A DNA stretch of 64,000 bases from Alphaproteobacteria bacterium (GCA_964291215.2 OZ219791.1:1120001-1184000), one strand, 5' to 3'. Counted from the first letter of the stretch, positions 1 through 64,000 are shown. Program-made: numbers and translations. The notes: a model not told the origin generated them from the sequence alone.

Positions 1-78
1 GCCGAAGGCATGGGCGAAGCGCTTCTCTATGATGGCATCCAGCGCGGCTGACACCGAGACCGGTAGATTCCGTTCGGC

Positions 79-948
79 ATGAAACCTGCACCCTTCAACT
101 ATGTCCGCGCCACCGGGATCGATGACGCGACGGCGGCTCTCGCGAGCGCCGGCGGCAGGGCGAAGATCCTCGCCGGCGGCCAGAGCCTTGTTCCGATGCT
201 CAATTTCCGGCTGGTCGACGCCGACCTGTTCGTCGACATCAACCAGGTCGGCGGTATCGACGGCATCGAGGAGTCCGGGGACGGCCTCCGCATCGGCGCA
301 CTCGCACGCCATCACCGGATCGAGACGTCGGACGCGGTTCGCGAGCACTTTCCCGTGCTTGCTGCCGCGATGCAGCATGTCGCCCACCTCGCGATCCGCA
401 ACCGCGGGACCATTGGCGGCAGCCTGTCGCACGCTGATCCCGCGGCCGAGCTTCCGGCGATGTCGCTTCTCCTCGACGCGACGATCGAGACCGCGGGCCC
501 GTCGGGCGGACGGGCGCTGGCGGCGCGCGATTTCTTCGTCGCCCCCCTTGTGAACGCCCTTGATGACAGCGAGATGGTCACGTCGGTCGTCCTTCCCTGC
601 CTGCCGCCGGACGCGGGCTGGGGGTTCGACGAGGTAGCCCGGCGCCGCGGCGACTTCGCGATCGCCGGCGCCGGTTGCGTGGTCGCGCTCGAGAACGGCG
701 CGGTGTCCGAGGCGCGGATCGCGCTGATGGGGGTTCACGACACGCCGCTTCGCGCGACCGCGGCGGAGGCGCTGCTCGTCGGCAACAGCCCCGACGGCGA
801 TGCCATCGACGCGGCCGCGGCTGCAGCCCGAGATGCCGTGGAGCCGATGAACGATCTTCACGGTTCTGCAGATTACAGGCGCCATCTGGCCGGGGTCGTG
901 GTGCGCCGCACCCTGGACGCCGCCGTCGCGCGAGCGGAGGCCCGGTGA
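79..948 (+). CDS. Xanthine dehydrogenase/CoxM-family FAD-binding subunit
   Basis: MKPAPFNY start, AGGQSL and RNRGTIGGS FAD motifs, C-terminal DLHGSADYRRH. Confidence 0.93.
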   Translation: MKPAPFNYVRATGIDDATAALASAGGRAKILAGGQSLVPMLNFRLVDADLFVDINQVGGIDGIEESGDGLRIGALARHHRIETSDAVREHFPVLAAAMQHVAHLAIRNRGTIGGSLSHADPAAELPAMSLLLDATIETAGPSGGRALAARDFFVAPLVNALDDSEMVTSVVLPCLPPDAGWGFDEVARRRGDFAIAGAGCVVALENGAVSEARIALMGVHDTPLRATAAEALLVGNSPDGDAIDAAAAAARDAVEPMNDLHGSADYRRHLAGVVVRRTLDAAVARAEAR

Positions 949-1427
949 TGGACGACAGGGTTCAGGTCACCATGACCGTCAACGGCGTCCGCCATGTTCG
1001 CGAGATCGAGCCGCGTCTGCTCCTGGTCGATTTCCTCCGCGAGGATATAGATCTCACGGGAACTCATGTTGGCTGCGAGCACGGCGTCTGTGGCGCCTGC
1101 ACGGTGCTGATGGACGGCGACAGCGTGCGATCCTGCCTGACCCTTGCCGTACAGGCCGATGGCGCCGAGGTCGAGACCGTGGAAAGCCTGGGCAGCGTCG
1201 ATTCGCTCAACGATCTCCAGCAGGCGTTCCGCGCCCATCACGCGCTCCAGTGCGGCTACTGCACGCCGGGCATGCTCATGACCGCCACCGATCTTCTCCG
1301 CAAGTATCCGCTGGCTACCGACGACGAGATCCGCGACGGCATCTCGGGCAACATTTGCCGCTGCACCGGCTACCAGAACATCGTCGCTGCGATTCGCGAG
1401 GTCGCCGACCGGAGGAACGGACAATGA
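948..1427 (+). CDS. CoxS-family (2Fe-2S)-binding subunit
   Basis: GCEHGVCGACT, QCGYCTPG and CRCTGY motifs; ATG overlaps the upstream stop (TGATG). Confidence 0.95.
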   Translation: MDDRVQVTMTVNGVRHVREIEPRLLLVDFLREDIDLTGTHVGCEHGVCGACTVLMDGDSVRSCLTLAVQADGAEVETVESLGSVDSLNDLQQAFRAHHALQCGYCTPGMLMTATDLLRKYPLATDDEIRDGISGNICRCTGYQNIVAAIREVADRRNGQ

Positions 1428-3796
1428 CCGATCCCGATGCGCTGTCCCGGCCCCGGTTCGTGGGCGCGCGGGTGGCGCGGAAGGAGGATCCGCGCCTCCT
1501 TGCCGGCGCCGGCAACTACGTTGCCGACATCAAGCGCCACGGCATGCTGCATGTCGCCTTCCGGCGGAGCGATCATGCCCATGCCAGGATCCGCGGCATC
1601 GACGTTTCCGCGGCCACGGCGAGTCCCGGCGTGGTTGCCGTCTATACGGGCGAGGACATCGGCCGGCTTGTCCGGCCCTACCGCGCGACATCGCGGATGA
1701 AGAACTACCAGGCGACGTTCATCCCTCCTGTCGCCGTCGGCAAGGTGCGCTATGTTGGTGAGGCAGTGGTTGCCGTCGTCGCCGAGAGCCGTTACATCGC
1801 GGAGGATGCGGCGGCGCTGATGGAGATCGATTTCGAGCCGCTTCCCGCGCTCGTCGACCCCGAACGGTCGGCCGCGGAAGGGGCGCTGAAAATCCACGAC
1901 GGCCTCGAATCCAACGTCCTTGCCGAACGCGCCTTTGACCGCGGCGACGTCGAGGCGGCATTCGCGTCCGCGCATACCGTGGCCGGGGCGCGGTTCCATT
2001 TCACGCGGACGACGCCGATGACGATCGAGGCCCGGGCCGCGGTTGCCGAGGTCGAGCGCGGAACGCGGGCGCTGACACTTCACTGCACGACCCAAATTCC
2101 GGGCATCGTCCGCGACAAGCTCTGCGAGCTTTTCGATCTTCCGGGGCCGCGCGTCCGCGTCATCGCCCCCGATGTCGGTGGCGGGTTCGGGGCCAAGACG
2201 TCGCTCTATTGCGAGGAAATCGTCGTCTGCGCGGCCGCCCGCGACCTCGGCCGCCCGGTCAAGTGGGTGAGCGACCGCATGGAGGACCTGATGACGACGG
2301 GCCACGCCTTCGACGAGATCGTCAGGGCGGAAATCGCACTCGACGCCGACGCGGGGATCCTCGGCTTGAAAGCGGATGTCGTCGGGGATATCGGCGCCTA
2401 TTCGATCTATCCCTGGACGGCGTCGATGGAGCCGGTGCAGGTCGTCAGTTTCCTGCCCGGGCCATACCGGATAGCCAACTATGCCGCGCGCGTGCGTTCG
2501 GTCGCCACCAACAAGACCCTGGGCGCCGCCTTTCGCGGCGTAGGCCGTCCGATCTCGGCCTTCGTGATGGAGCGGCTGATCGACATGGCCGCGCGCAAGG
2601 CCGGCATGGATGCGGTGGAGATCCGTCGACGCAATCTCGTCAACGACGACGAGTTTCCCTACAAGGCGCCGTCCGGGCTGGTGTGGGACCGGGCGGCGTT
2701 CCAGGCCTGCCTGCAACGGGCGTCCGACGACATCGGTTACGACGCACTGCGCCGGGAATGCGACGACGCGCGTGGCGCCGGCCGATGGATGGGTATCGGC
2801 GTCGCCTGCTACGCCGAGCTTACGGGCGTCGGCTCACGCATCGCTGTCGCGCCCGGGATGCCGATCAACACCGGCACGGAGACTGCGACGGTCGCCGTGG
2901 ATTCGACGGGTGCGGTGACCGCGAGCTTCGGGCTCACGAGCCAGGGCCAGGGCATGGAAACGACTCTTGCACAGGTCATCGCCGAGACGCTGGGCGTCAA
3001 GGTCGAGGAGGTCGATGTCGTGCTCGGCGATACCGCCGCCGTGAGCCACACCACGGGTACCTATGCGAGCCGCGCGGCGGTGTTCGGGGCCGGGGCGGGG
3101 ACGCTGGCGGCCCAGACCGTACGCGAGAAGATCATTCGCGTTGCCGGCCATCTCCTCGAGGCCAGCGAGGAGGACATCGAGACCGGGGACGGCAATGTCT
3201 GGGTCAAGGGTACCGACCGGTCGATGAAGATCAGCGATCTCGCCCGCGCCCTCTATTCGGAGATGGGCCGCGTGCCGAAGGAGATGCGCGACGAGATCGA
3301 CAATCTCGAGGCGACCCGCGTCTATGACCCGTTCTTCGGCACCACGACCTCGGCGACCCACATGTGCCTCGTCGAAATCGATCCCGAAACCTATGCCGTG
3401 ACCGTCCGGCGTTACGTGGTCGTCGAGGATTGCGGCCGCGTCATCAATCCCCTGATCGCGGACGGCCAGGCCCATGGCGGCGTCGCTCAGGGCCTGGGCG
3501 TGGCGCTCATGGAGGAGGTGGTCCATGACGGCGACGGCCAGCTTCTGACCGCCAGCCTCGTCGATTACGTCGTGCCGTCCGCGGTCGAGGTTCCGGACAT
3601 CGATGTCGTGCATGTCGAGGCCGAACTGCCGGGCACGATCGGCGGTTTCCGGGGCCTCGGGGAAGGCGGAACCATTGGCGCGCCTGCCTGCATCGCGAAT
3701 GCTGTGTCGGACGCGCTGGCCCCGCTCGGCATCGAGATCACGACGGTCCCCGCGACGCCGGAGCGCATTTTCAGGCTGGTGGAAGAGGCGCGGTGA
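1424..3796 (+). CDS. Xanthine dehydrogenase/CoxL-like molybdopterin-binding subunit (not form I CODH)
   Basis: RKEDPRLL, VGGGFGAK, QGQGMET, QAHGGVAQGLG and GLGEGG motifs; active-site loop reads AFRGVGR; ATGA overlap with the coxS-like gene. Confidence 0.92.
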   Translation: MTDPDALSRPRFVGARVARKEDPRLLAGAGNYVADIKRHGMLHVAFRRSDHAHARIRGIDVSAATASPGVVAVYTGEDIGRLVRPYRATSRMKNYQATFIPPVAVGKVRYVGEAVVAVVAESRYIAEDAAALMEIDFEPLPALVDPERSAAEGALKIHDGLESNVLAERAFDRGDVEAAFASAHTVAGARFHFTRTTPMTIEARAAVAEVERGTRALTLHCTTQIPGIVRDKLCELFDLPGPRVRVIAPDVGGGFGAKTSLYCEEIVVCAAARDLGRPVKWVSDRMEDLMTTGHAFDEIVRAEIALDADAGILGLKADVVGDIGAYSIYPWTASMEPVQVVSFLPGPYRIANYAARVRSVATNKTLGAAFRGVGRPISAFVMERLIDMAARKAGMDAVEIRRRNLVNDDEFPYKAPSGLVWDRAAFQACLQRASDDIGYDALRRECDDARGAGRWMGIGVACYAELTGVGSRIAVAPGMPINTGTETATVAVDSTGAVTASFGLTSQGQGMETTLAQVIAETLGVKVEEVDVVLGDTAAVSHTTGTYASRAAVFGAGAGTLAAQTVREKIIRVAGHLLEASEEDIETGDGNVWVKGTDRSMKISDLARALYSEMGRVPKEMRDEIDNLEATRVYDPFFGTTTSATHMCLVEIDPETYAVTVRRYVVVEDCGRVINPLIADGQAHGGVAQGLGVALMEEVVHDGDGQLLTASLVDYVVPSAVEVPDIDVVHVEAELPGTIGGFRGLGEGGTIGAPACIANAVSDALAPLGIEITTVPATPERIFRLVEEAR

Positions 3797-3807
3797 CGGA
3801 TCCAGCC

Positions 3808-3845
3808 GTGCTGCGCCCACCCGCCGGTGCTGCGCCCACCCGCCG
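3808..3845. repeat. 19-bp tandem duplication GTGCTGCGCCCACCCGCCG x2
   Basis: Read directly in the intergenic sequence after the coxL-like gene. Confidence 0.9.
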
Positions 3846-3916
3846 TGATGCCGCTGCCGCGATGAAGCGGCCGGCCGCATGACGCTCCGCAATGCCGCGG
3901 CGGCCATGTCCTGCCG

Positions 3917-5212
3917 ATGACCGGCCTTGCGCCGCGGGAGGCGGCGGCGGCCGTGCTGGGACAGGTGCTTTCCGGCGGCAGCATCCTCGACGACGTGTTG
4001 CGGACGGAATCGCGGCTCGCCCGGCTCGATGCCCGCGACCGCGCCTTCGCGCGCAATCTGGCGGCGACGGTGTTGCGCCGGCTCGGGCAGATCGATTCAA
4101 TCATCGGGTCCTGCCTCGACCGTCCGCTGCCGCGATCCGGGAAGGGCGCCCGCATGGCGCTGCGCCTCGGCCTCTGCCAGATCCTGTTTCTCGACACCCG
4201 GACGCATGCCGCCGTCGATACCTCGGTAGCGTTGGCCCGCCGCCACGGCCCGGAGAAGTTCTCCGGGGTCGTGAATGCCGTCCTGCGGCGTGTAGCGCGC
4301 GGGGATCGCGATCGGTTGCTCACCCGCCATCCATCGTCGCTCAACGTGCCGGACTGGCTGCGTCGATCGTGGACAGCAGCCTACGGGGACGAGGCCACGG
4401 CGGAGATCGCGGCTGTCCACCTGATGCCCCCTCCGCTCGACCTGACGGTCAGGAGCGATCCGGCGGTCTGGGCGGAGCGGCTCGGGGGCGAGCATCTCTG
4501 GGCGGATTCTGTCCGGATCGGGAGCGGCGGAGTGGTTTCTGAACTCGACGGTTATGCGGACGGCGCTTGGTGGGTTCAGGACGTGGCTGCGACGCTGCCT
4601 GCGCGGTTGCTGGCGCGGAACATCGCCCCGGGCGCGCGGGTCCTGGACATGTGCGCGGCACCCGGCGGAAAGACGGCGCAACTGGCTGCCGCCGGCTTCG
4701 ACGTGACGGCGGTCGACATGTCGCTAGAACGGCTGCAGCTTGTCGCGGAGAACCTTCAAAGGCTCGGGTTGTCGGCGCAGTTGGTGGCGGCGGACGCTAC
4801 TGACTGGACGGTGCCGCACCCGTTCGACGCTGTGCTCGTCGACGCGCCCTGCAGCGCGACCGGGACCATTCGGCGCCATCCCGACATACCGCTCCTCCGG
4901 ACGCGTGCGGAGGTCGAACGCCTTGTCCGAATCCAGGCGCGTCTTCTCGGGGCGGCCTCGGCGCTTGCTGCGCTGGACGGTATCGTCGTCTACAGCGTCT
5001 GTTCGCTCGAGGTGGAGGAAGGCCAGGGAATCGTGGAGGCGGCTTGCGGCGAGGGGGGCGGCCTCGGGCGTGATCCGGTCGGCCGTGCCGAGCTTGAAGG
5101 GCTCCCGGTCCGGATTTCGGATGCCGGGGACATCCGTACCCTGCCCAGCGACATGGCGGACCGCGGAGGGATGGACGGTTTCTTCGTCAGCCGACTCAGG
5201 AAGGCAGCGTAG
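3917..5212 (+). CDS. rsmB: RsmB/NOP-family RNA m5C methyltransferase with NusB-like N-terminus
   Basis: VQD, DMCAAPGGKT, DAPCSATGTIRRHPD and YSVCS motifs. Confidence 0.9.
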   Translation: MTGLAPREAAAAVLGQVLSGGSILDDVLRTESRLARLDARDRAFARNLAATVLRRLGQIDSIIGSCLDRPLPRSGKGARMALRLGLCQILFLDTRTHAAVDTSVALARRHGPEKFSGVVNAVLRRVARGDRDRLLTRHPSSLNVPDWLRRSWTAAYGDEATAEIAAVHLMPPPLDLTVRSDPAVWAERLGGEHLWADSVRIGSGGVVSELDGYADGAWWVQDVAATLPARLLARNIAPGARVLDMCAAPGGKTAQLAAAGFDVTAVDMSLERLQLVAENLQRLGLSAQLVAADATDWTVPHPFDAVLVDAPCSATGTIRRHPDIPLLRTRAEVERLVRIQARLLGAASALAALDGIVVYSVCSLEVEEGQGIVEAACGEGGGLGRDPVGRAELEGLPVRISDAGDIRTLPSDMADRGGMDGFFVSRLRKAA

Positions 5213-5450
5213 CACGCCCCCGCAGTACGGTCCCCGGGCATCCGTGGTCGATGCGGAGCGAACTCGCGAAGGGCTTTTCGGCATGGCGTTTCGGTATGTC
5301 CGCGTAGCGGGAGGCGCCTTCAGGCGACGGGCACGGGGGGGGTGTCGAAGATTTGGAAGGACCGTTTCCCCGAGCTTGCCGGCACGGCGGCAAGCTGATA
5401 CCTAAAAACCCTTTGGGCCGCTTCGTTCGGCCTCCTGCCGATGCGAAACG

Positions 5451-6152
5451 GTGACCACCAAGCCATCCGGATCGATCGTGAAGACCGTGAAACAGCCGCC
5501 CCGCATCGCACCGTCCATCCTTGCAGCCGATTTCGCTGCGCTGGGCGGGGAGGTGCGTGCGGTGACAGCCGCTGGGGCCGACTACATCCATATCGACGTC
5601 ATGGACGGGCATTTCGTGCCCAACCTCACGATAGGCCCTGCCGTGATCGGTGCGCTTCGGCCCTGCAGCGACCTCACATTCGACGTCCATCTGATGATTT
5701 CGCCGGTTGAGCCCTATATCGAGGCCTTCGCCGAAGCGGGTGCCGACATCATCACCGTCCACCCCGAGGCCGGGCCCCACCTGCACCGGACTATCCAGAG
5801 CATCAAGGCGCGCGGCAAGAAGGCCGGCGTCTCGATCAACCCGGCAACACCGGTTGCCGCGGCCATCGAGGTGCTCGACGAGGTGGATCTGGTATTGGTG
5901 ATGAGCGTCAACCCGGGCTTCGGCGGCCAAGCGTTCATTTCTGGTGTGCTTGGCAAGATTCGCGCCTTGCGGGAGGCGATCGACGAGTCCGGTCGGCAGA
6001 TCGACCTCGAGGTCGACGGCGGCATCAACGGCCGCACGGCATCCCTTGCGCTGGAGGCCGGCGCCGATGTTCTGGTTGCTGGCACCGCGGTATTCGATGG
6101 CGGCCCGGAGAAGTACGCAGACAACATTCGCGAGCTTCGCGGTCGCGGATGA
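5451..6152 (+). CDS. rpe: Ribulose-phosphate 3-epimerase
   Basis: [36 protein letters not shown]; exact start uncertain (5451/5478). Confidence 0.96.
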
Positions 6153-7834
6153 GCGAGGGCGCCAAGGTTCGGAAGATCCGAGTCCCCGCGCGCCGCCGCG
6201 GCCCGCGCGCTTCCGCAACATCAGGCCCGCTGTACAACGCCGCGCAGGGTTTCGCCTACCGGGTCGCCCGGCTCTGGTTCCGCGGACTGTTCTACGGATA
6301 CTCGCTCAGAGGAGCGGTACCCCGCAGGATTCTCTTCATTCCGCATGACGACAGGGTCGGGAACGCGCGAAACGGGCAGGCGATTCTCGGCGGTCGCGCC
6401 CGGTTTCTCGACATCGTTAACGAGAAACCCCGTGCCGATGGGGCAGGGGTGGGCCGCGACCGGGGGGTGTTCGTCGAGTATCACGGCTTCGACTGGCTCC
6501 GGGATCTTCACGTCATCGACACGGGGGCGGCGCGCAACAGCGCCGGGGCGCTCATCGAGACGTGGATACGCTGGAACTCCAGATGGCATCCGCTCTCCTG
6601 GCGTCCAGACATCCTTTCGCGGCGTATCTGCAACTGGCTGATGCACGCCGATTTTATTGCGGCAGACCGGGACGATCGCTTTCCGTCGCTGTTTCTAGAC
6701 AGCCTCGCCCGGCAGGTTCGCCACCTGCGCCGCGCCCGGCCCTTTCTTCTCCATGACCTGGACCGTCTCGTCGCCCTCAAGGCGCTGCTCTACGGGGCAC
6801 TCTGCCTCCCGGGCGGCGTCCGGGAAATTCCGGGACTTCTGCAGCAGATCATCAGGACCTGCGAAAAGCAGTTCCTTCCCGACGGCGGCCATGTCCGCAG
6901 GAATCCCGAAGCCCAGTTCGAGGCGCTTCAGGTGCTGGTCGAGATCCGCGACGCGGTGCGCGATGCCGGGCTTGCGGTTCCCGACGAGTTGCGGGATCTG
7001 ATCCGGCGGGTCGCCGCCATGGCGGCATTCTTTCGCCATGGCGATGGCGGCCTGGCGTTGTTTAACGGCGCGAGCGAGGGCGATCCGCTCGCGCTTGCAC
7101 GGCTTCTCAAGCGCGCTGGCACCCCGGCACCCAAATTCATGTCGGCGCGGAGCACCGGATTCGAGCAGATCCGGGCGGACCGGAACCGGCTTATCGTCGA
7201 TTGCGGGCCGCCGGCCAGCGGTGTTGCCGGTACGTTGGCCTTCGAATTCAGCACTGCCAGACAGCGCATCGTCGTCAATTGCGGTGGTGCCGACCGAGCT
7301 GACTACAGTTGGGAACAGTTTCTGAGAACGACCGCTGCGCATTCCACGCTCGTCGTCGAGAATACCAATTCCTCGGTGATTCGGAACGACGGAACCTTGG
7401 GAGACGGTCCGAGCGCGGTAATCTGCAAGCGCCGTGAAGGGGACGGCGAGACCTTGATCGAGATGAGCCACGACGGCTACGTGCGGACGCACGGGCTCAC
7501 GCATCACCGCCGCCTTTACATGACGGCGCGCGGAACCGAGCTTCGCGGAGAGGACAGGCTTGCCGGCACCGGCGACCACCGGTTCGATATCAGATTTCAT
7601 CTCCATCCGTTGGTCCGCGCATCGATTCTTCGAAACGGAACCTCGGTGCTTCTGCAGCTTCCGAACCGGGTCGGCTGGCGGCTGCTCTGTAACGGCGGAA
7701 CTGCGAGCCTCGAGGAGAGCATCTATCTCGGCAGCTCCGGAAACGCCCGGCGGTCCGAGCAGATCGTCATCAGCGGCGCGACCCGGAACGGCGACGCTGT
7801 CGTGAAGTGGTCCCTCGCCGAGCTGGTGCGGTGA
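6149..7834 (+). CDS. Heparinase II/III family protein
   Basis: [30 protein letters not shown] and RFHLHP motifs; usual position next to purH. Confidence 0.85.
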
Positions 7835-7886
7835 ATGGCTGCACATCGGTTGCGCCCGGAACCGGTGAAACCGGGACGGCATGGCG

Positions 7887-8069
7887 CAGGGCTCTTCTTT
7901 TGTCCGGTTTCGTCCGACGAGGGGCGTTGTAGGCAGATCTGGAGGTCCATTCGGGGGCGGATTTCGTTGTCGATATGCCGGTTCCGACCTTGTGACGGTG
8001 CTACCAACTTCAAGAACGGCCACTCTGACACGGTTGTCCGCCGCCGGTCGCGACAACAGAATGGTCTTG
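7887..8069. mobile_element. 183-bp MITE, copy 1 (CAGG termini, ISAs1-like)
   Basis: Near-identical to 26098-26281; imperfect TIRs; 9-bp TSD GGCATGGCG (7878-7886 / 8070-8078). Confidence 0.85.
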
Positions 8070-8191
8070 GGCATGGCGGGCGATTCTTTCCCGCACACGA
8101 GCTTCCCTGTACGGTAGTCGCGTCCCCGGATGAGGCTCGGCGGTTCCGGCCATCAGGCCTGTTCACGGGACCGGATCCCGGAGAAAGTGCA

Positions 8192-9763
8192 ATGACCGAG
8201 CAGTACCGCGCCGTGCAGCGGGCGCTCATATCGGTGTCCGACAAGACCGGACTTCTGGAGTTCGCAAGGTTTCTCGACCAGTCCGGCGTCGAAATTCTCT
8301 CGACCGGCGGCACCGCGCGGACGCTTCGCGAAGCGGGCGTCGACGTGGTCGAGGTCAGCGACCACACCGGATTCCCCGAAATCATGGATGGCCGCGTCAA
8401 GACTCTGCATCCCGCCATTCATGGCGGCATTCTCGCGCGTCGTGACGACGCCGCCCATGTCGGCGCGATGGAGGATCACGACATCGCGCCGATCGATCTT
8501 GTTGCGGTCAATCTCTACCCGTTCGAGGAAACCGTGAGCGCCGGGAGCGGATTTGCCGACTGCGTCGATAACATCGATATCGGCGGCCCGGCGCTGATCC
8601 GGGCCGCCGCCAAGAACCATGACAGTGTCGCCGTGGTGACCGATGCCGACGACTATGCGGCCGTGATGGATGATCTCCGCGCCCACGGCGGTACCGGCGA
8701 CGAACTCCGCCGCCGCCTCGCCGCCATCGCCTATGCCCGCACGGCGGCCTATGACGCCGCCATCGCACAGTGGCTGGCGCGGCAGGGCGGTACGGCGTTC
8801 CCCCGCCACCATGTCGTTGCCGGTACCCGCCGCCAGACGTTGCGCTACGGCGAAAATCCGCACCAGAAAGCCGCATTCTATGCGGTGGGAGAGGCCTCTC
8901 CCGGGCTTGCCACCGCGCGCCAGCTCCAGGGCCGGGAATTGTCCTACAACAACCTCAACGACATCGACGCCGCGCTTGCGCTGGCGGCCGAATTCGACCT
9001 GCCCGCCGTCGCCATAATCAAGCATGCCAATCCCTGTGGCGTGGCGGTCGGCGACACGCTTGCCGACGCCTGGGACGCGGCGCTCAGATGCGATCCGGTC
9101 AGCGCCTTCGGCGGCATCGTCGCCGTCAACCGCCCTCTCGATGCGGCGATCGCCGCGGCACTGGCCGGCCTGTTTCTCGAAGTCATCATCGCGCCTTCGG
9201 TCGAACCTGACGCCGTGTCGGCCCTGGCGGCGAAGAAGAATCTGCGTCTTCTGGAGACCGGTGGCATGCCTGATCCGTGCGCTCCCGGGCGCAGGGTCAA
9301 GGCACTGTCGGGCGGTTTCCTGCTGCAGGACCGAGACATCGGGCGCATTCGCGCCGAGGATCTAGAGGTGGTGACGCGGCGGGCACCGAAGGATCGCGAG
9401 ATCGCCGACCTGTTGTTCGCCTTCACGGTAGCCAAGCACGTGCAGTCGAACGCGATCGTCTATGCGCGGGACGGTGCGACCGTAGGCATAGGCGCCGGCC
9501 AGATGAGCCGGGTCGATTCGGCCCGCATCGCGGCGTGGAAATACGAACAGGCCGGCCTTGCCGAGACCGGCGTCGACGCGCCTCCGGTGGTTGCGTCAGA
9601 CGCCTTCTTTCCGTTTGCCGACGGGCTGGTTTCGGCGGCCGCGGCGGGCGTCAGCGCGGTCATCCAGCCCGGAGGGTCGATACGCGACGACGAGATCATC
9701 GCCGCCGCCGACGCGCGCGATCTGGCAATGGTGTTCACCGGCCAGCGGCATTTCCGGCACTGA
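8192..9763 (+). CDS. purH: Bifunctional AICAR formyltransferase/IMP cyclohydrolase
   Basis: [41 protein letters not shown] and RHFRH; start at MTEQY, with the upstream ORF extension running through the MITE. Confidence 0.97.
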
Positions 9764-9784
9764 GCGGAGACGCCGGATGGTGGC

Positions 9785-11116
9785 TCAGCCGGACGGCCGG
9801 ACCTTCAAGATCAGGATCACGAGGCCGATCGTGAGGAACACGAAGATCGTCGACATGCCGATGCTTTGCGACTGCGTGAGCGCGGTGACGGTCGCAAGCA
9901 CGAACGGTCCCACATAGGCGGTGGCCCGGCCGGAGAACGCGAACAGGCCGAACATCTCGGTGCCGTACTCCCTCGGCGCCAGGTGAGCCATCAGCGACCT
10001 GCTTGCTGCCTGCGCCGGTCCGACGAACAGGCCGAGCGGTATGGCGAAGATCAGGAACCAGAGCAGCGAACCGGCTATCAGCGCCGGGATCCCGAGTGCC
10101 ATAAGCCCGGCCAGCGCGATCGCGATCGTGGTTTTCGAGCCAAGGTAATCGTCTATCCACGAGAAGCCGGCGGCGCCGAGGCCGGCTGTGACGTTGATCG
10201 CGATCCCGAACAGCAGAATGTCGAGCGCCGACATGCCGAAAGCCTGGCCGGCATAGACCCCGCCGAAAGCGAAGAGCGTGTTCATGCCGTCCACATAGAA
10301 CAGGCGCGAGAGGAGGAACCAGGCCACGTTGCGATATTCGCGGACCCGCCGGATCGTGGATACGAGCGTTGAAATGCCGTCGCGCACCGTCAGCCACCAG
10401 CTGCACGCGCTTGCCTGCCCGTCAGGGACGAACAGGAACAGCGGCAGGCAGAAGACGGCGAACCAGACCGCGACGAACGGTCCCATCACCCGTTGCGTTT
10501 CAAGGAACTCCGTGGTGAGACCGAACAGCGGGGCGTCGGGCAGGATGAAGGACAGCGGGGTCTTCGAGATGAACTCGGCGGCACCCGTGCCCGGGAGGAC
10601 GAATCCGAACAGCAGGACTAGCAGGGAACTGAGTCCCCCCGCATAGCCGAGCCCCCAGCCCCATCCCGAGACGCGCCCGATCCGGTTCTTGGGCGTGATG
10701 TCCGGCAGGATCGCGTTGTAGAAGGCCTGTCCCAGCTCGAAGGCGACATTGCCGATGACGAACAGGATCAGTGCGGTCAGCGCGAAAGAGGGGTCCGGAA
10801 AGGCGAACCAGAGGAGGGCGGCAGAGATCACGGTCACGACCGTGAATGCCGCAAGCCACGGCTTGCGGCGCCCCGAACTGTCGGCGATCGATCCCAGGAT
10901 CGGTGCGAGAAGCGCGATCAGGACCCCCGAGATCGAAACCGCGTAGCCCCACTGCGCCGTCCCGGAGATCTTGTCTCCGACGATGCTCTGCACGAAATAA
11001 TGGGGGAACACGAAGCTGATGATGACGGTGGGGAAAGCCGAGTTGGCCCAGTCATAAAGACACCAGGCAACACGTGCCGCACGCGACCCCTCGGGAGATG
11101 AAGCTTCCCCGATCAT
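9785..11116 (-). CDS. MFS transporter, UMF1/ATG22-like
   Basis: [11 protein letters not shown], multiple TM segments, QAASRSLMA and EMFGLFA motifs. Confidence 0.88.
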
Positions 11117-11287
11117 CGGCCGCTCATAGCACAGGTCGCGAGAGCTGGGCAAATTCACCGGTGGCGCCCGCGTGGCCCGGCTCCTGCCCGCAATCGACGG
11201 AAAGGGCAGACACAGGGGTGGAGTGCCGGACTTGCCACCGGCGGCCGACCGTCATATGGGTGGCCGGAACATCGGCATGGAGGAAAG

Positions 11288-11479
11288 ATGGGCGGGATAT
11301 GGCAGGCCCATGAGGCGGGCGCCCGGTTCGGCGAGTTCCTTGACGCGTGCGTCAGGGACGGGCCGCAGATCGTGACCAGGCACGGCGTGGAGACGGCCCT
11401 GCCGATCGGGCAATGGCGGGAGATGCAGGAAACGGCGGAACCCGGTCTGACCGGCCTGCTGTTTTCCCCCGAGGACTGA
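11288..11479 (+). pseudogene. Phd/YefM-type antitoxin, short or degenerate, no toxin downstream
   Basis: WQAHEAGARFGEFLDACVRDGPQIVTRHG resembles the Phd N-terminus; GGAGG SD upstream. Confidence 0.65.
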
Positions 11480-11859
11480 ACGGAGGCGCCCGCGCCGCCC
11501 CGCATGCGGTGCCGGTTCCGTTCGGGATCGGATTTGGGGCTTTTCAGCAACCTGATTTCCGCGAGGAGATTTAGGCAGGTTCGCCGTCGCGCTGCGGCTC
11601 CTGTTTCGCTCCGATCCGACGCCCTTTTCCGGTATCGCTTCGGGGTTTCACCGCCACCCGATCTGCTTGTCCGGCCGGTTCCGCGGCTTGTCGCTCGCCG
11701 ACGGTCCGCCACAGTGATCACGCCTGCCGTCAGGGAGAACGCCAATGGAACGCGAGCACGTCAATCCGGAAGGTGGTTTCGGGTGCTTCGCCCTTGCGTG
11801 GATCGCTACGGGGCGACCGGCATGCTGCCCCGGTCGGCCCTTGCCGGCGGATTCCACCC

Positions 11860-11888
11860 TTGACCGCTTAGCGGACCTGATCCACTAT
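11860..11888 (+). promoter_or_regulatory. Putative sigma70 promoter of the metH leader
   Basis: TTGACC-N17-CACTAT about 10 nt upstream of the riboswitch. Confidence 0.55.
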
Positions 11889-11897
11889 ACAGCTCAT

Positions 11898-11950
11898 AGC
11901 GCCGATTTGAGCGACAGCTTGCGGGCGCTCTACAAGTGCGGCTAAAGCGT
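11898..11950 (+). ncRNA. SAM-II (SAM_alpha) riboswitch
   Basis: AGCGCC-GATTTG...GC-TTGC-GGGCGCT...GCTAAAG: P1 stem plus the conserved GAUUU, UUGC and GCUAAA elements, directly upstream of metH. Confidence 0.85.
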
Positions 11951-11953
11951 TAG

Positions 11954-11988
11954 GCCCGTCCGGCGCAAGCTGCGGCGGGCATTTTCTT
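11954..11988 (+). terminator. Possible intrinsic terminator / riboswitch expression platform
   Basis: GCCCG...CGGGC stem followed by ATTTTCTT, between the aptamer and the metH SD. Confidence 0.5.
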
Positions 11989-12011
11989 GGGGCGGGTAAC
12001 GGAGGCAAGGC

Positions 12012-15000
12012 GTGGCGGCAGCACGGCGGCTACGAACCGGGAGGCGCGAGAAAGACCGGCGCGGTCCCCGGATTGCCGCGCTCGAGTCGGCTGCAGCCGT
12101 GCACGTGCTGGTGCTGGACGGGGCCATGGGCACCATGATCCAGCGCCATGAGTTGGGTGAAGCCGACTTTCGTGGCACGCTCCATGCCGATCACGAGCAC
12201 GAACTCGTCGGCAACAACGATGTGCTCTCTCTCACTCGGCCGGAGATCATCCGCGACATCCACGCCGACTTCCTCGAAGCCGGCGCCGACATCGTCACCA
12301 CCAATACCTTCAATGCGAACCGCGTGTCGCAGGAGGATTACGGCCTTTCCAGCGCGGTGCGCGACCTCAATCTCGCCAGCGCCCGGATCGCGCGCGAGGC
12401 TGCTGACGCCGCGGCCAGCGCCGAGCGGCCCCGCTTCGTCGCTGGCGTGCTGGGGCCAACCAACAAGACCCTTTCGGTCTCGCCGGACGTGAACGACCCG
12501 GGAAAGCGCGCGATCGACTTCGCCACGCTCGGCGCTGCCTACCGCGAGGCGGCGGAAGCCCTGATAGAGGGCGGCGTCGACCTCATCCTCTTGGAGACGA
12601 TCTTCGACTCGCTGAATGCCAAGGCGGCGCTGGTTGCGCTGGACGAGATGTTCGAGGCCACCGGGACGCGGCTGCCGATCCTCATCTCTGGCACGGTCAC
12701 CGACCGCGCCGGCCGCATGCTCAACGGTCAGACGGTCGAGGGATTCTGGCTGACGATGGCCCATGCAGCGCCGTTCAGCATTGGGCTCAACTGCTCCTTC
12801 GGGGCGGCCGACATGCGCCCGCACCTCGCCGACTTGGCGCGGGTCGCCGAGACGCGAATCAGCGCCTATCCCAATGCGGGGCTTCCCAACGAGTTTGGCG
12901 GCTATGACGAAACCCCTGAGGAAACCGCTGCGCAGTTGGGCGACTGGGCCGAGGCCGGCCTCGTCAACCTGGTTGGCGGCTGTTGTGGCACTACGCCTGC
13001 GCATGTCGCCGCCATTGCTGACGCCGTCGCAGGCTATCCGCCGCGCGCCGTTTGCGCGAGCAGGCCCAGGCTCCGTCTCGCCGGTCTCGAGCCCTTCGAG
13101 AGCGGTGACGACGGCAGCAGCTTCATCAATATCGGCGAGCGCACCAACGTCACGGGTTCAGCACGATTCCGCAAGCTGATCACCGCCGGCGACTATCCGG
13201 CCGCACTGGAGGTTGCGCGCCAGCAGGTGGAAAACGGCGCCCAGATCATCGACGTCAATATGGATGAGGGCATGCTGGATTCCGAGGCCGCGATGTCCCG
13301 CTTTCTCAACCTGGTCGCGGCCGAGCCGGACATCGCGCGCGTGCCCGTGATGATCGATTCCTCGCACTGGGCCGTCATCGAGGCCGGCCTGCGAGCGGTG
13401 GTGGGAAAGCCGGTGGTCAATTCCATCAGCCTCAAGGAGGGAGAAGCGCCGTTCTTCGAACAGGCGCGGCTGGTGAAGCGTTACGGTGCGGCCGTGGTGG
13501 TCATGGCCTTCGACGAGCAGGGGCAGGCGGAGACCGCTGAACGGAAGCTCGCGATCTGCGAGCGTGCCTACCGGCTCCTTACCGAGCGGGCCGGTTTTGC
13601 CCCCGCTGATATCATTTTCGATCCCAACATTTTCGCTGTCGCCACCGGAATTGCCGACCACGACGACTACGCCCGCGCGTTCGTCGAGGCCGCGCGCCGG
13701 ATCAAGGCCAGATGGCCGCATGTCCATGTCTCGGGCGGGGTTTCGAACGTTTCCTTCGCATTCCGCGGGAACAACATTGTCCGCGAGGCGATGCACGCGG
13801 CTTTCCTCTATCACGCGATCGGCGCCGGCATGGGCATGGGTATCGTCAACGCCGGTCAGCTCGCGGTCTACGAGGATATTCCGGACCCACTCAGGGACGC
13901 AGTCGAGGATGTGCTGCTCAACCGCCGCTCCGACGCGACCGAGCGCCTGCTCGCGGTCGCTGAGCGCTACCGCGACGCGGGCGCAAATGCCGATGCCGCG
14001 AGCGGCGAGAGCGCCTGGCGCGAGCAGGATGTGGACGGCAGGCTCCGCTACGCCCTCGTGCATGGCATCGCCGATCACATCGTCGGAGACACCGAGGAGG
14101 CCCGGCAGGCAGCCAGCCGTGCGCTCGCGGTAATCGAGGGACCGCTGATGGACGGCATGAACATCGTCGGCGATCTCTTCGGCGCCGGCAAGATGTTCTT
14201 GCCGCAAGTCGTCAAGAGCGCCCGCGTCATGAAGCAGGCGGTCGCCCATCTGGTGCCCTTCATCGAGGCGGAGAAGCGCGAAGGCGGTGCGGCGCCGAAA
14301 TCCTCGGGCAAGATCGTCACTGCCACGGTCAAGGGCGACGTACACGACATCGGCAAGAACATCGTGGGAGTGGTGCTCCGCTGCAACAACTTCGAGGTCG
14401 TCGACCTCGGAGTCATGGTGCCGGCGGCGCAGATTCTCGATACCGCCAGGGAGGAGAAGGCGGACCTGATCGGGGTCTCGGGGCTGATCACGCCGAGTCT
14501 GGACCAGATGTGCCGGCTTGCCGCCGAGATGGAACGCCAGGGTTTCGACATCCCGCTCCTGATCGGCGGCGCGACCACCAGCCGCATGCACACCGCCGTA
14601 AAGATCGCGCCTGGCTACGGGGGGCCCGTGGTGCATGTGGCGGACGCGTCGAAGGCCGTGGGCGTCGCCGGAGCGCTTATCAGTGCCGAGCGGCGCCAGG
14701 CTTTCGTCGCCGATGTGCGCGAGCGCTACGACGCGATGCGCAAGGCGTACGGGCGCGGCCAGTCGGGCAAGCGGTTGCTCTCCCTGGCCGAGGCGCGCGC
14801 CAACCGGGTGCGGCCCGACTGGCGGCGTTACCGCGCGCCGGCTCCGCGCTTCACGGGGGTTCAAATCATCGCCGATGTGACGGTCGCCGATCTCATCCCC
14901 TATATCGACTGGACGCCCTTCTTCCGAAGCTGGGAACTGGTGGGTACCTACCCCGTGATCCTCGATGACGAGACGGTGGGCGATGCAGCGCGGTCGCTCT

Positions 15001-15767
15001 TCGACGACGCGCGTGTCATGCTCGACCGCATCGTGACCGAGGGCGCGTTTGCACCGCGGGCCGCCGTCGGCTTCTGGCGCGCTTGCAGCGTGGATGACGA
15101 TATCGCGCTGTTTGCGGACGACAGCCGCGAGAGTCCCATCGCCACGCTGCACACGCTGCGCCAGCAGATGGCGCGCGATCGCGAGCGTCCGAACCACGCG
15201 CTCGCGGACTTCGTCGCGCCGCAGGGATCAGGCGTGGACGACCATGTCGGCGGGTTCGCGGTTACCGTCGGTGATGGCGTGGAGCGGTTGGCGGAAAGCC
15301 ATGAGCGGGCGCACGACGATTACGGCGCCATCATGATCAAGGCCCTTGGCGACCGGCTGGCGGAGGCCTTCGCGGAGTACCTGCATAAGCGCACACGCAA
15401 GGAGTTCTGGGGCTACGCGCCCAGCGAGGCCTTGGCCAACGACGAGTTGATCGGGGAGCGTTACCGCGGCATCAGGCCGGCTCCCGGCTATCCCGCCTGT
15501 CCCGACCACAGCGAGAAGCGCACCATCTTCGCGCTGCTGGGGGCCGAGGCGCACGCTGGCCTGCAACTTACCGAAAGCTGCGCCATGTCGCCGGCGTCGT
15601 CGGTGTGCGGCCTCTATTTCAGCCACCCGGAGAGCACATATTTCGGGGTCGGCAAGCTCGGTCGCGATCAAGTTGCCGACTACGCGCGACGCAAGGGCGC
15701 CTCCCTTGAGGAAACCGAGACATGGCTCTCGCCGAATCTTGCCTACGACCCGGACTCCTCGCTCTGA
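12012..15767 (+). CDS. metH: Cobalamin-dependent methionine synthase
   Basis: [31 protein letters not shown]12-binding motif, [12 protein letters not shown]; GGAGG before the GTG start. Confidence 0.98.
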
Positions 15768-15845
15768 TCCGGGAGGGGCCGACAGCCCGGGGTTGCGGGA
15801 TGGTTTCGGCGCGGTTTCCGACACCGTCCATAGATTGACGATCCT

Positions 15846-16060
15846 CTATCCCGCTGCATCGACACTTTTGTTTACCAACAGCCGCCAGTCCTTCGACTGC
15901 AGCGCGCCCACGGTATCCGCGCCGGGCAGGAGCTTGGTATAGTAGCGCGCAGGCTGTCGCACATGTTCCTTGAGCAGCACCGCCCTGTTTTTGGCTCCGA
16001 CATGCTCCAGGAGATAGCCGAGACGTTGCGCCCAGAGTACTGGTGCGGACTGCGAAGACT
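15846..16060 (-). pseudogene. C-terminal remnant of an AbiEi-type (type IV TA) antitoxin
   Basis: AQRLGYLLE...LLP...DWRLLVN; N-terminus missing next to an IS end. Confidence 0.6.
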
Positions 16061-16119
16061 CGACGGCTGTTCTCTTCATGGGGCTTGCACCTTCATCGAG
16101 AGTTTCGAGACGACTCTCC

Positions 16120-17907
16120 CGCCCTAGAGTTTTTTTGAGACACCGCCTAAGTTGATCCAAATGAGGCTATGCATCGGACCGACGAGAGGCATCGCGTGAA
16201 AAAGAGGACTCCGCCCGCTGTTCCGCTCTGCGGTGTGACCCGCCTGATACAGCCCGAGGGCTGGGTTGATTTATGATAACCATGTGAGGAACCCATTGTT
16301 CGGAGTTCGGAAGATGACGATAGCACGGTCTGCTGGCGAGGTCCTTGAGAATCGCGTGACGCTTAAGTGTCTGGACCGGCTGTACCTCAACGCCTATGTG
16401 CCGATGCTGCAGACGGGCGGTGGCGTGGCCTGGTTCTTTCGGGAAGTCAGGGGCAATCCTGTTCCGTCATCGGCCCTGATGGCGCCGATAACACGGCGGT
16501 TTGTGATGCACCTGGAGCGGTTTGCCCGGGACCAAGGTGTCGACCTTGTCAGCTTCAGGAAGGGGGAGCGCAAGGACGATGTGACACAGAAGTATTTTTG
16601 CCTGTGGTCTGGTGGTGAAGGTTTCCTTTACAGTCGGCAAGGCCCAGGAGAAGGCCCGTGTCCTGCGCACGCAGAAGCGCGTTGATTCGGCGACGGGCAG
16701 GGCGTCTTGCGAACTGGTCCACAGCACGGCGATGGTCAATGCCTGGTACATCTACATCGTGGACGACGATTTCGGTCCCTGCTTCATCAAGTTCTGTTCC
16801 TACTTCCCGTACAACGCCAAGCTGTTCCTCAATGGTCACGAATACCTGAAGCTGGGCAAGTGCGGGGTGGCCTTCGAGGCTCTCGACAACGGCATCCTGA
16901 GCTGTGCCGACCCTCGGATCATGCAGGCCGGGGAGATCGATGCCTCACGGTGCGTTGTCCGCAAGTGGACGGCATGGCTTCCCCATCCTTTCACCGACGA
17001 GGACGCGATGAGGGGCATCCGCCTGTCGATTCTCCAAGCGGAGTGTGCGCTCACACAGGTGTTTGACTTGTCCTCTTCACGGCCGGATCGAGAAGATCAT
17101 GCGCGAGAACCTCGACATCGGCCGTCTCGACCATGTGCAGTTGATCTTCAACCGCCGTAGGCGGACCACCTCGCGGTTCAGAATCCGCATTATCACCGAC
17201 GGCGTACAGCCGTCGCTGCATGTGGAGCATTCGCGTATCAAGCAGTACTTCAAGGAAGGCCGTGCCGCCCTGCGAACGGAGATGGTGATCAAAACACCTA
17301 CGACTTCGGTATCAAGCGCAGACTGATCAACCTCGATGACCTCAAGGAGGTCGGCTTCCACACCACCCGACGCCTTCTCGACATCCAGCGTATTAGTCAC
17401 GATTGTCCGATCGGAGCAACCATCCTCGATGCCCTGCATCAATCTGTCGTCGTTAACGACCACCGGGTGTCTGCCCTGCGCTTCGGGGGTCCACGCATCC
17501 AGGCGGTCCTCGCAGCCATCCTGCTGCATGTCTTCCTCCCCATGAGCTTCAACAACCGCTAGATGAGAGAGTTCGTTGCCGATCTCCTGTCGACCGACAC
17601 TTATGGCTCACCACCTATTACCTGCGGCGCCTGCGGGGCATCATTAAGAGGATACCGTCATCGCTATCGTCTGACGCAAACCGGGCAGAGGATCGCTCTT
17701 GCGTATTGCCGCATCCACCGGCAGACACTCAGCCCTGACGGCGGCCTTCGATGACAAGGTGCCGCCCAGGCTCGGACGTATCCTCCACTCGCTCGATCAC
17801 GAGGTCAGCAAACTCTGGGAGGGACAGGCCCTTGCCGCCTGAATATGTCCATGATGAAGACTTGGCTTATCTGTGCACTATTAGCTTCATTCAAGGATTC
17901 TAGGGCG
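16120..17907 (+). mobile_element. Decayed IS of an unclassified (ISNCY-like) family with a frameshifted transposase
   Basis: Fragments CLDRLYLNAY, YIVDDDFGPCFIKFCSYFPYNAKLFLNGHE, RIKQYFKEGR.LRTE and RYRLT in shifting frames; IRs CGCCCTAGAGTTTTTTTGA / TCAAGGATTCTAGGGCG. Confidence 0.7.
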
Positions 17908-18489
17908 CTACAGGATCCAGAAAGCGCAGCCCTCCTGCCATCGTGGTGAAAGGAGAGACCGGGGCGGTCAGAGCCTTAACCTGTACGGTCACGATGTCCA
18001 GATCGTGGTACTTCTGGTGCAGGCGGAGCGAGACTTCCCGCCTAGCTGCCCGGTCTCGTCGGCCTGCGCGACCACCTCGATTATCTGCTCATTTGCTTCT
18101 GCTACAGCTCCCTTGCCGAGCGAAGGCAGGTCACAGCCACCAACGCCACCGAACGAAAGTTATGGAAGGCTCGAAGACAAACTTGGCCCATGGGCACCTC
18201 CCAGGACAAGGCCTCAACAGACCGCTTTCCCTGCGCGGTCGCCATCTTCGAAGCCAAAGCTTAGGAAAGCATTCCCCCGTCTCCCCGACGCATCAGTCCT
18301 GACGTTCCGACCAAGGTGATCCCATGCTTGTTGATGTGATGTGATCGGAGTCCTGATCGCGGCGCGGGTCGACGCGTTCGAGGCTGCGATTTTGAGATTG
18401 CTGACGCGCTGTTGCGGCGCGGGGCGCGATTGGTCGGCGTATCCGGGGCGAGCAAGAGGCCTTGGTTGCCGGGCTTGAAAGCTTGCGGT

Positions 18490-18765
18490 TTCTGTCGGGG
18501 AGAGAGGCGCGGTCAGCCTGGTCTTGTGATTGCGTGCAGGACCTGCTTGCGCTTGTCGGCATGGTGGGAAGCTGTTGAAGGGTTTGGGCAGCTTGCGCTT
18601 GTTGTGGATGATGATTGCGAGGGTGATCGCGTTGTTTGCGGGCGCGTTCGGAGCATGGAGTCGTCTTCGCGGAAGGTGGCGTCGCGGACATGATGATGGC
18701 TCTCGACTACCCGGTGTCCACGATTCCATGCGAGCAACTGTTGCGGCGAGGCGCGCTCGACCGAG
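18490..18765 (-). pseudogene. ISAs1 transposase 3' fragment
   Basis: LLAWNRGHRVVESHHHVRDATFRED, matching the ISAs1 HW.IEN..H..D..F.ED signature. Confidence 0.75.
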
Positions 18766-19945
18766 CATCCATGTTTCTTGGCAAGGTTTTTGCGGGTGTC
18801 TGTGGTGATGTTTTCTGTGGTTGTCCACAAGCGGTGTGGGATTTGCTCTGCGAGCGAGGCGACATGAAGCTTGTGGTCCCGGCGGCGGGTTGCCGTCCAT
18901 TGGTCACGTGAACGCGGCTACCTTGCCGTCCCCGGGCACGTGACCGTCCGGGTTCCAGGTGTCCCAAGGCGGTTCGATCTCCTCGATGTCGACCTCGACG
19001 ATGATCTGCAGACATTCTCCCCAAGTCGTGTCGTAGAGGGAGACTGTCGAGACAGTCCCGATCGCGCTCTCGGCAGGGCCGTGTCTCCTTCGCTCACTCA
19101 CCGGTGCTTCGGTCGACAAGCAACGCTGCTGTCGCAGCAAGGTGTTCGCCAGAGCTTGCGCATCACGGCGACAATCGCGACCTTGCTTGCCGGCGGTCTT
19201 GAGGCGCACCAGGTCCGCGTTGAAGCTTGCGGCCAGGAGATCACGTGGCCTGCCCGCCACGGATGTGCCGAGCACCGTGGTCGTTGGCGCCACCCCGATC
19301 AAGGCTGCCGACGCTGCCGAGTTCGGGCATCCAGCAAAGAAAAGCCGTGGCGGTCACCGGATCGAGGTCAGGATGGCGTAGCTCTGCTCGGGATCACCGG
19401 CGATCACCGCTTTGATCGCCGCGCCGGCGGTCATCGAGATCGGCCGCCGAGGCCCTTGTGACGGTCTCGCCATCCACCTCATCTGCCACGCGTCGACAAG
19501 CGCGGCACCAGGAGATCCTCCAGGCTCTTGAGGAAGGCGGAGCCACAGGCTCACCGTGCCGATCCTGGCGTCGACGCGGTTGGCCCATCGCCTCGGCGAA
19601 GCGCCCGCAACGGGTTGACGAGAATAACCTCGAAGCCCCGGTCATGAAGACACTGGTGAACCTTGCGGTGATAGCGGCCTGTCGCCCACCACCCGGCTCA
19701 CCCCGAGGCCGCGAAGCCACCTGCCCGTGGCGTTGTTCGCAAAACAATGCGCCAGATGTCCAGACTGGCTGACCCCTGCTACTACCTTGACCATCGTCCC
19801 TTGCTCCTCGCCTTACGATGGGTTCAAACCCAGGCGTCCAGCGAGGGACGTCAAGGGAGGTTGCCAAACTCGGTCGCGGCTCTGTCAAGGCCAAGGTCAA
19901 AACGGCAACCTCCGCGGAGATCGTTTGATCCCCGCTCCCCTGTGC
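18762..19945. repeat. Dispersed duplicated segment, copy 1 (element end + small-ORF remnant + IS110 5' part)
   Basis: Aligns by eye with 25910-27460 from GAGCATCCATGTTT to GATCCCCGC, with many indels. Confidence 0.8.
19150..19945 (-). mobile_element. IS110-family remnant, copy 1
   Basis: ILTSI, VGATP and AASFNADL fragments; structured 5' non-coding region. Confidence 0.7.
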
Positions 19946-20059
19946 ATGTTCGCTCAGGGGAGTGGAATCTCTCTGCAACCATAGCTCTCCCACAGATCCA
20001 CATTTTCCCGCCCCCAACTGCTGTGGATGATTTCATCATCAAGGGGACAAAACCTAGTC

Positions 20060-21583
20060 GTATCTACTCACCCCTTGTTGGGTTCTGATTGGCCATAGTG
20101 CTCGTTGATGATGTCTGCGGCTTTTCCGTCGAGGGCGATCTGGGTGGCGACGAGTGGGTTGTAGCCGAGTGCGGCCATGGAGGTGAGGTAGCTTGAGCCC
20201 CGGCACCATGCTTTCGCGTGGAGCGGAAGCATCCGGACACCTTGAGCTTTGCCATCCTGATCTTCTGTTCTCCGGCATTGTTGGTGAAGCTGATGTCGGG
20301 GTCGTCTGTGAAGCGCAGGTTTTCGTGTTTCACGAGACGTTCGTGCAGGTTGTGCGCGTCGGACTTGCGTCCACGTTTTCCTTTCGGCGGGATGTCGGGC
20401 AGTTCCCTGGCACCCTGATGGTGCGGTAGCGCTTGCGCACGGCCCGGCGTCGTTCAGGGTTCTGGATGCGCTCTTGTTGACCTTGTGGCAGACCTCGCGG
20501 AGCAGGCCCTTCATCAGTCGCGCGGTAGCCTCGACGACAAAGGTCAGTTCGCGCAGCAGGTGGCTGCCGCACAGCTGGTGGCTACACTGGCCCATGTACG
20601 AGGCCCAGGACGCCCTTGTAGCACGGGCCGATCTCTTGCCCGCGCTTGCGGTGCGGGAACTTGCACGTCAGGGTCCCACGACATGGAGCCACTTACTGTT
20701 GATCCGAAATCGTCGACATCGGGCGTTGCAGGAGGTGCGCCACGGCGGCCTCCTCCCATGACGCATCGTGAAAGCATAGCCGAGGCAGGTTGCCTCGGAG
20801 AGCTTGATGCCGGAGATCGCCTGCACGAACGCGACGGTACGGCGCAGGGGCAGCATTTGGGCGACCAGCAGGTTGATGACGAGGACCTGAATGCCGATGC
20901 CGTACTGCACGGGATGTTGTCGGGGAACTGGCCCCGGGCCTTGCACTTCGGGCATTCCTTGATCTCGGCGCGGCGCTCGACGACCTCGAACACGATGTCG
21001 TGCGGCGCTCCCGATCGACGGGGCCGTCGATGTCAGCGCCGCAGGCGTCGCAGGCCGCGACCGTTTCCTCGACGATGGTCTTGCGCAGGTTGTCGCCCAT
21101 CTGCCGGTTCGGCTTCGGGCCCTTGCCGTTGCTTCCGGCACGCTCTCGTCCTTGTCCGTCTGTGACGGCGGCAGACCGGAGTTCCGGCTCGTGCGTAGTC
21201 TTCTCCAGAAGGACGACGATGAGGATGTCGAGCAGGATGACGAAGACGCGGATCACGGCCTCTTCCGCCACCTTGCCGGCAGCGCCGCGATCCTGGCCGC
21301 TTCGAACTCCTCGCGCGCCGCCCGTCGCTATCACCCGGCCTTGCGCTTCATCAGCGCGCCGCCTCCGAGATGCGTTTCCACATACAGATCATGCGGAGGC
21401 TGGAGCCCCGGAAGCAGCTGGCACAGCCCGCTCGTCGCCTTCGATCCAAAGTAGCCCACTGGCGGTCCCCGTCGTTCTCGATGACCACCACTAAGCGAAT
21501 CGGCATGCAGTGTCAAATCTCCACGAAAACCCGTTCGTTGCTCTACCCCGACATCAAGCCGGAACCAGGGGGTGAGCAGTTAC
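20060..21583 (-). mobile_element. IS66-family element, copy A, degenerate transposase
   Basis: TIRs GTAACTGCTCACCCC / GTATCTACTCACCCC; perfect 8-bp TSD ACCTAGTC; HQLCGSHLLREL and FTNNAGEQKIRMAK.KVSGCFRS motifs. Confidence 0.93.
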
Positions 21584-21591
21584 ACCTAGTC

Positions 21592-22790
21592 ATATAAGGT
21601 CATGGCGTGTTCGGTTTTCCTGAATTCGACGTGCCGGGTGACGCGGAAGATCTGCTTGACTAGTTGATCATCTTCGCCAGCGGGGTGAAAATGGTGCGCT
21701 GGCGGCCATGCGCGGGCTTTTCGTTGTAGCGCTGGCGGTCTTCCAGTTGATGCTCTCTCGAAGGTGCGTTGCCCTTGACCATCAGTCCGCGCGATGGGTC
21801 TCGATGATCAGCCGCGCGGGTGGTGTGGAGCGCGTCGAGGGTGAGCAGACGGCCGTCGCGGCGTGGACGGCAGCGATCTCCCCGCCGTGACAGTTGAGGA
21901 TCGAATACCGGCCAGCGAGACCGTCTCGTAATGATCCTCGCCGGTGCGCTTGCCGTCGACCGCGTTGCCGACCTGCGGCTGCGCGCCGCGTCCTCAATCC
22001 ATCCCGGGTCGGTGTTCTGCAGCACCCGGTGCACGGTGGAGACCGGCTTGTCCCTGTTCTTCCACGCTGCTCCAGCTCCTTCTGCGTCGTAGTGCGCCGC
22101 CGCAACCGCGCCGGTTCGCAAGCCGCGCCATCACGCACAGTACCGAGGCGATGCCCCTGCGCGCGCCGGAAAGCGCCGCTGATAAATCGAGCGCAACTCC
22201 TGCGCCGACCAGCGGCGCCCGCAACTCCCACGCCACAGGAAGCGGCGAACGATCCCGCGTCACGACGCAGCGGAAACACGTAAAGATCCTTCGCCTTCCC
22301 GTGCCGATCGGTATAGCGCCCGCTGGCGCGCGCATGGCTCCTGCCAACGCACTCCCGGTTCGCCGCCTTGTCCATGGTGCCGCTGAACTTCGTCGGCGAG
22401 ACAAACTTCTCCGCAACAAGCAACGGCAGCCTCCCGGTCGCCGCCGCAACATCCGCGACAACGCAAACGAGGCCCGGAAACACTCGGCGACCACCAGGAA
22501 CAACAAACCTCGTGTTGTTCCCGGCAACCACCTGAACTGTTCCTCGCGGCACCAGCCAATCCAGCGGTCCCGCAGCCGAAGGCGCCCGTCTGCCAGCCCG
22601 CAGCGCCAATCCACCGCCCGCACCAAGTGAACACGTAGCGCAGACTTCGACCGGCAAACTGCTTGAAACCAAGATACGGTCAACGACATGATTCCAGCGA
22701 CATCAGGCCGCGCAAGGCGCACAACCACATCCCGGAGCGCAAAACCCTCCGGAGTCGTTTCAAAAAAATCCGCTGCCTCCACGACAACGG
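21592..22790 (-). pseudogene. ISAs1 element, 5' part: DUF4338 (DruA-like) region plus ISAs1 transposase fragments
   Basis: RDRWIGW, NNTRF, KDLYVFPLRRDA; LLTLDALHT, VKGN, HGR; appears to continue at about 18765 across a nested insertion. Confidence 0.7.
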
Positions 22791-22867
22791 ATACTACGCC
22801 GCTTCACAAAAAGCCAGCGAAAATGCGAATCATCCTGAACAAGCGAAACCGACCCTTCCAACAAACC

Positions 22868-24080
22868 TAGTAGTCTGGCATTATTAAATTGATGTATATA
22901 GAGACTTTAGTTTTGTCCGGGCATCCTTCGTCGTGAAACGCCAGTCGACGGTGACATCGGCCGCATTGCGCCGTTCCACCTACGCCGCCGTCTCCCGCCG
23001 CATGGTGTCTCTGTCGGGAATGCGTCGCCGAAGGCATTGCCGCGACAGCGCACCGATCTCGGCCATGTTGAGCCAGCTTCCGTGCTTCGGCGTGTAGCGA
23101 AACTCGAACCGCTTTCGTACCCGCCTCCTCGGGCTCGAAGGCTTCATACAGCGACTGTGCGTGTTCAGATTGTCCAGCACGATCTTCCTGTCGGGGAAAT
23201 GGTCGTCGGCAAGCTCCCGGATGAAGTGCGCCCAGTCCCGCGGCGGTCGGTGACTTTCACCGTGCGCCAGTTCTCGTTGGGCGCAAAGGCCATGAAGAGG
23301 TTGGCCGTGCCGTTGCGCTCATATTCATAGTCGACCACCTTCGGCTGACCGGGGGATGCGGGTTTCCTTCGTCTGCTGCCGGCTGGTCTCGCACACCAGC
23401 ACCTCGCCCCCGACAAAGTCCCGCTGATAAATGTCAAGCACGTCCGCCGCCACGAACTGTGCGCTCCGGTGCGGTGGAATGCACCAGTACTGCTTCAGCC
23501 ACGGCCTGATCTCTTTATTTTGAGCGTCTTCCTGACCGTCTCTTCCGAAATGCGCTCGACGATCTCCACCAGACGGCCGGCGAGCAGCGTCCACAGCCCT
23601 CGGGCGGGGACGAGACCAGCTTCGCCTCCATCGCCCCGTCCAGCCGTTTTGGCCGGCGGTTCACCTGCTCCTTGCGGCTGAGGGCGGCGTCCAGCCCCCG
23701 CAGCGCTTGCGCAAGCGCTCGACCGTCGCCGTGCCGATGCCCAGCGCAATGTCGGCATCGACAAGCGCCCCCTCAGCATCAGGATTTGTGCCCGGCGCCA
23801 GGCAGCCCCGGTGTCGTCGACAATCGCCTTCAGATCCCGGCGCTCCTGCGCCGAAAGGGTCACCCGGTAGAGTTTCCTGCCCTGAGAGTTGGCCATATGC
23901 GCCGCTCCTGTCATTGCCCCGAAGACCTGCGGGCATGCCCGTTGTCCGGACCTGCGCATGGCGCTGCGGCTGCCTGCCTGTTCGGCATCTTGCCCGTATC
24001 GGCACTGTCCGGATTCCAACGAACGCCGACACGAAAATACTACCCACCAAAACCATCAATACAATGCCGGTGTACTACTA
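22868..24080 (-). mobile_element. IS630-family element, degenerate
   Basis: DYEYERNGTANLF, DNLNTH and YTPKHGSWLNMAEI motifs; ends TAGTAGTCTGGCATT / AATGCCGGTGTACTACTA. Confidence 0.88.
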
Positions 24081-24804
24081 GCGTGGGATCGCCGTGCGTT
24101 CCCACATGACGGGGTTGCACTCGGCTGCTGTGCGAGCTATAAGTACATGCGATATGGCAGGATTGTGGTCGGCGCATGTGGCCGCAAACCTGTTGTACGG
24201 GAGGTTGAAGGCATGACCGAGACATCAGGGGATGTTGTGATGCGCGGACTGCCGTGGTCGTTCGGCTACAACGTGAGTGCCTCACGCGCGCGCGACCTTC
24301 GTACCCCCCCCCCCCCCCCCGATTTCGGACGCTGGACTGTATCGGCGGATGACCTTGGGAAAATATCCCGTCGCCTGAGCGCAAACCTCTCGGTCAGGGA
24401 GCCGGCCACGCAGGCGCACCACTTCCCTGACCTGCTTCGACGGGAACACGGCGGCTCACGCCACGCCGTCGGGTGCCGTTGCTTCAGGACCGAAGCTCTT
24501 TCACCTCAGACAACCGGGGTCGCACGGCCCTCGGCGAGCATTCGTTCCCTGGCATTCAAGCCTATGGAGCGGGATGGTTCACGCCCGCGCTGCGTCGGAA
24601 GCCACTCCATGGCAAGCCCCCCGGCGGGTTCTGACACCCCCCTCATCCATCGTCTAAAAACACATGGTCACAGCCCATCATGTGTTGCATTTCACTATGG
24701 AACGGGGGCTGGAAAATGGCATGGCGGTGACCAGTTTCGCGTATCGTCGTCATTTAGTTATCTGCAACCACGGACGACTTGTCCGTCAAAGAAAGGTGAT
24801 TTCC

Positions 24805-25440
24805 ATGACATCCTCGTTGTTTTCAGTTGCACGAAATCTGCTCGCAGTCTCAATCGCTTTGATCATGGGCTTGATGGTCGGGGGTTGCGGCGGTGGCGGT
24901 GGCAGCAGTCCTAGGACTGGCGGTGGATTGGGCGACCTCGGAGACTGGAGTAGGGTGACTGCGGGCAGTAGCATGGTGGGATTTCAACATTCGGAATACG
25001 GATTGATGGCTCGGTTTGACGCAGATGGCTCCAATCCGATGATCACTGCTTCTTCACCAGCCCATCAGCCCACAGTCTCGGGAACCTGGTCGGGGCAATG
25101 GTCTGCTGCGTATTCGGACAACGGTATCTTGGACGGAAGAGATAGCGGCGACGCAAGAATAAACGTGACTATAAGAGGGACCGATGTTTCTGCGATGCTT
25201 ACCTATTCCGGTATAGAGATTGAAGGCATACCCTCCACTTTGTCTTCTGCTCGTACTTCCGTTGCAGACGGCAAATTTGAACCTAGCGTAACCGTGTCCG
25301 TTCCGACCGGATCCGGGGGGCGGGTGTCGAGAACCTTCAGCGGTGTCGGGCAGTTTGGCGGCGCCGAACAGCAGGGCGTCGTGGGGTATGTGTCAGGCCA
25401 GGATTTCCGGTCAGTATTCTACGGTGACCGGACGCCGTGA
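24805..25440 (+). CDS. Putative surface lipoprotein (Gly-rich linker, beta-rich body)
   Basis: SD GAAAGGTG, hydrophobic signal, lipobox VGG-C, GGGGGSS linker, C-terminal FRSVFYGDR; lower GC than core genes. Confidence 0.7.
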   Translation: MTSSLFSVARNLLAVSIALIMGLMVGGCGGGGGSSPRTGGGLGDLGDWSRVTAGSSMVGFQHSEYGLMARFDADGSNPMITASSPAHQPTVSGTWSGQWSAAYSDNGILDGRDSGDARINVTIRGTDVSAMLTYSGIEIEGIPSTLSSARTSVADGKFEPSVTVSVPTGSGGRVSRTFSGVGQFGGAEQQGVVGYVSGQDFRSVFYGDRTP

Positions 25441-26097
25441 TACGGGCATAGCTGGTTCCTGTGGGCTTCTCACTATCTGTCAACGGGGTATGAAGCATCC
25501 TTCGTATTCCTCGAACCCACCGGAAGTGTCTTGGTGGGCGCGTTGCAACGGCCTCTACCGGGCAGCAGGACTTTCCCACGCTGCATCCGATCTTGCGACT
25601 GCTGATGGAGGGAGGTTGCACAGGTTCAACCTTGTTGGGTTTTCTGGCCGCGGTTCCGTCCACGGGTCGCCGCAGCCGGAAAACCCGGCAAGAATACGGA
25701 GATTTGTGCCTTGTTCAGCGGTCATTCAAAACATCAACCACAGCGTGGGAAAGTCCTGCCGGGCAGACATCGTAAGGCCAACACGCGAACAATCCTCTTC
25801 CGAGCATATCCAGTGTTATGTCAGCAATGATATGCCGTACATTTGGTGCTAGACTGTCCGTCCATTCGGGACGGAGACCGGAGTATGAAACGCTACATGG
25901 TAACCTTGGACGAGCATCCATGTTTCCAGGCAAGGTTTTTGCGGGTGTCTGCGGTGGTGTTTTCTGTGGTTGTCCACAGGCGGTCTGGGGTACCGCTTCG
26001 CCGATGTCCTCACCCTGCGAGCGAGGCGACATGCAACTTGTAGTCCCGGCGACGGGTTGCCGTCCATTGCTCATGGTAACGTTACCGGTGAGCGTGG

Positions 26098-27460
<1,363 letters not shown>

Positions 27461-27621
27461 CCAGGGTGATTTTACATTAAATTCTGTTTTATTTTTCAAG
27501 GTATTAACTTGGTTTTCGGGAGCACGGGTTGGTGCGGGAGATTTTTTGCAGTTTTCGCTGACTTTCCTGCACTGGAGTTGTCATGGTGCGGGGATGTCGG
27601 TTCACAAGCACATCCCCATCC

Positions 27622-27783
27622 GGTACTGTAACTTGATGTCTGGAAATTTGTCTGAGGTTTGCGCTTTGAGGCGTTTCACCGGGGGGCTAGCCCCCCGGTG
27701 AAACGCGGCGCCATCGTGCCATCCCATGGAGCTGTAAAAATTCATGGAGGAAGCGAATGGACCTGCGACACACTACGGCGATT
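27622..27783 (+). mobile_element. IS256-family left-end fragment fused to the rpn array
   Basis: GGTACTGTAACTTGATGTCTGGAAATTTGTC IR plus first codons MDLRHTT; joins the rpn unit at the CGGCGATTG microhomology. Confidence 0.85.
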
Positions 27784-27891
27784 GCAAACCTGACAGTGCT
27801 CGGAGTAGGATCTTGCGATGTTGAGTGCCCTTCCTCTTCCGACCCCCGTTGTTCGTCGAGAATCTCCGAGAAACGCCGGAGAACCTGCCCG

Positions 27892-28902
27892 ATGAGCTTT
27901 CCGGCGATGCCGCACGATGCGCTGTTCCGGGCGCTGGTCTCCAAACCTGCCCGCGCTGCCGCGCTGCTCACAGAATACCTGCCGCAAGAAGTGGCCGCCC
28001 TCCTCGACCTCAAGGCCCTGCCTGAGGCAGTCGAAGGCAGCTTCATCGACGAGGACGCCACGCGAACCCAGTGTGATGCGCTGTTCCGGGTCAAGCTGAA
28101 GAGCGGGCACGAGGCGCGCCTCTATGTGCTGCTCGAACATAAGAGCCGGGTCGATGCCGACACACCGTTACAACTCCTGAAATACATGGTCAACATCTGG
28201 CGCCAAGAGATCGAGAATGGCGCTGCCGGGGACAGGTTGCCGACGATCATTCCGCTGGTCTTCTACCACGGCCAGGGTCGCTGGACGGCGGCGCGCTCGG
28301 TGCCGGAGATGATCGACGCGCCTGAGGCGCTGGCACCTTTCGTCAGGGAGTTTGCCTATGTGGTGCACGACCTTGGGGAGATCGCACCACGCCGGCTGTC
28401 GATCTCGCCCGAGGTGCGGGCCGGGCTTCTGGCGCTCAGGGTCGTTCATGCCGAGGAGATACCGCCCGATCTTCTGGACGAGATGACGGGCGGGCCGGTT
28501 GCGGGAAGCGCGTTCGAGCGTCATATTGTGCGTTACATTGCCGAGTGCATGAACCTGACGCCGCCTTTGCTGGAGGCGTCGCTGCGCCGGACGAAACCGG
28601 ATCGCTGGGAGGCACTGATGGGAACGGTCGCGCAAGCCTGGATCGAACAGGGAATCGAACGGGGAATCGAACAGGGGATTGAACGAGGCCGGAGCGAGGG
28701 CCGGGAGGAGGGCCGAGAGGAGGGCCGGCAGACCTTGACGGAACTTCTTCTTCGTCAACTGGCGTTGCGCTTCGGTGATGTGCCGGATACGGTTCGCGAG
28801 CAGGTCCGTGGTGCGTCGGCGGCGGAACTGGAGGTCTGGGCGGAGGCGGTGTTGGTGGCAACCAGCCTTGATGAAGTGCTGGCTGTCAGGCCCGGGCGCT
28901 GA
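27892..28902 (+). CDS. Rpn/YhgA-family nuclease (Transposase_31 + DUF4351-like C-terminus), copy 1
   Basis: PHDALFR, DALFRV, YVLLEHKS, LP.IIPLVFYHG, EQG/EEG repeats, LLRQL..RFG. Confidence 0.9.
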   Translation: MSFPAMPHDALFRALVSKPARAAALLTEYLPQEVAALLDLKALPEAVEGSFIDEDATRTQCDALFRVKLKSGHEARLYVLLEHKSRVDADTPLQLLKYMVNIWRQEIENGAAGDRLPTIIPLVFYHGQGRWTAARSVPEMIDAPEALAPFVREFAYVVHDLGEIAPRRLSISPEVRAGLLALRVVHAEEIPPDLLDEMTGGPVAGSAFERHIVRYIAECMNLTPPLLEASLRRTKPDRWEALMGTVAQAWIEQGIERGIEQGIERGRSEGREEGREEGRQTLTELLLRQLALRFGDVPDTVREQVRGASAAELEVWAEAVLVATSLDEVLAVRPGR

Positions 28903-29166
28903 ATCGGCGCCGTGTACTTGTGTGACACGCGCGACATGACCATTGACTTTGGCGTCCTGAAGAACGCGGACACCGCAGGCTCCGATCTTGAGGCATGTTG
29001 CTCCGGTTGCGGATCGGCTTCGAATATCGGCCTCGAGTCCCTGACATATGTCATGAATCAGGCGCATTTTACATGGGTGCAATATGAAGCTAGAGAAATC
29101 ATATAAACAAGCTATATCAGTGGATTAACGTGTATATCAGCTCGAATTTTTTGGAACTAAGGATTG

Positions 29167-29256
29167 AGCGAATCGGTCTGTAGTGTCAAGTCTCCACGAA
29201 AACCCGTTCGCTGCTCTGCCCCGACATCAAGCGGGAATCAGGGGGTGAGCAGTTAC
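29167..29256 (-). mobile_element. IS66 left-end fragment in the rpn spacer (repeated at 30724-30813)
   Basis: Matches the first ~90 bp of the IS66 copies, ending GGGGGTGAGCAGTTAC. Confidence 0.85.
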
Positions 29257-29436
29257 CCCGAACGCTTACTCAGAACTACCGCCCGTCATGACGATTCCGG
29301 CCTGTCCCCGCGACAGGCGTCGGCGATTGCAAACCTGACAGTGCTCGGAGTAGGATCTTGCGATGTTGAGTGCCCTTCCTCTTCCGACCCCCGTTGTTCG
29401 TCGAGAATCTCCGAGAAACGCCGGAGAACCTGCCCG

Positions 29437-30459
29437 ATGAGCTTTCCGGCGATGCCGCACGATGCGCTGTTCCGGGCGCTGGTCTCCAAACCTGCCCGCG
29501 CTGCCGCGCTGCTCACAGAATACCTGCCGCAAGAAGTAGCCGCCCTCCTCGACCTCAAGGCCCTGCCTGAGGCAGTCGAGGGCAGCTTCATCGACGAGGA
29601 CGCCACGCGAACCCAGTGCGATGCGCTGTTCCGGGTCAAGCTGAAGAGCGGGCACGAGGCGCGCCTCTATGTGCTGCTCGAACATAAGAGCCGGGTCGAT
29701 GCCGACACACCGTTACAACTCCTGAAATACATGGTCAACATCTGGCGCCAAGAGATCGAGAATGGCGCTGCCGGGGACAGGTTGCCGACGATCATTCCGC
29801 TGGTCTTCTACCACGGCCAGGGGCGCTGGACGGCGGCGCGCTCGGTGCCGGAGATGATCGACGCGCCTGAGGCGCTGGCACCTTTCGTCAGGGAGTTTGC
29901 CTATGTGGTGCACGACCTTGGGGAGATCGCACCACGCCGGCTGTCGATCTCGCCCGAGGTGCGGGCCGGGCTTCTGGCGCTCAGGGCTGTTCATGCCGAG
30001 GAGATACCGCCCGATCTTCTGGACGAGATGACGGGCGGGCCGGTTGCGGGGAGCGCGTTCGAGCGTCATATTGTGCGTTACATTGCCGAGTGCATGAACC
30101 TGACGCCGCCTTTGCTGGAGGCGTCGCTGCGCCGGACGAAACCGGATCGCTGGGAGGCATTGATGGGAACGGTCGCGCAAGCCTGGATCGAACAGGGAAT
30201 CGAACGGGGAATCGAACAGGGGATTGAACGAGGCCGGAGCGAGGGCCGGGAGGAGGGCCGGGAGGAGGGCCGAGAGGAGGGCCGGCGGACCTTGACGGAA
30301 CTTCTTCTTCGTCAACTGGCGTTGCGCTTCGGTGATGTGCCGGATGCGGTTCGCGAGCAGGTCCGTGGTGCGTCGGCGGCGGAACTGGAGGTCTGGGTGG
30401 AGGCGGTGTTGGTGGCGGCCAGCCTTGATGAAGTGCTGGCTGTCAGGCCCGGACGCTGA
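29437..30459 (+). CDS. Rpn/YhgA-family nuclease, copy 2
   Basis: As copy 1, with one extra EEGR repeat. Confidence 0.9.
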   Translation: MSFPAMPHDALFRALVSKPARAAALLTEYLPQEVAALLDLKALPEAVEGSFIDEDATRTQCDALFRVKLKSGHEARLYVLLEHKSRVDADTPLQLLKYMVNIWRQEIENGAAGDRLPTIIPLVFYHGQGRWTAARSVPEMIDAPEALAPFVREFAYVVHDLGEIAPRRLSISPEVRAGLLALRAVHAEEIPPDLLDEMTGGPVAGSAFERHIVRYIAECMNLTPPLLEASLRRTKPDRWEALMGTVAQAWIEQGIERGIEQGIERGRSEGREEGREEGREEGRRTLTELLLRQLALRFGDVPDAVREQVRGASAAELEVWVEAVLVAASLDEVLAVRPGR

Positions 30460-30993
30460 ATCGGCGCCATGTACTTGTGTGACACGCACGACATGACCAT
30501 TGACTTTGGCGTCCTGAAGAACGCGGACACCGCAGGCTCCGATCTTGAGGCATGTTGCTCCGGTTGCGGGTCGGCTTCGAATATCGGCCTCGAGTCCCTG
30601 ACATATGCCATGAATCAGGCGCATTTTACATGGGTGCAATATGAATCTAGAGAAATCATATAAACAAGCTATATCAGTGGATTAACGTGTATATCAGCTC
30701 GAATTTTTTGGAACTAAGGATTGAGCGAATCGGTCTGTAGTGTCAAGTCTCCACGAAAACCCGTTCGCTGCTCTGCCCCGACATCAAGCGGGAATCAGGG
30801 GGTGAGCAGTTACCCCGAACGCTTACTCAGAACTACCGCCCGTCATGACGATTCCGGCCCGTCCCCGCGACAGGCGTCGGCGATTGCAAACCTGACAGTG
30901 CTCGGAGTAGGATCTTGCGATGTTGAGTGCCCTTCCTCTTCCGATCCCTGCTGTTCGTCGAGAATCTCCGAGAAACGCCGGAGAACCTGCCCG

Positions 30994-31968
30994 ATGAGCT
31001 TTCCGGCGATGCCGCACGATGCGCTGTTCCGGGCGCTGGTCTCCAAACCTGCCCGCGCTGCCGCGCTGCTCACAGAATACCTGCCGCAAGAAGTGGCCGC
31101 CCTCCTCGACCTCAAGGCCCTGCCTGAGGCAGTCGAAGGCAGCTTCATCGACGAGGACGCCACGCGAACCCAGTGTGATGCGCTGTTCCGGGTCAAGCTG
31201 AAGAGCGGGCACGAGGCGCGCCTCTATGTGCTGCTCGAACATAAGAGCCGGGTCGATGCCGACACACCGTTACAACTCCTGAAATACATGGTCAACATCT
31301 GGCGCCAAGAGATCGAGAATGGCGCTGCCGGGGACAGGTTGCCGACGATCATTCCGCTGGTCTTCTACCACGGCCAGGGTCGCTGGACGGCGGCGCGCTC
31401 GGTGCCGGAGATGATCGACGCGCCCGAGGCGCTGGCACCTTTCGTCAGGGAGTTTGCCTATGTGGTGCACGACCTTGGGGAGATCGCACCACGCCGGCTG
31501 TCGGTCTCGCCCGAGGTGCGGGCCGGGCTTCTGGCGCTCAGGGCTGTTTATGCCGAGGAGATACCGCCCGATCTTCTGGACGAGATGACGGGCGGGCCGG
31601 TTGCGGGAAGCGCGTTCGAGCGTCATATTGTGCGTTACATTGCCGAGTGCATGAACCTGACGCCGCCTTTGCTGGAGGCGTCGCTGCGCCGGACGAAACC
31701 GGATTGCTGGGAGGCACTGATGGGAACGGTCGCGCAAGCCTGGATCGAACAGGGAATCGAACGGGGCCGGAGCGAGGGCCGGGAGGAGGGCCGGCGGACC
31801 TTGACGGAACTTCTTCTTCGTCAACTGGCGTTGCGCTTCGGTGATGTGCCGGATGCGGTTCGCGAGCAGGTCCGTGGCGCGTCGGCGGCGGAACTGGAGG
31901 TCTGGGCGGAGGCGGTGCTGATGGCAACCAGCCTTGATGAAGTGCTGGCTGTCAGGCCCGGGCGCTGA
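30994..31968 (+). CDS. Rpn/YhgA-family nuclease, copy 3
   Basis: As copy 1, with three fewer 4-aa repeats. Confidence 0.9.
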   Translation: MSFPAMPHDALFRALVSKPARAAALLTEYLPQEVAALLDLKALPEAVEGSFIDEDATRTQCDALFRVKLKSGHEARLYVLLEHKSRVDADTPLQLLKYMVNIWRQEIENGAAGDRLPTIIPLVFYHGQGRWTAARSVPEMIDAPEALAPFVREFAYVVHDLGEIAPRRLSVSPEVRAGLLALRAVYAEEIPPDLLDEMTGGPVAGSAFERHIVRYIAECMNLTPPLLEASLRRTKPDCWEALMGTVAQAWIEQGIERGRSEGREEGRRTLTELLLRQLALRFGDVPDAVREQVRGASAAELEVWAEAVLMATSLDEVLAVRPGR

Positions 31969-32394
31969 ATCGGCGCCATGTACTTGCGTGACACGCGCGA
32001 CATGACCATTGACTTTGGCGTCCTGAAGAACGCGGACACCGCAGGCTCCGATCTTGAGGCATGTTGCTCCGGTTGCGGATCGGCTTCGAATATCGGCCTC
32101 GAGTCCCTGACAAGCGCTGAGCCCGGTTTGGTTTGGGGCTAGGGATTTTCGGGTCGAGTGATACCGGAACAGCCCTGTGCTTGGAAGGAAACCGTGGGCT
32201 AAGGTGTCAGGCAGGTTATTCAGGCGGAAGCTGATGCTGCTACCGGCTCTGCTTGAGATGTTAGCTTTCGCCATTCATTCGGGAGAGGAGGGAGAACCAT
32301 GGTAGTTGCCGGCACGCACGAGACCATCCCCGTCGAGGAGATAGAGCCTGATCATTCCACCCCCCCCCCCCCCCCCCGAATCCGCGAGTTTTCC

Positions 32395-32682
32395 AGGATC
32401 GCGAACCTTACGTCCCACATCCTCGCCATCATGCGACGCAGATTGCCCGATGACTGGACCAAGCGCTACAACATCACGTCGATCTTCATCGAAACCTTCG
32501 TCCAGACACCGCGCTACACTAGGGCCGTCTACAAGCCGTCAGGGTGGATCCGTGTCGGAACCACCAGGGGACGAGGGCGCTACGATACGCACAACAAACA
32601 CGACAAGCCAAAAAAACACTTGGCTGGGGCCACTGCGCAGGGACTGAAAACGCACCCTCAACCGGTGACAATTACTGCGTGA
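32395..32682 (+). pseudogene. DUF4338 (DruA-like) C-terminal fragment
   Basis: NLTSHILA..RRLPDDW..RY...ETFV..PRY..AVYK.SGWI.VG.TRGRGRYD. Confidence 0.7.
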
Positions 32683-32754
32683 CCGAACGCTTGCGGCGTT
32701 ATGGGAGCTGTCCGCCCCCGCGCCATGACCCCTTCCTTCTCCTGGAGCTTGCAA

Positions 32755-34050
32755 ATGAGCACGACAGACGATCACAAAGTTGCAGACCTTTCGCTCGCCG
32801 AGTGGGGTCGGAAGGAGATTTCAATCGCCGAAACCGAGATGCCCGGCCTCATGACCCTCCGCGAGGAGTTCGGCGGTGCCAGGCCGCTCGCGGGTGCGCG
32901 GATCGCGGGCTGCCTGCATATGACCATTCAGACGGCCGTCCTCATCGAGACCCTTACCTCGCTCGGCGCGACCGTGCGCTGGAGTTCCTGCAACATCTTC
33001 TCGACCCAGGATCATGCCGCCGCCGCGGTCGCCGCTGCCGGCGTTCCGGTCTTCGCCTGGAAGGGCGAGACCGAGGAGGAGTTCTGGTGGTGTATAGAGC
33101 AAACCGTACGCGGCCCCGATGGCTGGGTGCCCAACTTGGTGCTCGACGACGGCGGCGACCTCACGAAGCTCATGCACGAGAAGTATCCCGAACTTCTCGG
33201 CGACATCAGGGGTCTGTCGGAGGAGACCACAACCGGCGTGCACCGGCTCTATGAAATGGAGAAGAGCGGCGAGCTTCTGGTTCCCGCCATCAACGTCAAC
33301 GATTCCGTCACCAAGTCGAAGTTCGACAATCTGTACGGATGCCGCGAAAGCCTCGTCGATGGCATCAAGCGCGCCACCGACGTCATGGTTGCCGGCAAGA
33401 TCGCCGTCGTCGCGGGATACGGTGATGTCGGCAAGGGCTCGGCCGCCAGCCTGCGCAACCAGGGCGCGCGCGTCATGGTGACCGAGATCGACCCCATCTG
33501 CGCGCTCCAGGCCGCCATGGAAGGCTATGAGGTGGTGACCATGGACAGCGCCGCCGCCATTGGCGACATCTTCGTCACGGCTACCGGGAACATCGAAGTC
33601 ATCACCATCGATCACATGCGCCAGATGAAGGATCGCGCGATAGTCTGCAACATCGGCCACTTCGACAGCGAGATCCAGATCGACGCGCTGCGCAATCTAA
33701 AGTGGGAAAACGTCAAGCCGCAGGTCGACGAGGTCGTGTTCCCGGACGGCAAACGGCTGCTTGTTCTTGCTGAAGGGCGCCTCGTCAATCTCGGCTGCGC
33801 GACTGGCCATCCGAGCTTCGTCATGAGCGCATCCTTTACCAACCAGGTGCTGGCTCAGATCGAGCTCTGGGAGCGCAGCGGCAACTACGGCCGGAAGGTG
33901 TACGTGCTGCCCAAGCATCTCGACGAGAAGGTTGCGGCGCTGCATCTTGGAAAACTCGGCGCCGACCTCACGAAGCTGAGCGAGAAACAGGCCGCCTATC
34001 TCGGTCTTGAAGCGGCGGGGCCGTTCAAGCCCGACTATTACAGATACTGA
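32755..34050 (+). CDS. ahcY: S-adenosylhomocysteine hydrolase
   Basis: [55 protein letters not shown]. Confidence 0.98.
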
Positions 34051-34072
34051 ACCTGCGGTTGCGGCCGGGCGG

Positions 34073-34540
34073 ATGATGGCGGCGGACATCGAGCGCATCG
34101 AGCTCGACGGCCCCGGCGCCACGGAGGCGCTGGCATCCGGTTTCGCCCCCAGCCTGCGTCCCGGGAATGTGCTCGCACTCACCGGAGATCTCGGCAGCGG
34201 TAAGACCGTGTTCGCGCGCGGGTTGATCCGCGCAGTCGCGACGGCCTCCGGCACCGAGGTCGGCGAGGTTCCGAGCCCGACTTACACGCTGGTCCAGCCC
34301 TACGAGTTTCCGGGCTTTACGGTCTGGCACTTCGATCTCTATCGGATCGCGTCCGTTGACGACGTCTGGGAGCTCGCCATCGAGGACGCCTTTGCCGACG
34401 GGGTTTCGGTGATCGAATGGGCCGAGAGGATCGATGAAATCCTGCCTCCGACAAGCGTGCGTATCCGTCTCGAGGCGGGGAGTCGCGCGGATGTGCGCAT
34501 CGCGCACATCCGCGACGGGCGCCGCGGAAACGGTGCGTGA
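34073..34540 (+). CDS. tsaE: t6A biosynthesis ATPase
   Basis: GDLGSGKT, SPTYTLV, HFDLYR, IEW. Confidence 0.93.
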   Translation: MMAADIERIELDGPGATEALASGFAPSLRPGNVLALTGDLGSGKTVFARGLIRAVATASGTEVGEVPSPTYTLVQPYEFPGFTVWHFDLYRIASVDDVWELAIEDAFADGVSVIEWAERIDEILPPTSVRIRLEAGSRADVRIAHIRDGRRGNGA

Positions 34541-35538
34541 CAGCGCTCGAGGCCTTCCTCGCCGGCGCCGGCTGGGCCGGAGCGGAGCGCGTGCCCCTGG
34601 CCGAGGACGCCTCGTTCCGGCGTTACCATCGGGTCCGGCTCGGTGAACGCCGTGCAGTCTGCATGGAGGCTGATCCCGATCGCGAGAACGTTCCGGTGTT
34701 CCTTGATGTCGCGCGCCTGCTTTGCGACCTCGGGCTGAGCGCCCCCCGGATCCTCGCCGCCGATGCCGACGCCGGGTTTGCGCTTCTTGAGGATCTCGGC
34801 GACCGGACCTTCTCGCGCCTGCTCGACGCCGGTGCCGATCCCGAAGGTCTCTATGCGCTTGCGACCGACCTGCTGATCGGTCTCCATCGCCGGTTCGACC
34901 CGGCTGTGGTGGCGTGCGCACCGGGCCCCTACAGCGAGCGCCTGTTCCTCGAAGAAGCCGAACTTTTGGTCCACTGGTACTTGCCGGCGGCGACCGGAGA
35001 GCGGGTCGATGGCGCGGCCGCGCGGGACTATTCCGACATCTGGCGCGGGCTCCTCGCCCGCGCGCGCGGCGTCCCCGAGACGCTGGTGCTGCGCGACTTC
35101 CATGTCGACAACCTGATGGAACTCGAAGGCCGCGGCGGTGTCGCGCGCTGCGGGCTCCTCGATTTTCAGGACGCGGTCATCGGACCGGCGAGCTACGACT
35201 TCGTATCCCTCGTCGAGGACGCCCGACGCGATGTCGACCCCAGCATTGCCGCGGCGATGCGGCGGAGGTATCTCGACGCCTTTCCCCGGCTCGACGAAGA
35301 AGAATTCGACAGATCGTGCCTGATTCTCGGCGCTCAGCGCCACTGCAAGGTCCTCGGCATCTTTACTCGCCTTCGCGACCGCGACGGCAAATCCGGATAT
35401 CTCGTCCATGCGCCGAGGCTGTGGCGGCTCCTGGAGACGGCGCTGGCGGATCCGGCGCTCGGTGCGCTCCGCGATTGGCTCGATGACCGGATCCCCCGCG
35501 ACCGCAGGGCTGCGCTGCCGGCGCGCGAGGCGGAATGA
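34537..35538 (+). CDS. amgK: APH-family phosphotransferase (AmgK-like anomeric MurNAc kinase)
   Basis: DASFRRY, LEDLG, RDFHVDNL, LDFQDA, QRHCKVLGIF; located between tsaE and murU. Confidence 0.8.
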   Translation: MTALEAFLAGAGWAGAERVPLAEDASFRRYHRVRLGERRAVCMEADPDRENVPVFLDVARLLCDLGLSAPRILAADADAGFALLEDLGDRTFSRLLDAGADPEGLYALATDLLIGLHRRFDPAVVACAPGPYSERLFLEEAELLVHWYLPAATGERVDGAAARDYSDIWRGLLARARGVPETLVLRDFHVDNLMELEGRGGVARCGLLDFQDAVIGPASYDFVSLVEDARRDVDPSIAAAMRRRYLDAFPRLDEEEFDRSCLILGAQRHCKVLGIFTRLRDRDGKSGYLVHAPRLWRLLETALADPALGALRDWLDDRIPRDRRAALPAREAE

Positions 35539-36263
35539 TGGCCCCGGTGCCCGCCCGCGCCATGGTGCTCGCCGCCGGCCGCGGGATTCGCATGCGCCCA
35601 TTGACCGATCGCGTGCCGAAACCGCTGATCGAGGTCGGAGGCATGACCATGCTCGAGCGGGTTCTCGATCATCTCGCTGCCGCCGGTGTCGAAACCGCAG
35701 TGGTTAATATCCACTGGCTTGCCGATCAGGTGGAGGAGCGGCTGGCCGCGCGTCGAGTGCCGCGCATCGTGATATCGCGCGAAGCAGACCTGCTCGAGAC
35801 TGGCGGCGGCGTCGTCAATGCGCTCCCGGACCTCGGTGCCGGTGCGTTCTTCGTTGCCAATGCCGACATCGTCTGGACCGACGGCCCGGCGCCGGCGCTC
35901 GGACGATTGGCCACGGCTTGGAACGATGCGGCGATGGACGCCCTTCTCCTCGTGTATCCGGTTGCCGGCGCTGTCGGTTATAACGGCGCTGGGGATTTCC
36001 ATATGGACGCGTCGGGGCGGCTCGCTGCGCGCGGCACGGCCGCGCCTCTGGTCTTTACCGGGGTGCAGATCCTGCACCCGCGGCTGTTTGCGGATGCGCC
36101 CGGACGGGTGTTCTCGCTCAACGTCATTTATCGCCGGGCCGCCGCGGCTGGGCGCCTGTTCGGGCTCGTCCATGATGGCGCGTGGTATCATGTCGGGACG
36201 CCGTCGGCGTTCGCCGCGGCCCGCGCCGCGTTCAACAGGCAGGGGGAAGCGTCACCCGGATGA
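35535..36263 (+). CDS. murU: Nucleotidyltransferase (MurU-like)
   Basis: MVLAAGRGIRMRPLT..PKPL, LETGGG, WYHVGTP. Confidence 0.82.
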   Translation: MMAPVPARAMVLAAGRGIRMRPLTDRVPKPLIEVGGMTMLERVLDHLAAAGVETAVVNIHWLADQVEERLAARRVPRIVISREADLLETGGGVVNALPDLGAGAFFVANADIVWTDGPAPALGRLATAWNDAAMDALLLVYPVAGAVGYNGAGDFHMDASGRLAARGTAAPLVFTGVQILHPRLFADAPGRVFSLNVIYRRAAAAGRLFGLVHDGAWYHVGTPSAFAAARAAFNRQGEASPG

Positions 36264-39235
36264 TCGCACCAGGACAGCACTCGGTATTCACCATTACGGG
36301 CGGCGCGGACTTCCTGCACCGGCTGGTGCGCGGCATTCTGGAGCGTCACGGGACCGATCCAGATGTCCTTGCCGGCATCCGCATCCTGCTGCCCAACCGG
36401 CGCGCCTGCGCCGCCCTCGGCCACGCCTTCCTGCGCGAGCTGTCAGGCAGGCCCACGCTGCTGCCGGAGATCTCTCCGATCGGCGAGATCGACGACAGTG
36501 ATTTCCTTCGTGAGGAGGATCCCGCCCCCGGCGGGCCGGCGGAGCTTCCGCCGGCAATCTCGCCGCTGCGGCGGCGGCTCCTGCTCGCCCGGATGGTCAT
36601 GGCGCGCGACCACGGCCTTCGCCCGGCTCATGCGCTCCGGCTTGCCGATGGGCTTGCCCGCCTGATCAACGAGGCGCAGACCGAGAGGCTGGACTTTTCT
36701 GCGCTCGCGGATCTGGTGCCGGAGGAACTCGCCGAGCACTGGCAGGACACGCTTCGGTTCCTCAAGATCGTCACCGAAAACTGGCCTCGGATCCTCGCCG
36801 ATCGCGGATGCATGGATCCCGTTGACCGCCGCAACCGGCTGACTGCGGCCCGCGTTGCCGAATGGCGGGAGCGTCCGCTCCGCAGCCCGGTGATCGCTGC
36901 GGGATCTACCGGGACAATACCGGCGACCGCCGATCTGCTCGCCTGCGTCGCCGCCATGGAGGGCGGCGCGGTGGTGCTTCCGGGCCTTGACCGGACGCTC
37001 GATTCCGCGAGCGTCGAGGCGCTGGGACCGGCGCACCCGCAGTTCGGCATGACCCGTCTGGTGCGCGAACGGCTGGAGCTCGAAATCGCCGACATCCCGG
37101 ACTGGTGCGAAGGCCAGCCCGGGCCGGAGCGCCGTCATGCGCTCATCGGCGCCGCGCTCCGGCCACCGGCGACCGCTGCCGGCGCCTTCCTTCCCGATGC
37201 CGCCGCGGAGACCCTTGCCGGAGTGCGGCGGATCTCCTGTCCCGGCCTCCAGCAGGAGGCGCGCGTCATCGCCCTGATGATGCGCGAGGCCCTCGAGATT
37301 CCCGACCGGACGGCCGCTCTGATCACGCCCGACCGCGGGCTTGCGCGGCGCGTTGCCGCCGAACTCGGCCGATGGCGCATCGAGATTGACGATTCGGGCG
37401 GCGCGCCGCTTGCAGCGACGTTCCCCGGCGCCTTTCTCAGGGTCACGGCGGAAGCCGTGGCCTCCGACGCCGCGCCGGTGCCGCTGCTGGCCGCGCTCAA
37501 GCATCCGCTCGCGGCGGCGGGGAACGATCCGGCCAGGTTCCGGCGCCATGTGCGCCTCATCGAACGCACGGTGCTGCGCGGCCCGCGCCCGGAGCCAGGA
37601 TTCGCCGGCCTCGGTCGCGCGATCTCGGAGTCTCCGGCTATCGGCGGTGACGGGCTTCGGTCCGAGCTTGCCGCGCTGGTGGACCGCCTCGGCGCCATGG
37701 CGGAACCGTTCGCCGCGGCGCTGTCGGCGCCGGAGGCAGCGGCCGGGGACCTGCTCGAAGCCCATGTCGGGTTCGTCGAGGCGCTGGCGGCAACCGACCG
37801 GCAGAGCGGGGCCGAGCGCCTGTGGGCGCAGCCGGCGGGCGAGCAGGCGTCGCTGCTGGTTGCCGAGCTCCGCGCGGCAGCGGCCGATTTTCCGGCGATG
37901 GCGGGTGCCGAGTGGCCGGCGGTGCTCGATTCGGCGATCGATCGCACGGTCGTCCGCTTGCCCTACGGCCTGCATCCCCGGCTCAATATCTGGGGGCTTC
38001 TGGAGGCGCGCCTCCAGCACGCCGACCTTGTGATCATGGGCGGGCTCAACGAGGGCGACTGGCCGCCGGGTCCGGCACCGGATCCATGGATGAGCCGGCC
38101 GATGCGCGCCGATTTCGGGTTGCAGCCGCCGGAGCGCCATATCGGCCTCACCGCGCACGACTTCGTGCAGGGATTCTGCGCGCGCGAGGTCGTGCTCACC
38201 CGGTCGACGCGCGTCGACGGCTCGCCGACCGTCCCGGCGCGCTGGCTGGCGCGCCTCGAGACGCTCCTGTCTTCGACGGAAGCGGGGTCCTCGATTCTCG
38301 ATGGTTGGCAGGCCGAAGAAGGGAAATGGCTGCGCTGGCAGGCCGACCTCGACGGCCGTCTGCCGCGCGACGCGAGACCGGCGCCGGCGCCCCGCCCGCC
38401 GGTGGCCGCGCGCCCGGACCGCCTCTCGGTCACCGAGATCGAAACCCTCATACGGGACCCCTACGCGGTTTATGCCAGGCACGTTCTTGGGCTCCGCGCC
38501 CTCGATCCTCTCGATGCGGCGCCGGGCGCCGCCGACCGTGGCACCATCGTTCATGCCGCGATCGAGCGTTTCCTGAGAACCGCTGCAGAGGCGCCGCCGG
38601 AAGATCCGCTGGCGCTCCTGATCGAGATCGGCCGGGAGGAGTTCGAGGAATTCCTCGATCGGCCCGCGGTGCGGGCGTTCTGGTGGCCGCGCTTCGGGCG
38701 CATTGCCGCCTGGATAGTCGAACAGGAGCGCGAACGGGCGCCGCTGATTGCCGCCAGCCATGTCGAGCTCAAGGGCGAGATGACGATCCCCCGGGGCGCG
38801 GGCCCCTTCCTGCTTACCGGCCGCGCTGACCGCATTGATACGTTCACCGGCGGTGACTACGCGATCATCGACTACAAGACAGGCGCCGTGCCGTCGAAGC
38901 GCGACGTGAATTCCGGGCTTGCCCCGCAGCTGCCGCTCGAGGCGGCAATGATCTCGGACGGCGCCTTCGCTGGCATCCCGGCCGGCGAGGTTTCCGAACT
39001 GTCCTATTGGAGGCTGTCGGGCGGCGACCCGGCCGGCGAGATTCGCGACGCCGGGGACGATCCCCGGGTGCTCGCCCAAGTGGCGTACGACGGACTCCGA
39101 ACACTCCTCGAACGCTATGACGATCCCGGGGTCCCCTACCGCGCGCAGCCCGATCCCGATCTTGCGCCCCGGCGCTCGGACTACGAGCATCTTGAACGGG
39201 TGCAGGAATGGTCGGCTTCGGGAGAGGCGGAATGA
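36260..39235 (+). CDS. addB: Double-strand break repair protein AddB
   Basis: LPNRRA, AGSTG, ALITPDR.LARRV, RDPYA, GRADRID..IIDYKTG, PQLPLE. Confidence 0.95.
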   Translation: MIAPGQHSVFTITGGADFLHRLVRGILERHGTDPDVLAGIRILLPNRRACAALGHAFLRELSGRPTLLPEISPIGEIDDSDFLREEDPAPGGPAELPPAISPLRRRLLLARMVMARDHGLRPAHALRLADGLARLINEAQTERLDFSALADLVPEELAEHWQDTLRFLKIVTENWPRILADRGCMDPVDRRNRLTAARVAEWRERPLRSPVIAAGSTGTIPATADLLACVAAMEGGAVVLPGLDRTLDSASVEALGPAHPQFGMTRLVRERLELEIADIPDWCEGQPGPERRHALIGAALRPPATAAGAFLPDAAAETLAGVRRISCPGLQQEARVIALMMREALEIPDRTAALITPDRGLARRVAAELGRWRIEIDDSGGAPLAATFPGAFLRVTAEAVASDAAPVPLLAALKHPLAAAGNDPARFRRHVRLIERTVLRGPRPEPGFAGLGRAISESPAIGGDGLRSELAALVDRLGAMAEPFAAALSAPEAAAGDLLEAHVGFVEALAATDRQSGAERLWAQPAGEQASLLVAELRAAAADFPAMAGAEWPAVLDSAIDRTVVRLPYGLHPRLNIWGLLEARLQHADLVIMGGLNEGDWPPGPAPDPWMSRPMRADFGLQPPERHIGLTAHDFVQGFCAREVVLTRSTRVDGSPTVPARWLARLETLLSSTEAGSSILDGWQAEEGKWLRWQADLDGRLPRDARPAPAPRPPVAARPDRLSVTEIETLIRDPYAVYARHVLGLRALDPLDAAPGAADRGTIVHAAIERFLRTAAEAPPEDPLALLIEIGREEFEEFLDRPAVRAFWWPRFGRIAAWIVEQERERAPLIAASHVELKGEMTIPRGAGPFLLTGRADRIDTFTGGDYAIIDYKTGAVPSKRDVNSGLAPQLPLEAAMISDGAFAGIPAGEVSELSYWRLSGGDPAGEIRDAGDDPRVLAQVAYDGLRTLLERYDDPGVPYRAQPDPDLAPRRSDYEHLERVQEWSASGEAE

Positions 39236-42200
39236 CCGGCACGGCGTCGGCGGGCGCGGTGCCGTATGCGAACCAGGCCACTGCGGCGCGGCCCGAAGCC
39301 AGCGTCTGGGTCTCCGCGTCGGCCGGGTCCGGCAAGACAAAGGTCCTGGCCGATCGCGTCCTGCGCCTCTTGCTCGCCGGCACGCGGCCGGAACGAATTC
39401 TCTGCCTCACCTTCACACGCGCCGCCGCCGCGGAGATGCACAACCGCATCCGCCTCCTGCTGGGGCAGTGGGCGGTGGAGGATGACGGCGCGCTGTTGGA
39501 GAACCTGCGCGGCCTGACAGGCGCGGTGCCGGACGAGCGGATGATGGCGCGCGCGCGGGGGCTGTTCGCCGATGTGCTCGACGCCCCGGGCGGCCTCGGC
39601 ATCCTCACCATACACGCGTTCTGCCAGTCACTTCTCGGCCGCTTTCCGCTCGAGGCCGGGATCGCGCCTCATTTCGAGGTCATGGACGAACGCGCGACGG
39701 CCGACGCGCTGGCGGCGGCCCGGGACAGCGTGCTGAGCCTGGCCCATGGCGACGGCGGCGACGATCTGTTCGCGGCTGCCGAGACCGTGACCGCGCTGGT
39801 CGGCGAGGAAGAGTTCATCCAGCTCCTCGGTCAGATCACGGCGGCCCGGAGCCGCATACGGCGGATGATCGATCGCCGCGGCGGCGTCGCGGCCACGGCC
39901 GCATGGCTGCGCACGGCGATGGAGATTCCTCACGGCGAGACGGTCGCCTCCACGATAGCCGCCTTCCACGGCCGCGTCGGGGAGCGCACGGCGGCCCTTG
40001 GCGGGGCCGCCAAGGCGCTGGCCGGCGGCAGCAGGAGCGACAGCGAACGAGCGGCCAGAATTTTCGCCTGGTTGGAGACACCCGAGCCGTCGGAATCCGC
40101 CTTCGACGACTATGCCGGAGCCTTCCTCACCAATGCCGGTACGGTGCGCGCGCGGCTTGCGACCAGGCCGGTCTGCGATGCGATGCCGGAGATCGAGGAC
40201 ATTCTGGTCGCGGAAGCGCTTGCTGTGCTCGATGTCGTCGAACGCCGCTGCGCGATCCGCACTGCGGATGCCACCGGGGCGATTCTCGTCATCGCCGGCG
40301 CCGTGCTCGGGCATTACGAGCGGCACAAGGACCGCCAGGCGCTTCTCGATTACGACGACCTGATACTGAAGACACGCGGACTCGTCGACGAGGCCGCGCC
40401 CTGGGTGCTGTTCAAGCTCGACGGCGGGATCGATCATGTCCTGATAGACGAGGCACAGGACAGCAACGCCGACCAGTGGGAGATCGTGCGCGCGCTCACC
40501 GACGAGTTCTTCGCCGGTTCCGCGGCGCGCGAGGCGCGGCGCACGGTGTTTGCCGTCGGCGACGAGAAGCAGTCGATCTTCGGGTTCCAGGGGGCGGCGC
40601 CGGACGAGTTCGCGCGCATGAAGGGGTATTTTGAAGTGCGCGTCACCGCGGCCCGGCTGCAGTGGGAAGCGGTGCCGCTCGACAAGTCGTTCCGCTCCAC
40701 CCCTGCCGTGCTCCGCGCGGTCGATACCGTCTTCGCCGCCGATGACGTGCGTGAAGGGGTCTCGATCGGTCCCGTGAGCCACAGCTCCAATCGCGAGTTG
40801 CAAGCCGGGCTCGTCGAGGTCTGGCCCCCTGTCATGCCGGCTAGGCGCGACGAGAGGCCGCCGTGGCAGTTCGCCGCCGGAACGGATGCAGAAGAGGCAC
40901 CGCCGGCGGAACGCCTGGCGCTGGCGATCGCCGACCGGGTTTCATCCTGGATCCGGGACGGCGAGATCCTCTCAAGCACCGGACGGGCGATCCGCGCGGG
41001 TGACATCATGGTCCTGATCCGGCGCCGGACCGTGATCGTCGACTATCTTTCCCGGGCGCTCAAGGCCGCCGGCGTCGAGGTCGCCGGTGCCGACCGCATG
41101 GTGGTTGCCGACCAGCTTGCGGTGCAGGATCTGATGGCGCTGGCGGCATTTGCGCTGCTGCCTGAGGACGACCTGAATCTGGCGGCCGTGCTCAAGGGGC
41201 CGCTGATCGGATTCGGCGAGGAACAGCTCTTCGAGGCATGCCATGGCCGCGAGAGGATGCCGTTGTGGCGCGCGCTTCGCGAGCGTGCGGGCTCGGATGC
41301 TACCGCGCGGCGCGCGGTCGAGCTCCTGGAGGATGTCCGCGGGCGCGCCGACGCGACCCCGCCCTTCGAGTTCTTCGCCCATGTTCTCGGACCCCTCGAG
41401 GGACGGGCGCGCATCGTCGCGCGGCTTGGAGAGCAGGCCAACGATCCCGTCGACGAGATGCTCGCTATGGCGCTTGCCTACGAGTGGGCGCATCCGCAGT
41501 CGCTGCAGGGATTCCTGCACTGGTTCTGGCAGGGCCAGGCCGAGATCAAGCGCGACATGGACCGGGGCATTCGCGACGAGGTCCGGATTCTCACCGTGCA
41601 CGGCGCCAAGGGGCTCGAGGCGCCGATCGTGTTTCTTGCCGACACGATGCAGACGCCTCAGCCGGGGCGCGGGCTGCTGTGGGGGACGGACGATGATGGT
41701 GGCGACCTGATGCTCTGGCCTCCGCGCGCCGCCGACCGGCCGGAACTGGCTCGCCGGTTTGCGGACGACGCGGCCCGGCGTCAGGACGAGGAGTATCGGC
41801 GGCTCCTCTATGTCGCGATGACGCGGGCGGAAGATCGCCTCTATGTTTGCGGTTACGGCACCCGCAAGAGCCCGCCGGAAAACTGCTGGTACCGGCTGGT
41901 TTTTTCCGGTCTCGAAGGCACGGCGGCGCCGTTCGAATTCGATTGCCGGGGTGGCAGCGCGGGCGATTTGGGCTGGTCGGAGACCGGGATGAGATTGTCC
42001 AATCCGCAGTCTGAGCCTCCGGACCGGGGCGGCGTGGAGGCGCCGCCGGCGGCCGGCGACGAGCCGCTGCCCGAATGGGCAGACGAGGACGCGCCACAGG
42101 AACCCGCGCCGCCGCGCCCGTTGGCGCCGTCGCGCCCGGACGGCGACGAACCCGCGGCCCGGTCTCCGACGGGCGGCGACGGCGGCGCGATGTTCCGGCG

Positions 42201-42681
42201 CGGGCTGCTGATCCACCGCCTGCTGCAGTTGCTTCCCGATCTCGAGGCGGGCGCGCGGCGCGGCGCGGCGCGGCGTTTTCTGGACAGTCCGGCACACGGT
42301 CTCGATGATGACCAGATCGCGGAACTCCTCGAAGAGATCTTTCGCGTTCTCGACAAACCCGAATACGCGTCCGTCTTCGGGCCGGGGTCGCGGCCCGAGG
42401 TTCCCGTGGTCGGGGTGGTTGGCGACACTGCGATTTCGGGCCGGATCGACCGGCTGGTCGTCGAGCCGGACCGGGTCCGCATCCTTGATTTCAAGACCAA
42501 CCGCCCGCCGCCCGTGCGGCCTGGGGACGTGCCGCGGGGCTACGTCCGCCAGATGGCTGCGTACCGGGCCCTGATCTCGGACGTATATCCGGGCCGCGAG
42601 ATCGAGTGCAGCCTGCTCTGGACTGATGGCCCGCGCCTGATGACGCTTGCGTCCGACATGCTTGATGCGGCCGCACCTTGA
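39232..42681 (+). CDS. addA: Double-strand break repair helicase/nuclease AddA
   Basis: ASAGSGKT, DEAQD, VGDEKQSI, TVHGAKGLE, LYVAMTRA, GRIDRL..DFKT. Confidence 0.96.
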   Translation: MTGTASAGAVPYANQATAARPEASVWVSASAGSGKTKVLADRVLRLLLAGTRPERILCLTFTRAAAAEMHNRIRLLLGQWAVEDDGALLENLRGLTGAVPDERMMARARGLFADVLDAPGGLGILTIHAFCQSLLGRFPLEAGIAPHFEVMDERATADALAAARDSVLSLAHGDGGDDLFAAAETVTALVGEEEFIQLLGQITAARSRIRRMIDRRGGVAATAAWLRTAMEIPHGETVASTIAAFHGRVGERTAALGGAAKALAGGSRSDSERAARIFAWLETPEPSESAFDDYAGAFLTNAGTVRARLATRPVCDAMPEIEDILVAEALAVLDVVERRCAIRTADATGAILVIAGAVLGHYERHKDRQALLDYDDLILKTRGLVDEAAPWVLFKLDGGIDHVLIDEAQDSNADQWEIVRALTDEFFAGSAAREARRTVFAVGDEKQSIFGFQGAAPDEFARMKGYFEVRVTAARLQWEAVPLDKSFRSTPAVLRAVDTVFAADDVREGVSIGPVSHSSNRELQAGLVEVWPPVMPARRDERPPWQFAAGTDAEEAPPAERLALAIADRVSSWIRDGEILSSTGRAIRAGDIMVLIRRRTVIVDYLSRALKAAGVEVAGADRMVVADQLAVQDLMALAAFALLPEDDLNLAAVLKGPLIGFGEEQLFEACHGRERMPLWRALRERAGSDATARRAVELLEDVRGRADATPPFEFFAHVLGPLEGRARIVARLGEQANDPVDEMLAMALAYEWAHPQSLQGFLHWFWQGQAEIKRDMDRGIRDEVRILTVHGAKGLEAPIVFLADTMQTPQPGRGLLWGTDDDGGDLMLWPPRAADRPELARRFADDAARRQDEEYRRLLYVAMTRAEDRLYVCGYGTRKSPPENCWYRLVFSGLEGTAAPFEFDCRGGSAGDLGWSETGMRLSNPQSEPPDRGGVEAPPAAGDEPLPEWADEDAPQEPAPPRPLAPSRPDGDEPAARSPTGGDGGAMFRRGLLIHRLLQLLPDLEAGARRGAARRFLDSPAHGLDDDQIAELLEEIFRVLDKPEYASVFGPGSRPEVPVVGVVGDTAISGRIDRLVVEPDRVRILDFKTNRPPPVRPGDVPRGYVRQMAAYRALISDVYPGREIECSLLWTDGPRLMTLASDMLDAAAP

Positions 42682-42776
42682 CCCGCGCCGAGGGAGATTC
42701 TAGTTTGCGGATGTCCGCGAACGGCGGATGAACCATTCAGGCCGCAGTCATTGCGGCCCCGCACGAAGGGGCGAAC

Positions 42777-43097
42777 ATGGCGAGCAAATCCGTTTCCGAC
42801 GACTCATTCGAAAACGAGGTACTTGGCGCAGACGGCGCAGTTCTGGTCGATTTCTGGGCCGAGTGGTGCGGTCCCTGCAAGCAGATCGGACCGTCCCTTG
42901 AGGAGATTTCGGAGGAGATGGCGGACAAGATCACCGTCGTGAAGGTAAATATCGACGACAATCCGATGACCCCCTCGAAATACGGCGTCAGGGGCATTCC
43001 GACCCTGATGCTGTTCAAGGACGGAGGCCTGGCGGCAACCAAGGTCGGCGCATTGCCCAAGGGCAAGATCGTCGAGTGGATCCAGTCTTCGATCTGA
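42777..43097 (+). CDS. trxA: Thioredoxin
   Basis: WAEWCGPCK; follows addA. Confidence 0.97.
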
Positions 43098-43281
43098 CCG
43101 CCCCGCATGGCGGGCCGGTCTCGGCACCGGCCGGTTTCCGAGTCCTGCCGGCAGACAACGCAACGGAAACGGAGCGGCCTTCCTGCTTCCGGCGGTGAGG
43201 GTTGCCACGATGCCCGGCGAATGGCCGGTTGGCGGGCGGGCACGCGCCACCGCTTCCCCTGAATCTGCTGCAGGAGCCGCC

Positions 43282-44451
43282 ATGGCCGAGATCGCATCCA
43301 TCGAAACCGTGCCGGTCGAGCTTCCGACGCGGCGCGAACACAAGTGGACGGGGCTGACCGAGCCAATCGGCCGCTACGTCCTGGTCCGCGTGGCCTCGGA
43401 CGAAGGCGTCGAGGGCTGGGGCGAAGCGCCCGCGCTCAAGGACTGGGGCGGTGAGTTCGGGCGTTATTTCGGCGAGTCGCCGGCAATCACGGATGTTGTC
43501 ATTGCCAACTATCTGGCGCCGGCTGTCGCCGGGATGGAGGTCGGCAACATTGCTGAGGCCCATACCCGCATGGATGCGGTCATCAAGGGCTACCCCTATG
43601 CCAAGGCGGCTGTCGAGCTTGCGCTGTTCGATGTCGCCGCACGCACGCTCGGGGTTCCGGTGCACATGCTCCTCGGAGGCCGCGTTCGGGACCGGATTCC
43701 GGTGACCCATTCGATAGGGCTCCTCGATTTTGCCGAGGCGGAGCGAGAGTGCGTCAGGGTGGTCACCGAAGGCATCCGCACCATCAAGATCAAGGTCGGC
43801 GTGGATCCGGAACGCGATGTCGAGATGGTGCGCCGCATCCGCGAGACGGTGGGACCAGAGATCAATCTGTGTGTCGACGCGAATGAAGGATACCGGACAC
43901 CCGGAGCTGCGGTGCAGATCATTCGCAGGATGGAGCCGTACGGTTTGATCTATGTCGAGCAGCCGGTCGAGGGAATCGAGCGCACGGCCGAGGTCGCGCG
44001 CGCCATCGACGCGCCGGTGATGCTCGACGAGTCCGCCTGGAACGCGCATGACGTGCTTCGTATCATCGAGACGCAGGCGGCGGATATCGTGTCGCTCTAC
44101 ACGACCAAGCCCGGCGGCCTGCTCAAGGCGATGGAAACCGCGGCCGTGTGCCGGGCAGCTGGCATCGTCTGCAACGTCAACGGCTCGGTCGAGACCGGGG
44201 TCGGTAATCTCGCCAACCTGCAGCTTGCGGCGGCGGCGGCGGCGGCGGAGTTGTCCTGCGTGGTGCCGGTCTCGACGCCGGCGGAGGCCCGCGGAGACCG
44301 GATCGCGGGAATCTACTACCGCGACGATTTCCTGGCCGAACCGATGCATCTCGTCGACGGTGCGATACGGCTTCCGGAGGGGCCGGGCATGGGCATCGAG
44401 GTCGATCCGGAGAAGGTCGCGGCCTATCGGCTGGATTCCTGCGATGGCTGA
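43282..44451 (+). CDS. Mandelate racemase/muconate lactonizing enzyme (enolase) superfamily protein
   Basis: GWGEA, KIK, DAN, EQP, DES, KPGG, GPGMG; SD AGGAG. Confidence 0.88.
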   Translation: MAEIASIETVPVELPTRREHKWTGLTEPIGRYVLVRVASDEGVEGWGEAPALKDWGGEFGRYFGESPAITDVVIANYLAPAVAGMEVGNIAEAHTRMDAVIKGYPYAKAAVELALFDVAARTLGVPVHMLLGGRVRDRIPVTHSIGLLDFAEAERECVRVVTEGIRTIKIKVGVDPERDVEMVRRIRETVGPEINLCVDANEGYRTPGAAVQIIRRMEPYGLIYVEQPVEGIERTAEVARAIDAPVMLDESAWNAHDVLRIIETQAADIVSLYTTKPGGLLKAMETAAVCRAAGIVCNVNGSVETGVGNLANLQLAAAAAAAELSCVVPVSTPAEARGDRIAGIYYRDDFLAEPMHLVDGAIRLPEGPGMGIEVDPEKVAAYRLDSCDG

Positions 44452-44463
44452 GGGAGAGCGGCG

Positions 44464-45597
44464 TTGCGCGCCGAGGTGATCGACCGCCTGGTCCGGGAAA
44501 TGCGCGCCCGGGGCCATGATGCCGAGATCATGTGCTCGCCGGAGAACTTCGCCTACGTTACCGGTTTCGTGGTTCCGTCGCAGCCGCTGCTGCGCCACCG
44601 CCATGCCATGGCGGTGGTCACTGCCGACGGTGAGGTGTCGCTGTGCGGGGTCGACATGGAGGCGACGACGATCAGCACCCACGCTCCCGACGCGTCGCTC
44701 AGGGTCTGGGCCGAGTTCGCCGACGACCCGATGGAGGTCCTGGGTTCGATGTTGTCCGATCTTGGGCTCGCCGGTTCGGAGGCAGGCATCGAGACGGGGT
44801 ATCTTCCGGCGGCGGACTTCGGACGGCTGAAGCGGCTGCTGCCCGGTGTCCGCTTCGTCGCCAACGATGACATCCTCGCGCGGCAGCGCCAGATAAAGAC
44901 AGCGGACGAGATCGCGCTGTTGCGGCGGCTGTCGCGGATTGCCGACGAGGCGATCGTCGGCGCGCTCGGATCGGTGCGGCGCGGCGACAGCGAGATGGAC
45001 GTTGCCGGCCATCTGACCGGTGGAATCTACGAACTTGGCGCGCACGATTTCAGGCTGATGATCGTTGCCACCGGGGAGCGCAGCCAGCTTCCCAATGTCG
45101 GTCCCAGCATGCGCCGCCTCGAGAGCGGAGACGTCTGCAGGGTCGAGATCTTCGCCATCATCGACGGCTATCATGCCGGGGTCTGCCGCACGGCGTGCGT
45201 CGACGCGCCGCCGCCCCATGCGGCGGACATCTGGCAGGTGCTGGTCGAATGCAAGCACCTTCTTCTCGACCGAATCCGCCCGGGGGCGAGCTGCCGCGAT
45301 ATCTATCGTGCGTTCGCCTCGCAGCTGGCCCGCTACAACCTGCCGCCGATCTCGTTCGCCGGGCACGGGATCGGGCTGTTCCTGCACGAAGATCCCTATA
45401 TTGGCGATACGCCGGTCATCGGTTCGAAGGAAGACGCGTTCCTCGAGGCGGGAATGGTTTTCGGGGTCGAGCCGCTCTGCTACTGCACCGGGCACGGATT
45501 CGGGATGCAGAACAAGGACATGGTTCTGGTCACGGAGAACGGATGCGAACTGCTTTCGGACCGGGCGGACACGGACAGTCTGATGCTGATTCGGTGA
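44464..45597 (+). CDS. M24/creatinase-fold protein with atypical metal ligands
   Basis: ENFAYVTGF, R.IKT.DEI, GHGIGL.LHE, VEP; TTG start after GAGGGAG. Confidence 0.82.
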   Translation: MRAEVIDRLVREMRARGHDAEIMCSPENFAYVTGFVVPSQPLLRHRHAMAVVTADGEVSLCGVDMEATTISTHAPDASLRVWAEFADDPMEVLGSMLSDLGLAGSEAGIETGYLPAADFGRLKRLLPGVRFVANDDILARQRQIKTADEIALLRRLSRIADEAIVGALGSVRRGDSEMDVAGHLTGGIYELGAHDFRLMIVATGERSQLPNVGPSMRRLESGDVCRVEIFAIIDGYHAGVCRTACVDAPPPHAADIWQVLVECKHLLLDRIRPGASCRDIYRAFASQLARYNLPPISFAGHGIGLFLHEDPYIGDTPVIGSKEDAFLEAGMVFGVEPLCYCTGHGFGMQNKDMVLVTENGCELLSDRADTDSLMLIR

Positions 45598-45788
45598 CGC
45601 CCGGGCTAGGCCCGGACTCGGCGCGGCCGCCGCAGGGCCTGCGGACGCCAGCACCAAGTCCCGTTCGGGCTGATGCTCCCGATCCGGGTGTCACCGTGTG
45701 CGGCGGGTTTCGAGGGGAAGCGTAACCGGCGCCAGGATCCTATCCTGTGGCGTCAAGCGTGAAGGCTGCGGGGCCGCTGCCCCCGGGT

Positions 45789-46445
45789 TCAGTGCGGCGT
45801 CTGGGTCAGCGCCATGACGATCGAACGTTCGATCTCGACAATGGCGCTTCCGACCTCGCGGCCGATCAGGTCCATTTGGCGCAACTGCGCGATCCGGGTT
45901 GCGGCCCGCTCGAGTTCCCTGGGGGCGAAGATGTCGCCGAGAATGTCGCAGGCATCCGCCAAGCAGATCATGGCCGCGTCCCTCGGATCCGGTATGTCGT
46001 CGGACAGGAGCACATCGGTCAGGCGCAGCTTTGCCTCCCGCTGGGCGCGGCCGTCAATGATCGGATACTTGCGTTCCCTGAACACCCAGAGGAATTTCTG
46101 ATCCTGCACTTCGAGAACGCCGTGTTCGACGAGGCTGGCGAGCGCCAAGTCGCGAAGGTCCGACGCGCCCTGTCGCGCCAGCAGTTCTATCCAGCCTGCG
46201 GTGTCCCTGGTTTCCTCGCTCTCGGTGATGCGGTCGAGGGTGCGGTCGAGAATCGCATTTCCCGTCGGGGTGCGGTTCAGGACGATCAGGCGTTCGGGAT
46301 CGGTATCGATCCGGTTCTTGAACGCGAGGTCCATCAAGGTTGAGCCGGCGACGATGAACGCCGTGGTGCTCTCGCGGAGTGGAAGGAACGAGCCGTCCTC
46401 GTCGTCGAGCATGAGGAGGAGGATTTCTTCGGTGATTGTCAGCAT
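45789..46445 (-). CDS. GPP34/GOLPH3-family protein
   Basis: LTITEEILLLMLDD, AG..LMDL...RID, LV..GVL..KFLWVF...YP. Confidence 0.8.
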   Translation of the reverse strand: MLTITEEILLLMLDDEDGSFLPLRESTTAFIVAGSTLMDLAFKNRIDTDPERLIVLNRTPTGNAILDRTLDRITESEETRDTAGWIELLARQGASDLRDLALASLVEHGVLEVQDQKFLWVFRERKYPIIDGRAQREAKLRLTDVLLSDDIPDPRDAAMICLADACDILGDIFAPRELERAATRIAQLRQMDLIGREVGSAIVEIERSIVMALTQTPH

Positions 46446-46460
46446 GACAGTTCCAGTCGG

Positions 46461-46796
46461 TCAGGAAGCCGCGGCCAGCGCGGAATCGCGCGTATCGTAG
46501 CAATCGAGGATCTGCATGAAGCCGCTGATCTCGAATACCGACTTGCACTCGGGCTGCAGCGAGCAGAGTGTCAGCTTGCCGTTGCGCTGCTGACAGCTCT
46601 TGGCGCCAACTATGACTGCGCGGAGGCCGGCGCTGCTGATATATTCCATCTTCTCGCAGTCGAGGACCAGCTGCACCTCCCCGCGTTCGATGATTTCCTT
46701 GACCTTGCTCTCGAGGTCCGGCGCGCTGAAGCCGTCAAGCCGCCCCGCAATTCCGACAACGGTAACGGATCCGGCGGTCTCTTCTTCAAGTCTCAT
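46461..46796 (-). CDS. STAS-domain anti-sigma factor antagonist
   Basis: GRLD..SA, LD....YISSAGLR, VFEISGF. Confidence 0.92.
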   Translation of the reverse strand: MRLEEETAGSVTVVGIAGRLDGFSAPDLESKVKEIIERGEVQLVLDCEKMEYISSAGLRAVIVGAKSCQQRNGKLTLCSLQPECKSVFEISGFMQILDCYDTRDSALAAAS

Positions 46797-47268
46797 TGTC
46801 CGATCACTTTCCGTGTTTTCGCTAGGTTCTCCTGAACAGCATGATTGCTCCTGCTGGTCAGCCTAGTTCAAGCGCATATCTGGCGCAAGCCGGAATCGCG
46901 AACAAAATCAGGGTCTCTCCCATCCGGTTCGGTCCGATGCGGCCGTGACGCTCCGGTTTGCGGTTTCTCCCCCGGGTGTGCGGGCGCCCCTTGCAGCGGT
47001 CCGTCGGTGCCGGTGCGGGTTTTTCACGATACGGGCAGAGCGCCAAGAGCCCCCCGATGTCTGGATCGGACTGATGGCGGTGCTCGCGGCGATCATGGCG
47101 GTGGAGGCGCAGTGATGGTGAACGGCACCGTCCCTGCGCCAGCAGTTCGACACCTTCCGGAAGCGGTTCCACGATCTCCGCAAGCAGGACGATTACGCAA
47201 CCTGATGTCTGGAAATTGTCGTGAAGCTGATCGAGCTGTTCCCATTTGATGTATGCCTTGGTTTCGGT

Positions 47269-48755
47269 GTAACTGCTCACCCCCTGGTTCCGGCTTGATG
47301 TCGGGGTAGAGCAACAAACGGGTTTTCGTGGAGATTTGACACTGCATGCCGATTCGCTTAGTGGTGGTCATCGAGAACGACGGGGACCGCCAGTGGGCTA
47401 CTTTGGATCGAAGGCGACGAGCGGGCTGTGCCAGCTGCTTCCGGGGCTCCAGCCCCCGCATGATCTGTATGTGAAAACGCATCTCGGAAGCGACGCGCTG
47501 ATGAAGCGCAAGGTCGGGTGATGGCGACGGGCGGCGCGCGAGGAGTTCGAAGCGGCCAAGGCGCTGCGTGCGGCCGGCAAGGTGCCGAAAGAGGCCGTGA
47601 TCCGCGTCCTCGTCATCCTGCTCGACATCCTCATCGTCGTCCTTCTGGAGAAGACCACGCACGAGCCGGAACTCCGGTCTGCCGCCGTCACAGACGGACA
47701 AGAGCGTGCCGGGAGCAACGGCCCGAAGCCGAACCGGCAGATGGGCGACAACCTGCGCAAGACCATCGTCGAGGAAACGGTCGCGGCCTGCGACGCCTGC
47801 GGCGCTGACGGCCCCGTCGATCGGGAGCGCCGCACGACATCGTGTTCGAGGTCGTCGAGCGCCGCGCCGAGATCAAGGAATGCCCGAAGTGCAAGGCCCG
47901 GTTCCCCGACAACATCCCGTGCAGTACGGCATCGGCATTCAGGCCCTCGTCATCAACCTGCTGGTCGCCCAGATGCTGTCCCTGCGCCGTGCCGTCGCGT
48001 TCGTGCAGGCGATCTCCGGCATCAAGCTCTCCGAGGCAACCTGCCTCAGCTATGCTTTCACGATGCGTCATGGGAGGAGGCCGCCGTGGCGCACCTCCTG
48101 CAACGCCCGATGTCGACGATTTCGGATCAACAGTAAGTGGCTTCATGTCGTGGGACCCTGACGTGCAAGTTCCCGCACCGCAAGCGCGGGCAAGAGATCG
48201 GCCCGTGCTACAAGGGCGTCCAGGGCCTCGTACATGGGCCAGTGTAGCCACCAGCTGTGCGGTAGCCACCTGCTGCGCGAACTGACCTTTGTCGTCGAGG
48301 CTACCGCGCGACTGATGAAGAGTCTGCTCCGCGAGGTCTGCCACAAGGTCAACAAGAGCGCATCCAAAACCCTGAACGACGCCGGGCGCAAGCGCTACCG
48401 CACCATCAGGGCGCCAGGGAACTGCCCGACATCCCGACGAAAGGAAAACGCATCGCAAACGCGCACAACCTGCACGAACGTCTCGTGAAACACGAAAACC
48501 TGCGCTTCACAGACGACCCCAACGTCAGCTTCACCAACAATGCCGGAGAACAGAAGATCAGGATGGCAAAGGTCAAGGTGTCCGGATGCTTCCGCTCCAC
48601 GCAAAAGCATGGTGCCGGGTCTCAAGCTACCTCACCTCCATGGCCGCACTCGGCTACAACTCACTCGTCGCCACCCAGATCGCCCTCGACGGAAAAGCCG
48701 CAGACATCATCAACGAGCACTATGAATCAGAACCCAACAAGGGGTGAGTAGATAC
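47269..48755 (+). mobile_element. IS66-family element, copy B
   Basis: Both TIRs present; 8-bp TSD GTTTCGGT. Confidence 0.93.
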
Positions 48756-49732
48756 GTTTCGGTTTCCCATTTTTCGTCGATGAGGACCGCGGTTGAGAGG
48801 CGCTCCAACGAGGCAAGGTTCGGAAAGACCCTGACTTTTAAGGTGCGCCGCTTGAGCTCTTGCTGGATCGGTCGCTCGATGCCGTTCGAGGTTCGCATGC
48901 GCTTGCGGTGAGCATCGGGCAAGGTGAAGACAGCGAGCCCCGCATTGTTTTCCAGCCAGGAAGCCTGGATGCTTGTCGCTGGCCACGAGGGCGCCCAGTT
49001 CAGCCTCGGCGGTTTGGAGTGAGGAGGCGTGGCTCCGAGCTGTTTTCCAATACGTTTCCTGATGTCATTGTTCGGTGCACGGCGTTTTGCGCCAAGTGGA
49101 ACTGGCAGCGCTGCCACGTCGCCGCGCCCAGCACCGTGCCGCTTTCAGCCCGGCATCCGAGACGATGAAGGTCGTACCATGTGCAGGGCCTGCAAGCTTT
49201 CCAGGAAGGCTCTCCAATGGACCTCGGCCTCGGAGAGCGCCACAGAGAGCCCCAGAACGTGCCTGCAGCCCCTATTCCGATGGCCGAGAGCACTGCAACA
49301 TCGCGCACAACGCCGTCATGGCGGGCTTTTTCGTAGCGCGCATCCAGGATCAGGTATTTCATCAGGGGCCGGTTGCGCGGTGAGTTCTTCGTCGAGCAAC
49401 CTGGTGGCCCCCTGAGAAGAGGACAGGCTCCCGAACTCGCGCATTACATCCTGCCGTGTGGAAACACCCTTGATGTACATCTCGGCTACGGCGCGAGAAG
49501 ATCGCTGGCCGCGTTCAAGCGACTGGGGACGGATCGTCCCCGTGACCGGCCGTCTTTGGCACTTGAACGGTAACAGGGGGGTGTCGATCCGCTTGTAGCC
49601 GTTGGCATAGCCCTGTCGCTCCGGCGTCCGGTGGCCCGCTTTCAAGTACTGCTCGCGCTCGATTTGCATCGCAAGCTCGAAGAGCTGGCCAAAGACCCGC
49701 CCCAGATCCGTTGCTCCGTTTGCGATCAAATG

Positions 49733-51207
49733 GTAACTGCTCACCCCCTGGTTCCGGCTTGATGTCGGGGTAGAGTAACGAACGGGTTTTCGTGGAGATT
49801 TGACACTGCATGCCGATTCGCTTAGTGGTGGTCATCGAGAACGACGGGGACCGCCAGTGGGCTACTTTGGATCGAAGGCGACGAGCGGGCTGTGCCAGCT
49901 GCTTCCGGGGCTCCAGCCTCCGCATGATCTGTATGTGGAAACGCATCTCGGAGGCGGCGCGCTGATGAAGCGCAAGGCCGGGTGATGGCGACGGTCAACG
50001 CGGCGCGCGAGGAGTTCGAAGCGGCCAAGACTGCGGCGCTGCCGGCAAGGTGCCGAAAGAGGCCGTGATCCGCGTCTTCGTCATCCTGCTCGACATCATC
50101 ATCGTCGTCCTTCTGGAGAAGACCACGCACGAGCCGGAACTCCGGTCTGCCGCCGTCACAGACGGACAAGAGCGTGCCGGGAGCAACGGCCCGAAGCCGA
50201 ACCGGCAGATGGGCGACAACCTGCGCAAGACCATCGTCGAGGAAACGGTCGCGGCCTGCGACGCCTGCGGCGCCGACGGCCCCGTCGATCGGGAGCGCCG
50301 CACGACATCGTGTTCGAGGTCGTCGAGCGCCGCGCCGAGGAATGTCCGAAGTGCAAGGCCCGGGGCCGGTTCCCCGACAACATCCCGTGCAGTACGGCAT
50401 CGGCATTCAGGTCCTCGTCATCAACCTGCTGGTCGCCCAGATGCTGTCCCTGCGCCGTCGCGCTCGTGCAGGCGATATCAAGCTCTCCGAGGCCTCGGCT
50501 ATGCTTTCACGATGCGTCATGGGAGGAGGCCGCCGTGGCGCACCTCCTGCAACGCCCGATGTCGATGATTTCGGATCAACAGCAAGTGGTTTCATGTCGT
50601 CGGGACGTGCAAGTTCCCGCACCGCAAGCGCGGGCAAGAGATCGGCCCGTGCTACAAGGGCGTCCTGGGCCTCGTACATGGGCCAGTGTAGCCACCAGCT
50701 GTGCGGCAGCCACCTGCTGCGCGAACTGACCTTTGTCGTCGAGGCTACCGCGCGACTGATGAAGAGCCTGCTCCCTGCCACAAGGTCAACAAGAGCGCAT
50801 CCAAGACCCTGAACGACGCCGGGCGCAAGCGCTACCGCACCATCAGGGCGCCAGGGAACTGCCCGACATCCCGCCGAAAGGAAAACGTGGACGCAAGTCC
50901 GACGCGCACAACCTGCACGAACGTCTCGTGAAACACGAGAAGTCCGTCCTGCGCTTCACAGACGACCCCAACGTCAGCTTCACCAACAATGCCGGAGAAC
51001 AGAAAATCAGGATGGCAAAGCTCAAGGTGTCCGGATGCTTCCGCTCCACGCAAAAGCATGGTGCCGGGGCTCGAGCTACCTCACCTCCATGGCCGCACTC
51101 GGCTACAACCCACTCGTCGCCACCCAGATCGCCCTCGACGGAAAAGCCGCAGACATCATCAACGAGCACTATGGCCAATCAGAACCCAACAAGGGGTGAG
51201 TAGATAC
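49733..51207 (+). mobile_element. IS66-family element, copy C
   Basis: Both TIRs present; 8-bp TSD ATCAAATG. Confidence 0.93.
49857..49985 (+). CDS. 42-aa leader ORF inside IS66 resembling a DNA adenine methylase N-terminus (also in the other copies)
   Basis: GYFGSKATSGLCQ...PPHDLYVETHLGGGALMKRK; preceded by TTGACA-N17-TAGTGG and GGGGA; TGATG overlap with the transposase start. Confidence 0.55.
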   Translation: MGYFGSKATSGLCQLLPGLQPPHDLYVETHLGGGALMKRKAG

Positions 51208-52123
51208 ATCAAATGTTCCAAAACAGTCCCGATCGTCGTAGTGTGTCGCAGGTCCATTCGCTTCCTCCATGAAGGTTTTGCAACTCCATGGGATAGTACG
51301 ATGGCGCCGCGTTTCACTGGGGGGGCTAGCCCCCCAGTAAAACGCCTCAAAGCGCAAACCTCAGACAAATTTCCAGACATCAAGTTATAGTACCAGCAGG
51401 GGACAAGGTCAGCCCGGAGTGCGAGACGGTCGTCAGTGGTCTGCTGATGAACTTGATGCTGACCGTGCTCATGGAGAAGGCCACGCGCAAGACCAGCGCC
51501 AGCCTCCCGCCGCCGCAGACGGACAAGGACGAGACCCTCCCCCCGGCGTGCCGGCGGCAGCGGCCCGAAGCCGAACCTGCAGACGGGCGACAACTTCCGG
51601 AAGACCGTCGTCGAGGAGACGGTCGCCGTCGAGGCCTGCGGCGCCGACCTCTCCGGCCTCGAGGCCGTCGCACGGGAGCGCCGCATCCTCTACGACATCG
51701 TCTTGGAGGTCTTCAAGCGCCGCGTCGACGCCGAGGTCAAGAAATGCCCGGATTGCCGGAGCCGGTCCCCCGAGACCATGCCCAGGCCGCGACAATACGG
51801 CAGCGGTCTGCAGGCCTTCGTCATCAACCTGCTGGTTGCCCAAATCCGGTCCCTGCGCCGGGCCGTCGCGCTGGTGCAGGCGATCTCCGGGCTCAGGCTC
51901 TCCGAGGCCACCTGCCCCCGCTACGTCAGCCGCCGTCACGGCCGCCGCTGCCCCGTTTTCGTTCAGGTCGCCGCACAAATTTCGGGCATGTTGCCTGAAT
52001 TCAGATCGTCCGCAGCGACGGTTACGCAACGCGCCGAACCCTCCATCCGGTCCTGTCCGCATTCGCTCGGTGAATGCGGACAGGCGGCTCGATGCGGAAT
52101 GCGTGGCACCCCGAGCCGCCGGA

Positions 52124-52468
52124 TCACTCCGCAGGCGCGGTTTCGGGGGCGTTGCGTCCGAGGATGTATGCTTCGACGAAGTCGAGCTTTCCCTTGATCT
52201 CCGCCTGGCCGGTCTCAAGCGCCCGCAGCCGGTTGTCGATTCCGTCGATACGCTTGTTGGTGTCGTCGATGCGTTTGACGAGCGCGGCGCCGGTGTCGTC
52301 GATGCGCCTGTTGGTGTCGTCGATACGCTTGTTGGTGTCGTCGATGCGCTTGCCGAGCCGGTCTTCGAGCCGCAGCATGCTGCGCCACATGAGACCGAGA
52401 ACGGTTAGCAGGACGACCGGTGTCAGCCAAGGAGAAATCTGGGCGGCGAACTGCGGTGTCTGGTCCAT
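52124..52468 (-). CDS. Small single-pass membrane coiled-coil protein with RIDDTNK heptads
   Basis: TM segment WLTPVVLLTVLGLMW followed by 21-nt repeats encoding (K/R)RIDDTN. Confidence 0.7.
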   Translation of the reverse strand: MDQTPQFAAQISPWLTPVVLLTVLGLMWRSMLRLEDRLGKRIDDTNKRIDDTNRRIDDTGAALVKRIDDTNKRIDGIDNRLRALETGQAEIKGKLDFVEAYILGRNAPETAPAE

Positions 52469-52752
52469 GCCGGCAATATGACACGGCGTGGCATCGAAAG
52501 CGAGAGTTTTTCGGTCCGGCTGGCGTCAGCCAGTGTTACAGCCGCGCCCGACGCGAACGGAAGCCCGCTACGTGCGGACGGTATCCCCGATTGGAGAGAG
52601 CATCGGCGGTTTGGTACTATCGGTCCTGGAATGCGGCCGTATATTGATCACGTGGTTGCCGTGAACCGACCCGGTGTCGAGAGTTGCGCACGGCCGGCGG
52701 TACGTTCTACGATTCCGCAACCTCCGGCAGTTTGCGAGAGCCCCGGCAGACA

Positions 52753-52973
52753 ATGGCGAGAGACATAGTCGTAAAGGTTCTGGGCAGGATCTTGCCACCA
52801 GATTTCCAGTTTCTGGATTTGCCGCGAAAACACCGAAACATTACCTTCGCCTTCGATCGTGATTTACGGGACCATGACTGGCTGCTCGTCCATGATGATC
52901 TGCTTCCGATAAGCGAGGAACGACTCGGCTGCGCCCGTGAGCGAACGATCCTGCTGACATACGAACCCAGTTC
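52753..52973 (+). pseudogene. Truncated ORF resembling a GT10-type glycosyltransferase N-terminus
   Basis: FAFDRDLRDHDWLLVHDD...E.L.C..E.TILLTYEPSS, cut by an IS66 end. Confidence 0.45.
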
Positions 52974-53232
52974 GTATCTGCTCACCCCTCCGTAGAGGCG
53001 GGTTTGGCGTTGTGCATTTTGATCATGTCGGTGGCGTTTCCGGCGAGTGCGATCTGGATGGCGACGAGTGGGTTGTAGCCGAGTGCGGTCATGGAGGTGA
53101 GATAGCTTGAGATTCGGCACCAGGCCTCGGCGTGGAGCGGAGTTCGGAAGCATCCGGACACCTTGATCTTGACCTTTGCCATCCGGATTTCCTGCTTGCC
53201 GGGGTTGTTGTCGCTCATGAAGCGCAGGACGT
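52974..53232 (-). mobile_element. IS66 right-end fragment (divergent variant)
   Basis: IR GTATCTGCTCACCCC; IRMAKVKIKVSGCFRT...CRISSYL. Confidence 0.85.
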
Positions 53233-53617
53233 GTTGTCGGTTGGATAAAACGGCGGGATTTCGGCGATTCGCCGCGCTTTTCAGGATCGTGTTTCTTTGC
53301 TGTTGTCAGGTCCTGTTGTCGCGGTTTCAGTGTTTGTCTGTTTGTCTCTGTGAACCCCGCCCGTTTTCTTCCCTGTTGTCGTTTCGGTCCGGTTCCGGTT
53401 TTTCTGCCGGCATGTGATCCGGGCTCCTGAGGGTTGTCGGGAGGATTCTGGTGTTCCGCGGGATCGTCTGCCTTCCCTCAGGACCATCGTCCTCGTAGGA
53501 CCACGACGAGGCCGGAGAACGTCAGGTCGAAACCCTGCGCACAAGGCTGAAGGTCCCCCCTTGCCCTTGAGTACCCCCTTGGGTGGCCCCTTGTGGGGTC
53601 AGGGTGGTCCGGTATCG

Positions 53618-54851
53618 GATACTGTAACTTGATGTCTGGAAATTGTCGTGAAGCTCTCAGTCATCGAGCTGTTCCCATTTGATCTTGGTTTCGGTTTCCC
53701 ATTTTTCGTCGATGAGGACCGCGGTTGAGAGGCGCTCCAACGAGGCGAGGTTTGGAAAGACCCTGACTTTGGAGGTGCGCCGCTTGAGCTCTTGCTGGAT
53801 CGGCCGCTCGATGCCGTTCGAGGTTCGCATACGTTTGCGGTGAGCATCGGGCAAGGTGAAGACAGCGAGCCCCGCATTCTTTTCCAGCCAGTCTGCGAAG
53901 CTTGGATGCTTGTCGCGATAGCTGGCCACGAGGGCGCCCAGTTCAGCCTCGGCGGTTTGGAGTGAGGACGCATGGCTCCGAGCTGTTTTCCAATACGTTT
54001 CCTGATGATGTTGTTCGGTGCGTGCTGCACGGCGTTCTGCGCCAAGTGGAACTGGCAGCGCTGCCATGTCGCCGCGCCCAGCACCGCGCGTCGTGCTGCT
54101 TTCAACCCGGCATGGTCATCCGAGACGATGAAGGTCGTACCATGCAGGGCTAGCAAGCTTTCCAGGAAGGCTCTCCAATGGACCTCAGCCTCGGAGAGCC
54201 CCAGAACGTGCCTGCAGCCCCTATTCCGATGGCCGAGAGCACTGCAACATCGCGCACAACGCCGTCATGGCGGGCTTTTTCGTAGCGCGCATCCAGGTAT
54301 TTCATCAGGGGCCGGTTGCGCGGCGAGTTCTTCATCGAGCAACCTGGTGGCCCGGCTGACCTGAGAAGAGGACAGGCTCCCGAACTCGCGCATTACATCC
54401 TGCCGCGTGGAAACACCCTTGATGTACATCTCGGCTACGGCGCGAGAAGATCGCTGGCCGCGTTCAAGCGACTGGGGGGGTCGTCCCCGTGACCGTTTGG
54501 CACCTGAACGGCAACAGTGGGGGTGTCGATCCGCTTGTAGCCGTTGGCATAGCCCTGTCGCTCCGGCGTCCGGTGGCCCGCTTTCAAGTGCTGCTCGCGC
54601 TCGATTTGCATCGCAAGCTCGAAGAGCTGGCCAAAGACCCGCCCCAGATCCGTTGCTCCGTTTGCGATCAGATGTTCCAAAACGGCCTCAATCGTCGTAG
54701 TGTGTCGCAAGTCCATTCGCTTCCTCCATGAAGGTTTACAGCTCCATGGGATAGCACGATGGCGCCGCGTTTCACTGGGGGCTAGCCCCCCCAGTGAAAC
54801 GCCTCAAAGCGCAAACCTCAGACAAATTTCCAGACATCAAGTTACAGTACC
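53618..54851 (-). mobile_element. IS256-family element, copy 2, degenerate
   Basis: IRs GATACTGTAACTTGATGTCTGGAAAT / ATTTCCAGACATCAAGTTACAGTACC; flanks do not match. Confidence 0.9.
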
Positions 54852-54943
54852 AAGGCCTTGAAATAAAGAGCGAGTCGCTCCGGATCGCTTTCCATAGTAT
54901 CAGCATTCTCCTCGCGTCAACCCAATTGCGAAGGAGAATGAAA

Positions 54944-56509
54944 ATGCGATCAATAAGCGAACCAGGGTGTTCATGGCACGTCATCAACGACCTGCATGCC
55001 GGGTTGTTGTCGGAGTTTCACATTTATCTGCAACAAGCAGGTAATTCTGAGAACTCCATCCGGTTTTATCTCGGTACAGCAAGGCATTTCCTAGCTTGGC
55101 TGAAGGCGGACGGGACCACGCTGGAAACCATTGATAATTCAGTTCTGTTAGCTTTCCGGGACCATGATTGCGACTGTTTCGTGTCGACGCAAGGGTTTCC
55201 ATGGCCGAAGCGGGAACCCGGGCTTGGCAAGACAAGCATGTTGCAGGCTATCCGCTTTGTGAATTTCCTGGAAAGCAGCGGCAGAACCTGGCATCCCGGC
55301 GAGATTCGAATTGGCATTCAATACCTTGAAGATTATAGCGAACAATGTTCGGAACTGGGGTATCGAGAAAGGACCCTTCGTGACTTGAAGTTTTACATCC
55401 GCCACTTTCTGGTGTGGCTCTACCGAACAAGAACTTCGATAAAGTCGATCAACTCGAACATTATAGAGTCGTTTCTCAGTCACGACTGCTTGTGCCACAA
55501 CTACGCTTTAACCCCCAACAAGCTCAGAAGGGCCAAGACCTGCGAATCGACTGTCAAGGACTTTGCAAATTACCTCGCCGAGCAGGGTGTCGCATCAGCG
55601 GCCGCTGCGAAATCACAGCAAGGAAGACCTCGAAAACTGGAGGGGTTTTGCGTCTGGCTTGAACAGCATCGCGGCATATCAACATCGACCATCGAGGTAC
55701 ATGATCACTATGCGTCGATTGTTGTCGGCAATCTTGGAACCGACACGAACCAGTACGATGCCGCTTTGGTCCGTCAAGTTCTGCTCCGCGAATTTGCCAG
55801 TAGCGGCTTGGGCCGTGCGAAGGCCATGACTTGTTCCACACGCATGTACCTGCGCTTTCTCGCGTCGACCGGTGCGTGTTCTCCTGGCCTCGTCAACTCA
55901 GTTCCATCCCCAGCGTTTTGGCGGCTCTCGACGCTGCCGCGTTACATACCCATGGAAGATGTCGAACAGATGATCGCATCCTGCGATGTGAACACGCCTG
56001 GAGGCGTGCGTGATCGCGCCATCCTGCTTCTACTTGCGAGGTTGGGTCTGCGTGCTGGAGATATCTGCGAACTTGGGCCCTCGGACATCGATTGGGTCAA
56101 CGCCGAAATCCATGTCTGCGGCAAGACGAGGCGGTCTGTGGCATTGCCGCTCCCACAAGACGTTGGCGATGCGGTGTTGCATTACATTCGCACAGCTCGT
56201 CCGACCGCCGCGACATCAAAGCTGTTTCTGTGCCTGAATGCGCCACATCGGCCTTTCGCCGATTCCAGCGCTGTGTCGATGATAGTCGCGGCCGCCCTCA
56301 AGCGCGCAGGTATAAATAGGCCACGCGGTCGAGGTGCCCATCTTCTGCGCCATTCTCTGGCCACAGACATGCTCCGCTCCGGTGCATCGATGGATACCAT
56401 AGGAGCGTTGCTTCGGCACAAGTCTCGGGAAACCACCGCGATCTACGCCAAAGTCGACGTTCCCATGCTCGAAAGTGTGGCTCAGCCGTGGGTCGGAGGC
56501 GACCGATGA
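54944..56509 (+). CDS. Tyrosine recombinase, RitA-type
   Basis: RDRAILLLLARLGLR, HLLRHS, H....TAIYAKVD; two H-x-C-x-C motifs in the N-terminus; start 54938 or 54944. Confidence 0.9.
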   Translation: MRSISEPGCSWHVINDLHAGLLSEFHIYLQQAGNSENSIRFYLGTARHFLAWLKADGTTLETIDNSVLLAFRDHDCDCFVSTQGFPWPKREPGLGKTSMLQAIRFVNFLESSGRTWHPGEIRIGIQYLEDYSEQCSELGYRERTLRDLKFYIRHFLVWLYRTRTSIKSINSNIIESFLSHDCLCHNYALTPNKLRRAKTCESTVKDFANYLAEQGVASAAAAKSQQGRPRKLEGFCVWLEQHRGISTSTIEVHDHYASIVVGNLGTDTNQYDAALVRQVLLREFASSGLGRAKAMTCSTRMYLRFLASTGACSPGLVNSVPSPAFWRLSTLPRYIPMEDVEQMIASCDVNTPGGVRDRAILLLLARLGLRAGDICELGPSDIDWVNAEIHVCGKTRRSVALPLPQDVGDAVLHYIRTARPTAATSKLFLCLNAPHRPFADSSAVSMIVAAALKRAGINRPRGRGAHLLRHSLATDMLRSGASMDTIGALLRHKSRETTAIYAKVDVPMLESVAQPWVGGDR

Positions 56510-57426
56510 CCATGACTTATCACGTCGAGCGCTACGTCGCTCTCAAACGCCATCTTGGCTTCAAGTTCGTCGGGCAGGGACGAATCCTGGGGACCTACGC
56601 CAAGCATGCGGACGATCACGGCGATGAGTTCATTCTTTGCAACCGGATGATCGAAGCGGCGACCGGAACCGCGAAACTTCCGACCATAAGGACGAGGCTC
56701 GCGTTTCTCCGGAATTTTGCCTTGTGGCTCCACTCAGAAGACGAACGCCACGAAGTCTTGCCCCGGAATGTGCTTGGCCAGCCGGAAACACGACGGCGAA
56801 CGCCATGCCTGATGACGCCGGAGGAAATCCGGAAAGTGATGAACGCGGCACTGGACTTGCCGCCTGCGGGTTCAATTACGCCGCACAGCATTTACTACAT
56901 GATCGGACTCGCCGCGGCCACGGGAATGCGAGCAAGCGAGGTCGTTTTGCTGACGATATCGGACCTCACCCCCGACGGTGTTGTTATCCAGGAGACAAAG
57001 TTCAAGAAATCAAGGCTCGTTCCCTTGCACCTTACCGTTCGCAGAGCTCTCGAACGGTATCTGGAGATCCGGAGGCAGAACGGAGCTGTCCACGACCGCC
57101 TGTTCGTTCTATCGAACGGCAATCCGGTTCAACCCGGGTACCTGTCCCAGAAGTTCACCGAACTGGCGATAAAGACAGGAATCAAAAAGGGGCCGGGCGA
57201 GGGACCCAGCTTTCACAGTTTGCGCCATACCTTCGCGGTCAGATCTCTGGAAACGGCCGATACGACCGATCACGCAGACATTAGTCGGCACATCGTGGCT
57301 TTGACTACCTATCTCGGCCACGCTCACATGTCGAGCACCTACTGGTACCTGGAGGCCACTCCGACTCTGCTCCAGTCAATCTCCGACGCTGTCGAGAACG
57401 CACATGTGAAAGGGGTATCGCGATGA
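56506..57426 (+). CDS. Tyrosine recombinase, RitB-type
   Basis: TGMRASE, TKFKKSRLVPLH, HSLRHTFA, YLGH...STYWYL. Confidence 0.92.
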   Translation: MTMTYHVERYVALKRHLGFKFVGQGRILGTYAKHADDHGDEFILCNRMIEAATGTAKLPTIRTRLAFLRNFALWLHSEDERHEVLPRNVLGQPETRRRTPCLMTPEEIRKVMNAALDLPPAGSITPHSIYYMIGLAAATGMRASEVVLLTISDLTPDGVVIQETKFKKSRLVPLHLTVRRALERYLEIRRQNGAVHDRLFVLSNGNPVQPGYLSQKFTELAIKTGIKKGPGEGPSFHSLRHTFAVRSLETADTTDHADISRHIVALTTYLGHAHMSSTYWYLEATPTLLQSISDAVENAHVKGVSR

Positions 57427-58415
57427 CGGACCTTGCCCCTTACATCTCTATGTTCCTGCAGCAGCATCTGCCGCGTGACCGAAACGTCAGCCGCCATACA
57501 ATCGCGAGTTACGCATACACCTTCGAGTTACTTGTCGACTTCGCCGCGGACAGGTTGGGAATCTGGCCGTCCGAAATGGCGATCGAGCAGATTACGGTAG
57601 AACTGGTTCTCGACTTCCTCGATAGTCTTGAAAAAGAGCGTCAGAATACGGTCCGGACCCGTAATCTCAGGCTTGCGGCGATCAAGTCGTTCTTCCGGTA
57701 TCTGGAGTTCAAGGTCCCCGCATGCCTGCATCTGGCGCAACGCGTTCATGCGATCCCCATAAAGAGCTTCGACCAAGCCTTGGTCGATTACCTCGAACGC
57801 GATGAGCTGCAAGCGGTACTGGATGCTCCGGACCCGACGACCGTGAATGGCGTACGGGATCGAGCAATGCTGCACTTGACCTACGCCGCGGGCTTGCGGG
57901 TCTCCGAACTCATCGGGCTCAAGTGCAACGATATAGCTCCCAATCCGGGGTGGGTTCATGTGATGGGAAAGGGCGACCGCAAATTGCCGGTAAGGAAGGA
58001 GACGCGCTCGCTCTTGGAGGACTGGCTGGCTGTACGGCCGGACTGTATCAGTGACCATCTCTTCCTGAACGCTCGGGGGCGGGCGATGACCCGACATGGG
58101 TTCGCGCACCGATTGGCTATCCATGTCGCTGCAGCAAAGCAGATAGTGCCGTCGATTGCAGAAAAGCGGGTCAGTCCGCATGTCATTCGACATTCCTGCG
58201 CGATCCATACCTTGGAAGTGGTCAGAGATCCGCGAAAGGTGTCGTTGTGGCTAGGTCATGCAAGTGTGCAGTCCACCGAAATCTATCTGCGCGCCGAACC
58301 GATCCAGAAACTCGAAATGCTGGGCGAAATGGTTCCGCCACATATCAGGAAAGGCAGATTCAATAATGTGCCAGACCACTTGATCGCAATGTTCCGTGAT
58401 CTCAAGAGGGTCTAA
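57423..58415 (+). CDS. Tyrosine recombinase, RitC-type
   Basis: TRNLRLAAIKSFF, GLRVSEL, SPHVIRHS, WLGHAS..STEIY. Confidence 0.92.
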   Translation: MTDLAPYISMFLQQHLPRDRNVSRHTIASYAYTFELLVDFAADRLGIWPSEMAIEQITVELVLDFLDSLEKERQNTVRTRNLRLAAIKSFFRYLEFKVPACLHLAQRVHAIPIKSFDQALVDYLERDELQAVLDAPDPTTVNGVRDRAMLHLTYAAGLRVSELIGLKCNDIAPNPGWVHVMGKGDRKLPVRKETRSLLEDWLAVRPDCISDHLFLNARGRAMTRHGFAHRLAIHVAAAKQIVPSIAEKRVSPHVIRHSCAIHTLEVVRDPRKVSLWLGHASVQSTEIYLRAEPIQKLEMLGEMVPPHIRKGRFNNVPDHLIAMFRDLKRV

Positions 58416-58697
58416 CGCTATGGAGATAGTTAAGGCCCTGAAATCCAATGATCACAGGGCCTTATCTCTGCAACTCACCATAGTCTTGTTGTCACCATAA
58501 TCGCAACTATGGAAAGCTTTCCGTAGCTGCGACAAACTGAACCGAAGGCTCGGTTACGACCGCGAAGCCTGGACCGCCATGGTTGCCGCCTCCATGCGCG
58601 CCGAGACGCACGAACCCGGCGACCTCGCCGAGCACTGACACGTCCGCCGACTTGTCCGCTTATGGCGAATCCCCTATAGTGCGAGGTCGACGATGTC

Positions 58698-59054
58698 ATG
58701 CTGAAGCCAGTCGAATGGATCGGTTCGAGCAAGGCGGATCTGAAGCGTTTCCCCGACCCGGTGCAGGGCCGCATGGGCTTCGCGATCTACCGCGCCCAGC
58801 TCGGACGCCGGCACCGCGACGCCAAGCCGCTGAAGGGCTTCGGCCCGGGGGTGGTGGAGGTCGTCGCGCGCCACGACGGCGACACATTCCGGGCCGTCTA
58901 CACGATCCGTTTCGAGACCGCCGTCTATGTCCTGCACGCCTTCCAGAAGAAGGCCCGGCGGGGCATCGCGACGCCCAGGCAGGAGCTCGACCTGGTCCGG
59001 CGTCGCCTGCGCGCCGCCGAGCGGCACTACCGTGACACCCACTGCGGAGACTGA
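58698..59054 (+). CDS. RelE/ParE-superfamily (HigB/Gp49-like) toxin
   Basis: W.GSSK.DL..FP, AKPLKGFG.GV.E, VYVLHAFQKK. Confidence 0.88.
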   Translation: MLKPVEWIGSSKADLKRFPDPVQGRMGFAIYRAQLGRRHRDAKPLKGFGPGVVEVVARHDGDTFRAVYTIRFETAVYVLHAFQKKARRGIATPRQELDLVRRRLRAAERHYRDTHCGD

Positions 59055-59058
59055 CGCC

Positions 59059-59397
59059 ATGGAACCCACCGACACCACCGTGGAGCGCGGCAGCGGCAAC
59101 GTCTTCGCCGATCTCGGCTTTCCCGACGCCGACGCTCACCTCGTCAAGGCCGAGCTCGTCAGCCGCATCGACGACATCGTGCGCGATCGGGGCATCACCC
59201 AGACCGAGGCCGCACGGCTGATGGGCCTGTCCCAGCCCGACGCGTCACGGCTGCTGCGGGGCGACTTCCGCGAGTATTCGCTGGAGCGTCTGTTCCGCCT
59301 GCTCAACGCGCTCGGACGCGATATCGACATCGTCATCCGCCAGCCCCGTTCCGCCGACGGCGCACGCCTGCGCATCGCCGCCGCCGAACCCGTCTGA
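59059..59397 (+). CDS. XRE HTH antitoxin (HigA-like)
   Basis: GSGNVFADLG, TQTEAA..MG.SQP..S.L..G..YSLERL. Confidence 0.88.
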   Translation: MEPTDTTVERGSGNVFADLGFPDADAHLVKAELVSRIDDIVRDRGITQTEAARLMGLSQPDASRLLRGDFREYSLERLFRLLNALGRDIDIVIRQPRSADGARLRIAAAEPV

Positions 59398-59477
59398 TAG
59401 CCGGCCGGCCCACCGCACTCGCCCGCTTCCGCTGCGCAGCCGGCCCGACGCCGTCCCCGGTCAACCCCTCCACGCGA
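59398..59477. repeat. 80-bp direct repeat, copy 1
   Basis: 74/80 identical to 60723-60802. Confidence 0.92.
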
Positions 59478-60657
59478 CGGGGCAAGCTCTCGTTGATCGC
59501 TGCGTGGGCGAGTGATCGGAGCCGCCCGGTCAGCGCGGCGGGCAGTGGTGCATTCTCGGGCTCCACCCGGTAGGACCGCGGTTGGTAGCCGTCGCGGGCG
59601 GCCTGGAAACGGATCCAGACCTAACGCGCGCCGCGGTTGCGGAGGGACGAGCGGAGGCCTTCGCGCACAGGATGACCGGGCGCCTCATCGTTGTACCGGT
59701 CGATCATCTGCTCGGTTTCCAGCAGGATCCCGCCACACTCGGCGAGTGCCGTTTCCGCCGCCTCGATCCGGTCCCGGAACGCGGGCGACCGTTTCGCGTC
59801 GCGTTCCGCGACCGCCTGTTTCAGGGTGTTGGCGGGGACGGCGCCCCGGGCTTTCCCTGGGTGCCGAGCACGGGCGCCTTGCTGGCCCAATCGCGGTCGT
59901 AGCCGCAAACATGCAGGATTGCGTCCAGCGCATGTTGCAGCTCGCCGGTGTGCCCGATGATGCCGGATTGCTCGCTGGCGTAGCGCCAGCGCACCGTATC
60001 GTCTCGGGCCTCGGCGAGCGCCGCCCGGATGTTCCGGCGGTCCGGCTGTTGCAATGCGAGCTCCGGCCAGCTTTCGTCGCCTGGCATTTGCCTGATCAGT
60101 TTTTCTTGCGTGTCGTCGCTCAGCGCGTCGAACAGCTTCAGCAGGTCGTGTTCCCGGTCATGCGGCCCGTGATCGCGTTCGCAGCGCTGCAGGGCCTTCA
60201 GGCCGAGTTCGATACCGTGCAGCAGCAGGATCACGTCAGCGAAGCCGCCGGCTGGCTCGCGCCGGTTGTCGGCGTCGCGGATGATCGCGGCAGCCTCGGC
60301 GAGGCCGGCCGCCTGGCTGACCATGCCGCTCGTTCTGAGTGCGTCGGGCGGTTCCTCTTTCGGCCCGTCGGATTTGCCGTGTCGTTCGGCGCTTCGTGTT
60401 GTTGCCAGGATTAGGCTGTCACCGTCTTCGGGCGCGATCGCGATGCCAGTTCTTTCGCCAAACTCCCGCTTGTAGGTGCTTGCCCTGAGCCAGCACACGC
60501 GGCCGTTATCCATGAGAAACGTGGTCTCCGCACGGCCGCGCGGCCTGTCGAGCGGCCGCGAGGCCGCCTGCAACGCCGCGTGGTGGTGCGTGCGCAGCGT
60601 CTCGGCGCCGATCTTTCTTGCGACGGTGAGCTCTTCCTTGGTGAAGCGGCGGTTCAT
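59470..60657 (-). pseudogene. HEPN-domain protein; probably longer originally (frameshift near 59860, in-frame TAG at 59621)
   Basis: HGIELGLKAL...HDLLKLFDAL...R...WRY; protein-like reading continues in a second frame through the TAG. Confidence 0.6.
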
Positions 60658-60722
60658 GCTGTAATTCCTGGGAGTTCGATGCTGCGCGCCTTGATGGTCT
60701 AGCTGGGGAGCAGCTTAAGCGC

Positions 60723-60802
60723 TAGCCGGCCGGCCTACCGAACTCGCCTGCTTCTGCTGCGCAGCCGGCCCGGCGCCGTCCCCGGTCAACTCCTCCACGC
60801 GA
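60723..60802. repeat. 80-bp direct repeat, copy 2
   Basis: 74/80 identical to 59398-59477; contains the stop codon of the membrane-protein gene. Confidence 0.92.
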
Positions 60803-61178
60803 GCCACCACCACGCGAACCAGGCCGGCAGCCCGACAGCCACGGCGCAGACCGCGATCGCAACCGGCCCGAGCAGCCCGGCCGGCAGCGTCACCGCCACC
60901 GTCGTCGCACCGAGCGCGATGCCCGCGGTCCAGGCGCCGCGCCGGTAGCCGAGCCGCCAGAGCCTGCGGCAGCCGAGCGCCAGCGGCAGGCCGCACAGCG
61001 CAAACGGCGCCAGCGACAACCTCTCCATCGCCATCGTCGCCAGCCACGGCCCCAACCTCCCCGCCTCGGCCGCGTCCGGCCCGAACCGCACCGCCGCCTG
61101 AGCCACGATCCCGGCCGGCAGCCAGAGCAGCGCCAGCGGCCAGAACCCGTGACGGCCGATCCATCCGCGCCCTTCCAT
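60786..61178 (-). CDS. Hypothetical multi-pass membrane protein
   Basis: About 4 hydrophobic segments, Trp-rich C-terminus; start uncertain (61178/61193). Confidence 0.6.
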   Translation of the reverse strand: MEGRGWIGRHGFWPLALLWLPAGIVAQAAVRFGPDAAEAGRLGPWLATMAMERLSLAPFALCGLPLALGCRRLWRLGYRRGAWTAGIALGATTVAVTLPAGLLGPVAIAVCAVAVGLPAWFAWWWLAWRS

Positions 61179-61318
61179 GCCGTATCCCTGCACCGGACGG
61201 GGGTGGCGTTCAAGCCAGGTCGGACCGCATGTCGCCGGAGAGGCGGAGAAGAGCGTGCGGGGAGCGAGGCCGCGGACGAAAGAGAGAGTCGCGGCAGTCG
61301 CAACCGGGGAGATTTGAC

Positions 61319-61855
61319 ATGGCGAAATTGCGATATGCGGGGATCGGGGCGCGGGCGACTCCGAAAGCCGTGCTGGCGGACATGGGCGTCATCGCGGGAT
61401 GGCTGGCCCGGACCGGCTGGCATCTGTCGAGCGGCGGGGCGGACGGGGCCGATACCGCGTTCGCAGCGGGGGCGCCGGCCGGACAGCGGACGGTCTGGCT
61501 GCCGTGGCGGGGCTATAACGGGCATCGCGGGCCGGACTGCCGGGTGCTGTCGGCGGCGGCGCTGGCGGCGTGCATCGAGATCGCGGCGCCCCTGCATCCG
61601 GCCTGGCAGCGGTGTTCGTCGGCCGTCCGGAAGCTGCATGCCAGGAACGCCGCGCTGATCTTGGGCGAGGCGCTGAATCGGCCGGTCGACGCGGTGGTGG
61701 CCTTCACGGTCCAGGGTCGCGTCGAGGGCGGCACGGGCATGGGCATCCGTATCGCCGAGGCAAACGGCATCCCGGTGCTGAACCTGGGCTCCATGTCGCC
61801 GCGCGCCGTCTGCGAGCGCTTGGCCGCGATCCGCCGCGCCGCCCATCCGTCATAG
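61319..61855 (+). CDS. SLOG-superfamily / phage-type DprA-like protein
   Basis: YAGIGARATP, SGGADGAD.AF..G, LPW, HP.W, HARN, GGTG..IR.A...IPV.NL. Confidence 0.8.
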   Translation: MAKLRYAGIGARATPKAVLADMGVIAGWLARTGWHLSSGGADGADTAFAAGAPAGQRTVWLPWRGYNGHRGPDCRVLSAAALAACIEIAAPLHPAWQRCSSAVRKLHARNAALILGEALNRPVDAVVAFTVQGRVEGGTGMGIRIAEANGIPVLNLGSMSPRAVCERLAAIRRAAHPS

Positions 61856-61984
61856 AGGAAGAGTGAAGCGCCTGCCGGGCGAGTGTCCGGCAGGGCGGAG
61901 GGAGTGGGTCTCCCGCGCCGATGCCGGGCAGGGCAACGGCAGAGGAGACGCCGCTCATGTTCCATCCCGATACATCCCCCGATC

Positions 61985-63467
61985 GTATCTACTCACCCCT
62001 AGTTGGGTTCTGATTGGTCGTAGTGCTCGTTGATGATGTCTGCGGCTTTTCCGTCGAGGGCGATCTGGGTGGCGACGAGTGGGTTGTAGCCGAGTGCGGC
62101 CATGGAGGTGAGGTAGCTTGAGCCCCGGCACCATGCTTTTGCGTGGAGCGGAAGCATCCGGACACCTTGACCTTTGCCATCCTGATCTTCTGTTCTCCGG
62201 CATTGTTGGTGAATCTGACGTCGGGGTCGTCTGTGAAGCGCAGGTTTTCGTGTTTCACGAGACGTTCGTGCAGGTTGTGCGCGTTTGCGATGCGTTTTCC
62301 TTTCGGCGGGATATCGGGCAGTTCCCTGGCGCCCTGATGGTGCGGTAGCGCTTGCGCCCGGCGTCGTTCAGGGTCTTGGATGCGCTCTTGTTGATCTTGT
62401 GGCAGACTTCGCGGAGCAGGCTCTTCATCAGTCGCGCGGTAGCCTCGACGACAAAGGTCAATTCGCGCAGCAGGTGGCTGCCGCACAGCTGGTGGCTACA
62501 CTGGCCCATGTACGAGGCCCAGGACGCCCTTGTAGCGCGGGATGATGCCGATCTCTTGCCCGCGCTTGCGGTGCGGGAACTTGCACGTCAGGGTCCCACG
62601 ACATGGAGCCATTTACTGTTGATCCGAAATCGTCGACATCGGGCGTTGCAGGAGGTGCGCCACGGCGGCCTCCTCCCATGACGCATCGTGAAAGCATAGC
62701 CGAGGCCTCGGAGAGCTTGATGCCGGAGATCGCCTGCACGAGCGCGACGGCGCAGGGACAGCATTTGGGCGACCAGCAGGTTGATGACGGGGGCCTGGAT
62801 GCCGTACTGCACGGGATGTTGTCGGGGAACCGGCCCCGGGCCTTGCACTTCGGGCATTCCTCGGCGCGTCGCTCGACGACCTCGAACACGATGTCATAGA
62901 GGACGCGGCGCTCCCGATCGACGGGGCCGTCGATGTCAGCGCCGCAGGCGTCGCAGGCCGCGACCGTTTCCTCGACGATGGTCTTGCGCAAGTTGTCGCC
63001 CATCTGCCGGTTCGGCTTCGGGCCGTTGCTTCCGGCACGCTCTTGTCCGTCTGTGACGGCGGCAGACCGGAGTTCCGGCTCGTGCGTGGTCTTCTCCAGA
63101 AGGACGACGATGAGGATGTCGAGCAGGATGACGAAGACGCGGATCACGGCCTCTTCCGCCACCTTGCCGGCAGCGCCGCGTTCTTGGCCGCTTCGAACTC
63201 CTCGCGCGCCGCCCGTCGCCATCACCCGGCCTTGCGCTTCATCAGCGCGCCGCCTCCGAGATGCGTTTTCACATACAGATCATGCGGAGCCCCGGAAGCA
63301 GCTGGCACAGCCCGCTCGTCGCCTTCGATCCAAAGTAGCCCACTGGCGGTCCCCGTCGTTCTCGATGACCGGCACTGAACGAATCGGGCTGCAATGTCAA
63401 ATCTCCACGAAAACCCGTTCGTTGCTCTACCCCGACATCAAGCCGGAACCAGGGGGTAAGCAGTTAC
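61985..63467 (-). mobile_element. IS66-family element, copy D
   Basis: Both TIRs present; flanks CCCCGATC / CAAGAATC do not form a TSD. Confidence 0.92.
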
Positions 63468-63773
63468 CAAGAATCTCCGCTTTGCGGACGGCACCAGCTT
63501 CACCTTGGCGGAGGGCGGGATCAACGGCGCAACAGGAGCCCATCCCTTGCCGCTCACGTCGTTTTGAGGGAATCGGTGCTACGTCTATACTTTGCTTGGA
63601 TGGCCCCAGTCGAAACCATGGTGCCCTACGTCATGGGGTTGCGTATCTGATCGAATACTATGACATGGGGCCACCCGCGACTTTAGGAACAGCCTTATTG
63701 GGGATCGGGCACAGGTTTCAGCGGTGGCGAACGTGTCGCGAGCCGCGCCTTGCGAAACAAAGGAGTTGAAGGA

Positions 63774-64000
63774 ATGAACAAACGGGAAATCATCGATCGC
63801 GTCGCCGATAACGCAGGCATTACGAAGCAGGCAGCGGAAGCCGCGGTCGGGGCCGTGACCGCTTCGATTGCCGAGTCGCTCGCACGCGGCGAAGATGTCG
63901 CCATCCCGGGGTTCGGCAGGTTCATGCGGACCCAGCGGTCGGCGCGCGAGGGCCGCAACCCGCGTACCGGTGAGCGCATCGCCATCGGCCCGTCGGTCGG
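63774..64000 (+). CDS. HU family DNA-binding protein (runs off the window)
   Basis: MNKREII...GFGRF...R.AREGRNPRTGE. Confidence 0.93.
   Translation, partial: MNKREIIDRVADNAGITKQAAEAAVGAVTASIAESLARGEDVAIPGFGRFMRTQRSAREGRNPRTGERIAIGPSV

Follow-up and report, generated by a model that had tools for sequence, protein, structure and literature searches.

Genome-wide loss of 5–7 nt segments and its probable spread through high-copy insertion sequences in an alphaproteobacterium

The genome of the uncultured alphaproteobacterium under study (G000, 99% complete) harbors a low-rate, lineage-specific generator of 5–7 nt deletions that acts genome-wide, and its high-copy insertion sequences (IS) show an approximately 40–60-fold excess of such deletions per substitution, which stems from sharing among the copies and not from extra new events. 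We put the probability at about 60% that a nuclease-like activity removes 5–7 nt segments throughout the genome and that short-patch, one-way spread between copies then riddles the high-copy IS families. The first-pass annotation of the window (the whole 64,000-nt stretch of DNA that was analysed) had offered genome-wide and repeat-directed deletion as an either/or; both halves hold, as two layers.

A comparison of SahH with named relatives places the organism only broadly, within the Alphaproteobacteria, the best value being 83–84%. The genus members compared are G000–G004, among them the 93%-identical sister genome G001 and the distant relative G002, and the comparisons with G001–G004 cover stretches of the relatives' genomes. 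Within the 73 kb of G003 examined there are no repeats, hence no score for the deletion pattern. The IS copies of four further genomes (G030, G042, G047 and G049) are mostly young. Final repeat counts took in 111 of 113 IS66 copies and 50 of 52 IS256 copies of G000, leaving out two wrongly collected elements, one copy with a nested insertion and one over-long IS256 copy; an IS66 outlier is still contained in the parsimony-step, 12–19 nt composite and C>T-context counts. Copy deletions refer to the pooled long form of each family, against which a deletion fixed in every copy does not show. Apparent 9–50 nt 'insertions' in the IS alignments were discarded, nearly all of them deriving from the two wrongly collected elements. 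The mobile elements of the window are as follows.

20060..21583, minus strand: IS66-family copy of 1524 bp, flanked by an 8-bp target duplication and with 31 deletions, all of them shared
26373..27454, minus strand: IS110-family remnant (IS110 Pfam match) with partner segment 18968-19940
47191..51394, minus strand: IS256-family copy 1, eroded, ends matched, in three pieces split by two IS66 insertions; Transposase_mut domain hits at 49316-49744 and 48710-49117
47269..48755, plus strand: IS66-family copy of 1487 bp that lies within IS256 copy 1, flanked by the 8-bp target duplication GTTTCGGT and with 33 deletions, all of them shared
49733..51207, plus strand: IS66-family copy of 1475 bp, flanked by the 8-bp target duplication ATCAAATG and with 33 deletions, all of them shared
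51464..51923, plus strand: divergent IS66 subfamily remnant, 71–74% identical to the window IS66 copies, with gaps mainly of 6–7 nt
52964..53210, minus strand: divergent IS66 copy, right-end remnant
53618..54851, minus strand: IS256-family copy 2; 15 deletions, one private
61985..63467, minus strand: IS66-family copy of 1483 bp that lacks a perfect target duplication, with 37 deletions, all of them shared

The measured lengths of the four IS66-family copies are those first reported, and the quoted IS256 pairs, together with GGCCCGGTT versus GGCCCGGGGCCGGTT, were located as stated, for example at 49074/54017, 49152/54109, 48975/53912, 49344/54293 and 47895/50357. For the pair CTCCGC and CTCCAGCCTCCGC the long form was found (at 49911), the short form was not. 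Target duplications, described as intact, are perfect (8 bp) in three of the four window copies but not in 61985..63467, and 79 of 113 IS66 copies genome-wide possess a perfect one. IS256 copies 1 and 2 differ by 17 gaps in the window alignment; the two IS110 segments do differ by short indels, with 34 gaps of which 13 are 5–7 nt long. The losses had been regarded as private to each copy, yet the window's four IS66 copies carry 31–37 deletions apiece, none of which is unique in the genome, and private events amount to 1.3% in IS66 and 2.2% in IS256. The sole private loss of IS256 copy 2, one of those originally quoted, comprises 12 nt between 6-nt repeats. An Rfam scan of the whole window gave zero matches.

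Instead of the 6–12 nt originally claimed, the losses measure 5–7 nt with a mode of 6; the size spectrum has a sharp mode at 5–7 nt and falls at 4 and 8 nt. This class accounts for 76 of 146 distinct IS66 deletions and for 2358 of 3476 when counted per copy. Many 12–19 nt gaps overlap 5–7 nt loci and look like composites of such losses. The gaps are deletions, since at most loci the long allele is closer to the intact homologous transposase (32 of 36 loci in IS66, 15 of 19 in IS256). Microhomology of at least 2 nt is found at 50% of 671 events in G000 as compared to 20% expected by chance, whereas 26% have none, so that the description 'mostly between 2–6 nt direct repeats' was overstated; among single-copy events, 29 of 67 have at least 3 nt. 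Microhomology is thus enriched yet not needed, and because of this 2.5-fold enrichment slippage is considered to contribute in G000. Deletions in G000 start at an RY motif that is weaker than the ATY of G002: 607 of 5013 possible IS66 deletions score at least as high as the median common one, while only 36 are common. The commonest change in the IS copies is C>T, for which a strong dinucleotide context is absent, be it of a methylation-like or a RIP-like kind.

The genome-wide layer is apparent from single-copy DNA. In a 534-kb alignment, clean 5–7 nt segments are missing 67 times in G000 and twice in G001, whereas 1–4 nt gaps are similar in number (122 and 94) and 1-nt gaps (90 versus 58) are far less skewed than the 5–7 nt class. 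Contrary to the view that core genes are clean, 367 kb of coding DNA contain 23 in-frame 6-nt losses in G000, next to six 3-nt losses, as opposed to zero 6-nt losses in the sister, and losses within genes are nearly all in frame. At four of four readable 6-nt single-copy sites G004 has the long form. The 5–7 nt pattern was not seen in single-copy DNA of G001, nor among the IS copies sampled in G004. Four losses of this kind lie in the window.

11398: single-copy site that has lost 6 nt, with the long form in both G001 and G004
36041: in-frame 6-nt loss relative to G001 in the single-copy ORF 35535-36263; G004 has the long form, and a second strain's contig also carries the loss
45772: single-copy site lacking 7 nt that G001 has, with a blunt junction
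46922: single-copy site lacking 5 nt that G001 has, with a blunt junction

New events arise at a similar rate per substitution everywhere, about 0.01–0.04, in single-copy as in repeated DNA. Single-copy non-coding DNA has 32 events in 43 kb, or about 0.012 per substitution with substitutions assumed to be split evenly between the branches; two-copy repeats have 63 events per 1604 substitutions (0.039), and IS66 singletons yield about 0.01 (4 on about 1740 sites versus 158 SNP singletons on 722 sites). A comparison of single-copy pseudogenes comprised seven hand-picked, undated genes (6.5 kb).

The high-copy families carry 21.2 (IS66) and 11.0 (IS256) 5–7 nt deletions per copy at 17 substitutions per kb, corresponding to 0.5–0.7 deletions per substitution. 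Of the 46 IS66 deletion loci, 30 are at a frequency of at least 10% and four are singletons, whereas 29 SNPs fall into the former class and 158 into the latter (odds ratio 41, p=1e-16). Placed on the SNP tree, deletions require 92–94% of the parsimony steps of shuffled data, within IS66 and IS256 tree signal is absent between SNPs separated by more than 25 bp, and four-gamete violations among the copies attest to exchange between paralogous copies. In a cross-validated comparison of deletion and SNP turnover both were saturated in IS66 and IS256; a turnover specific to deletions is not demonstrable since SNPs are as thoroughly shuffled. The deletion load per copy is over-dispersed in IS66 (variance 12.9 versus 3.8, with a maximum of 6.1 in 2000 permutations) and in IS256 (11.4 versus 2.9), whereas the C>T load is not.

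Deletions tend to be missing where a SNP lies close to the junction. Copies with a minor SNP 1–5 bp from a junction carry fewer deletions (0.32 versus 0.60, with 83% of 35 pairs negative), and the effect fades by 11–20 bp, giving a footprint of about 10 bp. Majority deletions are repelled within 10 bp as well (0.46 versus 0.79), while SNP-SNP pairs show no comparable sign. Deletions 0–4 bp apart never occur together (four of four pairs), and those 5–14 bp apart are mostly nested. The element ends are spared: the first 300 and last approximately 90 nt of IS66 have 0–1.4 deletions per kb as opposed to 10–48.

The same 5–7 nt pattern is present in G002, next to identical intact copies. Here 48% of 95 deletions start at ATY (versus 4.6%), without strand bias of the motif (13 plus, 9 minus), 50 of 100 junctions are blunt and microhomology is at chance level. 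Old copies differ from their intact parents by 147 deletions and one insertion. In copy L175 of subfamily C, a tract derived from subfamily A/B brings along three A/B-type deletions. ATY sites deleted in at least three of four copies number 14, while the motif alone predicts 1.9 (maximum 7 in 5000 simulations).

In the preferred reading a putative nuclease would cut out 5–7 nt and rejoin the ends at a low rate over the whole genome; the cut-and-rejoin step is proposed because of the fixed size, the blunt junctions, the ATY start in G002 and the weaker RY in G000. Subsequently, deleted and undeleted copies would pair, the extra 5–7 nt looping out of the heteroduplex, and a loop too large for efficient MutS/MutL repair would be clipped instead of filled, so that short-patch recombination copies the deletion from repeat to repeat with a one-way bias. 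We infer this direction from the frequency spectrum, the one-sided SNP repulsion and the over-dispersed load; some of this signal could also be produced by old deletions under unbiased conversion, together with copies that were seeded on different occasions. The available portions of PMC2504288 describe MutS/MutL of E. coli as effective on loops up to about 4 nt and poor above, which agrees with the lower edge at 5 nt and with the proposed clipping. They further describe a large-loop repair independent of mismatch repair, its activity not identified, that acts even on loops of hundreds of nt, and in these portions neither fixed-size deletions nor repeat erosion are mentioned.

As for the responsible agent, MutS, MutL, RecA and PolA are intact. 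A mutator deficient in mismatch repair was rejected, given the open MutS and MutL frames and the modest skew in 1-nt gaps, and end joining by Ku/LigD likewise, neither Ku (PF02735) nor ATP-dependent ligase (PF01068) being found in G000–G004. NucS (PF01939) is absent from G000, with weak hits in G002 only; type IB topoisomerase (PF01028), Piwi (PF02171) and RecT (PF03837) were not found in the affected genomes G000 and G002. Rpn/YhgA nucleases do not track the trait, since all five genus members have them. Of 120 candidates among the low-GC3 genes of 20 G000 windows, about 1/14 of the genome, 90 were scanned against NCBIfam and 37 against Pfam; what turned up were ordinary defence genes (Mrr, DSR2, CBASS lipase, Schlafen, AbiEii), none of them convincing as the agent.

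A weak candidate for the generator, judged from gene content, is the SspABCD phosphorothioation subtype shared by G000 and G002 (53–76% amino-acid identity), which has no adjoining SspE or SspFGH in either genome. G001 has a different Ssp subtype with SspFGH, G004 has Dnd, and SspB was not found in G003. Two further genomes, G048 and G050, possess an 82–83% identical SspB and show no 5–7 nt peak in the stretches sampled, where IS copies are mostly young; in a phylum sample 6 of 400 are carriers, fragmented or distant. Oxidative breakage of phosphorothioates is the subject of a 2017 paper by Kellner and colleagues. According to the passages available from two reports (PMC8092258, PMC12914056), SspB is a nickase required for the modification and the Ssp motif is C(ps)CA, which is unlike the ATY or RY deletion starts. 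A literature search found no link between SspABCD phosphorothioation and deletions, and an A(ps)TC phosphorothioate motif, for which no literature support was found, was dropped. A broader possibility, one that we hold to be doubtful, is a horizontally acquired genome-defence system: its nuclease would seed 5–7 nt deletions, perhaps where the orphan SspABCD common to G000 and G002 has nicked the DNA, and its loop-clipping conversion would drive them through every multi-copy family.

Recurrent cutting without a template is unlikely. A sequence-preferring nuclease would then re-cut the same sites in each copy, directed to mobile or repeated DNA by a guide nucleic acid, a modification state or transposition intermediates, and conversion would be a bystander. 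The strong ATY start in G002 fits such hotspots, a nearby SNP could block recognition, and at G002 site 903 the same deletion sits on divergent flanks that are C-type all the way to the junction, a sign that it arose more than once, independently, at a motif. On the other hand, the G000 motif is too weak to single out the 36 common deletions, sharing in G002 exceeds the motif-only model 7-fold, new events are no commoner in high-copy IS than in single-copy DNA, and no Piwi gene was found. Moreover, SNPs that abolish RTC or ATC do not reach higher frequencies than neutral ones (0.236 versus 0.241); with the same figures for RTC-destroying SNPs at high frequency, hotspot erosion, a drive in which the cut allele loses, was rejected.

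Similarly, we would not readily expect a neutral history to suffice, in which deletions arose early in each family or were passed on by non-autonomous transposition, selection purged them from single-copy DNA, and unbiased conversion then shuffled them with no drive. SNPs are indeed shuffled as much as deletions, selection for mobility predicts the spared element ends, and a deletion of 74 nt is likewise widespread, being present in 81 of 111 copies. Unaccounted for, however, are the high frequency of 5–7 nt deletions but not of SNPs, the one-sided repulsion within 10 bp even for majority deletions, and the over-dispersion limited to deletions, and a 5–7 nt generator would still be required.

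Slippage or microhomology-mediated end joining as the main cause had been favored initially and now, with the lower size edge taken to be set by mismatch repair, appears quite improbable. It draws on the microhomology of both repeat and single-copy events in G000 and on mismatch repair being intact (mutS and mutL are both present with open frames). For G002 it is largely refuted by the chance-level, half-blunt junctions. The size distribution, instead of being broad and declining, breaks off sharply above 7 nt, sizes are locked and a quarter to a half of the junctions blunt, and the check for ku and ligD proved negative in G000–G004. MutS and MutL are present in the sister genome too, which nevertheless lacks the peak, and therefore a size limit of mismatch repair cannot explain the generator. 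The published pseudogene spectra, in the parts available (PMC6054270), follow a power law with an excess of multiples of three, whereas 5 and 7 nt are abundant here.

An assembly or polishing artefact in repeats, which would find room in that public contigs cannot place each IS copy at its own locus and that the three runs with most of the stretch come from one study (one maybe the source sample; runs X2–X10 hold small shares, and X2 and X3, fitting in patches only, were unused), can be discounted as far as public contigs, as distinct from raw reads, allow, since, among independently assembled public contigs, one of 13.7 kb shows 0 differences from the window, and another of 12.7 kb, from a second strain, spans three single-copy deletions with 86 substitutions but 0 gaps. 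Public contigs also contain both alleles of IS deletions, the pattern is repeated in an independent genome, G002, next to identical intact copies, and gene losses are almost all in frame.

Among known systems, nonallelic gene conversion in Drosophila and primates is described, in the sections available of Assis and Kondrashov 2012 (PMC3280953), as deletion-biased at about 3.4:1, so that neutral paralogs shrink together. There as here, paralogous copies exchange sequence, and here too deletions would be favored; the present case differs in being bacterial, in the 5–7 nt lock, the tract of about 10–15 bp, the lineage-specific generator and the ratio of 147 losses to 1 gain in old G002 copies. 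For bacterial pseudogenes, the corresponding parts of Danneels et al. 2018 (PMC6054270) give power-law sizes that peak at 3, 6, 9 and 12, the ratio of insertions to deletions being about 0.76; as in that bias, unselected DNA shrinks and 6-nt deletions are enriched, but here the 5–7 nt mode includes sizes that are not multiples of three, insertions are nearly absent and dispersed copies share identical events.

In repeat-induced point mutation (RIP) of filamentous fungi, multi-copy mobile DNA is mutated to death by C-to-T changes and single-copy DNA much less. The outcome in G000 is alike, with multi-copy mobile DNA wrecked and single-copy DNA far less affected. Contrary to RIP, the changes are deletions, two-copy repeats are not hypermutated (0.039 per substitution), and damage rises with copy number through shared events, not new ones. 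A deletional bias in bacterial pseudogenes was reportedly noted by Kuo and Ochman in 2009. For bacteria, a power law is the accepted form of the deletion spectrum. Here a lineage has switched on a fixed 5–7 nt signature that its sister lacks.

This lineage-specific signature points to an undescribed DNA-processing activity. The responsible gene should be findable by whole-genome comparison, since G000 and G002 are positive and G001 and G004 negative, and the finding may also expose a bacterial loop-repair activity. Core proteins are trimmed by two residues per event by the same process. If the defence reading were true, abundant IS would be destroyed in proportion to copy number, a bacterial, deletion-based counterpart of fungal repeat silencing. 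The preferred process of genome-wide loss and one-way spread, if true, would be an undescribed route to wrecking mobile DNA, in which copy-number-dependent spread acts as a self-limiting brake on IS blooms with no need for recognition of foreign DNA, and it would bear on the old question of how IS expansions in host-associated bacteria come to a close and genome reduction sets in.

The genome under study (G000; 6.15 Mb in two contigs, 64% GC, 99% complete) has 26–28% of each contig made up of sequence occurring five or more times. IS66-family sequence covers about 190 places and IS256-family sequence about 100, with 113 and 52 full-length copies, respectively; two copies of each family, mis-collected or with nested insertions, were dropped before the final counts. 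The longest open frames, measured stop to stop on either strand, reach 430 (IS66) and 343 (IS256) codons, and intact IS66 homologs in relatives have 488–500. AddAB, encoded in the window, and SahH matches of 83–84% assign the genome to the Alphaproteobacteria. Its features discussed here are:

27757–31968: a tandem of three Rpn/YhgA-like genes (PF04754) with about 96% identity
47191–51394: IS256 copy 1, split by two IS66 copies, with divergent IS66 remnants in the same nest
53618–54851: IS256 copy 2, part of the same IS nest
54794–58415: three consecutive tyrosine recombinase genes

The IS sequence pairs cited in the first-pass annotation and its four IS66 lengths were recovered from the window. 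Scored against the pooled long form of each family (111 IS66 and 50 IS256 copies), deletions average 31 per IS66 copy, 21 of them of 5–7 nt, and 13 per IS256 copy, 11 of them of 5–7 nt. Rather than the 6–12 nt first proposed, per-copy IS66 sizes centre on 5–7 nt with 6 nt commonest (4 nt, 1; 5 nt, 355; 6 nt, 1204; 7 nt, 799; 8 nt, 102), and losses taken to be private to each copy proved largely shared, the private share being just 1.3% (IS66) and 2.2% (IS256) with all copies aligned. That they lie mostly between direct repeats holds in part: among 671 distinct events in G000 repeats, microhomology of at least 2 nt is enriched (50% vs 20% by chance), but 26% of junctions are blunt. Of the 70 repeat families listed, most have gaps of 5–7 nt, at 2–23 per kb in pairwise alignments. 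Intact homologous transposases are better matched by the long allele at 32 of 36 IS66 and 15 of 19 IS256 loci, and comparison with intact elements of relatives leaves 53 segments of 5–7 nt missing in G000 and 2 in the relatives; both comparisons indicate that the gaps in G000 IS copies are losses.

Segregating 5–7 nt deletions are nearly absent from element ends at normal substitution density (0–1.4 vs 10–48 deletions per kb): about 300 nt at the start and about 90 nt at the end of IS66, and positions 100–300 of IS256, whose 3′ end is not spared. This sparing may come from selection for mobility or from an edge effect of pairing. Slippage-type changes of 1–2 nt fall mainly in the IS256 5′ region, where a facing G-run and C-run around TAG (e.g. 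window 51320–51335 and 54776–54792) vary in length among copies. Between IS remnants, a 114-aa open frame on the reverse strand (window 52124–52468) has internal repeats, similar sequence a few times elsewhere in the genome and weak coiled-coil matches (DUF7310, HSBP1) below cut-off.

Artefacts were checked for on assembled contigs of public sequencing runs, X11–X13 being from one study and single IS copies not being resolvable by them. A 13,706-nt contig of X11, which may be the source sample, has zero differences from window 33477–47182. A 12,673-nt X13 contig over window 34530–47178 shows 86 substitutions and no gap, so that the losses in single-copy DNA at 36041, 45772 and 46922 are carried by a second strain as well. 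At IS deletion loci both the long and the short allele are found in contigs of public runs. The deletion phenomenon is real and striking.

A relative about 95% identical to G000 is present in a sponge metagenome run (X1), and the sister genome G001 is 92–94% identical. Across 534 kb of single-copy alignment with G001, clean missing segments of 5–7 nt number 67 in G000 and 2 in G001, those of 1–4 nt 122 and 94; G004, a further genus member, carries the long form at all four readable 6-nt sites. With approximate gene calls, coding DNA has lost 23 six-nt and 6 three-nt segments in G000 (0 and 3 in G001), and 32 G000 losses lie in 43 kb of non-coding DNA. Broken single-copy genes, seven hand-picked from 25 flagged, contain 6 events in 6.5 kb. 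Per substitution, non-coding DNA shows about 0.012 new events, two-copy repeats with 1–4% divergence 0.039, and IS66, counted as singletons, about 0.01; the rate of new deletions appears equal across single-copy, two-copy and high-copy IS DNA. Single-copy events in G000 have a purine-pyrimidine start in 87% vs 62% (n = 38).

Among the genomes of the genus compared, the process is patchily distributed. In a further member, G002 (68–76% identical), the deletion mode is 5–6 nt and 434 of 586 unique gaps measure 5–7 nt; seven old IS66 copies set against intact parents show 147 deletions (136 of 5–7 nt) and 1 insertion, and heavily eroded copies coexist there with eight intact IS66 copies of equal score, identical in the four compared. 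Pairs of G004 IS copies totalling 45 kb yield 1 unique gap of 7 nt. Half of 100 G002 junctions are blunt, equal to the chance level, and a start at ATY is possible for 48% of 95 events vs 4.6% of matched controls, the purine-pyrimidine start of G000 deletions being weaker. The constant size, together with blunt junctions and a start motif, points to a probable cut-and-rejoin chemistry.

High-copy IS carry 9–12 deletions of 5–7 nt per kb, or 0.5–0.7 per substitution, some 40–60 times the single-copy ratio, and this excess is due to sharing among copies. Thirty of 46 IS66 deletion loci are at a frequency of at least 10% and 4 are singletons (SNPs, 29 and 158; odds ratio 41); in IS256 these are 18 of 19 and none. 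On the SNP tree deletions need 92–94% of the steps of shuffled data, and in both families tree signal is absent even for SNPs more than 25 bp apart, so that sharing is not by descent and short-patch exchange is intense. For 100 loci pooled from repeat families of at least 14 copies, deletion frequency is 0.32 vs 0.60 with a minor SNP within 1–5 bp (83% of 35 pairs negative) and 0.43 vs 0.63 with one at 6–10 bp; the effect is small past 20 bp, SNP-SNP pairs lack comparable repulsion, and the footprint is about 10 bp. Deletion pairs 0–4 bp apart are mutually exclusive, those 5–14 bp apart mostly nested.

One G002 copy of subfamily C contains a tract of A/B type, and the three deletions in it are of A/B type as well; at one other G002 site an identical deletion sits on C flanks, so independent recurrence occurs too. 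Since the start motif is insufficient to explain sharing between copies (G000 IS66, G002) and motif-destroying SNPs have no frequency advantage (the hotspot-erosion test failed), the bias concerns the difference in length specifically. Individual copies carry deletions at 3–22 of 28 loci, with a variance 3.4 times that permuted, and C>T load shows no over-dispersion; over-dispersion of deletions only would be expected from a one-way ratchet on copies of different age. From the frequency, SNP-repulsion and load patterns we infer that spread runs one way.

The best model, to which we assign a probability of about 0.6, is a low-rate, genome-wide generator of 5–7 nt deletions combined with one-way spread between repeat copies. 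A copy with the deletion and one without it would pair in a heteroduplex, from which the extra 5–7 nt would loop out, evade efficient MutS/MutL repair and then be clipped; such repair is efficient only to about 4 nt (PMC2504288). The process is not MMEJ, NHEJ or a mismatch-repair mutator. G000 has open frames for MutS, MutL, RecA and the PolA 5′ nuclease domain, and profile searches found no Ku, ATP-dependent ligase, TopIB, NucS, Piwi or RecT.

Phosphorothioation by SspABCD became a candidate generator because of the deletion start motif. G000 and G002 have SspABCD of one subtype in common, with no adjacent SspE or SspFGH, and SspB is a nickase required for the modification (PMC8092258). The G000 locus is:

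C1:874506–882861 (L218:12506–20000 and L219:1–861): orphan sspABCD cluster and low-GC DndB-like gene

Its cluster DNA is 84% identical to that of G048 and G050, carriers in another family, which makes recent horizontal transfer likely. G001 encodes a different Ssp subtype, with SspFGH, and G004 Dnd; no SspB match was obtained in the genus member G003. The G002 sspC (L220, about 19555) shifts frame at a long poly-C run, through either phase variation or sequencing error. Against the candidate, the motif described for the modification is C(ps)CA, unlike the deletion start motif, orphan sspBCD is the rule (84% in PMC8092258), and the sampled stretches of G048 and G050, with 82–83% identical SspB, have no 5–7 nt peak. 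An Ssp origin of the deletions is improbable.

The Rpn/YhgA-like tandem has a 15-bp IS66 end motif between its repeats. Its frames are open, with gaps of only 12 and 24 nt, in frame, despite 12 family matches genome-wide, which suggests purifying selection. The tyrosine recombinase trio, an arrangement we take to be RIT-like, has a second copy at C1:452443–456096, with 99.97% identity across 3654 bp. Strain X13 shows 8 substitutions and 6 gap letters, the latter possibly reflecting a recent 6-nt event. Defence islands of G000 (L347:6193–12859, L348, L346:2210–5836, L356) encode MazG-C, a type ISP fragment, Schlafen, Mrr, DSR2 sirtuin, CBASS phospholipases and several IrrE-like peptidases. In G001, L130:7221–10554 holds squalene-hopene cyclase, squalene epoxidase and P450-GPP34 genes; by tblastn the cyclase and epoxidase have no match in G000, the P450 gene a 38% partial one.

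Fungal RIP, which hypermutates any duplicated sequence, resembles the process in outcome, but G000 does not hypermutate every duplicate. No report of a 5–7 nt deletion signature, or of a deletion drive among bacterial IS, was found in the literature searched, which took in few subscription journals and excluded supplements. Bacterial pseudogene deletions, reported with power-law sizes and a 3n excess (PMC6054270), differ from the 5–7 nt spectrum here. In its mode of working the process resembles the deletion-biased nonallelic gene conversion of animals (PMC3280953).
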